From NCBI GenBank assembly GCA_026770705.1, contig JANJGN010000002.1, forward strand, positions 44,268,001 through 44,332,000: a stretch of DNA of 64,000 nucleotides. Direction: 5' to 3'. The position numbers were made by a program, and so were the translations under genes. Of this stretch, positions 1-64,000 are shown one piece after another (positions within the stretch are counted from its first letter, which is position 1; each line of letters starts with the position of its first letter). The DNA comes from Isurus oxyrinchus. Its lineage: Eukaryota. Under the pieces are notes generated by a model, which saw only the letters and a program-made list of their open reading frames with translations, had not been told where the DNA came from and made no database searches.

Positions 1-391
1 AATCCTCGAAGGAGAGGAGCTGAAATCCCCTATGAGAAAGACAGTGTTTGAAAGATTTTTTTATGTGCTTCACAGTGATCACTGACGTCTGGATGGGCTG
101 CTGAGAAATTCGTGGGTTCTATGTTGGTTGTGTCTGCCATTTGGCAGGCAGTTTGTGGTTTGTGCTCAATCAGAGTTTTCCTGTTAATTCACGTTTACCT
201 CATATTAATTCTGGATGTTTGAGCATAAGATAGACAGTATTGACTGCTTACTTTGTTCAGTCTTGTATAGTAAAAATTCTCCTGATTGTTTAAAACCATT
301 GAATCTTGTTGCTTTACTCTTTTAATAACCGGGATTTCAAATTTTGTCTTCTTTACAATGAAATTTACTCATCCCCGACCGGATTGTAACA
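1..391 (+). mobile_element. Possible 3' part of an LTR (Gypsy-like), truncated by the window edge
   Basis: Ends in ...CCGACCGGATTGTAACA, an LTR-type CA terminus; no internal sequence or second LTR visible. Confidence 0.35.
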
Positions 392-1030
392 CAGTAGATT
401 TTTATCTTCCTATGGCATGCATTAAACACTGCGACTGCTTATTGACAGGAGTCTGAAGCATTTGTTTATTTAAGACAACATGACTGTTTCAAATTACATA
501 CAACACTCTGTTAAGCATTTACAAAATGTTTTCTAAATAATGCTATCCTCATTCTGTTTTAAACTTAACAATTGATGTGGCAGTGATGTGATGCTTTACA
601 CCATTTCCTAATAACCGATAAGGCAAGAAAACAAACTCACTGTTGTTTCAGTCATGATTCTAATCTTATGTAATCAAGGCTACTCTCAAAGGTCTTAACA
701 GAAATGAATTTATAAGACAAAGGTTTCTGAATTGCGAGAATGGCCAAGGAAGGAAGCATACAATGCTTGGGTAGAGGCAGGGGAAGACTACATTACAATC
801 ACCCTGTATTATGAGATTTTAACAGTGGGAGCAAAGTAGAAATTGCTACATTCCAACGGATGGTTATTTCTCACATTTTATGATTACAAAACAATATTAA
901 ACAAGAACAAAATGGCTGCAAAATATTTTGTAAAATAGGCTGTTTAGTCAGACCAACTTGAAAACTGCATCCAGTTCTGGTCATTTGTACTGTCTTCTGT
1001 TCCAGTCATCAAAAAACAAGGGAGATATTT

Positions 1031-1764
1031 GGGTGGAATTTAACATCCCTCTTCCCCACCCCCCTAAACGGAGGTGCGTTCAGAGCTGGGGTGTTGGTTT
1101 GGGGGTGGGGGGGTGGGGGGGGGGTGGCGGGTGTGGGTGGACAGGTGTATGATCTGCCAGGAGGGTGCGGTGTGGAGATCCTGCAGCCTTCTCAACCCCC
1201 TCCAATTAAGTCTGCGGTGGGAAGGCTTGAGGACAGCCTTCCTGTCTGGGGGCCAATCGAGGCCCTCAAGTGTGGTGGACTTACCTGCAGCCTCCTGTGT
1301 TGGGGGGGGTGGGGAGGGGGCAAGTCCTACATACTCAGGCTCTCTGTGCTATATCGAGGGATCCAGAATCACAAATGGGGAGAACTGCAGGAAGTCACCC
1401 CGTCATCCCTTTGCTGTCGGTCGCCCCCTCCACCCCCAATCTCACTGGTAACCCCCTATCCCACCATACTACCTGACTCCAGAGGGTCTATCATCAATCC
1501 TTTGCATTGGCCCAAGTGCAGTTACAGCAGTGGCTACCAATCTCAGAGGCACTGCCTCTAATTGGCCAGCAGCTCCTGGAGGCAGGATATCCTTCCCACA
1601 TTAGATGATTCAGCGATTTAATGTCCCCCTTAGAGCCTGGAACCCTGGTGAAAGGGTTCTCGCTGTCAATTAGACACTTTATTCCATCGGGTCTTCCAGA
1701 GATCAGGTCAGTGGGAATGTTACCAGAATTCGTCATAGAAGTTGGGTCTCCCAAAATTCCACCC
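1031..1764. mobile_element. Non-autonomous TIR element (PIF/Harbinger-like MITE)
   Basis: Terminal inverted repeat GGGTGGAATTT (1031-1041) / AAATTCCACCC (1754-1764); GC-rich interior with TAATTGGCC/CAATTAAG motifs shared with other MITEs in the window. Confidence 0.6.
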
Positions 1765-2367
1765 ATTCAAGTGCTGAATGGAGTTCAGAAAAGAGCCATA
1801 AGACTGATTCTAGCATTAAACACTGAATTATTAGGAAAGACTGGAGAAACCTAGGCTACATTTTCATCCTTGGCACCCTGGCAAGAGCTTGAAATTCCTA
1901 GCATGTGAATCATTGTGCTAGGAACAGTAAACACAAAATACAACATTTTAGCCTTGTAAAGGGGTAACTGAGAGGTATATCTATATAATCGACAATATAT
2001 ATATTAAAAAATTGAGCAAAATTATGGTACCCACTGAAGCGGGTTTTATGGCTGGAGGGGCCATAGAATGTGCAGGAGCAGGCGAGTTAGATTCCCAAAG
2101 GCAGAAACTGATGGCAGCAGGTGGGAAGGCAGCAGGGAGGTGAACCTGCATCAACCCTGCAGATAGCCAATTAAGATTGTTAAGAAGGCAGTTGAGAGAC
2201 ATTTGTATGTTGCTGAACACAATTAAATGAGTGGTGAGCGAGTATCATGGGCCATCAGACCCCTGATCAGTGAAAGCTGGCGCTGTTGAAGCGAGGTTGT
2301 CTGAAGTGGAAGGTCAGCCATTTTGCAGCTGCCTTCCACCGGAGGCCAGGAGGAGTTCAGAAAGCTG

Positions 2368-2472
2368 TAGGCTGAGGGGTAGAGATCGGGTGGGGAGGGC
2401 CTGATGGTACAGGCTGAGGGGTACAGATCAGTGGGGAGGGCCTGGTGGCACAGGCTGAGGGGTATAGATCGG
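2368..2472. repeat. Minisatellite, ~41-bp unit x2.5
   Basis: AGGCTGAGGGGTA(G/C/T)AGATC.. occurs three times, separated by GTGGGGAGGGCCTG.TGG.AC. Confidence 0.85.
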
Positions 2473-2588
2473 CACTTTAAATCCAGGGGCAGCAGCCATT
2501 CAAAGGGATAAAATCAGACCCATGGTGATCACAAATATTAATAGTCGTTTCATAGTATAGAACTTGAGTATTGCTGAACAAAGACACA

Positions 2589-2624
2589 AGTTGAAACTTT
2601 TCGTCTTGCACTCATCAGGGCAAT
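2589..2624 (-). ncRNA. Minimal hammerhead ribozyme motif of a Penelope-like element remnant
   Basis: Minus strand reads ..CCTGATGA-GT GCAAG AC-GAAA-AGTT-TC..: canonical CUGAUGA and GAAA cores with a very short helix II; helix I and III are degenerate. Confidence 0.55.
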
Positions 2625-2632
2625 CCTACCAA

Positions 2633-3321
2633 GGGCAGGAGTTTCGGGTGGTCAGGCGGGTGTGGCAGGCAAGGCCCGGGAGTGGCTGGGAAAGGGCCTG
2701 CTGTCCACAATTGGCCCCCAACCACGATTTCGCGCTGGCTGCCCAATTAACGGCCAGCCAGCGTGAACTGCGCTCTGAAAGACTCAGTGCTGCCGGATGG
2801 GGGCAGGAGGAGGGCGAGTGCTGAAGTCAGCACAGGCGCGAGGGAGCGAGCAATGAAAGTTCCGTGAAGGCAGACAGTTGCTTCAGGGAGCTGAAGAATT
2901 TTAAAACCAAAAAATAAAGATTTTAAGATCCCAGAAAAAAATTCCACACACAGGACTCACTCACCTGAACACATAGGTAATAAAAATTCTGTCAAAACAT
3001 TTTAAAAGATAATTTAACTCGGAAACCTCATCCCACCCGTGGATGAGATTTCCTCAAAAATCCAAAGGCCGCCTGGCCGATTTATCCATCCGCCAAACAT
3101 AAGGTTGGATGGGGAGCAGAAAATTGCTCTTAATTAATATGTTAAAGGCCTTAATAGGCCCCTTAATTGTTGGCAGGTGCACTGTCAACTCTCACGCGCG
3201 CCCACTGACCGAAATATCGGGTTAGTGTGCGATGATGTCAGGACGCACACCCGACATCTTCGCCCACTATTCTACACCCGATCGGGTTGGGCGCACGCCC
3301 GCGTGATGTAAAATTCGGACC
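2633..3321. mobile_element. Harbinger-type MITE, multi-hairpin family
   Basis: Degenerate TIRs GGGCAGGAGTTT / AAAATTCGGACCC; internal GGAAACCTCATCC..GGATGAGATTTCC hairpin and CCAAACATAAGGTTGG; homologous to 12696, 18053, 45556 and 53668. Confidence 0.7.
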
Positions 3322-3596
3322 CAAAATTAAAGGGAACAGCAATTTATACCTCATGAGAAGAGGGTGCTGATTTGTTAGCAAGTGGACTCTGATTGGTAGA
3401 GGTGCTGCCATGGAGAATGCACCAGTTAACTAATGACTGACAGTTAACTGGCAAGATTTGTTTAAATTCAAACCAGGCAGGTTGACTCTGATTGGTTAAG
3501 ACATTGCCAAGGGGAATGAACTAAAGAATGGCCGTTGCCTATTTTGCTTAGTTGAAACAGGCACAATGTGTGCACATGTTCTGTCTGCAAAGAACA

Positions 3597-3906
3597 GGGC
3601 TGATGTCAGAACTGACATCAGTGCCTGCCCGTGCCGATGTCAGCACCCGCCCACGCCAACGTCAGCCCCCACCCGTGCTCAGGCTGACGTCAGCCCCTGC
3701 CTGTGCCTGCGCTGATATCAATGCCTGCCCCCTTCCCGCACCCCCCCCCCCACCCCCCCCCCCCCCCCCCCCGGCAGCGCTGAGCTTCTCAGTGCGCATT
3801 TCACGCTGGTTGGCCGTTAATTGGCCATCCAGTGTGAAATCAGGGTCAGGGGCCGACTGTCCATTCCCCGGCTGATCCCGGGCCCGGCGTCCTAAAAATT
3901 CTGCCC
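3597..3906. mobile_element. Partial MITE with repeated TGACGTCA-like palindromes and a poly-C tract
   Basis: Ends in AAAATTCTGCCC (family TIR); about six (C)TGA(C/T)GTCAG variants at 3598-3722; poly-C at ~3740-3772. Confidence 0.6.
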
Positions 3907-6379
3907 TAAGTCACCAAACAGTAAAAAAGGAATGCTGAGCAATGCAACATGTAAGGTTAAGGTCACAGAGTATGTACTTCAGCCACAGAGATTTTGTTTG
4001 AGTATAATGCAGAATGGCTCACTTGGAATAGACTTTGCAAACTGTGAATATTAAATATGTCAACACAGTCCCCTAATTACTATTAAGTAAACAAATCAGA
4101 TTCTAGTCATATGGTCAGTTCCATATATTGCTGGATCAAAACGATTTCGAAATAAGTTTTACAATCACCCAGAAGGGCAAAATTTTATCTGACACATATC
4201 ATTTTAAATCCCTTATCTCACTGTTTTCCAGGATTAGAAAATACAAAAATTTCATATTTCAGTACAAAGTCTCAATTTTTGTTACAACTCAATGTGAAAT
4301 GTGAGTCCCAAGAATATATTGCAAAGTTGAACTGTTCACCAACACTTTCACACTGTTACATGCTAAGTTTCCACTTTCCCGTTCCAATGGTCTAAAGCAA
4401 ACCCTTGCCTCTATTGAGCTTTTGTACAACCTGTCTTCTACTTAGTTGGAAACATAATCAGACTTCAAAGAACAAGCTTTTCAACCAATTAAGAAAGGGG
4501 TTTTTAATGAGCTGGGTTAGTTAAGAAGGACAGAGTAAATTGTAGGAAGAAAATATAAAATATACATAAAAGGATTAATTAATTGATCAAAACAGTTAGA
4601 TAATGAAGGATAAATGTAAAATTCATTTTATTTTGGTATTTTTAATATTTTATGTTAGTGACAGTTTGACAGTAAACCAATTTCTGATACCTTCTCAGCA
4701 GTATTGGTACAAAATAAAAATGGAGGGTCTCCATCAGTACTCCTTGTAAACAAAAGCTACAAAAGATTAATACTTAACTGACACCATTGACAATTTGCTT
4801 TTGATTTACATTTCACTTTACTCCCCTCGGGTATATAGTTCTATTAGTGGCAGCAGCCCTATGGTACCCCAACAAATAACCTTTGTTTATGTATGAGTTC
4901 AAATAATGAGAGTCCCAGCTGAGCTTGGGCTTGTCCTGACCCAGACCATGTGTGCACATGCAAGCACACACACACTTTCCAGCAAGGGCCACTAAGTAGC
5001 GACATGGGTCAAGAATCATTCACCTCCTTCGTACACAGGACACAAGACACTTAAATGTCAAACACTTCCCCCTTTTGGTGAGAAGGTGCTCTGAAAAGTT
5101 GGACCACCACAAAGACAGCTTCAGTTTCCATCCTTGGTTTCTGAGGAGTGTAATATTCATTGCCATGTTCCAAGGTAGATCAGAACCTGGCTACGTTTCT
5201 CCATCCACAGGTTTCTCTCTCTTGCAGGTAGCACCATCACAGCTATCTCTGCTCAGGTCAGCTAACTCAGTAGACATCAAGGATAACACTGGGAATTTTC
5301 AGGATTGTATAGCTGAGTGTTGCATAGCATTTCTTGGCTCACTTGACATCAGAAGAGTTACTATTTTTAAGATAAGTATTCCTGTTGGAGCAATGAGTAC
5401 TCATCATGGGGGATTTACTTCAGAAAAGCTGCAGAATCAAGATAAGGAGCCAGCGTGAATAGTCGTCATTCTAGCTACTAATTTAACAGGGTGAGTAATG
5501 CCAGGGGAGCCATACATTTATTCGTTAATTGTATCGGGTGATTTTAGAAAATGCAGCTCTCAGGGGGAGCACAACCATGGTGCCACTCTAACAATGTAGA
5601 AGTACTGTTTACTCCCAAAGTCAGCTTCTCCTAATTAACTCATTATTTACTACTTCAAACCCAAAGGCTGCTGGAGGGAATTCGAGATGTGGGAACTGGT
5701 TAGTTAGGTTAATGGCTTTTTGGTACCAACATATGATTGAGTAGTTGGACATGAGTTTGTGCTCAAAATGTCTCAACTGTAATATCCAAATATTGACCTT
5801 AATATCATGGAAGGGACCTGAAGAGTCTGTGAGGCATCAATCAGCAGGTTGACATAAATAAATTCAAAACATCAAATTAATCTTGCAGATCCACTGATAG
5901 CAGCAACTGCTAGAGTTCACTGATCCACTAACATAATAGACACTTAAAAAGGATAACATTTTATACAGCTTAAACCAACAGCTATTAAAAGCAGCTTATA
6001 CACAGTGCTGGCATCAGAATGCATTAACTGGGCCAGCTCACTCAACACTGGTCTGTAACATGTCTATTTTTCCAACTTCCATCACCTCAACCGCTAAATA
6101 CTGTATTAGCTGAATTTGAGAAACAAGCTTGAGTAAGACAAACTGGCCCAAATGTTTAGTGGTTCCTCCCTTACACCAATTTCAAATAAAAGCACAAGAA
6201 AATTAAAAACCAAACCTGGGGAGATACCACTGAAAATTCTTCAATTTTCTAAATCAAATCTGAGATCTAATGGGGCGTACACAAAATGGGAGCATTAACT
6301 TCAGCCCACCTGAAACAGGAGAGCTGTAAATCTCAAGATCTCCTAATTCATTGCTGCCTTTGTGCCAATTGAACACCTA

Positions 6380-7108
6380 GGAAGGAATTTAATTCCTTCA
6401 GCAGAAGCAGGCGGGGAGGCTGCTGGTATGGCCGTAGAACCGGGAGGTGCGGCAGGTGGCAGAGTGCCCATCGCCTTCTCAACTCTCAGCTTGATTAAGT
6501 CAGAGGCAGGAAGGCTGAGGACTGTCTTCCCACCTGGTAGCCAATTGAGCCTTTAAGTGGCCAATTAAGGACAACTTAAGTGCCTCTTCCCACCTCTGGC
6601 TGGCAGCAGCAGGGAGCTGTTTGCCACATGGGGAACCACCCAATAAAAGCTGGCAGGCTCCATGCGGGCTTGGGGACAGGGCCTACTAATTGGATACCCT
6701 ATGACCCCTGATTGGATACCCCATGGCCCATTTCGGGCCTTCTCAGGCAAGGGCCAGTCTGGCTGAAAGAGTCCCCCATCCCCTCCTTTGCCAAGGCCTG
6801 CCTGACTGGCCCCACTGAGCCCAATCCGTTCACCTGTATTCTGGGCTCTTCAACATGGCTGCTGTTCCGGGGCTGCTACAGCCCAGCACTGACCACTGCT
6901 CTCTGTGGTGCTGCTGAGATTGTAGAGTAGCCCTCCGACTGACTGGCAGTTCTTAGAGGCAGCCTCTTCACCTTTAAACACATGGGAGCCCTGATGGCAG
7001 GCAGTTAACTGCTTGATTGACATTTAATTACATCAGGGCTTCCAAAAATGGCCAGGACAGGGATGCCACCAGCTTTCTGGCCACTGCCTTGGACAGTAAA
7101 TTCAGCCC
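6380..7108. mobile_element. Degenerate Harbinger-like MITE
   Basis: GGAAGGAATTTA.. / ..TAAATTCAGCCC termini; internal CCAATTGAG..TTAAGTGGCCAATTAAGG motif shared with the 1031 and 20905 elements. Confidence 0.5.
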
Positions 7109-10100
7109 TATTCTCCTGGAGAAGTGGGCCATTAAAGCATTATGAGGAATTTGGGTGACAAAGTTAGCGTGCTCCCACACAATATCCTATTCATGGAAAT
7201 TAATATGCATTCCAGTTGCGTAAGCTTTCATCAATTCTGAAATTTGGTCATGGGCTGTAGAAGCTGCATTCCTGTTTGTTTCTTTCCCCATGCTCTCCAA
7301 CATTCTCAAACTGGTCGCTACTATCCTTCGCATGAAAATTATTTTGTGTGAACTCTTCTGAATATGCGTGAGGTGAAGGAAGATAAGAAAAGTTCAGACA
7401 CCAGAGGATTATACCCAGTTCCATTGGAAGATGTCAAAAACATAATGAAAATGATTATCACTCTAAAGAGGTAGAAAAGTTTTGCATTCCATTGAGTATT
7501 CTCTTCTGGTATGAAACATACCAAGATCTATAAGATCAAGCCACTTGAAATAGAAATTTGTTTTCATTTGAAAAATAACAATGATCTCTCAAGCACTCCT
7601 GCATTCTGTCCATGTCAAGCAACTAAGCAATTTACTCTTTTAAATTAACATCCAGATACAGAGCAAGGACAGTGTTTAAAATAAAATCTCAGTGACTGTA
7701 GGACTTTTGCATCAGCTCAATGGGGAGAACAAATGCAGAATAGCATTTCTCAAGGCACAATTCAACAGAAAAGCCTAGTAAGGTAATCATTTAACTGCCT
7801 TCAATAAAGAATTTGAACCAAGCATTTAAGCATTCAAGATATGCATTAAAACGGATTTCAGGAAATAATGTTTACCTAACCCACCCAGTGGGAAACTTGA
7901 TGGGGGTTGATTTTCATTATCTTTAACTGATATCAATGGTCCATAACAGTGATGCGCTTGCTCCACTCTGATGTGAGGTGTTCAAATACCTGGCTGTTTT
8001 CAGGTGATAGGCCCCATTTAATTTGGAAATGGAGGCACTATGATGTTAATAGTTTGTCATTGTAGTCATAACAGGTTGAAGCCTATGCAGTTAAGGCTCC
8101 AATCAGTTTCACAGGCAATGAATCAAAAATTCTACAAAACAATGCACTGAATTACTTTTGTGGGCTTCAAAGATCTGATCTACAGTGACCCTGAAAGCCC
8201 CCCCACCCTCAATGATAACAACCCATCAAGGCTCCCCTCCCCCAAAAAACGTAGTTTGCTGCCAGCCATCCTGGCCCAATCTTGAGACCACTAGCTTGAT
8301 AAATTAATGAGATTAGGACCACAAAATCGAGTGATCTTCTACAGTACTGGAGCAGGTGGTCATCCAATGCACTCCACCAGCTGGTCACCCGAAGGACAAA
8401 ATCAATCCAATGCAATCAGAAAATGGCCTCCCGGTCTAACTCACTATTGATATCAAAGAAAAAAATCAGGCCATGTGTAAAATAAACAGCCAATCTGATC
8501 ATTGCCCGTTTTCTAAATCAGGGCGGATTAGTTCAAAATTATCACTCTGTCTTCTTTGGATATCAAAATTCTTCTCAGTAAATGGAGAATATTCAAGTTA
8601 TAACTCTTGTCCCTGATTTTAGCTAGCTCATCAATTCTAGATTGATAAAGTAATAAAATATCTCTAAATTCCAAATATAGTACAGGTATTCTTTTGTTCT
8701 TACAATACAAAAAGTACTGTTTTCACTTGAAATTGGTAGATTATGTGCCAGCCTGACATGATGGAATTGGAATTGTTGAAGGCCTTCACTGAATAAGAGA
8801 AGATTACGAACAAAATTCTAACTGATAATGTATTGTAACAAGTTTAAAGCTGATGTATCAAGACTGAATTTTTTGAACACCTATCTGCCTGCCATGAGCA
8901 TACATCAAGAAATCGCATGAAAGCTTCTATAATTTTGTGACCACAAGAAAGATAGACAGAAAATCGTGAATAGCACAGCTGCAAATAATGCGGATAAGGT
9001 TCTCTACTAAGGGTGTGTTTGTAAAATCAATTTCATCAGCAAAACCTTGTTAGGAAGAATCCACAATGTGAAATTTCCATTGCAGAAGTGCTAAGACAAA
9101 GGGGTGCAAAGGCACTCCATTTCTGTTTGGGTACTGTTTATAAGCAATTCAAGGCACAAAGTGAAAGCAGCTCATTGTAAGTGGATCAAAATCAGGATGC
9201 TGAGCTATGTGGTTCAGGAAAAATACTTTTGTTAATGTCACAATAGGCAAAAAGCATCCACATGAAGGAATAGTTCCAGGTTAAACAGTAAGCCTAATAT
9301 GAATAGCTAGTTATATGAATTACCTTTTCGCATCAGTTAGGTCAACAAAATGGTATCCTTTTCTGAGACAAAGAACACTCTTTGTCCAAAAGTATATATA
9401 CTAACATCTGTTCTTATTTTTTATGGCAGCTACTTTCCTTCCTGATTCCTTTCTTGTTTTATCAAATTTGCTTACAAAAATGAGTATCACTGAACCTCTC
9501 CTGCATTAAACATGTCTGTCTACATGGATTAACATATTCAGGGACACTCATTTTCAGCTTGGGATTGTTACAGGTGGTCTCTGGTGTGTCTCTACAGAGC
9601 AACAGATGGAAGACTGAATGCTCACACACAAACAGGCCTGATGTTTTATTAAGCATGTATTCAAAAACTGGGAATCGAAAAATCATCAAGGTTGGACCTG
9701 TAAAACTCAACTATCTAGTTTGGATAGTTGGTTACTGTCGATTGAAGCTGGTTGTGGAAGGAGTTAGAAATACAGAAGACAGCAACAGAAGTTCTCAAAG
9801 ATCAGAGTTATTGCATGGCTGGTATAATGAGTAACCCTATCATAAAAGAACCTCGATTAATTTCTTCAGAGTTGAATCAGATGATCGCATCCAGTACCCA
9901 AAAAATAACCTTGGAAATGGCTACTTGCCAGAGGCTAATGGATTAAACAGTCACCTTTCTTAGCACTTGAGAGTCAATGTCATGACTGATAGACTAATAC
10001 AGATTTCAGTCTGCCACCTTTACTCATCATTAAATACACCAATCTTTATTTACAACCCTGTTCTGCTGCTTTAGGTAATGGAATTGCTGCAGTGCAAATC

Positions 10101-10667
10101 AGATACAAGTGGAAGAAGAAGAGGCACCTACAATAATTAGTGTATTACTTAAGTCTGATTTTACTAGAACATTCAATTACAAAGTACTGAAGGGTATTAT
10201 CTTAGTCTTAAGAACGTGACCTTTATTTCAAAAGATAAATTCATGCTTTGCACACGATCAGTAGCACAGAGCTGAAATAATGAACTTACTAAAATTGACT
10301 TGGTAATTCAATTCATTCTAGAGATACTCATTTTTGATTGATTCCTAGTATTGAATGTCTCTGTAATGAGGAAAGATGAGAGAGAATTGGGGCAGGATTT
10401 TCCTGCAGGTTCTGGAACCCCAATGTCTGGACTCACTTGCCAGCATTGAGACTGGCTCCTGGAGGCAGCCGCCTAATTGGTCACCTCTGAGCTCACCATC
10501 CAATTAAAGATGACGGGTGAGCTCCCGATGCTGCTGGCCCAATCAGAGGGCCAGCAGTTCTGAAGCTTCAGCAGACCCACTGGGAGAGGTGAGGCAGGAT
10601 GGAAATCGAAAGGGTGCCTCCAGGGGTAGGTTTAAACTAAAATTTCAGATAGGCCCAGTCTGTTTTT

Positions 10668-12170
10668 CCCAAAAATATATTTTATTCATAAAATTTATAA
10701 AAGTACATTACATAACAGTTTAAAGTTGACTTTATATAGAGTACAAATGAGATCAGTGTCTTTCAATACAATGAGTGTGAGGGACTCTGAGATGCCTCAC
10801 TACAATTACAGCTTATATTTACAATAATCATTCTATTTCCAACATACAGCTCGAGGAGTTTTACACAATTTCCAACCCCTCAGTGAACCATGGTTAGAGG
10901 GTCCAGTGACCTTTCCCCATTGTACTTTTGTAGCAGTTGCCCCAAGCTGTAGTGCGCCCCCAGCATCTAGCCCTGGGCATTGGAATGTGCCTGTTGCTAT
11001 TCTTTGCACTGGAAGGCCAGCGAGTTCCAGGCAGACCAAAAGGTTTCTTTTAAAGCATTGATAGTCTTCCAGCAGCAGACGATGTTTATCTCAGTGTGCA
11101 TCTCTGGGAACAGCCAATGCAGCACAGAATCACTCTACGTAACTGAGCTGCTTGCTATGAATCTCGATAAGACCCAATACATCTTCTTCCAGGCCTGTTT
11201 TGAAAAGGTACATTCCAGAAGAAGGTAGCCGACCGACTCTTGCCCATCACAGCTGCCTCGAGTGCAGCATGTGGAAAAGGTGAGATCCCAGGCATGTAAG
11301 AAGGATCTGACCACCAGCCAAGTTACATCTTAGTACCAGTTTGAAAGTTCTGGCAATGACGCAATCTGCTAAATGACTTTAATAGTCTACTCAGGGAACC
11401 ATCCAACAGGATCCACCATCTTCTTTTCCTGCAAAGCCTCAAGGACATTATGTGCTGACCACTGTCTGATGAACTTGTGGGTTAAAGGTGTTTCTCTACA
11501 TAAACCTTTCCATGAGAGACAGATGGTATGGCATGGTTCAACTGAATGGAGCATTCCGCAGCAACATGACAGGACCCATCCTTTGCAGCACCAGAAACAG
11601 ATAGATCCTCAGCATGTAGTGACACTTGGTGTTTGCATACCAGGGGTTTATGCACAGCTTGATGCCGCCACACACAATGGTGGCCATCAGGATGAGGATG
11701 ATGCCGGGTACTTTACTCCCCCTTTGTCTACAGGTTTGTACATTATGTCCATGCGGCTATTGTCGATTTTCGATCTCCAGACAAAGCAGAAGCTGGTTCA
11801 GGTGATTGCCACGGCAAAGGAGTGGGGTATGGGCCAGGCTAGTACAACGACACCGAGAGCACCTCACACCTGATGACCAGATTCTTAACCGCAATGGATT
11901 TGGAGCATCACTCCTGCAGTCCTAGTTTTTGTTTTACCACATTTACAAGCTGCTTCTAGGCTTTTAGTGCATGCCCCAGTCTGTCTGAACCAATCACCAG
12001 TACCTTCAGATAATCTGACCTGACTGTGAAAGAGACAAAGGATAACTTGGCTCAGTTCTCAAAGCACATGGTCTCACACTTGCCAGAATTTATATTAGTT
12101 CCTAAGGCCAGTTTGACCTAGTCGTAGATGCTCATCAGTCTGCACAATGACAGCAGATCTGAGCAGATCC
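10668..12170 (-). mobile_element. Degenerate L1/Tx1-clade LINE, 3' part of ORF2
   Basis: Minus strand gives interrupted post-RT Tx1-type peptides (around ..ALPELSNWY*DVTWLVVRSFLHAWD..TCCTRGSCDGQESV..) and an AATAAA near 10680; many stops. Confidence 0.6.
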
Positions 12171-12695
12171 CTACATCATGGTTCTAAGATTATATTGCAA
12201 GATACTAGAGCAGAGGCGTTAATCAATTAATTTTGAATGGGTTAGCATATTCACTTAAAAAACTCAAAAAGAGGAATTTACACACAAAATATTTCCATGT
12301 CATTATTGCGAGATGAACAGAAACTTGCAAATTGGAATTTTGTTAGGTATGCCACGGGCTTTACCACTCCTCACACGTCCAGTTATAGTGCACCCAATTT
12401 TCTAGGCCACGCTTTTTCATTAAACAAATAAGATACATGAAAGAAATTAACTGGCCTTATTCTAATGGAATGTTCATAGTTTATAATTAATGTTAGAGAA
12501 TGCATTATAGCATTGAAATGACTGTTTTCTACTGTACTGTTTATGGTATAAACTCCTTTCGTGGAGACACTGAGGACAGATGGTGCTGTTGTAGTGGGGA
12601 TAGCCATTGCTGTCAGGGGTTGGGCTACTCTATGTGCCATGGAGTGTCCACAAAGGAGAATTCCCCTATCCCAGAGTCAGCTGGGAAGCCAACAG

Positions 12696-13359
12696 GGGCA
12701 TAAATTTCCCCCGTCGGGGAGTGTTGTGCGGGGTGGGTGCAAACCGTGCTGCAATTTTACGTGGCCGGGCCAATTAAGGCCCGCCGAGTGTGATGCGTGG
12801 CTGGAAGTGCTGAGTGCTCCCTGTGCGGGCACGGGGGGGGTTTTCCCTGATTCGGGGCCTGCGCTCTTTCATGCATGTGCGCAAAAGAGTGCAGAAATCT
12901 CCCTGAGGCATAGAGGTGCCTCAGGGAGATTAGTTTAAGATTTAAAAATTTAAGTGAAGAAAAGGAAATATTTTAAGACATGTTCCCTCATGTGACAGTG
13001 TCACATGAGCATGGAGATGTCAAGGAATTTTTTCAAAAGTTTTCTAAAATGAATAAACCCTTCGTGAAACTTCATCCCACCGTGGATGAGGTTTCATGAA
13101 AAATGCGAAGGCCGCCTGGGCTCTTCACCTGCCCACCAACCTTAAGGTTGGACGGGCATCATTCTTAACAACTTTAATTACTTTCTTAATGGCCTTTGAA
13201 AATTCAGCGGGTGCACAGCTGAGCCGGCTGCATGCCCGCCAAACTGACAATCTAAATGACCCGCGGTGACGTTGGGATGCACGCCCGATGTCACCATGCT
13301 TCATTTTACGCGTCGGCGAGCGGGCCCTGCCCCAGCTCGCCGACCCAAAAATTCTTCCC
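12696..13359. mobile_element. Harbinger-type MITE, multi-hairpin family
   Basis: TIRs GGGCATAAATTT / AAATTCTTCCC with a possible 3-bp TSD CAG; four internal hairpins at ~12900, ~12990, ~13061 and 13136. Confidence 0.8.
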
Positions 13360-13696
13360 CAGGTTTCACAGCATGGTCTCCTCATGGGCTGCAGGTCTAT
13401 CCATACTGCTGGTGAAGTACCCTCAGAGGTGGGAAGAAGCACATAATTGGTCACTTAAGTGGTTCGATTTGGCTCCCGGGTGGCAGCCACTCTGCCGCCT
13501 TTATAACTGATGGGAAATTGGCATCGCAGTGGGAAAACACTCCCCCCACCTGACATCTTTCCACACCATTTTGTCAGCCTTCCCACCTCCCAGCCTGCCA
13601 TCAATGATGTCAAAATTCCAACCTAGGTGTCCATCCCTTTGATGATACATGGCGATGTTCACACTGCAGGGCAAAGGATTCTAATATTATCACTTA

Positions 13697-14440
13697 AGTT
13701 CATGGAATGATACAGCACAGAAGGAAGCTATCCAACCTATTTTGTCTGCACTGGCTCTTTGAAGGAGCTATCCAATAAGTCACAATCACTTCCTTCTTTC
13801 TGCATATCCCAATAATTTTGTCCCTGTACAAATATATATCCAATTCTCTTTTGAAAGTTATTAGTCACCTGCTTCAACCACCCTTTCAGGCTGTGCATTC
13901 CAGGTCATAACAACTCACTGTATAAAACAAATTCTCATCCCCACCCCCCACCCCCCATTTAGTTCTTCTGCCAATTATCTTAAATCTATGTCCTCTGGGT
14001 ACCAACATTCCTGCTCCTCCTGGAAACCGTTCCTTTTTATTCAATCTTTCCAAAACCTCTAATAATTTTGAAGACCTCCATTAAGTCTACCTTCAACTTT
14101 CTCTGCTCTAAGGAGAACAATCCCAGTTTCTGTAAGTTCTTCATCCTGGTTTAGTTTTAGTAAATCTCCTCTGCATCCTCTCCAAAAACTTGTTATCCTT
14201 TGCAAAATGCAGTGCCTAGACCTGGGCACAATACTCCAGTTGAAACCTAACCAATGATTTCTGATATTGCAGCATAACTTCCTTGGTTTTGTACTCTCTG
14301 CCTCTATTTATAAACCTGTCTTTCTTATTAACAGCTTTATCAGTTTGTCCTGCCACCATTGAAGATTTATGCTTGTGAACCCCAAGTTGCACTCTTCCTA
14401 CAGTCTCCATAAACTTGTACCATTTAAAGTATATTAAGAC
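13697..14440 (-). mobile_element. CR1 LINE 3' fragment
   Basis: Minus peptide FINRGREYKTKEVMLQYQKSLVRFQLEYCAQ, typical of the CR1 ORF2 C-terminus, followed by a CR1-type 3' UTR. Confidence 0.85.
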
Positions 14441-16026
14441 ATTATTTACAGTGGCTACCAGCAAGCTTTTAATAGATGAATGGATCCCTATGAGGCCAGA
14501 GTTCCAGGACCTTAACAAAATTCTAATTATTTAATTTGTCTTAGTACACAACTAAAATTAATTTTAATAACCTGTTGTGCGTCTTTTTGAGCTTTTGCAA
14601 TGGTTGAGGTTGACAGATTGGAATGGTTCTATTGTTTCCTCCTGGTTTTGTAGGTAAATAATCCAAGACAATTTTTGTATTTAGCCCTGGCAATAATACT
14701 TTATCTTCTGGAATAAATATCATTTATACAATTTAGCATCAATTAGGTCAACAAAATGGTATCCTTTTCTGAGACAAAGAACACTCTTTGTCCAAAAGTA
14801 TATATACTAACATCTGTTCTTATTTTTTATGGCAGCTACTTTCCTTCCTGATTCCTTTCTTGTTTTTATCAAATTTGCTTACAAAAATGGGTATCACTGA
14901 ACCTCTCCTGCATTAAACATGTCTGTCTACATGGGTTAACGTATTCAGAGACACTCATTTTCAGCTTGGGATTGTTACAGGTGGTCTCTGGTGTGTCTCT
15001 ACAGAGCAACAGATGGAAGACTGAATGCTCACACACAAACAGGCCTGATGTTTTATTAAGCATGTATTCAAAAACTGGGAATCGAAAAATCATCAAGGTT
15101 GGACCTGTAAAACTCAACTATCTAGTTTGGATAGTTGGTTACTGTCGATTGAAGCTGGTTGTGGAAGGAGTTAGAAATACAGAAGACAGCAACAGAAGTT
15201 CTCAAAGATCAGAGTTATTGCATGGCTGGTATAATGAGTAACCCTATCATAAAAGAACCTCGATTAATTTCTTCAGAGTTGAATCAGATGATCGCATCCA
15301 GTACCCAAAAAATAACCTTGGAAATGGCTACTTGCCAGAGGCTAATGGATTAAACAGTCACCTTTCTTAGCACTTGAGAGTCAATGTCATGGCTGATAGG
15401 CTAATACAGATTTCAGTCTGCCACCTTTACTCATCATTAAATACACCAATCTTTATTTACAACCCTGTTCTGCTGCTTTAGGTAATGGAATTGCTGCAGT
15501 GCAAATCAGATGCAAGTGGGAGAAGAAGAGGCACCTACAATAATTAGTGTATTACTTAAGTCTGATTTTACTAGAACATTCAATTACAAAGTACTGAAGG
15601 GTATTATCTTAGTCTTAAGAACGTGACCTTTATTTCAAAAGGTAAATTCATGCTTTGCACACGATCAGTAGCACAGAGCTGAAATAATGAATTTACTAAA
15701 ATTGACTTGGTAATTCAATTCATTCTAGAGATACTCATTTTTGATTGATTCCTAGTATTGAATGTCTCTGTAATGAGGAAAGATGAGAGAGAATTGGGGC
15801 AGGATTTTCCTGCAGGTTCTGGAACCCCAATGTCTGGACTCACTTGCCAGCATTGAGACTGGCTCCTGGACCTCCGAGCTCACCATCCAATTAAAGATGA
15901 TGGGTGAGCTCCCGATGCTGCTGGCCCGATCAGATCCACTGGGAGAGGTGAGGCAGGATGGAAATCGAAAGGGTACCTCCAGGGGTAAGTTTAAACTAAA
16001 ATTTCATATAGGTCCAGTCTGTTTTT

Positions 16027-17530
16027 CCCAAAAATATATTTTATTCATAAAATTTATAAAAGTACATTACATAACAGTTTAAAGTTGACTTTATATAGAG
16101 TACAAATGAGATCAGTATCTTTCAATACAATGTGTGTGAGGGACTCTGAGATGCCTCACTACAATTACAGCTTATATTTACCATAATCATTCTATTTCCA
16201 ACATACAGCTCGAGGAGTTTTACAAAATTTCCAACCCCTCAGTGAACAATGATTAGAGGGTCCAGTGGCCTTCCCCATTGCACTTTTGTAGCAGTTGCCC
16301 CAAGCTGTAGTATGCCCCCAGCACCTAGCCCTGGGAATTGGAATGTGCCTGTTGCTATTCTTTGCACTGGAAGGCCAGCAAGTTTCAGGCAGACCAAAAA
16401 GCTTCTTTTAAAATATTGATAGTCCTCCAGCAGCAGGCGATGTTTATCTCAGTGTGTGTCCCTGGGAACAGCCAATGCAGCACAGAATCACTCTACATAA
16501 CTGAGCTGCTTGCTATGAACCTCGACATGACCCACTACATCTCCTTCCAGACCTGCTTTGAAAAGGTACATTCCAGAAGAAGGTAGCTGACCGACTCTTG
16601 CCCATCACAGCTGCCTCGAGTGCAGCATGTGGAGAAGGTGAGATTCCAGGCATGTAAGAAGGATCTGACCACCAGCCAAGTTACATCTTAGTACCAGTTT
16701 GAAAGTTCTGGCAATGACGCAATCTGCTAAATGACTTTAATAGTCTACTCAGGGAACCATCCAACAGGATCCACCATCTTCTTTTCCTGCAAAGCCTCAA
16801 GGACATTATGTGCTGACCACTGTCTGATGAACTTGTGGGTTAAAGGTGTTTCTCTACATAAACCTTTCCATGAGGGACAGATAGTATGGCATGGTCCAAC
16901 TGAATGGAGCATTCCGCAGCAACATGACAGGACCCATCTTTTGCAGCACCAGAAACAGATAGATCCTCAGCATGTAGTGACACTTGGTGTTTGCATACCA
17001 GGGGTTTATGCACAGCTTGATGTCGCCACACACAATGGTGGCCATCAGGATGAGGATGATGCCGGGTACTTTACTCCCCCTTTGTCTACAGGTTTGTACA
17101 TTATGTCCATGCGGCTATGGTTGATTTTCGATCTCCAGACAAAGCAGAAGCTGGTTCAAGGGATTGCCACGGCAAAGGAGTGGGGTATGGGCCAGGCTCG
17201 TACAACAACACCGAGAGCACCTCACACCTGATGACCAGATTCTTAACCGCAATGGATTTGGAGCATCACTCCTGCAGTCCTAGTTTTTGTTTTACCACAT
17301 TTACAAGCTGCTTCTAGGCTTTTAGTGCATGCCCCAGTCTGTCTGAGCAAAACACCACTACCTTCAGATAATCTGACCTCTCTGTGAAAGGGACAATGGA
17401 TTACTTGGCTCAGTTCTCAAAGCACATGGTCTCACACTTGCCACAATTTATATTGGTTCCTAAGGCCAGTTTGACCTAGTCGTAGATGCTCATCAGTCTG
17501 CACAATGACAGCAGATCTGAGCAGATCCCT
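16027..17530 (-). mobile_element. Degenerate L1/Tx1-clade LINE fragment (duplicate of 10668-12170)
   Basis: Direct paralog within the tandem duplication. Confidence 0.6.
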
Positions 17531-18052
17531 ACATCATGGTTCTAAGATTATATTGCAAGATACTAGAGCAGAGGTGTTAATCAATTAATTTTGAATGGGT
17601 TAGCATATTTACTTAAAAAACCCAAAAAGAGTAATTTACACACAAAATTTTTCCATGTCATTATTGCGAGATGAACAGAAACTTGCAAATTGGAATTGTA
17701 TTAGGTATGCCACGGGCTTTACCACTCCTCACACGTCCAGTTATAGTGCACCCAATTTTCTAGGCCACGCTTTTTCATTAAACAAATAAGATACATGAAA
17801 GAAATTAACTGGCCTTATTCTAATGGAAGGTTCATAGTTTATAATTAATGTTAGAGAATGCATTATAGCATTGAAATGACTGTTTTCTACTGTACTGTTT
17901 ATGGTATAAACTCCTTTCATGGAGACACTGAGGACAGGTGGTGCTGTTGTAGTGGGGATGGCCATTGCTGTCAGGGGTTGGGCTACTCTATGTGCCTTGG
18001 AGTGTCCACAAAGGAGAATTCCCCTATCCCAGAGTCAGCTGGGAAGCCACCA

Positions 18053-18716
18053 GGGGCATAAATTTCCCCCCGTCGGGGAGTGTTGTGCGGGGTGGGTGCA
18101 AACTGTGCTGCAATTTTACGTGGCCGGGCCAATTAAGGCCCGCCGACTGTGATGCGCGGCTGGAAGTGCTGAGTGCTCCCTGTGCGGGCACAGGGGGTTT
18201 TCCCTGATTCGGGGCCTGCGCTCTTTCATGCATGTGCGCAAAAGAGTGCAGAAATCTCCCTGAGGCATAGAGGTGCCTCAGGGAGATTAGTTTAAGGTTT
18301 AAAAATTTAAGTGAAGAAAAGGAAATATTTTAAGACATGTTCCCTCATGTGACAGTGTCACATGAGCATGGAGATGTCAAGGAATTTTTTCAAAAGTTTT
18401 CTAAAATGAATAAACCCTTCGTGAAACTTCATCCCGCCGTGGATGAGGTTTCATGAAAAATGCGAAGGCCGCTGGGCTCTTCATCTGCCCACCAACCTTA
18501 AGGTTGGACGGGCATCATTCTTAACAACTTTAATTACTTTCTTAATGGCCTTTGACAATTCAGCGGGTGCACAGCTGAGCCGGTTGCATGCCCGCCAAAC
18601 TGACAATCTAAATGACCCGTGGTGAATTCGGGACGCACACCCGATGTCACCATGCTTCATTTTACGCGTCGGTGAGCGGGCCCTGCCCCAGCTCGCCGAC
18701 CCAAAAATTCTTCCCC
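18053..18716. mobile_element. Harbinger-type MITE, multi-hairpin family (duplicate of 12696-13359)
   Basis: Same TIRs and hairpins as 12696-13359. Confidence 0.8.
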
Positions 18717-19053
18717 AGGTTTCACAGCATGGTCTCCTCATGGGCTGCAGGTCTATCCATACTGCTGGTGAAGTACCCTCAGAGGTGGGAAGAAGCACAT
18801 AATTGGTCACTTAAGTGGTTCGATTTGGCTCCCGGGTGGCAGCCACTCTGCCGCCTTTATAACTGATGGGAAATTGGCATCGCAGTGGGAAAACACTCCC
18901 CCCACCTGACATCTTTCCACACCATTTTGTCAGCCTTCCCACCTCCCAGCCTGCCATCAATGATGTCAAAATTCCAACCTGGGTGTCCATCCCTTTGATG
19001 ATACATGGCGATGTTCACACTGCAGGGCAAAGGATTCTAATATTATCACTTAA

Positions 19054-19798
19054 GTTCATGGAATGATACAGCACAGAAGGAAGCTATCCAACCTATTTTG
19101 TCTGCACTGGCTCTTTGAAGAAGCTATCCAATAAGTCTCAATCACTTCCTTCTTTCTGCATATCCCAATAATTTTGTCCCTGTACAAATATATATCCAAT
19201 TCTCTTTTGAAAGTTATTAGTCACCTGCTTCAACCACCCTTTCAGGCTGTGCATTCCAGGTCATAACAACTCACTGTATAAAACAAATTCTCATCACCAC
19301 CCCCCACCCCCCATTTAGTTCTTCTGCCAATTATCTTAAATCTATGTCCTCTGGGTACCAACATTCCTGCTCCTCCTGGAAACCGTTCCTTTTTATTCAA
19401 TCTTTCCAAAACCCCTAATAATTTTGAAGACCTCCATTAAGTCTACCTTTAACTTTCTCTGCTCTAAGAAGAACAATCCCAGTTTCTGTAAGTTCTTCAT
19501 CCTGGTTTAGTTTTGGTAAATCTCCTCTGCATCCTCTCCAAAAACTTGTTACCCTTTGCAAAATGCAGTGCCTAGACCTGGGCACAATACTCCAGTTGAA
19601 ACCTAACCAATGATTTCTGATACTGCAGCATAACTTCCTTGGTTTTGTACTCTCTGCCTCTATTTATAAACCTGTCTTTCTTATTAACAGCTTTATCAGT
19701 TTGTCCTGCCACCATTGAAGATTTATGCATGTGAACCCCAAGTTGCACTCTTCCTACAGTCTCCATAAACTTGTACCATTTAAAGTATATTAAGGCAT
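19054..19798 (-). mobile_element. CR1 LINE 3' fragment (duplicate)
   Basis: ORF 19572-19820 ends in EYKTKEVMLQYQKSLVRFQLEYCAQV. Confidence 0.85.
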
Positions 19799-20904
19799 TA
19801 TTTACAGTGGCTACTAACAAGCTTTTAATAGATGAATGGATGCCAGGGCCTTAACAAAATTCTAATTATTTAACTTGTCTTAGTGCACAACTAAAACTTA
19901 TTTTAATAACCTGTTGTGCGTCTTTTTGAGCTTTTGCAATGGTTGAGATTGACAGGTTGGAATGGTTCTATTGTTTCCTACTGGTTTTGTAGGTAAATAA
20001 TCCAAGACAATTTTAGCCCTGGCAATAACACTTTATCTTCCAAAATAAATATCATTTCTACTCTTGTGTGTTGGGATATTTTTCCCCTCAAAGCCTTTAT
20101 AATTGAAATGCACATGGTTCTTAGAAATAGAATTCAAGTGTTAAAACAGATCCTTTTGGAAAATAAGGTAAGAAAGATAACTTCCCTATAGATTTTCAAT
20201 TTTTCTTCTCACAAAATAATTTCAGGAATTACTGAGGCTTTACTAGATGAGGGATTAAGCATGAGCACCCTGTAGATGCACAGTAGGACATCCATCAGAC
20301 TGCAGCTTCCCCAAAGGAAATCTTTCTGTGGTTGCATACAATGTCCCATGGAACAATACGTTAGTAAACCAGCTGCTCTTCTCTTTTGCTGCGACTGAGC
20401 CAAGTATGGGATGTGTATTTCAAACAGAATTTCTGGATCGAGTTAGCAGGTTTGTATGTTACTGTGTTCATGTACTTCATTACAGTTGAGCTTTTTAAAA
20501 TTTGTAATATAGAATGATATAACTAAGAAAAGGCCTTTCAGGTCATCATGCCTGTGCTGGCACTTTGAAAGAGCTACCTAATTAGCCTCACTGCCCTGCT
20601 TTTTCCCCGAAAGGCATGAAGAGTTACAGTTATAAAGATAGACTTGAGAAACCAAAGCTTTTTTAACTAGAGCTGAGAAGATTAAGGGACGATCTGGTAA
20701 TTATGGAACATTATGATATTGTAAATAGTGATGATTGTTTCCATTGGCATTGGCTTTCAAAAGGGAATAAGCACCTGAAGAGAAAAGATTTGCAGGGCTA
20801 TAGGGAAAGGTCAGAGCAGTGAGACTAGCTGAGTTGCTCTTGCCCATAGCTGGAACAGGTTAGACAGACAGAATGGTCTCCTTCTGTGCTGGAACCATTC
20901 TATG

Positions 20905-21944
20905 GGCTGGAATTTAGGCTCTACTGTTGCCAAATGTGAAAGTGGAGGGGCTCATAAAATAAAACAGGTGGCCTTCCCACCGCATTGCCACCCACCCCTG
21001 ATCTGTCTTCTATATTAAGATGTACAGGGAAAGCTACAGGTAGACCACTTGCCCTTAGATCTATTGAGGCCCTTAAGTAGACATTAATTGCCAGTTAAGG
21101 GCCTCATTCCACCTCTACCACTACTTTACGTACGGCGCTTGGCCTAAATAGCCAAGTGGTTATGGTACTGGGTTTGTAACCCCAAGATCAAGAGTTCAAA
21201 TCTCACAATGGCAAACTATGAAACAATGTAACTTCATCTGAAACAGATGGAAACGTGTTTGTACTCGAAAGAGTTACTTTACGTACGGCGCTTGGCCTAA
21301 ATAGCCAAGTGATTATGGTACTAGGTTTGTAACCCCAAGAGCAAGAGTTCAAATCTCACAATGGCAAACTATGAAACAATATAACTTCATCTGAAACAGA
21401 TGGAAACGGGTTTGTACTCGAAAGAGTTACTTTACGTACGGCAGGGAAAGGCGGTAACAAGGCTTTCGCTGCACGGGCTGCTGTCAGGCAGGGAGGGAGG
21501 GGCATACCTCCTTTTAGGGGTCTCCTGTGCCTATCAGAGGCACTCTCCGCTCCCCAAAATCATACCCCACACCTTTAAGCCTCCCCCTCTGGGCTCTCAA
21601 ACCTGACTCCCCACTCCCCTCACTGGGGTCTGCCAGCCAGGCCCATTCAAAATCCCAGACCTACCTAAAGTTTGGACTCCAGCCGTCTTCTTCTTTGGGG
21701 CCTGACTGTAGTCCCAGCAGTGGCCACTGCTCGATCCTGGCATGGATGGGGCTATTCAGATTGGCCGGTAGCTCTCTAGGGCAGGACTTCCTCCAATATG
21801 GGGAACGAAAATCCCACTCTGAAACAGTTAAGGCTGCTTCCAGCATAATATCACTGCAGGGTAGCCGGGTTTTGGGTGGGTGGACCGACAACGGGCTTGT
21901 CGGTCGGTAGGGCAGGGAATACAGCACCCCATAAAATCCAGCCC
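20905..21944. mobile_element. Harbinger-like MITE, interrupted by a SINE dimer
   Basis: TIRs GGGCTGGAATTTA / TAAAATCCAGCCC. Confidence 0.65.
21137..21427 (+). mobile_element. Tandem dimer of a ~138-bp tRNA-derived SINE-like element
   Basis: Units 21137-21274 and 21290-21427; box A TAGCCAAGTGG, TGT anticodon-like loop (GGG TTTGTAA CCC), box B GAGTTCAAATC; 15-bp TACTTTACGTACGGC at 21122, 21275 and 21428. Confidence 0.85.
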
Positions 21945-23325
21945 TGTGATTCTATTCTGTAACATTCTATATTCTATGTCAAATTTTCATCCACTCAGTC
22001 AATGGGCAGAAAATCTTGCCCAGGGGTGTTCGGGTCCAACTGCACTGTGATAATTCATGTTATTAATTTGGGGAATTTAATTGATGGGAATTAACTGAAT
22101 AGGTCCATAATACTAAATTAACAAACTCTTCCAAAATTTCTTATGTTCATTGGGTAAGGGAGTTTGTGGTAGAAAACAGGACACTTTTCAATGTTGTCGT
22201 TCAATTCTAGTTGATAAGACAAATTGCCATTTTCTTTCATTTCAATAAATAAAATGACAAAACCAAGACAAGCATACATGTAAGTAGACTATATTATAGT
22301 ATTAAGTTAATCCTCAGTTACAATTGTACACAATACCTCTGATGTCAAACAATTAGTATGATCTTTCTGATTTGACAACTGTAGCTGTCAAAAGGGTATG
22401 CTGCAATTGCTCAGCAAGAAATCAGCATCTGTCAATAAAATATGTTGGTTTCCTTCTTCTACAATGAAAATTAAGTTGAGCCTTTTTATGGAATGTTTGA
22501 AATATAAATTTCAAGACACTGTACATTATGTTGTGCTTCCAGTGAATTGGTCTATATTTGTTAGCAATAAATCAAGACACTGACACACCTAGAATCCTGA
22601 TTTAATTTAGAGGCACACCTGATTCAAGTTTGCCCTGCCAACAAGAAGAGGCCCAAAGAAGGGATATTTAAAATTATTTTTGTGTGGGGGCCACACAAAA
22701 GGAAGGAAACCAACATATTTTATTGACAGATGCTGATTTCTTGCTGAGCAATTGCAGCATACCCTTTTGACAGCTACAGTTGTCAAATCAGAAAGATCAT
22801 ACTAATTGTTTGACATCAGAGGTATTGTGTACAATTGTAACTGAGGATTAACTTAATACTATAATATAGTCTACTTACATGTATGCTTGTCTTGGTTTTG
22901 TCATTTTATTTATTGAAATGAAAGAAAATGGCAATTTGTCTTATCAACTAGAATTGAACGACAACATTGAAAAGTGTCCTGTTTTCTACCACAAACTCCC
23001 TTACCCAATGAACATAAGAAATTTTGGAAGAGTTTGTTAATTTAGTATTATGGACCTAGTCAGTTAATTCCCATCAATTAAATTCCCCAAATTAATAACA
23101 TGAATTATCACAGTGCAGTTGGACCCGAACACCCCTGGGCAAGATTTTCTGCCCATTGACTGAGTGGATGAAAATTTGACATAGAATATAGAATGTTACA
23201 GAATAGAATCACAGGGCTGGATTTTATGGGGTGCTGTATTCCCTGCCCTACCGACTGACAAGCCCGTTGTCGGTCCACCCACCCAAAACCCGGCTACCCT
23301 GCAGTGATATTATGCTGGAAGCAGC
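21833..23325. repeat. Near-perfect inverted duplication, 624-bp arms, 245-bp spacer
   Basis: 21833-22456 is the reverse complement of 22702-23325; two mismatches found by eye. Confidence 0.95.
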
Positions 23326-23509
23326 AGTTTCGCGGTAATCCATTGTGATAAATTATCTTCCAAAGTCATCATTATATCTTTTTGTTTTTGAATTCAAGGT
23401 CCCACTTCATATAAGACCCAGAAATCCAAATGCTTTTTTTGAGTTTCCAACCTGCAATCCTGCTTTTAAAGAACCGCAATAGCGGTTTGGTTTGGTTCCC
23501 CTAATCATT

Positions 23510-24165
23510 GGCCTAAGTTTTGCAATGGCAACAATGGTGAAACTGTCCATTTGCCATGTTACTCAATTGAAAATGACAGCAACTTCAGAAGTCCATACAT
23601 ACAAATAACACAGAAATCCAGAAGTTGCTGTCGATGCTTCTATGGTCCTCGAGAGGTTGCGCTGCTGAGGTCCTGACCAGACTATAATCAATGGGAAATC
23701 TTTGAACTGATGAGAACTCCCATTCTTATGCTCTTGGTCCTTGCTGTAAAATGTTACACTTTGCTAAATGAGGTGTATCATAATTTTTAATGGCATAGTA
23801 ACTTCACGATTACTGCCAATTACTGGTCCTGAAAAATTAATTTTATATTTATGGAATGTCAAATTTTTCTGTTATGGCAAAGAAAATACCCATATATTTT
23901 AAAATATATTTCAAGTATATTTATATGGGTATTTTAGCTTCTACCTGAATCCAATCATAATCATTTATTTTGCTATCTGAAACTTCTTTGCTTGCTGTCT
24001 GTGACAGTACTTCAATGGGATTGGCTGTTTACCCTACTTGTTGGCAACATCATTGCTGCATGCCTGGCCCTTGACTTGGCATCAGATTTAAACTGTCACC
24101 GGGAAAGGGGAAGTCTGCACAACAGAGATCGCCATTGCTTAGCCACTGATTGTAAAATCTTGGCC
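23510..24165. mobile_element. Old non-autonomous TIR element
   Basis: GGCCTAAGTTTTGCAAT / ATTGTAAAATCTTGGCC imperfect terminal inverted repeat. Confidence 0.45.
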
Positions 24166-26529
24166 AATTGAGAATTTGCTCACATAGGTTGCTTTTCCAT
24201 ACATTTTCCCAAATGCATGATATCACTCTTAGTTTATTTGCATTTGCTGTGTATTTGATTTCTCTTTTAATCTATGTTCTCATTCAGTCTTCTGCATTCT
24301 TTCCTGCAACCTGCCCTGCCCTCTAATTTTGCATCATTGGGAAAATTTGATACCAGGCCTTCCATATCCAAGTTGCTTTTATGAATTGAAAATAAGAGCT
24401 CAATACACAAATTCCTGGATGTATCACTAACTATATGCTGCGAATTGGAGAAACATCCATTTACTCCTATTCTCAGTTTTCTACATGTCAGTCATCCCAA
24501 TTCATTCATGCTGATACTTTGGCTATAATACCATAAGCCTTATCTTCATAGCTGGTCTCAAGATGCAATGTATAGAAACATTTTTAAAGTTTAAATATAT
24601 CACATCCACTGCATTACTTTGGTCCAAATGCTCATTAATTTCCTCTAAGAGTCTGTTTAAATATGACACAAAAAGGCACAATCTGCCCCTTTACAACCCC
24701 ATGCTGGTTCTGACTTCTGCTGAGGAAGGTACAAAATCCTGCCGAATCGTTTTATGATTTAACCTCATGGTGTAGTCACGAAACAAGATACTTCAAAAGC
24801 AGAAGGGGGTAATAAAATCACTTGGCTCCTCACAGAGAATAATGCAAACAGTCGGTACACAGTTTGTTGTTATAGCAAAAGCTTTCAGCTCTGCAGACTG
24901 TCACTGATCAGCAAGCAGTGTCAATGGCATCTGTTCTTAGGGAGATCCTCAAGTACACAGGTGGAAAGCAGCATCTGTCATTAATGCTGTCACTGCTGCT
25001 GTTAAAGACATGGCGTCCAAATGCCAAGTTTCATCAACATCTGGTTTCAATGCATTTGGAGGTACACATGACTGAGGGATGACAGAGAATTGTGATCGAG
25101 GGATTCAGAGGCTTAATGCTAATGCAATGCTCTGTACTCAAGAAAAGAACTTGTGTGAGAACTTGTCTCCAGTACAGGCTTATGACCAGGAGAAAAGGGT
25201 TAGGTGGGTGGCTCTCAAGTCACATCAGTACCTTTTCTGTAGTTGTTTCTGAACAAGGAAAAATCCCTAAAGGTCTGTGATGCCGACACAACCAAAGCAG
25301 AAGCAGAAGCAGAAACAAGCCCCTGTGGACAGAATAACACAAACTATTCCTCCAATGCAAACATCCAGGTCTACCACTTTTTGGAATAAGCTGCCAACTA
25401 TCAATCAAAAGCATCTATCAGGAGGCCTCCACACCTGTTCCTTCCTGTACTGCATCATGCTATCAAGCGCATTAATTCATATACCTCAAGTGGTCAATGC
25501 ATTATCACATCATGTCAACTGCGTTACTCCTTCATTACTATTTTCAAAAGGCACAAAATGCACCTTATACTTTTTAGTCATTGCTTATTTTTAAAATTAA
25601 TGGTTTCCATTATTGAGGAATGGGTTTCTACAGAAGAAAGCAAAGAGGTAATTTTTACCACAGGAACAGGATGGGTGGGTGACAGTGAAAATTACCACGC
25701 CACTGTCATTGCATTCCCAGCAGCCACCATTTTAATTGCAGTTCTTTCTTAATAGGTTGAGAAGCCTGTCAGGGACAAGAGACAGCCTCATGAACACATG
25801 AAAATCGAGATCCTATAATGCTATTAGGACTTTGATGTAATCAGAGTTTCCAACAATGGGTTTCTGCTGACCAAGTTTGGGTACCTAGAGCTCTGTCTGG
25901 CACATATTGCAGCTCCATTATGGAATACTTGCATATTGATGGAACATGGTCCAAGTCAGTTACCAACACTAATAATGATAAACAAGGCTGAGTGCCTGCA
26001 CACAGGCTATTTGAATTCTTCACAGTTGTGTTTGATGTTGCAGCACCATGTCTAGGGATGGATGTTTGTATGCGTTTCTGAACAAAGGCGAGGTCTTCAA
26101 CATGGGTGGAAAATGAACCTAAATAAAAGCCATGGAGTAGTTCATACATGAACTTTCCTTTGCATATGATTACCATCATGATATATTAGCATTACATTTG
26201 CCATAGTAGTAATCAATTTCAATTTCAACTTTATTTTCTCATAAGCCTAACATAAAAGATTTCTTATACTAGCTAGACTTGAAAACCCAACTATCGCCAG
26301 TAATAAGATTAAATTAAATATAGTAAATTAGTGTTTTTCTCTGCGTAGTGTGGTCACAAAATAATTACAGAAAAAGAAGGCATATCTTAATTTATCTTTC
26401 CAGAAAAAATCTAAAATTTCCCCATTTCAACATCCAATTGATTCTGAAAAGATTGCAAAGCTTTCACCTCCCTTACTCTTCCTGAAAGTGGAATCCATAT
26501 TTTGGTTACTCTATGTGTGCAGAAGAGTT

Positions 26530-26880
26530 CCTAAATATCAGTTTTAAATTCATCTTTTAACTGGCTTAAATCTAATAGCTTGGTCAAAGAGGTGGGTTTT
26601 AAGGAAGAGAGGGAGGTGCTGGGTTTAGACAAGGAATTCCAGCAGGGAGACGGAGAGACAGATGGGTTTAGAGAGGGAACTCCAAACCATGTAGCCAAGA
26701 TATGTGTGAAAGCCAATGGTAGGTTGAGGGAAGAGGGTGATGCACAAAAGACAAGGGTCAGGTAAAGAGAGTTTGGGCTGAGGAGATTAGAGAGATTGGC
26801 AGGGATGACGCCTGGAAATAACTTAAACATTAAGATGAGAATTTTAAGTTGGATGTGTTGGGGAACTGGGTGGGGGGTGG
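26530..26880 (-). mobile_element. L2-like LINE 3' fragment
   Basis: Minus peptide PVPQHIQLKILILMFKLFPGVIPANLSNLL resembles the L2 ORF2 C-terminus (..FKIL.L.FK.L.GL.P.YLS.LL). Confidence 0.65.
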
Positions 26881-27606
26881 AGGGTGGTGGTGGTGGCCTG
26901 TGTAGGTTTAGCAACTATAACAGTGATAGCCCTCCTTGTAGTGAGAGTACAGAAATTGACAGTTATCTTGTGACTTTGGAGGAAACTCGATGCCACATTT
27001 TTGGTTCAAACAAAATAGACAATGATTACAGGTGAGCTGTATTGGACATCCTGGAGTTGTATGTTGGACATTTTGGGGAGTGTAGAGTGAACAGTTGAAA
27101 TTTTTATCATGGAGCAACCAACTCTCCAAGATAAACAGGATGGTTTTGAAGTATTATAAGAGTAAAACCTAGATCCTCTCATACTTTGATGTCCAAGTAT
27201 TACATATAAGAAATGCTTGTGCATGGGAATAAGTGACAACAATGATGTCAGCTATGCCTGATTAAGGTGTAACTTTCATGGACATGGTAAGCATAGATGA
27301 TAGGTTCCATTAACCATAGTATACAAAGATAACAACCTGTTCTTCAAAGTAGTTAAAAGCAGTTTGGTCAGGAAGACTTGTTTGAGGGAAGTAGCTTTCG
27401 AAAAAATGCTACAACCTTTACAAGAATGAGTTTGTCTTCGAAAAGATTTTAGAACAAATGTGTCATGTTCCCTTTTCTATGACTTGTAGCTTTGATGTAG
27501 GCAAAAGAAGCATGGCTTTCAATAGGTTTCAGAGAGCTTACAAAATATAGGAACTGAAAAGCTGCTATCCATGTCTAGTTGATTACTCAAACTAGATATC
27601 AATATA

Positions 27607-29203
27607 GAGATAAAAGCAAAGAACTGCAGGTGCTGGAAATTCAAAACAAAAACAGAAACAGAAATACCTGGAAAAACTCAGCAGGTCTGGCAGCATCGGC
27701 GGAGAAGAGCACAGTTGACGTTTTGAGTCCTCATGACCCTTCAACAGAACTAAGTAAAAATAGGAAAGGGGTGAAATATAAGCTGGTTTAGGGGGGGAGG
27801 GTGCGGGTTGTTGGGACAAGCAGCCAGTAATAGGTGGAGATAACCAAAAGATGTCACAGACAAAAGGACAAAGAGGTGATAAAGGTGGTGATATTATCTA
27901 AAGGAATGTGCTAATTAAGAGTTGAGAGCAGGACAGACAAGGTACAGGTAGCTCTAGTAGGGGTGAGGTGAAGGAATACTAAACGGGCGAAAAGGTAGAG
28001 ATAAACAATGGGTGGAAATACATTTAAAACAATGGAAATAGGTGGGAAAAGAAAATTCTATATAAATTATTGGAAAAAACAAAAAGGAGGGGGAAGAAAC
28101 GGAAAGAGGGTGGGGATGGAGGAGAGAGTTCAAGATCTAAAATTGTTGAACTCAATATTCAGTCCGGAAGGCTGTAAAGTGCCTAGTCGGAAGATGAGGT
28201 GCTGTTCCTCCAGTTTGCGTTGAGCTTCACTGGAACAATGCAGCAAGCCAAGGACAGACATGTGGGCATGAGAGCAGGGTGGAGTGTTAAAATGGCAAGC
28301 GACAGGGAGGTCTGGGTAATGCTTGAGAACAGACTGAAGGTGTTCTGCAAAGCAGTCACCCAGTCTGCGTTTGGTCTCTCCAATGTAGAGGAAACTGCAC
28401 TGGGAGCAACGAATGCAGCATATTAAGTTGAGGGAAGTGCAAGTGCGGTTTCATCTACATTGGAGAGACCAAATACAGACTAGGTGACCGCTTTGCAGAA
28501 CAACTTCGGTCTGTCCGCAAGCATTACCCAGACCTCCCTGTTGCTTGCCATTTCAACACTCCACCCTGCTCTCTTGCCCACATGTCTGTCCTTGGCTTGC
28601 TGCATTGTTCCAGTAAAGCTCAACGCAAACTGGAGGAACAGCACCTCATTTTCCGACTAGGCACTTTACAGCCTTCCGGACTGAATATTGAGTTCAACAA
28701 TTTTAGATCTTGAACTCTCTCCTCCATCCCCACCCCCTTTCCGTTTCTTCCCCCTCCTTTTTGTTTTTTCCAATAATTTATATAGAATTTTCTTTTCCCA
28801 CCTATTTCCATTATTTTTAAATGTATTTCCACCCATTGTTTATCTCTACCTTTTAGCCCTTTTAGTATTCCATTACCCCACCCCCATTAGAGCTATCTGT
28901 ACCTTGTCTTTCCTGCTCTCTACTCTTATTAGCACATTCCTTTAGATAATATCACCACCTTCAACACCTCTTTGTCCTTTTGTCTGTGACATCTTTTAGC
29001 TATCTCCACCTATTACTGGCTGCTTGTCCCAACAACACCACCCCCCAACCAACCTTTAAACCAGCTTATATTTCACCCCTTTCCTATTTTTACTTAGTTG
29101 TGTTGAAGGGTCATGAGGACTCAAAACGTTAACTGTGCTCTTCTCCACCAATGCTGCCAGACCTGCTGAGTTTTTCCAGGTATTTCTGTTTCTGTTTTTG
29201 TTT
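27607..29203. mobile_element. Penelope-like retroelement insertion: two 5'-truncated copies in inverted orientation
   Basis: Plus arm from ~28450 encodes YIGETKYRLGDRFAEQLRSVRKHYPDLPVACHFN..QRKLEEQHLIFRLGTLQPSGLNIEFNNF (GIY-YIG endonuclease C-terminal half); minus arm ~27646-28445 is its diverged reverse complement; flanking TAGATATCAATATA (27593) / TAGATCTCAATATA (29204). Confidence 0.9.
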
Positions 29204-29614
29204 TAGATCTCAATATATTCTGTTCCATTTACTCCATCATCAAGTGTCACATGCTTACTTGAAACATGTGGTTGTGGAGAACAAAAGTAGCTGAATGCTA
29301 ACAAGCAGGGTCTGGTACTGGATAGGAAATAGACATCAGAGTTTTGAATTAACTTAAATTTAGGGCTCATGGTGGATGGGAGGTCAAGTCTGCAGGTGAC
29401 AAAGGATAAAGGATTCAAGAGCAGATGGGTGGGCAATATTATAAAGGTGAAAGTAGGCAGTCTTTGTGATGAGACTATATGAAGGTGCAAGATCTACTCG
29501 GGGTTGAATGGAAGATGAAATTAATGTAGGAAAAGGTAAAATATTACACTAGAAGGAAAATACCAACATACTCCATGAATTGTGTTAAAATATCTAAGGA
29601 TTGGGTTTAAGAGG

Positions 29615-29885
29615 ATGTCTTGTGGCGCAGTGGGTAACGTCCCTACTTCTGAGCCAGAAGCTCCGGGTTTGAGTCCCACTCCAAGATTTGATGGTCACAG
29701 AAGGTGCGTTCATAATGTGGCCAAATGGGTTGTTATCAATCTGCAAATCCTTCCAGTTATGGCAGGTGGCAAGAGCGGGAGAGCCTCCTGGTAAGCCATG
29801 CTTCATGTGGAGTGGGATCCCCCTCAAGCTATGGCCCCTGGCTTCAGGTTAGTGACCTGTTCCAGGAAAAACAAACTACAAAAAC
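29615..29885 (+). mobile_element. tRNA-derived SINE
   Basis: Box A TGGCGCAGTGG and box B-like GGGTTTGAGTCCC; A-rich end. Confidence 0.7.
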
Positions 29886-29929
29886 AGATATAAGCATGTG
29901 CTCATATGTCACTAGATGTGTGGAAGCCT

Positions 29930-30590
29930 ACAAAGAAGATTGGGTCTAAAGAAACCTAAGGATTCAGTTGACTCAATGCACAACATATCTAATGCAAAGC
30001 TGCAATCAACAAAGATAACACAATGTTGGACTACACAACTAATACAGTAGAATATAAATTGGCGGGAATTGTGATCAATCTGTACAATACTCTGGACAAA
30101 CCACATTTTAAGTACTCTGTCTGTTTTGGGCTGCCAAGAAAAAAAGGAGCCATTCAATTGTTAAAGGCAGAACAGGGAAGAGCCAAGAGGCTGATTTCTA
30201 TTGTCTAAATAATGAGAAGGATCTGGAGAGACTTGGAAAGGAAGCATCTAGGATGTGATCTTAGAGAGGAGTATAAGATAGTAAATGGTATAGAAAAAGT
30301 TAATCCAGGATATTATGTTAAATTAAGCAGTAAGGGTATGATAGAGGGCACAGTTTCAAAATAGCGCAAGATAATTTTAGGGCTGACATCAGGAGGTGCT
30401 TCTTCACACAGATAGTGGTCAATAATTGGAATGGAAATCTCACGCAGGACAATGGAGACAAAATCCCCTGGAATCATTTAAGAAACAGTCTTTTATTAAG
30501 TACCAATGGGGGGGTGGGCATGTGTAGGTCTCTTCTGAATGGGTGAATTAAGATGAGCCAAATGGTGACCTTTCTTATCTGTAGGAATCT
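29930..30590 (+). mobile_element. CR1 LINE 3' fragment, old
   Basis: Peptide VEYKLAGIVINLYNTLDKPHFKYSVCFGLP resembles the CR1 EYK..EV...LY.TLVRPHLEY.VQFW.P motif. Confidence 0.75.
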
Positions 30591-31699
30591 CATAATCTTG
30601 TGGTGCAATAACTTCAGTGAAAAAATGATGGATTCCTGGCCAACATGCCTGAGTAAAGCCCCATGATTGTATATTTTAACTTGGCTAACCTTTAAGGGAA
30701 AATGTTAATGGTTCTGTCAGACAGTCAGATGGAGTGCACTGTGGTGCAAAGAAGCATGCTGAAGGATAGGAAGATTGATAGGAATGGCTATTCTCTCCTA
30801 CAAAGCCAACAGGTTTGTTTAACTGGTGACACGGAGTTCAATGGAAGCACTGACTAATGGCAAGAGGTTAGAAAGCAATAAACAGATATATTGCTTTCAA
30901 AATTTAATTTAGAAAAAAACAGACCAGCTTTATTGAAAAGGGCGCTTGGAGGGTGGGGGAAAACAGAGAAAGGGATGCTAGAGGGAACAATTTCAGGCAA
31001 CAAAAGAACTATGCTCAGCAATTATTAAACCTGATTTGAACTATGGTCAGATACTAAAAAGAAAATTAAACATTAGTGTTATTAGCACACAGACCAACTA
31101 GTTAAAGCCATCTCATTCTTTTCTGCACTACACAAAATGAATCCCAGCCTTTAACAGTCATGAAGACTGTGCAAGAGAATGGGCGGAATCTTGCCTTTCT
31201 GTTATAAGTTCTGTGGTGGGATAAGAAAGTCAGAGTGATTCCCGCCACAGAGCAGGGTGGGCTTTTATGCGCAACCATGTGCTCCCCACCTCATTAATTA
31301 TACATGCACTTGTTCTGCGTTGAGTCTCGTGGTGGGGCAGGCAGGAATTCGGGTGCCCCAGCATCATGTCCTGGCACCATATTTCAAAGGCACCTGGACA
31401 ACCCTTCACTCATGGGAAGAAGGAAAGGATGCGCAGAAGGAGGCAGCAAGCCACGCTCTCCGCTTCAGCGACACATCTCTCGAGCATCTCCTGGAGGCAG
31501 TGCAAGAAAGGTCTTCTTCCCCAGGGATGGGACACAAGGAGCCATCCCAGCTGACCACTGCAGCCTGGGAGGACATAGCCAGAACGGTCAGCACCCATGG
31601 GGTACGGAAGACGACCAGCCTGCAGTGCAGAAAAAGGGTCAATGATTTAATCGCGCCGCTGGGTAACTGAACCCTCTGCCCTTCAAAGCCATCTCACCA

Positions 31700-32255
31700 C
31701 ATCTCTGTTTGTCTCATGGGACCTGGGTGTCACCGGCAAGGCCAACATTTCTCTTGCCCATCCCTAAATGGGCTGCTGCCTTATAGAACCCCTGCACTCA
31801 TGTCCTGTGCTATTAGCAAGGGAACTGCAGGATTTTCCCCCAGCCACAGTGAAACCAAAGGGTGTAAAGTAAAGGGCAACTTCTAGGTGCTGGTGCTCCC
31901 ATGCACCTGCTGTCCTTGTCCTAGCTGGTAGAGCTCGCGGGGTTGGAGGGTGCTGTTGAACAAGCCTTGGTGGCTTGCTGCAGTGCATCTTGTACATGGT
32001 ACACGCTGCTGCCACTGTGCACAGGTAGTGGAGGGAGTGAATGTTGAGGGTGCTGGATGGTGTGCCAATCAAGCGGATTGCAATGTCTTGGGTGGTGTCC
32101 AGCTTCCTGAGTGTTCTTGGAGCTGCACTCATCCAGGCAGCTGGAGACTATTCCATCTCACTCCCCATTTGTGCCATGCACGTGGTGGTCAGGTTTTGAG
32201 GAGTCATGAGGTCAGTTAGCAACCACAGATTTAGCAGCCTGCGACCTACTCTTTC
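31700..32255 (-). mobile_element. CR1/L2-group LINE 3' fragment nested in the Harbinger element
   Basis: Peptide SAAPRTLRKLDTTQDIAIRLIGTPSSTLNIHSLHY.CTVAAACTMYKMHC; homologous to 50380-50850. Confidence 0.8.
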
Positions 32256-34679
32256 ATCATATGTACTCAAAATCCATCTGTCTGTCTTTATGCAGGAGAA
32301 GGCAACCCACAACAGGAGGGAGAGAGAGAAACCAGGAGGGGGGATGCCCTGAGCTCTGGCCCCTCATACAATTTGAACAACAGGCTGCCGAGCTGGCAGG
32401 GGTAGACTGTGACTGTGCCTGTGCCGATGGTGAGGTCAGCATCCCCCAAGCATCTAGCGAGAAAACATGCATAATCCAGACTACCTCAGGAAATCAAGGT
32501 GATTGATAAATGCCAAGTTTGAGCCATCCTTGGCAGTCACTCATCCTCTCCTCTCTCCATTCTAGGTGCCAGCAGGAAGAGGGTGAGGCCAGCCCCTGCA
32601 CCAGAATATGCTCCAGCCCCCAGAACTTTTCACCTGTACAGCCGTCACAGCATTCACCTGCACCTTCCATCAGCTCAGAGGCACACACCTCGGTAGCTCA
32701 TATATCTAGGTTAGGCTCGGGCTCTGGTGATCACTGCACAGATACGTGTCTACATCAGGAGGAGGCAGTGACAGTCAAGGTCTCTGGCACTCAGACAATT
32801 GCTGGAGTCTGAGTCAGATAACGAGTCTCTGGAAATGACCATGGAGAGGATGCTGGAGTGTCAGTGAGACACGGAGAACATCAGGCAGATGTGTCAGAGG
32901 CCCTCAACAGAGTGGTACGTGAAGCAGTGTCTGCCAATGTGCTCTCTGATGTCATGGCTCTGACATGTGAGCACATCGAAATCTCCACGGGCAGGATGCC
33001 AGATGCTGTGCAGAACCTGGTTCAGAAGAACGCCCGGTTTCTGCCGGAGATGTGCTCAGATCTGCACTCCATTTCTGTAGGGTGAGCTTTTGCAGTGGCT
33101 ATGCAAGAGGGGGACAGGTGCCCCTTCTCTTCAAGGAGTCAGGGAGGAGCCCTCAGCCATCCAAATGGAGAAGAAGCGTCAGGCAGACACCCCAGGGGCA
33201 TCCACCCAGTAATCTCCAAGGGTGTCCAGACGTTCCCAATCCCCTCTGCCTGCGACCTCATCGGCTCAAGCTGCTTAGACTAAGGAAGGTGCACCTCTCC
33301 CTGAGCAGGAGACCCAAAGCAGGCCGAGGCCCTCCAGGCCTCACCCTCCAGAGGGCGCCCGCCAAAGTCATCACAGACAACAGGGCATGGTAGTCAGCAG
33401 GCTGCCTCCTTCTCTGCTGTGGCTGTCAGGGAAGCACCTAAACATAGTGATAGAGTAAGGAAAATTAAAAAGTACAGAATTAGCAATGGTGGCACGGATG
33501 TTCAATCATTGTAAATAGTTTTTACATTCCCAAATATATGCTATGTTGCACTGTTTAGAAGTCTCCTGGATTCATTCTTGCTGCTAGTCATTATAAAGAT
33601 CGTGCCCACTCAACCTCTTCCGGGTTGGACCAAGGATGGGTCTTCCTTCCCATAATACGTGGCTGCACATGGAGGCATCACTCTTTGACAAGCATGATAA
33701 CTGCCATGTGTGAGAGGCCTCCCACTCACACAATTCCGCTTGCACCCACGGCCTTCAGGGCTCTATGGATAGACCTTGTCATAACGAAAAGACTAACCAC
33801 ATGAACCCATGTCAGGTAGGTTCATCACCTCAGGAGGATAGAGGTTTGCAGCCACGACTTGGCTGTCAATTACTTGCATGCCCCTTGTAGGCATCCCCCT
33901 CCCTCCATTCCCCCAACCATTCTTCCCTAACTCTGCCTGGAGCAGATATGGCCAATGGTTCAGAGTGAACGTCAGCTCTGCACCTTGATGGAATCTCGTT
34001 GTCATGAGAACCCTCTGGGCCAGACCTGCTGCCATGTGGACTTCACCAAACAGTGAGGAATATCAAATGAGAAAGCTCTCTTACATTCTCCACATGATTA
34101 TTAGCATTTCCCTTTAGTTGCCCAGTTGTGCTGACCTTTAATTGCACCCACCTGAGCACGCTCTCCCCCTACCCCAATGCTTTGTACCTTGGACATTGAA
34201 GGAGTTGCCTTGGTCTGGAGCAGGAGTTGTCTCAGGATGGTGCGAGTTTCATTTCAACCTGTCTCCACCATATTTTACTCTCCCCCTGTCACCCACCAAC
34301 TACCCCCCATCATTGTTGACACCCCTGATGTCACCTTCACTCTCACATCAGTAACCTTTTAGCTTTCCCGCATCACCCTGGACCCTATCACTGTTAACCT
34401 GCATATGCCTTCCCTCCCCACTGAGCTCACCCCAGTCACTGTTCCTATGCCCACCCTGATCGTCTCTACTCCTGTGATCTGTGTCACCATCTCTGCCCCC
34501 CTCAATGAACCCCCCAGATAAGAACAATACCCACCATACCCGGAACCTGACCCTCCCACCCTACCGCGTCCCACTTCCCCTTCTCACAGTCACTGTCCCC
34601 TCATATCACCAGCACCCTCAGTTCTCCCCGCAGATTTCTGATTTGACTGACCTCTCCCTTGAAGCACTCTAGCCTCACC

Positions 34680-34880
34680 CACCTCCACTCCCTTCCCCAT
34701 CCCTTTCATGCCTTCCTCCCTTCCCCTTCCCCTCATGCCTTCCTCCCTCCCTCTTCCCCTTAATGCCTTCCTCCTTCCCCCTTTCCCTTCATGCCTTCCT
34801 TCCAACTCACTCCATCCAGACTCCCCCATCTTGTTCTCCTCTGCCCTTCTCTTCTTCTCTTCTGCCCACTTCTTCTCTTC
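34680..34880. repeat. Polypyrimidine low-complexity repeat
   Basis: ATGCCTTC(C)TCCC(T).. units repeated ~4 times in a nearly pure C/T tract. Confidence 0.7.
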
Positions 34881-36901
34881 TAAACCCACCATCCCCCCAC
34901 TTCATGTTTTCCACACGCATCATACATGTGGCCAGCTCCAGTGGTATAGCCAGCTTCAACTCTAAGGGAGAAGTTTTAAAATTCTCCCTTGCCAGGTGCA
35001 TGCCACGGATGACTGGTTGGGTTAAAGAACAGCGTAAATTCCCTCTGGCAGGTTGAAAGGTTTGACGGGGGCACATGATTCTGGTCTGTTGGGGTGTTAA
35101 TGAGCCTGCATGAGATGAAAAGTGGGTTCCTACCGGGCTTCAGTGGGAGACCCAATCTGCCATCAACCTGGACATTGGAAGGGGTGGTCCCGACTTGGTT
35201 TCCCGACATTGGGAAACTGATTTTTTGCCCCCCGCCACGAGTCCTGCTGATGATGGGGGGGTGGTGTGGGGGGGATGATTCCGCCCTCTGGATTGGAATA
35301 GTAGCAAATGTGACATATGTATCATAAAGTTTATTGCAAAAATATCAGAGGTGGCTTTAAGGTCCTGACCAATGCAAGGAAACAGGAACAAACCACTAGT
35401 ATTAACTTTCAAACATTGACTCATTTGATCCCTAGGTATGCATATGTATGGGGCTGTGGGGAAGGTGGTAGTTTGGGGGGGGGTGGGGTGAGCCAGGGGG
35501 GCTGGGGGTGCAGGAAGGGGGTGGTAGAATCTCCACTTTAGCACCAGTTGACTCCACTCAACAGTAACTTGACTGCATTTTAAACCTTTGACTTCTGTGT
35601 TTACAATTAGCTACAAAAAGGATCTCCTCCCCTTTATGTTCCAGAAACAAAATGTTAGTAAAGTCTCATTAGAAAATGTGAAGAACCCACAACTCCCATG
35701 ATGGTCTGTGCTTACAGCTGAACAGTTTGTACATCCACATTAATTCAAGCAATGGATGATCTTGGCACTGGTACCAGAGAAATGTGCCAGACAACCAAGC
35801 AGCATTTATTTTAAATGCAAACACCATATACCTCATGCCTGCTTACTGACATTTATCTGAGCAGTTAGCAGATATGGAATAAACTGTGTATAAAATTTGA
35901 AAGTATAGTAAAAAGAACCCTAAATGTTCATAATGTGCCTTGAGCACAAATGCCAGAAGATTAAATATAATTTTGGGGCATGGGGAAGAAAGTTTGAGGG
36001 AGCAGGTTCTCTTATTCCCTGCAGTCCTGAAGCCACTCCTTTTTGCTGAGAAGTAAGTGGGAATTATTCACATATTTCTTGTTGGTGAACTGTGCAGATT
36101 TCACAGCTAAACCTGTCCTGATGTACCATCGATACTTCCTGCAAGGAATGTGGAATAGCACAGGGCCTTGTCCTTGAGAGGCTCCTCCTGGGGGGAATGG
36201 GGTGTTCATGGCCTGAAAGTCACAGTGATGTATTTACTGCCCCATTCCCACTCATTTTTGCTCACTCTTACTTTGGGTTTTTTCCACTGCGGCCCAGGCG
36301 GCCTATTTCAGCTGGGAGCCTACTTATACTACATTAATTGGGGTCCAATAAAGTAGATATCTCCCCAGTGTAATTTTGAGGTCACAATGGATTCAGCATT
36401 CACTGGGTATGTTCCGTTCATTGGTACCCAGGCTAACCTGTGGTCCTTATAACAGCCACTACAGGACCATCAGGAAGGTGTAAATTGCAGATAAAACTTC
36501 TGGCTCAGCTTTGTATGTTGGAGCTGTGAGAAGTCCTGCTCCTCCCAGCCAGCAAGCTGTCTGTGAGCACCGTGGTTCTGGGCCATCAAAATGGTTCACA
36601 CTTTGTGGGAAGCACTTCAAGCAGGCCACGGAACCAACCTTCCCACACTGTCTACCTGAAGTCCACCCAAACTCAAAAGCCCAGATTTTCACCCTGATGG
36701 AGAGGTTCCTTCATCTGCAAAAGAACCTTAAGGAAGTAGGAACGGTAATTACAAAAATAATTTTAGCAATTTTTTTTTAGTAGCAACCAAAATTTCAGCT
36801 CCTCACCTAGGAATAATTTCCAGGATGAACATTTTGACTTTTACGCCTGTGATTTATATGCCCAGAGATTTGTCCCTAACCTAAATCTCAACTGCCTAGT
36901 C

Positions 36902-37552
36902 CAGGGGTCTGCAACATGATGCCATGCTTTAACATCTCGTTTGAGGCTCCCAAACTTTTCCAATTGGATTGCATTAGCATGAAAAAAGCCTAAAAGAATT
37001 AAATCGAGAAAAGTAAAAGCCGTGTTTTATTGTGGGGAAGCTAATCATTATGCTGTATTTTACGGTTTTAAATGATTATTTTAATGAAAATCTGTTTGAG
37101 TGGTATAACTGCCATATGGTTATAGATAATGCCTTTGATTCAAGATGCAGGTTTTCTGGTTGTGATCATTATTGTTTCTAATATAGCTGAGATGATAAAT
37201 TATTCAGAATATGCTATTAGTAGATTGTTTTAATGGGAGAATCAATAGCTGAAAACATTACCTTAATTCTATGCATCTTAAGCTAAAAGAAAACTTTACC
37301 GACAAAATTACAGTAAACAAAATCAAAAACATGATAATTCAGAGTTAGGTCTATTTTAATTTCAATTCTTTTCTATTGGTATATAAATTCAGTACATCTT
37401 ATTTATTATGTATGCAAATTATACATTCTACTGGAGACACTCAGCAATTTGCCAAGTATTTGCTTTAGAAATGCTAATTATTTGTCTTTTTTATTTTAGG
37501 CAATTTCTTTAAAAGAAGGCTCTTCAGGTAAAGAAAGGGTTGCCAGCTCCTG
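36902..37552. mobile_element. Non-autonomous hAT (Charlie-like) element
   Basis: Ends CAGGGGTCTGCAAC / GTTGCCAGCTCCTG; 8-bp TSD GCCTAGTC (36894-36901) / GCCTAGCC (37553-37560) with central TA; AT-rich interior. Confidence 0.75.
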
Positions 37553-37971
37553 GCCTAGCCTTTGGCCCGCTGTTTGCCATAATCATTTTGTAGGCTGCTT
37601 AACCACTGCTTCACCTTTGGTGCCCTTGTCCACAGAAATCTGTTACTCTCAATCATCTTTGTTGATCCCCCTGGTATAATCCCCATTGATCCTTCAAGTC
37701 CAAAGGCTCTGACTCAGAAATGAGTAAATCTGGCACACAACAGACATAGGCATCCTTCATCAAATCAAGTGCTTTACATCGGGCTATACTTTCCACTGCG
37801 AAAACCACATCTTACTCCGGGATCATCCCGGACAGCAAAATCGCTCTCACCACTTCTTTTCTCCATTACCAAGTGTCTCCTTAAACCACTCTCCCTTGCC
37901 CCTCCACTCTTATTTTTAACAACAAATACAATAAGCTCATGAGCTATTATATCACTGAGATTGAGACCAAC

Positions 37972-39240
37972 GGTGGAATCTTATCACTTTAGTCTCTGGA
38001 TCAGCAGGCTTTCCGGTTGCTATTTGCCTGAGAAATGCAATTGCAGCTTCTTGACCACCAATTAGGGAGGGCAGGCAGGACAACATGGTCATTTTATCAA
38101 AAGAAGGACTTCTGTTTAAAGGGACCACAGCATCTTGGATTTTTCAGGCTGCAGCTCCCACAGGGATGGTGAGGAGACCAATGAAGGCTGGAATCTGGAT
38201 CTCCTATTCTTATCTGGTGGTCCGGCTGAGGGAGCTGAGGAGCTGCAATGAGGTGAGCTTTCGCAAGGGAAGGAGGAGGGAGGGCAGCCTTTCCAACCTA
38301 GCAGGCATAGGTGGAAGTGGCCAAGGCAGTGAAAAGCAGGAGTGTGCCCCTCCAACCTGGAGACAGGGATGGGCCTCCAGTGACAGGCACCTTGTTGGCC
38401 ATTGGCAATGTGTATCTGCCTGGTCCACTGGGAAAGCGATCTTTTCCTATGAGGCCACAGATGTCAGTTATGCGATGCTATGAGAGCCTAAACCTCCTGA
38501 AGCATTGGTTCTCAGACATGCTAAGGGCACTGGTCGTCTGCCTATAGACCCTGTGTTGGTGGATTTTGCTTCCTTCCACCTGGACCTCTGTACCTATCCT
38601 CTGCCCTGTGGAGGAGCATGTAGCTGAGGAGAAGGCAGCTGGTGCTGCTGCTGGTGTTGCTTCTGTTGCTGCTGGGGCAGCTGGTGGTGGTGTAGCCTCT
38701 GTCACTACCCTTCAGCAGAGATGGACAGTGGAGCTGCAAAAGCTGCTCCCATGTCACTCAGAAGACTGGCAGTAGAAATTTGCAACTGAAGGTGAGCGAA
38801 CTTCTGGATAAGTGAAGTGCCTTCCAAGAATTTGACAATCACCTGTAAAGCACTCCTAACAGAATAGCAGCCACTTGCCTGGCCATGGCCAGATCTTTTC
38901 AATGTAACTGATCAAACCCTTCCCAGCCTGTCAGTTTCACTGAGGAAGTCCTTTCAGCTGTGCACTTGCCTTCTCTAACCTTCCGGTTTGGAGGCACAGC
39001 ATGGAACTCCTGCACTATTGGGAAAGAGGAAATCCATGTGCAAAATCCCTCTTAACTACCTTAAACACTTCAATTGCCTTCCCACCTCAGCCACTGGGGC
39101 TTCTGATTCCACTACCAACCCTCCCCAGGAAAGATGGAACAAGGGGAAACACATTGGGATACTGGCCCTATGACATTTTCTGCAATTTTCCTGACCCCTC
39201 CCCATCTCCAAACCTGCCTCACCTGGCCTGGAAAAACTGC
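37972..39240 (-). mobile_element. Harbinger derivative with a decayed HARBI1-like transposase N-terminus
   Basis: Minus peptides HRVYRQTTSALSMSENQCFRRFRLS and ICGLIGKD..LPMANKV; GGTGGAATCTT.. left end. Splits an L2 remnant. Confidence 0.55.
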
Positions 39241-39249
39241 ACTCCAACT

Positions 39250-40590
39250 GTTCAGCTGTCTTTGCTGCTTCCACTCTTTCCTTGCTCACTAGCCCAAAAA
39301 TGTCCCACCCTGGATCCCCCTTCCCAGATCTGAATCCGCATTTTTCGACAGATTAATTTCATCCATTTCAAATTCTCTCCAAGTTCATCAAGTTCATGAG
39401 ACACACCCTCTTCTTCCTTGACCCCATTCTCTTCCTTACACCAACATTAGTAAATGATTCCTTTTCCTTTGGTACTATCTCTCTCATCTACTAAACCATC
39501 ATCATCACTCCGTCTCAAAAAACTGAACCTTGGCAGCTCTATCCACCCAGGTTAAAACTTCTCCATTCAGAAGACCCTCCCTGCAAAAGCATGGCATCAG
39601 CCCTACTCAAAAACAAGAGAGACATTCTCAGTGACTTCAACAGTTGACTTGACTTTGACATAATCTGTCAAACCATCCTCCTCCAACATCTCTCCTCTAT
39701 TATCCAAATGATATTGCCCTCTCTTGGTCCTGCTCTTACAAAGCCAACCATAGCTAAAACATCTGCAGCAATGGTCTCTCCTCCCACCTCTACACCATTT
39801 CCTTTGTAGACCCAATCCATAGGATCAACCATAACCACTTCCTCTTTGTCATCAACATGTCTTTGCTTGATGGCATCATTAGCTAGCATGGAATTCAATT
39901 ACCACATGTATGCTGATGATATTCACATCTATTTTACAACCACCTCTCTTGACCCCTTCACTGCCTCTTTGTTGTCAGACCCCTTGCCTTGGATGATCAA
40001 CGATTTTTTTCAGTTAAACAATGGAAGAACAAATACATTGTGTTTAGCCATTACGACAAGCTCCATACTTTCACTGCCAATTCTGACCCCTCTTCTTGAC
40101 CACTGGTTCAGGCATAACCAGATTGTACCATACTTGAGTTTATCTAAAAGTCTGCTGCCCCTATCATATTCCGCACACATTTCATTCACCTATCACCTAT
40201 GTCCTCACTGACCTGCATTGCTCCAATTCCAACATCTCAAAAAGGAAAATTCTCATCCTTGTGCTTAATATCCTTCACGGCCTCGCTGTTTCCATCCTTG
40301 CAACATTCTCTAGCCCTACAAATCCCCAGCCTAAACTCTCCATTCCTCTGCCCTTAATTTCTATGCATCCCCATTCTCTTTACCTCACCATTGGCCGTGA
40401 TGCCTTCAGCCATCCAGTCTGAAATTCCTTCCTTTAACTGCTTCACTTTCCTCTCCTCCTTAAAATCCTCTTTGACCAAGCTCTTTCTAAAATCTCCTTC
40501 TTTGGCTCTGCATCCATCTTTCTCCAGCAACACTTCTGAAAAGTACTGTTGGCAGCTTTTCTACTTTAATGGTGCTATATGAATACAAGT
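39250..40590 (+). mobile_element. L2 LINE remnant (continues 37560-37970)
   Basis: Peptide YHMYADDIHIY (RT catalytic motif), KILILV..SFTASL-like C-terminus, and GGTGCTATATGAATACAAGTT L2-type 3' end. Confidence 0.75.
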
Positions 40591-40594
40591 TTAT

Positions 40595-40935
40595 GGGGTA
40601 TGGTAGCACAGTGGTTACATTACTGGGCTAGCATTCTAGAAGCCTGAGCTAATGGTCCAGAGTTGAGTTCAAATCCTAGCACTAGGGAATTTAAATTCAG
40701 TTAATTCAATACATGTGGAATTTTTAAAAATCAGTAATTGGTGACCATGAAATGACCAGGTTCTCCTAAAACCTCTAGTGTTCTTCAGGGAATGAAATCT
40801 ACCATCTTTATTTAATCCGGCCTATATGTGATTCCAGACCCATAGTTGTTGACCCTTAACTTCCTTCTGAAATGGCCTAGCAACCCATTCAGTTTTATAG
40901 GGATGGGTAGTGATGCCCATATCCTGTGAATAAAT
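40595..40935 (+). mobile_element. tRNA-derived SINE with LINE-like tail
   Basis: Box A TAGCACAGTGG, box B GAGTTCAAATCC; 3' end CCCATATCCTGTGAATA resembles the LINE end at ~50825 (CCACATCCTGTAAATA). Confidence 0.7.
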
Positions 40936-41994
40936 AGCTTTTAAGAAATTATTATTTTACTTGACCTAATTTTCATGTGATCTGTATCAGATTTCCTATC
41001 AAAATGGTTTGACATAAAATCCATGTAGTTTACGCTGACCAAAAAGTTACAAAGCCAAGTCACAAACAGATCCAGCTAAATGGATCCTAATCCAATTTCC
41101 TAAAAATTGCCTGATCATTCTCCATTTGACATGAAAAGACTACCTATCCCATGAATTCATTTTTGGAAGGGTAGAAATTCAGTGTTACTATGGGTAAGTG
41201 GTCTCCTTGTACTTTTTATTTTCAGTACACCATTCTTCATTCACTTTTACTTTGTCAACACAATCAACAATGAAACCCTATGAAATCTGCAGACATCAAC
41301 CCTTATGAAACTTACCTACACTGTATGTCAAGCAATCTGATGAAGAATACTTTTCACCTTTGGTGTCTTACCAAGAATTATATGCACTGGATATCATCTG
41401 CAATATCGGCAATATGTTATTACAATACTGATCAAGATTTTTGTTTCACATGGCTTCGGAATGTTATGCACAGAACTTAAATGCTGCATGTTTAATGGAA
41501 TTGGTGCTTAACTGGTTGAATCAGCTGAATAAGGACTGTACTTGTTCATCTTTCTGCTGTGTTGTACTGTTAAATAAGCATCATACATACTGGGTGCTTA
41601 TAAATTATTATAAGCCTATAAACAAGGAACATTTCCTTTATATTTTAGAATCAGTCAATAAGCATTAAAATAAATATGGCAGGCTCGCTGGTTAGATTTA
41701 TATAATCAATGTGAGGTGATGCTGTGACATTAAGAAGCAAGTGAAATGTAAACTGCTTAGGATTAATATCAATTATTTTAGCTCCCAGTGTTAAATACTT
41801 CTAGGGAGCTGTAAGGTTGTCAAAGAAATGCTAATTCAGTACCAATTTTAACTTTAGCACCTCTGATGTTTTTTAAATAACAGACAAAATTAAAATCCTA
41901 ACATAATCCTATACATCTTCATATGGTTTGAAAAAAAGAATGAGCACAATCAAATATAAGTTTTTCACATAAATTTTAAACATAAATTTGTTAA

Positions 41995-42860
41995 AAGAAT
42001 ATTCCACAAAGGCCATGGGCCCTGACAACATCCCAGCTGTATTGCTGAAGACTTGTGCTCCAGAAATAGCTGCCCTCTAGCCAAGCTGTTCCAGTACAGC
42101 CACAATGCTGGCATCTATCTGACATTATAGAAAATTGCCCAGGTATGTCCTGTCTACAAAAAGCAGGACATATCCAATCCAGACAATGATGACTCCATCA
42201 GTGTACTCTCAATCATCAGCAAAGTGATGGATCAACAGTGCTATCAAGCAGCATCTACACACAATAACCTGCTCACTATTGCTCAGTTTGCTACTCAGCT
42301 TCTGGCTTCATTGGTCCAAACTTGGACAAAAGGGCTGAACTCCAGTGGTGAAGTGAGAATGACTGCCCTTGGCATCAAGGCAACATTTGACCGAGTGTGG
42401 CATCAAGGAGCCCCTCCGAAATGGGAATCAGGATGAAAATTCTCCACTGGTTGGAGTCATGCCTAAGCACAAAAGAAGATGGTGTGGTTATTAGAGGTCT
42501 CAGCCCCTGAGTTCCTTACGGTAGTGTCCCGGGTCCAACCACCTTCAGCTGCTTCATCAATGATCTTCCCTCCATGATAAGATCAGAAATAAGAAAGTTC
42601 GCTGATAGTTGTACAGTGTTCAGTATCATTCATGACTCCTCAGATACTGAAGCAATCCTTGCTCCTATGCAGCAAGACATAGACAATATTCAGGCTTGGG
42701 CTGGTAAGTGGCAAATACCATTTGCACAACATAAGTGCCAGGCAATGACCATCACCAACAGGAGAGAATCTAACCACCTCCCCCTACATTCAATGGTATT
42801 ACCATTGCTGAATCCCTCAACATCAATATCACGGGGGTTAACATTGACTAAAAGTTTAAT
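41995..42860 (+). mobile_element. CR1/L2-group LINE RT fragment
   Basis: KAMGPDNIPAVLLKTCAPE, ALGIKATFDRVWHQG, KFADS (degenerate YADD). Confidence 0.85.
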
Positions 42861-44068
42861 GCCAACAGCCCAACATATTAGTGTACCAACAATGTGCAAG
42901 GCAAAAGCAACATTTTAGTTTGGCCATCAGGGAGGGACACCAGCCACTTCCCCACAAAAAAGAAGAGAAAAATAAATTATGAATGAGCCTGATTATTCTC
43001 ATACTACTCCCAGTGGCCTGTCAAATAGTAGCATAAACAAAGCCAGGATGGGAAGTCACCTAGTTGTCCCTCAATTGGACAATAGTGGGATCCGAAAAGA
43101 TGGCAGGAAAAATAAACATAAAAAAGGGATGGGACATAATGGGAGAAAAAGAAAAATAGCATGGAATTATGTATGGTTTCACATCGCAGCAAGCTTGCGA
43201 ACAGTAACTAACTTATTACAACAATACAGGTTCATAGACAAAATGTTCATTTCTTAATATAGCATTCTTTCATTTATAGTAAACTTATTTCAGTGAAACA
43301 GCTCTCTCTGGATTTGCATCTCAGATATTACCAACAAATTTATACAACGCTGGTGCATGAACAAAACTGAATTAAAATAATGTAAGCACATAATTAAATG
43401 TGGACAACAAGGGTATTTAAGGCATTGCTATATGTAAATTTTTGTAGAGGATAAGGATTACAGTAGCTGTTGCAAGAGTTTTCATTAATGCTGTACGGAT
43501 ATTAAATCGAAAAGTAATCCTACCTTTGCTTCTTGAGTTATGATCTTGAAAATGTAATATAAAAATTGCATTACACTAATTCAAAATTGAAAAGAAAAAA
43601 TAATCTTACCAAGACATTACAAATGTCATTATCCTGACTAAAGGTAAACCACATGCAGATCGTTTCCATAGATTCTGACAATTAACCTCATTCCAACCTT
43701 CTGCAAATATTCTTAGTCACTGCCTTGTCAAGCTGATGTTGTCAGGATCCCAATATAGCTCTTTAATTTTTAATTCCTAGGATCTCAAAACTATAAAAAT
43801 CATTACCTTTTTCAGGCTTACCCTACTTCTATAGTGTTCAAACTTTTGAAACCCAAGTTAGGTGTCACCTAATCACTACATTTTGCTTTACTACCTTAAC
43901 CATTTAAGCTTTTCAGTATCCTCCATTTTGGGCTTTAGCAATTAATCTTGGCTTCTAAATAAAAATACAATGGAGGCACATTTTCCAATAGTAACTCATG
44001 TGATGCAACTGAATATTCAGTTCTTGTATAAATTTGGTGATTTTGTTGCATCCAACATGTCACTTCTA

Positions 44069-44204
44069 TAAAAACAAAAAAACTGCAGATGCTGGAAATC
44101 CAAAACAAAAACAGAATTACCTGGAAAAACTCAGCAGGTCTGGCAGCATCGGCGGAGAAGAAAAGAGTTGACGTTTCGAGTCCTCATGACCCTTCGACAG
44201 AACT
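44069..44204 (-). mobile_element. Short Penelope-like terminal fragment with hammerhead motif (44166-44204)
   Basis: Nearly identical to 27610-27751; minus strand AGTT-CTGTCGA-AGGGTC ATGAG GACTC-GAAA-CG-TC-AACT. Confidence 0.8.
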
Positions 44205-45114
44205 TGACTTCGATCGTAAATTTAACAATAAAAATGTCAAACCAAATCACCACCTTCATTTTTGTGTTGCTATATTGTGGGAAAGTGATACCAAAAACAA
44301 AAGTAGCAGCATCTAAAACAAACAAAGGCTGCCACTGACCTCGATAGCCAAATTCCTGTGTTCACCCTGGAAGTAGTTCAATGCTTGGGAAAACTGTTGA
44401 AGCAAACAACTAAAATTCTCTTCACTAAAGTTTTCTCCTCTTCCCTCAGGAAGGCAATGCCTTACCTTAGAATGCATTTCCACACTCACCTAGTAGCTAT
44501 TTTTAGTGCATGAATACAGCAGAAAAGTTGGCCCTACCTTTACACTATAGGATAAAAACAGTGAGCTGTTTGCTTCCAAAGGAAATCCAACTTTGAAGGG
44601 AGTGCAGGTTAGAACTAGGACTATAACATATTAACCTCAATTCTTCTAGTGAGCCCACAGAAAATAGCCAAGTACAGCAAAGGCCAAGTTAAACATGTGC
44701 AAAAAGTTGACCTCTTATTCTACTCGAGTGAAGGGGAGACAGGAAATGAGAAAAAAAGCTCGCCGTTGTGTCCACGTACTTTGGCTTCAAACAAAATTAA
44801 TCTGCTACAAAATTATTTGAGAGTTTAAAGAGAAGATCATTATGGATTGTCACAGCTTATTTAATTTTGCCGTATATTCTAAATGCTACAGTTTTCTCCA
44901 AAATTCTACGTTATGATAAACATTAAAGATGCATGGTATGGTTGCAAACAGGAGATACAAAGCTGTTTTAATGCAGACATAAATTAGGAATATTTTTGTT
45001 CTGGAAAGCTACTCCTTTGCCACAACTTGAATGGGTTTTGATAGATGTAATGCAACCAAAGAGAGTGAGATTGAACCATTCCAGGGCAATGATTTCATGG
45101 CAAATATATGATGA

Positions 45115-45195
45115 TTCCCTGGAATGGGACTCTGAACACACAGCCCTCTGATTGAAAGGTGAGACTGCTACCCAGTGAGCCACAATTGACAATGA
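45115..45195 (-). mobile_element. tRNA-derived SINE head fragment
   Basis: Minus strand TGTGGCTCACTGGGTAGCAGTCTCACC..GTGTTCAGAGTCCC (box A / box B-like). Confidence 0.5.
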
Positions 45196-45555
45196 GCCAC
45201 ATGTGCTCCCACCACCAGTGTGAATTTGGAAAATTACCCAGGATTTTCAAACTTAGTTTACATGCATGTTTACCTGATACTTAGAGTGCTTTAGCTGGCC
45301 TAGTTTTTGTTGTGATGGTTAACAGGTAATTTTATCTTCAATACATTTTTAATCTTTTTAGATTATTGAAGATTATCTGTGAAATAATTTTGAATCAACT
45401 AAATTACACTATTTTTGTGGGTTGGATTATGCTTTCAATCTCAGATATGGAGTAATGACTAATGTTTATATGATCTAAATAGTTATAGAAACACCTGGAA
45501 TATCACAATCCATACCAAAGCCAATTAATATTATGTGCATTATCAGAGCAAAAAG

Positions 45556-46254
45556 GCCTTAATTTTTCAGTTTGCATGTGGGGGCAGGCCTGACTTGCCG
45601 GCACTTAAGATGATGTGCAATGATGTCGGGCATGTGTCCCGTCGTCATTGCGCTGTCTTGTGATGTTTCGTTCCCTGGGCATGCGCCAGAGTTGACTGTG
45701 CACCCGCTGATATTTAAACGGCCTATTAAAGCCATTAAGGAAGTAATTAAGGTCATTGTTTACGCTGCCCGTCCAACCTTAAGGTTGGCGGGCAAGCGAA
45801 AAGGCCAAGCTGCCTTCACGCTTTTCAGGAAACCTCATCCACGAGCGGGATGAGATTTCCTGAAGCTTTTATGAATGAAATTTTTCAAATTTCTGAAATA
45901 TAAAGACATGTCCCATCTCATGTGACACAGTCACATGAGATGGGACATGTCTAATTCAATTTTCGATCCATTTATTTATTTATTTCAAAAGCACTTCAAT
46001 CTCCCTGAGGCAGCTCTGTGCCTCAGGGTAAATGAAGCGCTCTTTTGCGCATGTGCGAAAGAGCACTGGCCCTGACTCTCCCTCCTCCCCTCGCCTGCAC
46101 AGATTGTGCTGAGCACCACCGCTCATGTATTACGCTAGGCGGGCCTTAATTGGCCCACCCATGTAAAATGGTGGTGCGGAGCCGATCACGGGTGGCTACG
46201 TGACTGCCCCACCTGCTCCCACTAAGCCCGGCCGTCTACTGAAAAATTCAGGCC
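45556..46254. mobile_element. Harbinger-type MITE, multi-hairpin family (opposite orientation to 12696)
   Basis: TIRs GGCCTTAATTTTTCAGT / ACTGAAAAATTCAGGCC; hairpins at 45773, ~45827, 45904-45952 and ~46003. Confidence 0.85.
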
Positions 46255-46989
46255 TATGTATTAGTAACTAAGTGCAGCTCACTCCCTATATCACAATGAA
46301 CTGCAAGAAATTATTAACTTCTTGTAACATTTATTTTCAGTGGAATTTGGGGCCTTTTACCTGCTGAGTTTGCAGAAAGCAGATAAAGTGTTCCTAACGC
46401 ACATGTGAAGATGAGCTGGCACATGCTATTGAACAAAAATCATTAAAGAAATGTAATTACATGGACAAGTAACAGTCACAATTATTACACACTAGTGCTA
46501 GTTTCTAACTTCATGGCTACCGGTGGGGAATCTCACCCACCGAAAGCACATTCTGGAAATTCTGCTTCTGCTTTGGTTGACTAAATCCATATTCCACCAA
46601 CATTTATATGGGTAGCACCAGCTAAACCAGGCATGACCTGCTGAGGTGGTAGTCCCAATAATGAAAACTTTTAAATGGAAATAATCTAAAGATGGGTCTT
46701 AAAGGTTTCAAGTGATGGGGCTTTGACTATTTCCTTTGGTAGCTTGTTCCGTTATGGAATTGCCCTTGGGAAGAAAGATTGTTGATACAGTGTTTTGGAA
46801 ACAAATGGCCTTTGTAGGTTGTGTGGATGGCTACCTCATATTTTTTCATTGCCAGAGGGCAGTAGGTACTTGCTTCTGTTAATTCCCACCAGTCCACCCC
46901 ATATTTTATAGAACATGGTCAGTCTATTTTTTTCCCTTGTTTACTGTAGCAATTCCCGTTCCAGATCTTTGGGCAAGCATGTGACCCTG

Positions 46990-49760
46990 GTGCATTTCCC
47001 ATAATGATTCCATACCGACACCCCAAATTAATGGTGTGAGAATCAGGGAGCAGGAACCTAGTGGCCTCTCTCCAGATGGCAGTATTCCTGTTCCCTTCAC
47101 TAATGCCCTTGCAGTTGCCCATCAATGGGCAGCCTCCACTGAGGTGGTGTAATCTGAAGCAGGCCAACACAGCCCACAGCCCCTTGAGAGTGTCAGAGGA
47201 GGACATCTGAACTGCCCTCTTCACATTCTCAGCATCCATGCTGCTGCCACTCAGGTTCCACTTCACAGAAGCATCAGAGTGGACAGCAGCACTCCAGGAT
47301 ACACATTGGGAATAAGCCCCAATGTGAATAGTTTAATATTTGTAGGCGCTATTGGTTGTGTGATGCTTTCATTGTTTATTTTCTAAATGAAGACTGATTA
47401 TGTTAATAGAGTTGTGATGGAATTGGTGGCCGTTTTTGATGTGTTCTTCATGGGAGGTTGTTGAAAGGATTGAGCGCAGCCCCTGGATGGCTTGATGGTT
47501 CCTCAGTCATAGATAATTTTACATGTGGCAACAGTGTCTGATATGGAGAATATCTCTCAAAAGCGGTTTTCGATTATTGGTGAGGACAAGGTGCACATGC
47601 ATTCTGCTGCAGAGGACTCAGATGGGGGACTTTGATGAGGCCGGCCACAGAAGAAGGCTGACGGGTATGTGCAATGAAAAGCTTTGTGCAATTTTAAGGA
47701 GCATCAGAAATCTGGCATCAAGTTGATGCATGGCTTTAAGCGCAATTTGAAGCCCATCCTTTTCAGCATGGAAGTGGTGACCAAGTTGATTAGAGCACTT
47801 GCAGATCAAAGCTTGATGCAGTATCTGATGGTCAATGTCTCAACTCCCACTGCAGCACAAACAGAAGCCACCCAATGTTAGGGTGCTGCAGTGGAAGCTC
47901 AAACGTCGGTTGCATAAGCTCAGACTGCTGCCACCATGGGTGCAGATAGCAGTGTGAAATGGGGTTTGCAGAATGTCATGGCAGTCCAGCAATCTGTCTT
48001 CCAACAAATTACTAGGATTGCTGAGGTGCTGCCCTGGGGAGTGGCATGGTTCCATTAAGCATGAACCTGCTATCCTCTCTCAAGAAGACAGCATGTGTCT
48101 TCCCATCACTGCCATTCCATCACTGTCCTTGCTGTTGCCTATTAGGCAGCCAGCTCAGACTGCTGCTACCCATGCTGAGATATTGCAATCTAAAATGGGC
48201 TTTCTAGAGCTGCTCGAGGTCATCCTGCAAGGCTATCTGCTGTCTCCTCTGCTGAAAGTTAGCAGCTTTCCACCAGTCATGTTACATCCACTGGGTTAGA
48301 ACAGTATAGGAACACTGGGACAAGCAAAGACGCCCCTACAAGACAGGTATTAAGGGAATGTGCAAGGATGATTAGTTGACATTTGCATGCAATATGGCAG
48401 ACTTTGAGTTATAAGTTTTATTTGGAATGTTTATTTTATGTTGCCTTTTATTTTTGCATGCGGCCAAGTGAACTGTGATGTAAAAACAGAAAATGCTGGA
48501 AGAACTTAGCAGGTCTGACAGCATCTGTGGAGAGAGAAACAGAGTTAACGTTTCAAGTCCGCATGACTCTTCTTCAGAGCTCTAAAGCTCTGAAGGTTGG
48601 CTCCTCCCTTCCTCTTTCTCCACTTCCTCCTGCTCCTCAGCTGTCTCCATATAGCTGGTGGCAAGAGCTCATGATGGCGAGGTTGTGCAGCATGCAGCAC
48701 ACTACCATGAATCTTGATGCCTACTCAGCTGAGTATCCCGGAGCTCTTCCAGAGTGGTCCCGGCAGTGGAACTATTGTTTCAGCACCCTATGATCTGCTC
48801 TATCACATTTCTTATGGAAGCATGACTTTTGTTGTATACATGCTGCCCACATGTACTGGTTGTACACCAGGGTCATGAGTCATGTCATCAAAGGATAGCA
48901 CCTGTTGCTCAGTTACAGCTCTCTGGTTTGTAGTGGTGTCTTAAATGTAGATGGCATTTCAGGAATCTGCAGAATCAAGACATCATGACTGCTTCCAAGA
49001 TACCAGGCACTGGCCTGAATGATACTCTGTGCATGATTTCACACCAATAACACAGTGAGGGAGTAGAATCTCTTTCAGTTACGGTGTATCCTAGGGTTGA
49101 CACACATTGCCTGCAAAACAACGTACATACAGCAATGGCACCCTGCACCATGGAAAGCCTGTAAGCCTTGCAAAGCTGTGTGCTTGCTCTGCCTACTTTT
49201 CTCTGGCAAGAGAGAATGAAATGTATTCAGCTCTCTTTGCACACACTGCCTCAGTGACATCCCTTATGTAACAGTGGATGGCAAACTGGGAGATGTTGCA
49301 AATATCACCTACGCCAGTCTGGCAGGAGCCGAATACATGAAAGTTCTTGGGCATCGTCAACTCCACAGCCACTGGCAATGTAGTCTTCGCTCTGCTCTGA
49401 GGTTGCAATGTGGCTGCAATAGATGTTACGTTTCAGTGAAGACGTCCTTCCTGAAGTAGAGACATCTGATACACTGTTCCTTGCTGAGGTTCAGGTAGGA
49501 GAATTGTACCCTGAACAGCCTGGGCAGATATGGCCTCCTTCTAAGAAGCCTTCTTCCCTTCCTCCACCTCCCTCTTCTAGCAGCTTGTCCTGCTCTGTTC
49601 TGCCTCTGTTCATTCTCAGTGTCAGGTTATAATTCAAGGGGAATGCCTATTGCTGCCTCCATGCCTGTGAGTAATTTATGCAAAATCCTTGAAGTCAGGA
49701 CAAAGTCCAATAGCTGCAGTGTTGAGCTGTAAGATGGACTTCAAATCAGTATTATATATT
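46990..49760 (-). mobile_element. Decayed autonomous-type Harbinger: HARBI1-like DDE transposase pseudogene (~48660-49600, minus) with a probable convergent partner ORF remnant (plus)
   Basis: Minus peptides TTLPVAVELT..GDICNISQFAIHCYIRDVTEA; NRN*KRFYSLTV; WYLGSSHDVLIL; HASIRNVIEQII..; VVCCMLHNLAI. The partner ORF assignment is inferred from element architecture. Confidence 0.8.
48481..48582 (-). mobile_element. Short Penelope-like terminal fragment with canonical hammerhead core
   Basis: Minus strand AGCT-CTGAAGA-AGAGTC ATGCG GACTT-GAAA-CG-TT-AACT followed by ..CCACAGATGCTGTCAGACCTGCT..CCAGCATTTTCTGTTTTT. Confidence 0.75.
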
Positions 49761-49809
49761 GACTGATGTCACAACTTGTATGTTCTTTTAGCAAACATCC
49801 CCATACATG

Positions 49810-50850
49810 TGATAATGCCCTCAACAAGTTGGAGTCATACAAGATGGTTATAGTTGTTGGAGGTCAATCATCTCAGTTCCAGGAAATCACTGCAGGAATT
49901 CCCCAAGGTAGTGTCCTAGGCCCAGCCATCTTCAGCTGCTTCATCAATGACCTTCCATCCATCATAAGGTCAGAAGTGGGATGTTTGCTGATGATTGCAC
50001 AATGTTCAGCACCATTTGCAACTCCTCAGATACTGAAGCAAATGCAGCAAGACCTGGACAGTATCCAGGCTTGGGCTGACAAGTGGCAAGAAACATACAC
50101 GCTACACAAGTGCCAGGCAATGACCATCTCCAATAAGAAAGAATCTAACCATCACCCCTTAACATTCAATGGCATTACCATCACTGAATCCCCCACCATC
50201 AACATCCTGGGGCTTACCATTGACCAGAAGCTGAACTGGAATAGCCATGTAAATACTGTGGCTACAAGAGCAGGACAGAGGCTAGGAATACTGCAGCAAG
50301 TAGCTCACCCCCTGACTCCCCAAAGGCTGTCCACCATCTACAAGGTAAAAGGTACAGGAGTGTGATGGAATACTCTCCGCTTGCCTGGACGACTGCAGCT
50401 CCAACAACACTGAAGAAGGTTGAAACCATCCAGGACAAAGCAGCTGCTTGAGTGGCACCCCTTCCACAAACTTTTACTCCCTCTACTACTGACACAAACA
50501 ATGGCAGCAGTGTGTAATATCTACAAGATACACTGCAGAAACTCACAAGGCTCCTTAGGCAGCACTTGGCAAACCTACCATCTAGAAGGACAGGGGCAGC
50601 AGATACATGGGAACACCACAACCTGCAAGTTCCCCTTCAAGTCACTCACCATCCTGACTTGGAAATATATCACCATTCCTTCACTGTAGTTGGATCAAAA
50701 TCCTGGGACTCCTCCCTAACAGCACTGTGGGCGTACCTACACCATGGTGACTGCAGCAGATCACCACCATCTTCTCAAGGGCAATTAGGGATGGGCAACA
50801 CTTGTTGGCCTAACCAACAACAACCACATCCTGTAAATACATTATTAAAA
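49810..50850 (+). mobile_element. CR1/L2-group LINE, RT to 3' end, frameshifted
   Basis: ITAGIPQGSVLGPAIFSCFINDLPSIIRSEVG followed out of frame by MFADD; QQDLDSIQAWADKWQ; ILGLTIDQKLNWNSHV. Confidence 0.9.
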
Positions 50851-51784
50851 ATGGCATCCACCACAGTTTGCACTTAAATAGTGCATGCTCACTGGAGCTA
50901 AAACGTCATTCGTTGCACTGAGAAACTAGATGCTAAGGAGCCAAATTTTGCAGTCGCTATGTTTTAAAGTTCTTAGTTTGGGGGGGTGGGGTGGCATAAT
51001 AAAGACATTATCATGGCGGAAAGATAAGAATTTAGGGCAAAGCCTGGATCCACTATGTTTTCACTCCACTTCAATTACAAATTCCAACCTGGATGGCTTT
51101 TTTGCCTGCCACCCCTCTTACTCAATAGCGTTTTGGGACTGTATGTGGGAAAATCAATAGACTATCTTGGGAATTCTGCCAGAAGCACTACTGATACATC
51201 CTAATGAAAGCTGACATGGGTTCCATTCTGAGCTGAGAAAATTGGGGCCCACAGAGCAGGTGAATCAATTGCCAATGGAAGGGAGACAAACAGCACTCTG
51301 GGAGGTGAAAAAAAATGTAACCTACCTATTCTTTTTCCTGACAAGGCCTTTAGGTCCCTGCCCTCTGAACAAACAGATCCCCTTCTGAGATTCCTACGGC
51401 ACAGAGGGGTGGACAATTCTGTTGCACCTCCAAAGGATCACCCACCCCTATCACACAAATGATCCTGTGAACGATATTTGAGAAGGAGATCATGGCAAGA
51501 AGAAAGCAGCATGCATAAGGTCAGTGTTTTATTTTCAGTCTTTTCTTCTGCATTTTGAGACCATCACTGTACTTGTGAGATATACTGCTCCAGATTTCAT
51601 CTTCATATATATTGTATACTTTTCACTTGTTATGGTTGATTATTAACTACATTTAGCAGAAAATTTCCTTGTACTATAACAATTATTAGTATGTCGATTG
51701 TTGTTGATTGCTTCCTGTGATAACGCTTTGAATTATCTCCTGTAGCATTGTGCACCAGAAATGAAAACAAAACGCTACCTTTAG

Positions 51785-51968
51785 GTGGAGTGGGCTAGAA
51801 ACTGGGGTACAGTTGGACCAATTTGAAAAACAGGAACATATAGTTGATTGGCACATAGAAGCTTATCTGCAGCACAGGCTCAGGAACTGGGAGATGCCAA
51901 ACTGGGATGTTACTGCACCACCATTGTTGGAAGAGTATAATTACAGTATGAAGAACACACATTGGCAG
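51785..51968 (+). CDS. Candidate internal exon of an unidentified gene
   Basis: CCTTTAG|G acceptor and CAG|GTTTGT donor bracket 184 bp open in one frame: WSGLETGVQLDQFEKQEHIVDWHIEAYLQHRLRNWEMPNWDVTAPPLLEEYNYSMKNTHWQ; stops lie just outside both sites. No family recognised. Confidence 0.35.
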
Positions 51969-52658
51969 GTTTGTTAAAAACATGGACATAGGAATTCAAA
52001 ATAGAATATGTTTACACAGAGGTGTGACAAAAACATGACATCTGGAAAAGATGCTTTTATAGACAGTATGAATGTTTAGAATCTTAGAGTAATATCAATT
52101 CTATATTACATCAGTGAACTCTCCTGTTGTAAAACAGCATAGCCTCTGACCCACTGTGAACAATGCCACGGATCATTCATTTTATTTTGTTTGATAATTA
52201 TGCATGAAATTGGTCAAGGTGACTCAAAGGTTATGCTATTTTACAATAGAAAATTCATTCAGCATCATTTGGTATCACAATTAAGTTTTCAAGCTGGTGC
52301 CAGTTTTATTTGTTAGTTATATAACACCAGCTTGCAAACTGAATCGCCATACAACAGCAGATGATACTCAGAAGCCAATATAGCAGATCCAAAGCATTCT
52401 GACAAACAGTCAATTCATCTGTTCTTTCCACAGACACTGACTGGCCTGCTGAATACTTCCAGCATTTTCACAGCATTAAAATATATTTCAGTAGACCCAG
52501 GAACCCAGCCTACAAAAAAAACTCCGTGACGGAGAAATTATTGCAGTAGCCCAATGTGAATATTTAAAGGTGCATTTGTGAAAAAAACATGCATTCATGG
52601 AGCTTTGGTATATATTTCTAGATGACATACCAAATACTATGAAGGAATCATATTTACT

Positions 52659-52775
52659 GGGCAGAATTTTATGGCCCCATTTTGGCGGGGACGGGGCCGT
52701 AAAATGCGGTGAGCCATTATAAACCCCATTGATGACAGCGGGAATGTAAAATCCTGCTGTCGTAAAATTCTGCCC
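52659..52775. mobile_element. Very short Harbinger-type MITE
   Basis: Perfect 13-bp TIRs GGGCAGAATTTTA / TAAAATTCTGCCC. Confidence 0.8.
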
Positions 52776-52814
52776 GATGTGTGGGACTTTAGCTTGCTTT
52801 GCATTAGAATGCAT

Positions 52815-53205
52815 CAGTTAAGGGGTGGCATTCTCACATCTGAGTGAGATGATCATGGCTTGGAGCCATATTCCAAAATCTTGAGCACATCCTCTAGGTT
52901 GACACTTAAGTTCAGTACTGTGGGGATACCATCTTTCAGATCGGACATTAAACCAAGGTGCTGTTGGCCTACCCAGGTAAAAGATCCCATGGCACTATTC
53001 AAACAAGAGCAGGGAAGTTCTCCCAATATCACTAAGGTTACCTGGTCGTTTGCCTCATTGCTGCTTGTGTTAAGTTTGCTGTGTGTAAAATTGGCTGCTG
53101 CATTTCCCGGCATTATAGCAGTGACTACACCTTCACGGGTTGTAACGCATTTCAAAATGTTCTGAAGTCATGAAAGGCATTATATTACTGCAAGTTCTTT
53201 CTTAC
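52815..53205 (+). mobile_element. Deu-domain SINE (SacSINE1/AmnSINE1-like)
   Basis: GTAAAAGATCCCATGGCACTATT..AAGAGCAGGGAAGTTCTCCC and AAATTGGCTGCTGCATTTCC..CAGTGACTACAC core; L2-type tail TGAAAGGCATTATAT..TGCAAGTTCTTTC. Confidence 0.8.
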
Positions 53206-53554
53206 CTTTAGAATTCATTAAATTCCAAAGTACACAAATGAATTAACTATGTAGTGAGAATGTATAGTGTCAAACTTATTCGTATAAACCTATTTCCACA
53301 CTGATCAAGTTATGATAACTTATCATGTTGTTTGTTATTGGCCTAACTCCGGTTTCCCTAGTCAAAAGCATTTACAGTATAATTGCTTCAAAAATAGCAC
53401 ACTTTAGAAACATACCATACCAGTAAAATCATAGGAATTATACTTATTTTGACTCATGGGGCACTCAATCATTTTTCTTGTGGAAACACATTACATCACA
53501 CAGACCACTATAAAATTGCTAATCAGTTCCATGTGTTTTCTTCAGCTATTTCAG

Positions 53555-55612
53555 CAATCTTGCAAATGTGACACCCTTGTTCAAAAAGGGGTGCAAGGAT
53601 AAAGCTGGCAATTACAGGCCAGACAGCTTGACCTCAGTGGTAGGGATTCTTCTGGAAACTACAATATGGGAAGAATTTTCCCATTGGCGAGCGGGGGCAG
53701 GGCCTGCTCACCGACGCGCGGTGATGTCGGGCAGGCGTCCTGATGTCACTGTGCGTCATTTAGCTTGTCAGTACGGCGGGCGCGCAGCCACATCAGCTGC
53801 ACGCCCGCCAAACAGTCAAAGGCCTAGTAAGGCCCTTAAGAAAGTAATTAATGTTGTTAAGAACGCTGTCCATCCAACCTTAAGGTTGGTGAGCAGACAA
53901 AGAGCCCAGGCAGCCTTCGCATTTTTCATGAAACTTCAGCCACGGGCAGGATGAGGTTTCATGAAGTGTTTAAAAATGTAATAACAATTTATACTTTTAT
54001 TATTTGACATGTCCCAGCTCATGCGATAGTGTCACATGAGGGGACATGTTTTAAAAGTGTTACAAACCTTCATTTCAAACTTCAGCACTTAAACCTATCT
54101 CCCTGTAGCACCTCTGTGCCTTGGGGAGATCTCTGTGCTCTTTCGCATGCATGCACAAAAGAGCGCAGGGAACCTCTCAGGGAATCCCCCCACCCCCGCC
54201 TGCACAGGGAGCACTCAGTGCTTCCAGGTGTGCATCACACTGGGTGGGCCTTAATTGGCCCACCCACGTAAAATGGCGGCACACACCCATTTGGGGGAAA
54301 ATTCTCTCCTCTGGAATAAAATCAATAGTCATTTAGACAAGTGCAGGATAACTAAAGAATGCCAGCATCAATACATTAAGGGGAAATCATGTTTAATTAA
54401 CCTGCTGGAGTTTTTTCAAGAGGTAACAGAGAAGGTTGATAAGGGAAATGCTGTTGATGTAGTTTACATGGATTTTCAAAAGGCATTTGATACAGTGCCA
54501 CACAACAGACTTGTGAGCAAAATTCTAGGTTATGGAATAAAAGGGAAAGTAGGCATTTGGTTAAGAAATTGGCTGAGTGACAGGAAACAGAGAGTAGTGA
54601 TAAATGCTTTTTTTTCACATTGGATGGAGGTTTGTAGTGGAGTTCCCCAGGGGTTAGATGGGACGCCTGCTCTTCCTGATATATACTAATGTGGTGTGCA
54701 GGACATGATTTCAAGATTTGCAGATGATACAAGGATTGGAAATGTTGTCAACTGTGATGAGAGTAGTCTTGAACTTCAAAAGGACATAGACATGTTGGTG
54801 GGTTAGGCAGACAAGTGGGAGATGAAGTTCATGCAGAGAAGTGTGTGGTGGTTTATTTTGGCAGGAAAATATGATGAGACAGTATAAAATAAAGGGAGAG
54901 TCTCTAAAGGAGGTGCAGGAACAAAGGGACCTCAGTGTATAAGTACATAGGTCAATGAAGATGGCAGGGCATATTGAGAGAGCAATTAATAAAGTACATA
55001 GTTTCTTGGGCTTTATTAATAGAGGCATTGAGTACAAGAGTAAGGAAGTCATATTGAACTTGCATAAGACATTGGTTAGGCCTCATCTTGAGTACTGCGT
55101 CCCGTTCTGGGCACCATACTTGAGGAAGGATGTGAACGCATTGGGGAGAGTACAGAGGAGATTCACAAGAATGCCCGTGATGAAGAACTGTAGCTATAAG
55201 GATAAGTTGGAGTGGTTGGGACTCTTTTCCTTGAAGAAAAGAAGGCTAAGAGGAGACTTGATGGAGGTATTCAAGATCCTGAGGGTATAGACAGGGTGAA
55301 TAGAATACTGTTTCCACTCAAGAGAACATCAAGAACTAAAGGGCACAGATTCAAAATAATTGGCAAAAGGAGTAAATGTGACGTGAGGAAAAGGTTTTCA
55401 CCCAGAGAATGGTTGGAGTCTGGAACAAACTTCCTGAAAGGGTGGTGGAGGCAGGTTCGATTGAGGTATTCAAAAGGGTATTGGATTGCTACCTGAAAAT
55501 GTGCAAGGTTATGGGGATAAGGCATGGGAGTGGGATTAGGTGGAATGCTCTTTCAGAGAGCCAGGGCAGACTCGATGGGCCAAATGGTTTCCTTCTGCAC
55601 TGTAGAGATATG
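53555..55612 (+). mobile_element. CR1 LINE, 5'-truncated, frameshifted
   Basis: VTPLFKKG..KAGNYRP.SLTSVVG; KGKSCLINLLEFFQEVT..VDVVYMDFQKAFDTVPH; FADD; GIEYKSKEVILNLHKTLVRPHLEYCV. Confidence 0.95.
53668..54310. mobile_element. Harbinger-type MITE, multi-hairpin family, inserted in CR1
   Basis: TIRs GGGAAGAATTTTCCC / GGGAAAATTCTCTCC; the CR1 peptide is interrupted between LETTI and WNKINSHL. Confidence 0.85.
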
Positions 55613-56066
55613 TGATATATTTTAACCCATTTTAAAATCAAAAAAGTTCCAACATCATTAAATAGGTGCTGGCTATTGCTTGGAACCACATTGTTTCTGT
55701 AAACCACAAACCAGAGTGTGAAAATAAATCAAGCAAACAACAGTAACACTTTATCGACAAAAGCCAGACGATGCAACTGCACAAACACCAGTCAAGATGT
55801 ACTGTCATTACAATGATTCACACCTGGTTTTATTGTATAATCTAGCAAGCAAGGTAAAAGCTTCAAGAAAAATTTGAGGAATGAACATCCAACTATATAA
55901 TGTTTGATCACTTTTAGAGAAAAAAGAAATTTGATCTTGGGAAAGGCAATAATAACTGAAGTGAGAGTCATATTCTGCAAATTGAGAACAGCTGATTATC
56001 ATTCTAATCTGCAGAATCTGTACAGGTGCAATGAAGAGTAACAGGATGAAGTGAAGGGGGTTTGTA

Positions 56067-56157
56067 ACTCTTTCGAGCACAAACACGTTTCCATCTGTTC
56101 CTATTCAGATGAAGTTACATTGTTTCATAGTTTGCCATTGAGATTTGAACTCTTGAT
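56067..56157 (-). mobile_element. 3' portion of the tRNA-derived SINE-like element (Tx1 target)
   Basis: ACTCTTTCGAGCACAAACACGTTTCCATCTG..GAGATTTGAACTCTTGAT is the reverse complement of the 21137 unit tail; preceded by TGAAGGGGGTTTGTA (56052-56066). Confidence 0.85.
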
Positions 56158-56274
56158 AATCTTTTAAATGAAAACAATTAAACCAAATCAACAAAATTGG
56201 GATAAATCAGGCACAGCCCCTAATTCCGGTCAACTATAAAACCAAGGACAAAATTTAAAGGAACCTTACAAACT

Positions 56275-59200
56275 TTAAATCAAAATGTGATTAAAGGGGT
56301 CAACAAAACACCCCAGTCCATGCGGTGGCCACCGAGCACGGAAGGCCTCGAGCGTGTCAGCAGACACCGCGTGCTCCTTCTCCAGGGACATCCGGCAGCG
56401 AACGTAGCCGCGGAAGAGGTACAATCGGGCGGGACTCCCCCGTCGATCGCCCGCTGCCTGGACCTGTTAATGGCCAACTTGGCCAGGCCCAGGAGCAGGT
56501 TCACGAGGAGGTCCTCCTCCTTCCCGACCCCATTCCGCACCGGGTGCCCATAGATCAGGAGCGTGGGGCTGAAGTGCAAGCAAAACATCAATAAAAGGTT
56601 TTTCAAATAACTAAAAAGGGGAGTGCAGCCTACAACACCCTATATATACATGGTCCACGGACTCCACAAGACCGCAAAAAGGGCACGTGTCCTGAGAGTC
56701 CGTGAACCTATGCATCCTCTTATTATACGGGACTGCTGCATGCAACACCCTCCAACCCAGGTCCCCGATAGAAAGGGGGAGGACACCTCCGTAGAGGGCC
56801 TCCCATTGGGGCCTCCGCCGCCGGACGGCAACAAGGCACGCCAGGGCGTGTCCGGGCGGTGGACAAGGGCGAGAAAATGGAAGGTGTGCAGCAGCAGTCC
56901 ATACAAAAAGCCCCTCTTTGCCGTGCCAAAAGGCACAGAGGGCATGTCCCCGAGGCGGCTCATATTGCGGGGCATCAGCACCCGAGGGAGGGTTCGGGGC
57001 TTGGGGCCAATGTGAAATTCTGTCCGAACAGGGGAACGTTCAGACGGAAGACCACCGTGCACCTGGGCCACCTCAAGACCTAAAATTACATTGGGTCCGA
57101 GCACGACTGTCCTTAGGTCTTGGATGGCATCGGCTGCGACCTGGACACTCACAGACGCACGACACGCCAACTCCTGCGGGAGCATCCAGCCCAGTCCTCC
57201 ACCACCCAGCACGTCCCCGATCCTGGTCACCCCTGCAGCCACAGCCCTCCTCTCCGCCAACCACTGAAAAGGACGGAGGGGTGGATTCCTGAGCAGCGGC
57301 TCTCTGACGATAGCCGCTACTCCTGACGGGGGAGAGCTGCGTCGCGAGGCGACCACTTTCCAGACTTTGATCAGGTCCTGGTAAAAGACGGGCAACGCCT
57401 GCAAGGAGCCACCGAGGCCCATCTGTTCTATAAACAGGGGCTGCACGTCATAATTCAGACCGTGCACCTGATGGAAGAAATATGTCATCAGAGCACACCA
57501 TCTAGGAGGAGGCTCGACGTAGAGGTATTGCTGCAGGGTCTGAAGGCGGAAAGTCTCCACCTGTGTGCGTAGGCACACTAGCGCCTGACCACCCTCCCTA
57601 AGCGGGAGACTCAGAACCTCGGCAGCGACCCAGTGCAATCTTTTGTCCCAGAAGAAGTCGACTAACAATCTCTGGATTCTTGGGACAAAGTCCGGGGGAG
57701 GGGTGAAAGTGACCAGCCGATACCACAACATGGCGGCGATCAGCTTGTTTATGACCAGAACTCAACCTCGGTAAGATAGCACTCGGAGCAGTCCTGTCCA
57801 GCGCCGCAGGCGAGCGGTGACTTTCGTCTCCAGTTCCTGCCAGTTTGCCGACCAGGATTCCTCAGCAGGGCAGAGATGGACCCCCAGGTAGAGGAGGCTG
57901 GTCCTGCTCCAGGTGAAAGGCCTGAGCTCCTCGGGTAGGGGATCCATCTGCCACTGACCGACCAGGAGTCCAGAACATTTCTCCCAGTTGATCCTGGCAG
58001 AAGAAGCGGCAGAGTAGACCTCCTGGCACTCGCACATCCTCCGCAGGTCAGCCGGGTCACTAAACATAAGGATCACGCCTGGCCCGCGCAGAACCAATCC
58101 CGACAACCTCCTCCGCAAGAGGCGCAGGAAAGGCTCCACGCAAATAGAATACAACTGGCCAGACAGGGGGCAGCCCTGACGTACCCCTCTCCCAAAGCGA
58201 AGGGGCGCCGTCAGGGACCCGTTAACCTTTACTAGACACTCCGCGGCAGTGTACAGAAGTCGGATCCGGGCGACAAAATGCGTCCCAAACCCGAACGCTT
58301 GCAGAGTTCCAAGTAAGTATCCGTGATCCACCCTGTCGAACGCCTTCTCCTGATCGAGAGACAGGAAGGCGCTCGACAGACCAGCCCTCTGGGAATGGTG
58401 GATGATGTCCCGGACCAGATGGATGTTATCGTAAATGGTTCGGTCCAGGACGGTTTAGGACTGGTCAGGGTGGATCATGTGGTCCAGCACGGTGCCGAGC
58501 CGAGAAGACATGGCTCGGGCGAAGATTTTGCTGAGGAGGGAGACCAGGCACCAGTTTTTCAGAAGGCGGAGATCCCCCTTCTTTGGCAGCAGGGCAATCA
58601 CGGCCCTGCGCCATGAAAGGGGCATCTCCCCGGTAGCAATGCTCTCCCCCAGGACCCCCGTGAAGTCGCTCCCTAAGACGTCCCAGAACGCCCTGAAGAA
58701 CTCCACAGTCAGCCCGTCTAGTCCCGGGGTTTTGCCCCTAGAAAGACCGTCGAGTGCGCCGGTCAGCTCCCCCAGACTTATAGGGGAGTCAAGCTTTCCG
58801 GCGCACTCCAGGCCGACCTGCGCAGGTCCTCCCACAAAACTCTGCAAGCTTCCTCACTGGACGGATCCGGAGACAACAGGGCAGTGTAATAATCTCGGGC
58901 GATGGCCCTGATGCCCTCCTGGTCCGAGACAAGGGATCCATCGTCGGCCAGCAGCGTAAGGAGCTGCTTACGGACTCCGTGCCTTTTTCCCAGCGAGTAG
59001 AAGAAGGGGGAGCCGCGGTCCATCTCCTTAAGGAAACAGATCCGCGACCTCACGAACGCGCCCCAAGACCCGACCAGTTGCAGGTCCCGCAGCGCGCCCT
59101 TCTTCTCATCGTACACCGACCGCAGGGCCGGGTCCTCGTCGGGCTGACAGAGATGTGCCTCCAGGTCGAGCACCTCCTTCTCCAACTCCTCGACCCTGGA

Positions 59201-60127
59201 TTTGCATCTCTTTGTCGACCCCTTCGCGTACTCTTGACAGAAAACTCGGACATGAGTCTTGCCCACGTCCCACCATAGCCTCAAGGAGGGGAAGCCTCCC
59301 CGCTTCCTTCTCCAGCCGGCCCAGAAGCGACGGAACGAGTCCAGGAACCGCTGGTCTTCCAACAACAGGTTATTAAAATGCCAGTATGCAGACCCCGTCC
59401 GAGCACAGAACGAAGTGAGCTCCGCCCACACCAGACGGTGGTCCACGCACGGGACCTGCTATATAGAAGCAGCCGGAACGCAGGACACGTACGCCTTTGA
59501 AACGTAAAGGCGGTCGAGTCTGGACGCTCCGACTCCAGGTGACACAAAGGTGAACACGCTGGAGTCAGGATGGAGATTTCGCCAGACGTCCACCAAGTCG
59601 AAGGACCTGACCAGGTCAGGCAACTTACTCACACCTCGCGTGCAATGCTGGATACCGTGACGGTCCCGGACCCCGAGGGTGCAATTGAAATCTCCCCCCG
59701 AGGACGACGCACTCGCCAGCGTCGATGGAGCCGAGATGAGTGGACACTTCTTCAAAGAAGCTCGCTTGCTGCTGCGTGCCCAGGGGAGCGTATACATTCA
59801 CAAAGTGAAGCACCGCGCCCCCCCCCCCCCCAGACGCACAGTCAGGTGCAGCAACCGGCCTGGCACCGGCTCCTTGACCCCCAAGATCTCCGGCTGAAAA
59901 TGCGGGGCCAACAAGATAGCCACCCCGCCAGAATTGGAGGCTAGGTGACTCATGTAGACCCCCCCTCGCCACTCCAGGAGCCACGTGGCTTCGTCTCCCG
60001 GAACGGTATGGGTTTCTTGCAGGAAGCACAACGCATACTTCCCATCCCTGAGGACCAAGAAGTTCTGGAACCTGCGCTGTGCGCCCCTGCTGCCGTGGAT
60101 GTTGAGGCTGGCTATAGTCGTCTTCAT
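56275..60127 (-). pseudogene. Tx1 ORF2 (APE endonuclease, reverse transcriptase, C-terminal CCHC), disrupted
   Basis: MKTTIASLNIHG, FLQETH, GGDFNC, SRLDRLYVS, DHRLV (endonuclease); KTPGLDGLTVEFF, GVRQGCPLSGQLY (RT); CPFCGLVESVDHVYIGC. Several frameshifts and a stop; YADD segment absent. Confidence 0.93.
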
Positions 60128-60179
60128 TGTCAAAGGTACATCAAACCTTCACCGTAAGTAATTAAAAAAAGAGGACTTT

Positions 60180-62311
60180 TTAGTCCTTCCTCTCCTTCAG
60201 GAGCCCAGCGAGAAACGTTTGGACCCTCCGCCGCGCATTCCTATCCAACTCGGGAGACTTGAGAGCCTCGCGAGTGGACCAGAACACCAGCGGAAACAAA
60301 TGCCACCGGTCCAAGGCCAACTGAACCCTGTCTCGGCGACCGCGGTGCCCCGACAAAAAGTCCAGGAGTTCCCTTGGGGGGATGAGGGGGGAGTCAGTGG
60401 AGGGCACCAGGGGACCACCGCCTCGCTTGAGAGCGACTCTGCGTAATCCCCAACGCTCACCACCGACACCCCCGTCCTCCGGGTCGTTGCCTCCAGCTTC
60501 CGACCCCTCCCCCGCATTGAGTACGGGGGCTGATTCGGAGCTGCCAGCTGGCTCTGTCTGTGCCTCGATCCCACCCCCAGGATCAAGGCCAGAGGAGTCC
60601 TCTCTGGTCTCCACTAAACTTCTTGGGCCAGAGGGCAGCGGCAGTTCTGATGCCCGCTCTCCTCCCGGCACCGGGTCGTCCGGGGAGCTCAGGACAAGCT
60701 CCTGACCTAAACATAGGACGCCCGGTGTCAAGGTTTGGGAGGGAGCGGGAAGGCCCTCCTTTTCGCTGCCACCCAATGACCCATTTATATTTTTTAGATT
60801 TTGAAAGCTGCAGTCCTCCGACGAGCCAGAAGGTACCTCGGGGGTATTGAGTGTGTCGGAGTCGGGCACCACCTCAAGGGAGGTGCCCTCAGTGACCCCC
60901 GAGGGGCCCTGTTCAGGGGACTGCAGCAGGTTGATGGGGGGAACAGTGTTTGGTGTGGGGGTAGGGGTTATGGATTCCCCCAGAGGACAGGGCGAGGTTT
61001 TATTTGGTGGAGACGCCACCACCTCTTCATCGGGGGAAGGGACACACCCAACTTCTTCAGTTTGGGCATCGTCCACTTCCTCCTCCGAAGCGTGACGTCT
61101 CTTCCGGGTCAGGCTGGGGGCTAGGGAGACCTCCATTTCTGAGGCCCCCTCCTCCTTGTCCAGCCCTCCCGGACACTCCACCCTCTGGGGTTTCGATTTT
61201 TGTTTCCCCGGCTCAGGGTCCCGCGTCTTTTCCCCGCCGGCCCTGGGAACACGCGCAGGGACGACGCTGGGCCCAGCACACGGCGCCTTAGCGCCCACGG
61301 ACCCGGGAGCACACGCGGACACGACGCCGGGGCTGGATGATGTTTTGTCCCCCGAGCTGGTTTTTCCAGGTGTTTGGGGGGTTTGGGGGGTTTCAGGGGC
61401 CGCCTCCAGGTTGCGGGTCTTCCTCCGCACCTTCTTATGGTGCGGGGGCTCTCCCTCCGCCTCACCGGCAGCCGAGATGGCAGTGGCTGCCGGCATCGCC
61501 TCCCCTTGCGGGGAGGGAGATGGAGTGGTGGCGGGGGGAGGGGGGGGGCGGTGCCAGCCGCGACCGCTTGGGTGGGGCTCGTGGCCTTGGAGGCGGGGCA
61601 GTTCTTCCTCACGTGCCCCGCCTCCTTACAAGCATGGCACCGCACACCCTCCGCGGTCCAGAAGACCCGATAGGCGGTCCCCTCAAAATTGATAGTGAAG
61701 GCCCCCTCCAGGCACTCCTCCCGGGCCAAGCGGACAAATACCTGGTGCCGGAAGGAGTACACATGGCGAAGGGCCGAGTCTTTGAGGCTGAGCGGGACTG
61801 GCACAACCCCCGACCCGACCTCCCCCAGTTTATTAAGGTGGGGGAGGAGGAGCTCACTGGATAGGAAGGGCTGGACATTTGATATGATAATTCTCTGGGC
61901 GGTGGCCTCAAGGGGATCCACTGCCAGAAAAGTCCCGCCCACAGTGAGTCCTTTTTGCAGGGCGAGGTGCACCGCCTGCTCGGACCTCAAGAAGAATATG
62001 GCCTTCCCATACATTTTAGAGGCCGCAACAATGGCTGAGGGGCCGACGACCCTAGCCATAGCCTTAACGCAGGCCTCTATTGTCATTTCAGGGTGAGTAT
62101 AGCTCTTTACCCCGAGGGCCCTGGTGAGGAGACGGAAAGGCGACAGGGCAGCGGGAGCAGCAGAAGCAGCCACCCCCGCATAGGTTTTCTTTTGAGGCCC
62201 TGTCACTGGTGACAAAACTGCCTTCACATTAGCCCTCAAGGGCCCGGCCACAGGCGATGGTGAATTGGCCTTAGGGCCAGAGCCACACCCACCCTGGGAA
62301 GGATTGGCCAT
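60180..62311 (-). pseudogene. Tx1 ORF1 (gag-like nucleic-acid-binding protein, CCHC zinc knuckle), one apparent frameshift
   Basis: MANPSQ..AASKMYGKAIFFL..RIIISNV..HVYSFRHQVFV..CHACKEAGHVRKNC; frame changes near the G-run at 61530-61548 into the Pro/Ser/Glu-rich ORF 60180-61496. Confidence 0.9.
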
Positions 62312-63035
62312 CTTTTAATTTTTCAAAAAAAAATATATATATATTATATTTTTTTTTTATTATATATTTCCTCCCTAGGGAGGGGAGGGGGGGGAGAAAG
62401 GTTGGAATAACTTCCCCTCTTTTACACAGGAGAGGAGAGGAGGGAGAGGAGTAAAGGACAGGGAGGCACAGGAGGGAAAGAGGAAAAAGTCCAGGTGGGT
62501 GTCTCTGATGTTAAATGGATGGTGGGTGGGGGCCTGATGGTCTTCAGGCAGGGGGAGGCAATGTCTTCACCAGCTACTGCTGGTCTTACCGGGAAAGGGC
62601 TGGGTGGGGGAAGGGTGGCAGAAAGATGGTTTCACCACACACACACCCCCCCTCTCTTCCTTTCCCAACCCCTCTGGCAGTCTTCTTGCCTCCCCCTACA
62701 AAACACAGTCCTTAATTGCCCCCACCTTAACAAAAATACACAGTTTTAGACACCCACCTAGGATGTTTTTTTTTCACAGTCCTGGCCTCCTGGCCTTCCT
62801 GTCCTGCAGCAGCAACAGAAGCTGTTCTTCTTCTCTCCCTCTCTCTCCTTATGCTCCACAGGGGCAGGGGCAGCAGCAGCACACAGCAGAAGCAACCCCA
62901 AAAGCAGCAGCAGAAACAGTTGAAACACTGAGGAGCAGCAACACCAACAGCCCACACCTTCTCTCCTCAATATCAGGGAACAAACTGAATCCACAGTTGC
63001 CTCCATGAGATCGTTAAGAAGATGAACTCTTGATA

Positions 63036-63740
63036 CTCTTTCGAGCACAAACCCGTTTCCATCTGTTTCAGATGAAGTTACATCGTTTTTGCCATTGTGA
63101 GATTTGAACTCTTGATCTAGGGGTTACAAACCCAGTACCATAACCACTTGGCTATTTAGGCCAAGCTAAAAGTAACTCTTTTGAGTACAAATATGTTTCC
63201 ATCTGTTTCAGATGAAGTTACATTGTTTCAGAGTTTGCCATTGTGAGATTTGAACTCTTGATACTCTTTCGAGTACAAACCCGTTTCCATCTGTCTCAGA
63301 TGAAGTTACATTGTTTCATAGTTTTGCCATTGTGAGATTTGAACTCTTGATCTTGGGGTTACAAACCCAGTACCATAACCACTTGGCTATTTAGGCCAAG
63401 CTGAAGGGGGTTTGTACTGAGCCAGCTGACCGATGATACTCTTTCGAGCACAAACCCATTTCCATCTGTTTCAGATGAAGTTACATTGTTTCATAGTTTG
63501 CCATTGTGAGATTTGAACTCTTGATCTTGGGGTTACAAACCCAGTACCATAACCACTTGGCTATTTAGGCCAAGTAAAGAATTGCTGGGTTATTGTAACT
63601 CTTTCAAGTACAAACACGTTTCCATCTGTTCCTATTCAGATGAAGTTACATTGTTTCATAGTTTACCATTGTGAGATTTGAACTCTTAATCTTGGGGTTA
63701 CAAACCCAGTACCATAACCACTTGGCTATTTAGGGCAAGC
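63036..63740 (-). repeat. Array of five tRNA-derived SINE-like units
   Basis: Units 63036-63166, 63175-63262 (partial), 63263-63401, 63438-63574 and 63598-63740; spacer TGAAGGGGGTTTGTACTGAGCCAGCTGACCGATGATA at 63402 and again (one mismatch) at 63741. Confidence 0.9.
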
Positions 63741-64000
63741 TGAAAGGGGTTTGTACTGAGCCAGCTGACCGATGATAGTGAATTAGATTCAATTAGCTTC
63801 AATTTCCCCATACTAGTGAGGTTCAAAAAGTAAGAATTTCAATTATTGAATTATTGATTACTAGTCAGTAGTTCCTGTGCTCAGTTGTGATACCTTGGCA
63901 TCAATCTGCCTGCCAACAATTCCCATGTGAGCTCAAACATGAAAAATTACAACAGGGATACTATGGTACCCCCAGTGCCTGTGGCACCCCACATGCCCGT

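Follow-up and report, generated by a model that had tools for sequence, protein, structure and literature searches.

The window analysed here, the whole stretch of 64,000 nucleotides, contains one full-length LINE of the Tx1 clade (Tx1-B) and, around it, six copies of a ~137-nt tRNA-derived SINE, arranged as follows.

56052..56066, no strand: left-hand 15-nt TSD bounding block one, at a GTA-type site; exact match to 63402-63416.
56067..56157, minus strand: SINE copy A, 3' part only, an 88-nt "tail unit" whose end is the insertion site at box B (BLAST to SINE positions 1-88, 90%; sequence).
56158..63034, minus strand: Tx1-clade LINE of subfamily B, full-length, without poly(A) (~92-97% identity to other B copies).
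56280..60127, minus strand: ORF2, with endonuclease, reverse transcriptase and C-terminal zinc region and several broken frames (ORF list, Pfam RVT_1 and tblastn with an intact natural copy; domains from the intact copy).
61121..62311, minus strand: ORF1, open, ~397 aa, with a weak CCHC zinc knuckle (ORF list; Pfam E 0.0035, below cut-off).
63013..63024, minus strand: Harbinger target sequence of Tx1-A, which Tx1-B keeps at its 5' end (the 12 nt are identical to the empty Harbinger site and to Tx1-A TSDs).
63023..63034, minus strand: SINE box-B target 12-mer, the 5' leader of Tx1-B, formerly taken for a TSD (38 of 39 paired full-length copies).
63035..63166, minus strand: SINE copy B, a full-length C-variant joined at GAT (sequence and SINE comparison, as for copies C to F).
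63167..63174, minus strand: foreign spacer with an A-run at its start, likely the 3' trailer of the copy C RNA (no local TSD).
63175..63262, minus strand: SINE copy C, tail unit, T-variant, GTA junction.
63263..63401, minus strand: SINE copy D, full length, placed at the box-B site of copy C.
63402..63437, no strand: right-hand 15-nt TSD of block one followed by 21 nt of flank, together the first of the two 36-nt direct repeats around block two, at a GAT-type site (repeat comparison).
63438..63575, minus strand: SINE copy E, a full-length C-variant whose GAT junction lies in non-SINE DNA.
63576..63597, minus strand: foreign spacer with an A-run at its start, likely the 3' trailer of the copy F RNA (no local TSD).
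63598..63740, minus strand: SINE copy F, full length, T-variant with a longer loop, GTA junction.
63741..63776, no strand: the other 36-nt direct repeat of block two, differing from the first at one position (repeat comparison).

Of the three 15-mer copies reported in the first-pass annotation (56052, 63402 and 63741), the first two are exact (56052-56066 and 63402-63416), but the third carries one mismatch. These repeats do bound the region that had been described as a single 7.7-kb composite, but it is really two blocks, 56052-63416 flanked by the 15-nt TSD and 63402-63776 flanked by the 36-nt direct repeat. Three earlier observations hold on the sequence: neither the Tx1 nor the SINE ends in poly(A), each of the six SINE 3' junctions of the block is preceded by GTA (56067, 63175, 63598) or GAT (63035, 63263, 63438), and the 12-mer TGAACTCTTGAT flanks the Tx1 on both sides (56146-56157 and 63023-63034), overlapping the T-arm/box B of the tRNA-like head. 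The last 12 bases of SINE copy A (plus strand) are the Tx1-B target, and two further SINE copies at 21138-21427 both follow GTA.

The assignment to the Tx1 clade is borne out by ORF2 of an intact natural copy, which aligns over 100% of its length with Xenopus Tx1 ORF2 at 49% identity and encodes an APE endonuclease and a reverse transcriptase closest to Tx1-type proteins. Family copies number in the hundreds, with four intact ORF2s among those fetched, and target preference, TSDs and 5' truncation are all present in the family. Two subfamilies, Tx1-A and Tx1-B, ~92-96% identical, coexist in one genome; in a tree all 33 B-type rows form one group nested within A, with a support of 94/72 that lies under the starred threshold and a bootstrap that has not yet settled. 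Both families are found along the whole element in public sequencing runs from two organisms, and the contigs from these runs contain no empty allele of the insertion.

The short unit is a SINE2 element, non-coding and dispersed with TSDs, with a tRNA-like head containing boxes A and B; a 39-nt head pattern has 11,826 exact matches in the genome. The whole Rfam tRNA model scores 22-24 bits in the window copies, below the cut-off of 29, and 36.2 and 29.5 bits in copies elsewhere, and the base triplet at the anticodon position, UGU, would correspond to Thr. The absence of any hammerhead, retrozyme or Helitron match in Rfam, together with the TSDs, led to the rejection of these identities for the unit. 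Its last 12 nt are those of many young Tx1-A copies, and the two also have GTA targets in common and alternate within the same arrays. The homology ends at about these terminal 12 nt: the 75 nt at the SINE 3' end, compared with one A copy, give no longer match, and an extended homology of the tail to the Tx1 body was rejected. The 3' hairpin of the SINE is one that it has in common with Tx1-A; the 3' end of Tx1-B itself is a degenerate version of the shared 12 nt.

Within the SINE, Tx1-B inserts at one nucleotide immediately before box B. This site is occupied by 20 of the 29 copies ordered by position and, by an exact pattern applied genome-wide, by at least 130 of 240 copies; reversed-pattern controls gave no match in any genome count, so the junction patterns are not due to chance. 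The remaining nine ordered copies comprise two at the leader of B itself and seven that all lie at GAT or CAT. Two earlier proposals are supported: that landing pads are seeded by the SINE, which contains the target of Tx1-B, and that nested arrays grow at this site. No tRNA gene lies at the off-target junctions (16 of 18 loci read directly). ARAGORN finds no tRNA gene in the window or in 17 of the 18 off-target loci, and the two genes in the other locus lie away from the junctions, so tRNA genes as such were rejected as the target. Tx1-B targets are the SINE head and dispersed GAT sites, not the spacer of a tRNA array as in Dewa-like insertion.

The 12-mer at the Tx1 5' end, previously read as a TSD, is mostly a captured leader. 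Of the paired full-length copies, 38 of 39 have it, and it is retained in all four whose 3' flank is unrelated, so it is largely element sequence, and a plain TSD is ruled out for full-length B. The 5' end of Tx1-B bears both target sites, Harbinger and SINE box B. Six of 29 full-length B copies are followed by the SINE head. True TSDs occur in truncated copies and in a rarer 5' variant (L350, L351); two 5'-truncated B copies in box B (L190, L192) have 13-15-nt duplications. The earlier TSD length of 13-15 bp is close to what is mostly found (13-16 nt), but the full range is 8-17 nt in a search allowing one mismatch (TSDs at 27 of 83 outer junctions) and 10-19 nt in a looser search (39 of 158 junctions).

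Tx1-A, a sister subfamily absent from the first-pass annotation, targets the stop codon of an old Harbinger gene. Its copies lie at AAGAAGATGTA| in this element and at dispersed TGTA| sites, and all 40 junctions read GTA, under a pattern that fixed only the TA. The target is a PIF/Harbinger DNA transposon with a transposase and a Myb/SANT-like gene: DDE_Tnp_4 is detected in both transposase pieces (E 1e-13 and 2e-14), and Myb_DNA-bind_4 weakly in one of the two (E 0.004). Harbinger-like outer junctions account for 25 of 34 in A, 16 of 108 in the SINE and none of 16 in B. Both site classes, GTA and GAT, have TG at -4/-3 and G at +4 in common (13 of 23 and 5 of 5, the off-target GAT logo being based on five sites).

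The SINE variant tracks the junction class: in loci selected either as the best-scoring matches to a C-variant copy or with Tx1 patterns, GTA junctions carry 124 T and 3 C and GAT junctions 26 T and 45 C (p 2e-22, one draw per locus and class). This link could equally stem from two partner proteins or from two ages. Foreign spacers start with AAA in 30 of 64 cases, compared with 3 of 35 spacers with a local TSD (p 1e-4; background 11%), and 57 of the 64 end in GTA. The A-runs would also be an indirect hint at transcription of the SINE by RNA polymerase III. An A-run is lacking in 34 of the 64, and some spacers may be TSDs with a partner beyond the flank retrieved. These spacers suggest that SINE RNAs are likely to carry trailers from the donor flank; one trailer sequence is found again at two loci, and Harbinger-like linkers are seen at non-Harbinger loci in 6 of 10 cases. 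U6 and 5S chimeras are present at Tx1 5' junctions. From the shared ends, targets and chimeras, we infer that the SINE is mobilised by Tx1 proteins. The earlier suggestion that the Tx1 of the window moves the SINE is likely to hold for the Tx1 family, but most SINE insertions outside SINEs use the GTA junction of Tx1-A and its Harbinger target, not that of Tx1-B.

We favour, with moderate confidence, an explanation in which one relaxed endonuclease together with pairing between RNA and primer sets the target, with B nested among Harbinger-targeting A copies and its change of aim brought about by the 3' trailer of the RNA. The further proposal of a target memory carried in RNA, in which both the LINE lineage and the SINE inherit their site from the donor flank through a read-through trailer while the endonuclease stays essentially unchanged, is tentative, and we rate it somewhat below an even chance. 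The starting point is the observed placement of A at the Harbinger and TGTA sites. The SINE, having the same small terminal hairpin, would be copied by Tx1 proteins, and its transcripts would run into the donor flank until a U-run; the nicked 3' end is proposed to pair with the first trailer bases, so that progeny would land at sites like that of the donor. A copy at a GAT site in the SINE may then have founded subfamily B and the C-variant SINEs, whose trailers would match box B. Insertion at box B usually replaces the old head and adds one 88-nt unit per round, a pattern that is observed and that would come about through homology. Since full-length B bears the target at its 5' end, its insertion would rebuild the landing pad, and end-to-end template jumps would add further SINE, U6 or 5S copies. 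Annealing of RNA to the target at priming has been reported for SART1Bm and R1Bm (PMC7265360).

It is also conceivable, though we consider it unlikely, that the endonuclease of B changed in loop 149-161 so as to nick at the SINE, with the SINE variants split between A and B proteins and the trailers as passengers. All five endonuclease codons flagged as differing between B and most young A copies lie within 13 residues after the GDFN motif, at residues 149-161, a loop aligned with L1 R155, for which a contact to DNA downstream of the nick has been proposed (PMC1950540). B copies are nearly uniform in this loop, the link between SINE variant and junction class would follow, and swaps of the endonuclease or its loops alter specificity in other LINEs (PMC1950540, PMC4494074). 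However, each B loop residue is also found in one of the three young A copies that span the endonuclease (a count that leaves out L225, a B copy, and L218, of a third end type), no residue among the compared copies separates all three from B, and a fixed endonuclease signature for B was rejected. Two B-ended box-B copies have an A-like loop, the main hairpin loop is unchanged (identical in two of the three young A copies and 40 of 66 other rows), and flanking bases are common to both site classes. A point against the RNA-based explanation is that A and B differ at seven more positions, all in the C-terminal third of ORF2.

The absence of a second head or TSD in 67 of 75 cases of a SINE at box B, the invariant B leader and the end-to-end jumps evident in foreign spacers and in U6 and 5S chimeras would also fit single-event jumps of the reverse transcriptase between RNAs that start at the box-B nucleotide (processed SINE RNA and the B leader). 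We regard this as improbable as the source of the box-B junctions, given that B and the SINE are found at dispersed GAT sites too, where ordinary TSDs take in the GAT (five cases), that truncated B copies in box B have their own duplications, and that some full-length B copies are followed by a SINE head. Mobilisation of the SINE by another LINE family, such as the CR1-type copies of the window, with Tx1-B exploiting an abundant repeat, would accord with the short terminal homology and with known shark SINEs pairing with CR1-type LINEs (PMC3747384), but is largely refuted by the targets that the SINE shares with Tx1-A (Harbinger site and TGTA motif), along with terminal sequence, TSD range and arrays, and we consider it very improbable.

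Target acquisition by site-specific LINEs is usually credited to the endonuclease. As A, B, intact ORF2s and a SINE with two sites coexist in one genome, the question of endonuclease versus RNA becomes directly testable with natural sequences. If an RNA trailer does steer a relaxed APE-type enzyme, this bears on the retargeting of LINE proteins for gene insertion. A target memory, if true, let the LINE move from a dead Harbinger to its own parasite, with the SINE multiplying LINE landing pads while each LINE insertion rebuilds one. The genome also contributes a tRNA SINE with a Tx1 tail, which is rare, and an instance of a LINE parasitising its own parasite; in the literature searched, with Repbase and most subscription papers outside the search, neither this family nor any Tx1 that targets its own SINE is described.

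Among characterised elements the nearest relative is not Dewa but the DNA-transposon-targeting Tx1L of Xenopus laevis (UniRef YTX2, P0004), likewise a two-ORF APE-type LINE, with ORF2 49% and endonuclease 44% identical. Tx1L targets a DNA transposon and is described as highly specific for Tx1D (PMC1950540, PMC4494074), whereas here specificity is relaxed (roughly one B copy in four lies off-target) and the hairpin loop three residues shorter.

Crocodilian Tx1-Mar LINEs and SINEU share a DNA-transposon target (Kojima 2015, PMC4494074), and as here their tandem copies sandwich a TSD and their 5' ends gain small-RNA or target sequence; Harbinger transposons are the target of Tx1-9_AMi, at a site ~300 bp from the 5' end, whereas the site here is the stop codon of the Myb/SANT-like gene (PMC4494074). 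SINEU, with its U1 or U2 heads, has poly(A), and no LINE was found with the 3' end of SINEU-1 (PMC4494074); the present SINE has a tRNA-like head, no poly(A) and a 3' hairpin shared with a LINE, and its targets are Harbinger and the SINE rather than Mariner. The accessible text of the crocodilian report describes no Tx1 family aimed at its own SINE and no switch of target of the A-to-B kind (PMC4494074).

Dewa, Keno and Mutsu of zebrafish likewise insert sequence-specifically into multicopy small-RNA-related repeats, but the target of Dewa is the spacer of tRNA-Leu genes (PMC3706591), whereas here it is a mobile SINE, inside the tRNA-like head. The stringent pairs HE1/HER1 of sharks and UnaSINE/UnaL2 of eel resemble the present pair in tRNA head, LINE-like 3' stem-loop and lack of poly(A), but their partners are CR1/L2/RTE elements, whereas the partner here is a Tx1 sharing only ~12 nt (PMC3747384); L1-clade tails occur in only 3 of 58 LINE/SINE pairs (PMC3747384). 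In SART1Bm and R1Bm, as in the proposed model, the 3' sequence of the RNA pairs with the nicked target and fixes the start of reverse transcription (PMC7265360). There the pairing sharpens one site defined by the endonuclease, whereas here it would pass the preference of the donor to its progeny and open a new target.

Tx1-B, the Tx1-clade LINE subfamily to which the LINE in the window belongs, is aimed at a ~137-nt tRNA-derived SINE, and the observation is real and genome-wide. The first-pass annotation had proposed inspecting the flanks of other LINE copies, and these prove enriched inside the SINE at one nucleotide (just before box B of its tRNA-like head) across the genome. Among the 29 best-scoring other Tx1-B copies, 21 adjoin the SINE at this nucleotide, against 8 that do not. 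A second set of 29, sampled by chromosome position and sharing five loci with the first, has 20 copies next to the SINE, 2 next to the 5' leader of the LINE itself and 7 at other places, six after GAT and one after CAT. The 13-nt SINE site precedes at least 130 of 240 copies of one Tx1-B 3' variant (a lower bound from an exact pattern). The source genome comprises 4.98 billion bases, and even 100,000 SINE sites would by arithmetic be less than 0.3% of the TGAT sites in a genome of such size. The Tx1-B 5' pattern is matched by 432 5' ends genome-wide. On contig G000:C2, at about 61.83-61.89 Mb (L308-L316), full-length Tx1-B and SINE pieces recur as at least nine tandem units of ~7.4 kb, one of which keeps ORF2 intact, in what looks like DNA-level amplification.

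The region 56052-63776 contains six SINE copies, two of them 3' parts only, together with these features:
56158-63034, minus strand, full-length LINE
63167-63174, foreign spacer (not matching the local target-site duplication, TSD)
63576-63597, foreign spacer
The coordinates first assigned to this composite (56052..63777) are confirmed, save that the third 15-mer carries one mismatch; its description as a single 7.7-kb composite between 15-mer copies gives way to two blocks, one bounded by a 15-nt and the other by a 36-nt duplication. A second, independent SINE insertion site lies at 21123-21442 (minus-strand view), where two further full SINE copies stand in tandem and one 15-nt site duplication occurs three times. 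Elsewhere in the window, 9326-14729 and 14732-20061 form a head-to-tail duplication of 5.4 kb (96% identity, LINE fragments included), and 21833-22456 and 22702-23325 form a 624-bp inverted repeat with a 245-bp spacer, which at 99.7% identity is very recent. The 1.56 kb at 27643-29204 match their own reverse complement at 92%, with ends recurring at 44068-44204 and 48484-48572, and are possibly a foldback or MITE-like element.

The ORF2 of the window LINE is broken, and a 1,303-codon frame is open in four fetched copies. One intact ORF2, with endonuclease and RT domains, shares 49% identity with Xenopus Tx1 ORF2 along its full length; its top-identity protein match is a stingray fragment (67% over 34% of the query). 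The SINE has a tRNA-like head (11,826 exact genome-wide matches to a 39-nt pattern), no poly(A), and a 3' end predicted to form a small GAAA-loop hairpin when ends are folded alone, which whole-unit folds place differently. Both families are present in sequencing runs of two organisms.

A motif recurring beside SINE ends pointed to an old repeat, whose copies are 70-80% alike across about 3 kb, with 672 exact empty target sites. The repeat encodes a DDE_Tnp_4 transposase and weakly matches a Myb/SANT domain, and is therefore assigned to Harbinger. LINEs related to Tx1-B, termed Tx1-A, sit exactly at a Harbinger site, the reading-frame end on the Myb-gene strand, with 13-15-nt duplications and often stacked. 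We matched 909 Tx1-A/Harbinger junctions with a pattern that itself required the motif; a young Tx1-A variant gave 281 pattern matches, and GTA ends the junction in all 40 fetched (the pattern fixed TA only). Outer junctions are Harbinger-like in 25/34 Tx1-A, 16/108 SINE and 0/16 Tx1-B cases. The terminal 12 nt are common to the SINE and many young Tx1-A copies, and Tx1-B ends in a degenerate form of them. Truncated Tx1-A units of ~430 nt, with the Harbinger site between them, form a satellite-like array over 20 kb of contig G000:C1 (L160-L173, about 28.19-28.21 Mb). In the window, a diverged fragment (67-72%) of this Harbinger at 33115-33525 ends at the Tx1-A target motif.

A tree built from the 3' 700 nt (19 Tx1-A, 2 third-type, 28 of 83 Tx1-B and 5 Tx1-B variant copies) places all 33 B-type sequences in a single group within Tx1-A, beside a young Tx1-A copy (support 94/72). 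The Tx1-B 5' end reads A-like sequence, Harbinger site, then SINE site. A 12-mer follows the Harbinger motif in 30/30 best-scoring and 30/30 position-ordered 5' ends; both sets include the window copy, and nine of the latter come from a single tandem array that has the 12-mer in a SINE-variant form. The 3' flank of 39 paired full-length copies is box B in 33, a Tx1-B 5' end in 2 and unrelated DNA in 4. The 12-mer, initially taken for the Tx1 TSD, is present in 38/39 and persists in 4/4 with unrelated flanks, contradicting that assignment. At the 3'-side site six copies carry a variant base, which is missing from the 5' side in five of them; later mutation could explain some of these. From these comparisons the 12-mer probably belongs to the element RNA, so that each full-length insertion would rebuild a target. 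Next after 29 full-length copies are a Tx1-B 3' end (12), a SINE 3' end (10), a SINE head (6) or a foreign spacer (1). In a rarer Tx1-B variant (L141, L180, L350, L351, L353) the length of the 5' junction with the SINE site is not constant, and this variant possibly represents a stage that predates fixation of the 12-nt leader. Copies with a third 3'-end type of this Tx1 family (L218:335-7229, L230 and L226, Tx1 sense reversed) sit in other Tx1 copies in 3/3 cases seen (3' end or 5' UTR), which suggests a further target.

How the target is set has two readings, which are not exclusive. One is a change of enzyme: of 263 endonuclease codons, five differ between Tx1-B and the majority of three young Tx1-A copies, all within residues 149-161, which align with the L1 loop containing R155. 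Each Tx1-B residue at these codons also occurs in one Tx1-A copy, A-like loops occur in two B-ended copies, and the hairpin loop, described as most important for L1 specificity in the part of PMC1950540 consulted, is unchanged between Tx1-A and Tx1-B (it is three residues shorter than in Tx1L). We consider this reading unlikely, and favour, as the probable one on a comparison of three Tx1-A copies, a single relaxed enzyme with RNA-primer pairing setting the target. Dispersed GTA and GAT sites both have TG ahead of the variable dinucleotide and a G at position +4 (13/23 and 5/5), and the Harbinger and box-B sites follow this pattern too. SINE T/C variants number 177/5 at GTA and 48/82 at GAT junctions (124/3 and 26/45 with one draw per locus and class). 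Tx1-A and Tx1-B RNAs may each also use the proteins of the other subfamily.

A second head is lacking in 67/75 SINE-in-SINE insertions at box B, consistent with a join between the incoming head and the identical resident one; 88 nt are added per round. Tandem SINEs are separated by 149 distinct spacers, of which 44 are Harbinger-like, 35 local TSDs, 6 box-B and 64 foreign. Foreign spacers end in GTA in 57/64 cases, and 30/64 start with AAA versus 3/35 local TSD spacers (background 11%; p 1e-4); one occurs at two separate loci, L078/L122 and L264. As RNA, they would represent donor flank with a terminal U-run, copied in full at an end-to-end enzyme jump. At chromosomal nicks, unlike jumps, copying begins at the hairpin, and the primer would therefore pair with the first bases of the trailer (read-through into the donor flank). 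Of 10 loci with no Harbinger in view, from 53 junctions examined, 6 have Harbinger-like linkers after truncated LINEs. U6 copies at four loci (L130, L210, L280, L287) and a 5S copy at one (L189), joined at the 5' side of Tx1/SINE, show the same end-to-end jumping as foreign spacers and resemble the U6-L1 chimeras of mammals.

A search of the published literature, with Repbase (where names may exist) outside its scope, turned up neither a description of this family nor one of any Tx1 that targets its own SINE, and the combination of a switch from DNA transposon to own SINE, captured 5' targets and RNA-trailer evidence was not found in print. Each single ingredient has precedent. In the parts of these sources consulted, crocodilian Tx1-Mar and SINEU share a Mariner target, with tandem copies around TSDs and 5' additions, and a Harbinger-targeting crocodilian Tx1 is described (PMC4494074); SINEs with L1-clade tails account for only 3 among 58 pairs (PMC3747384); the Dewa target is the tRNA-Leu spacer (PMC3706591); and RNA-target annealing is reported for SART1Bm and cited for R1Bm (PMC7265360).
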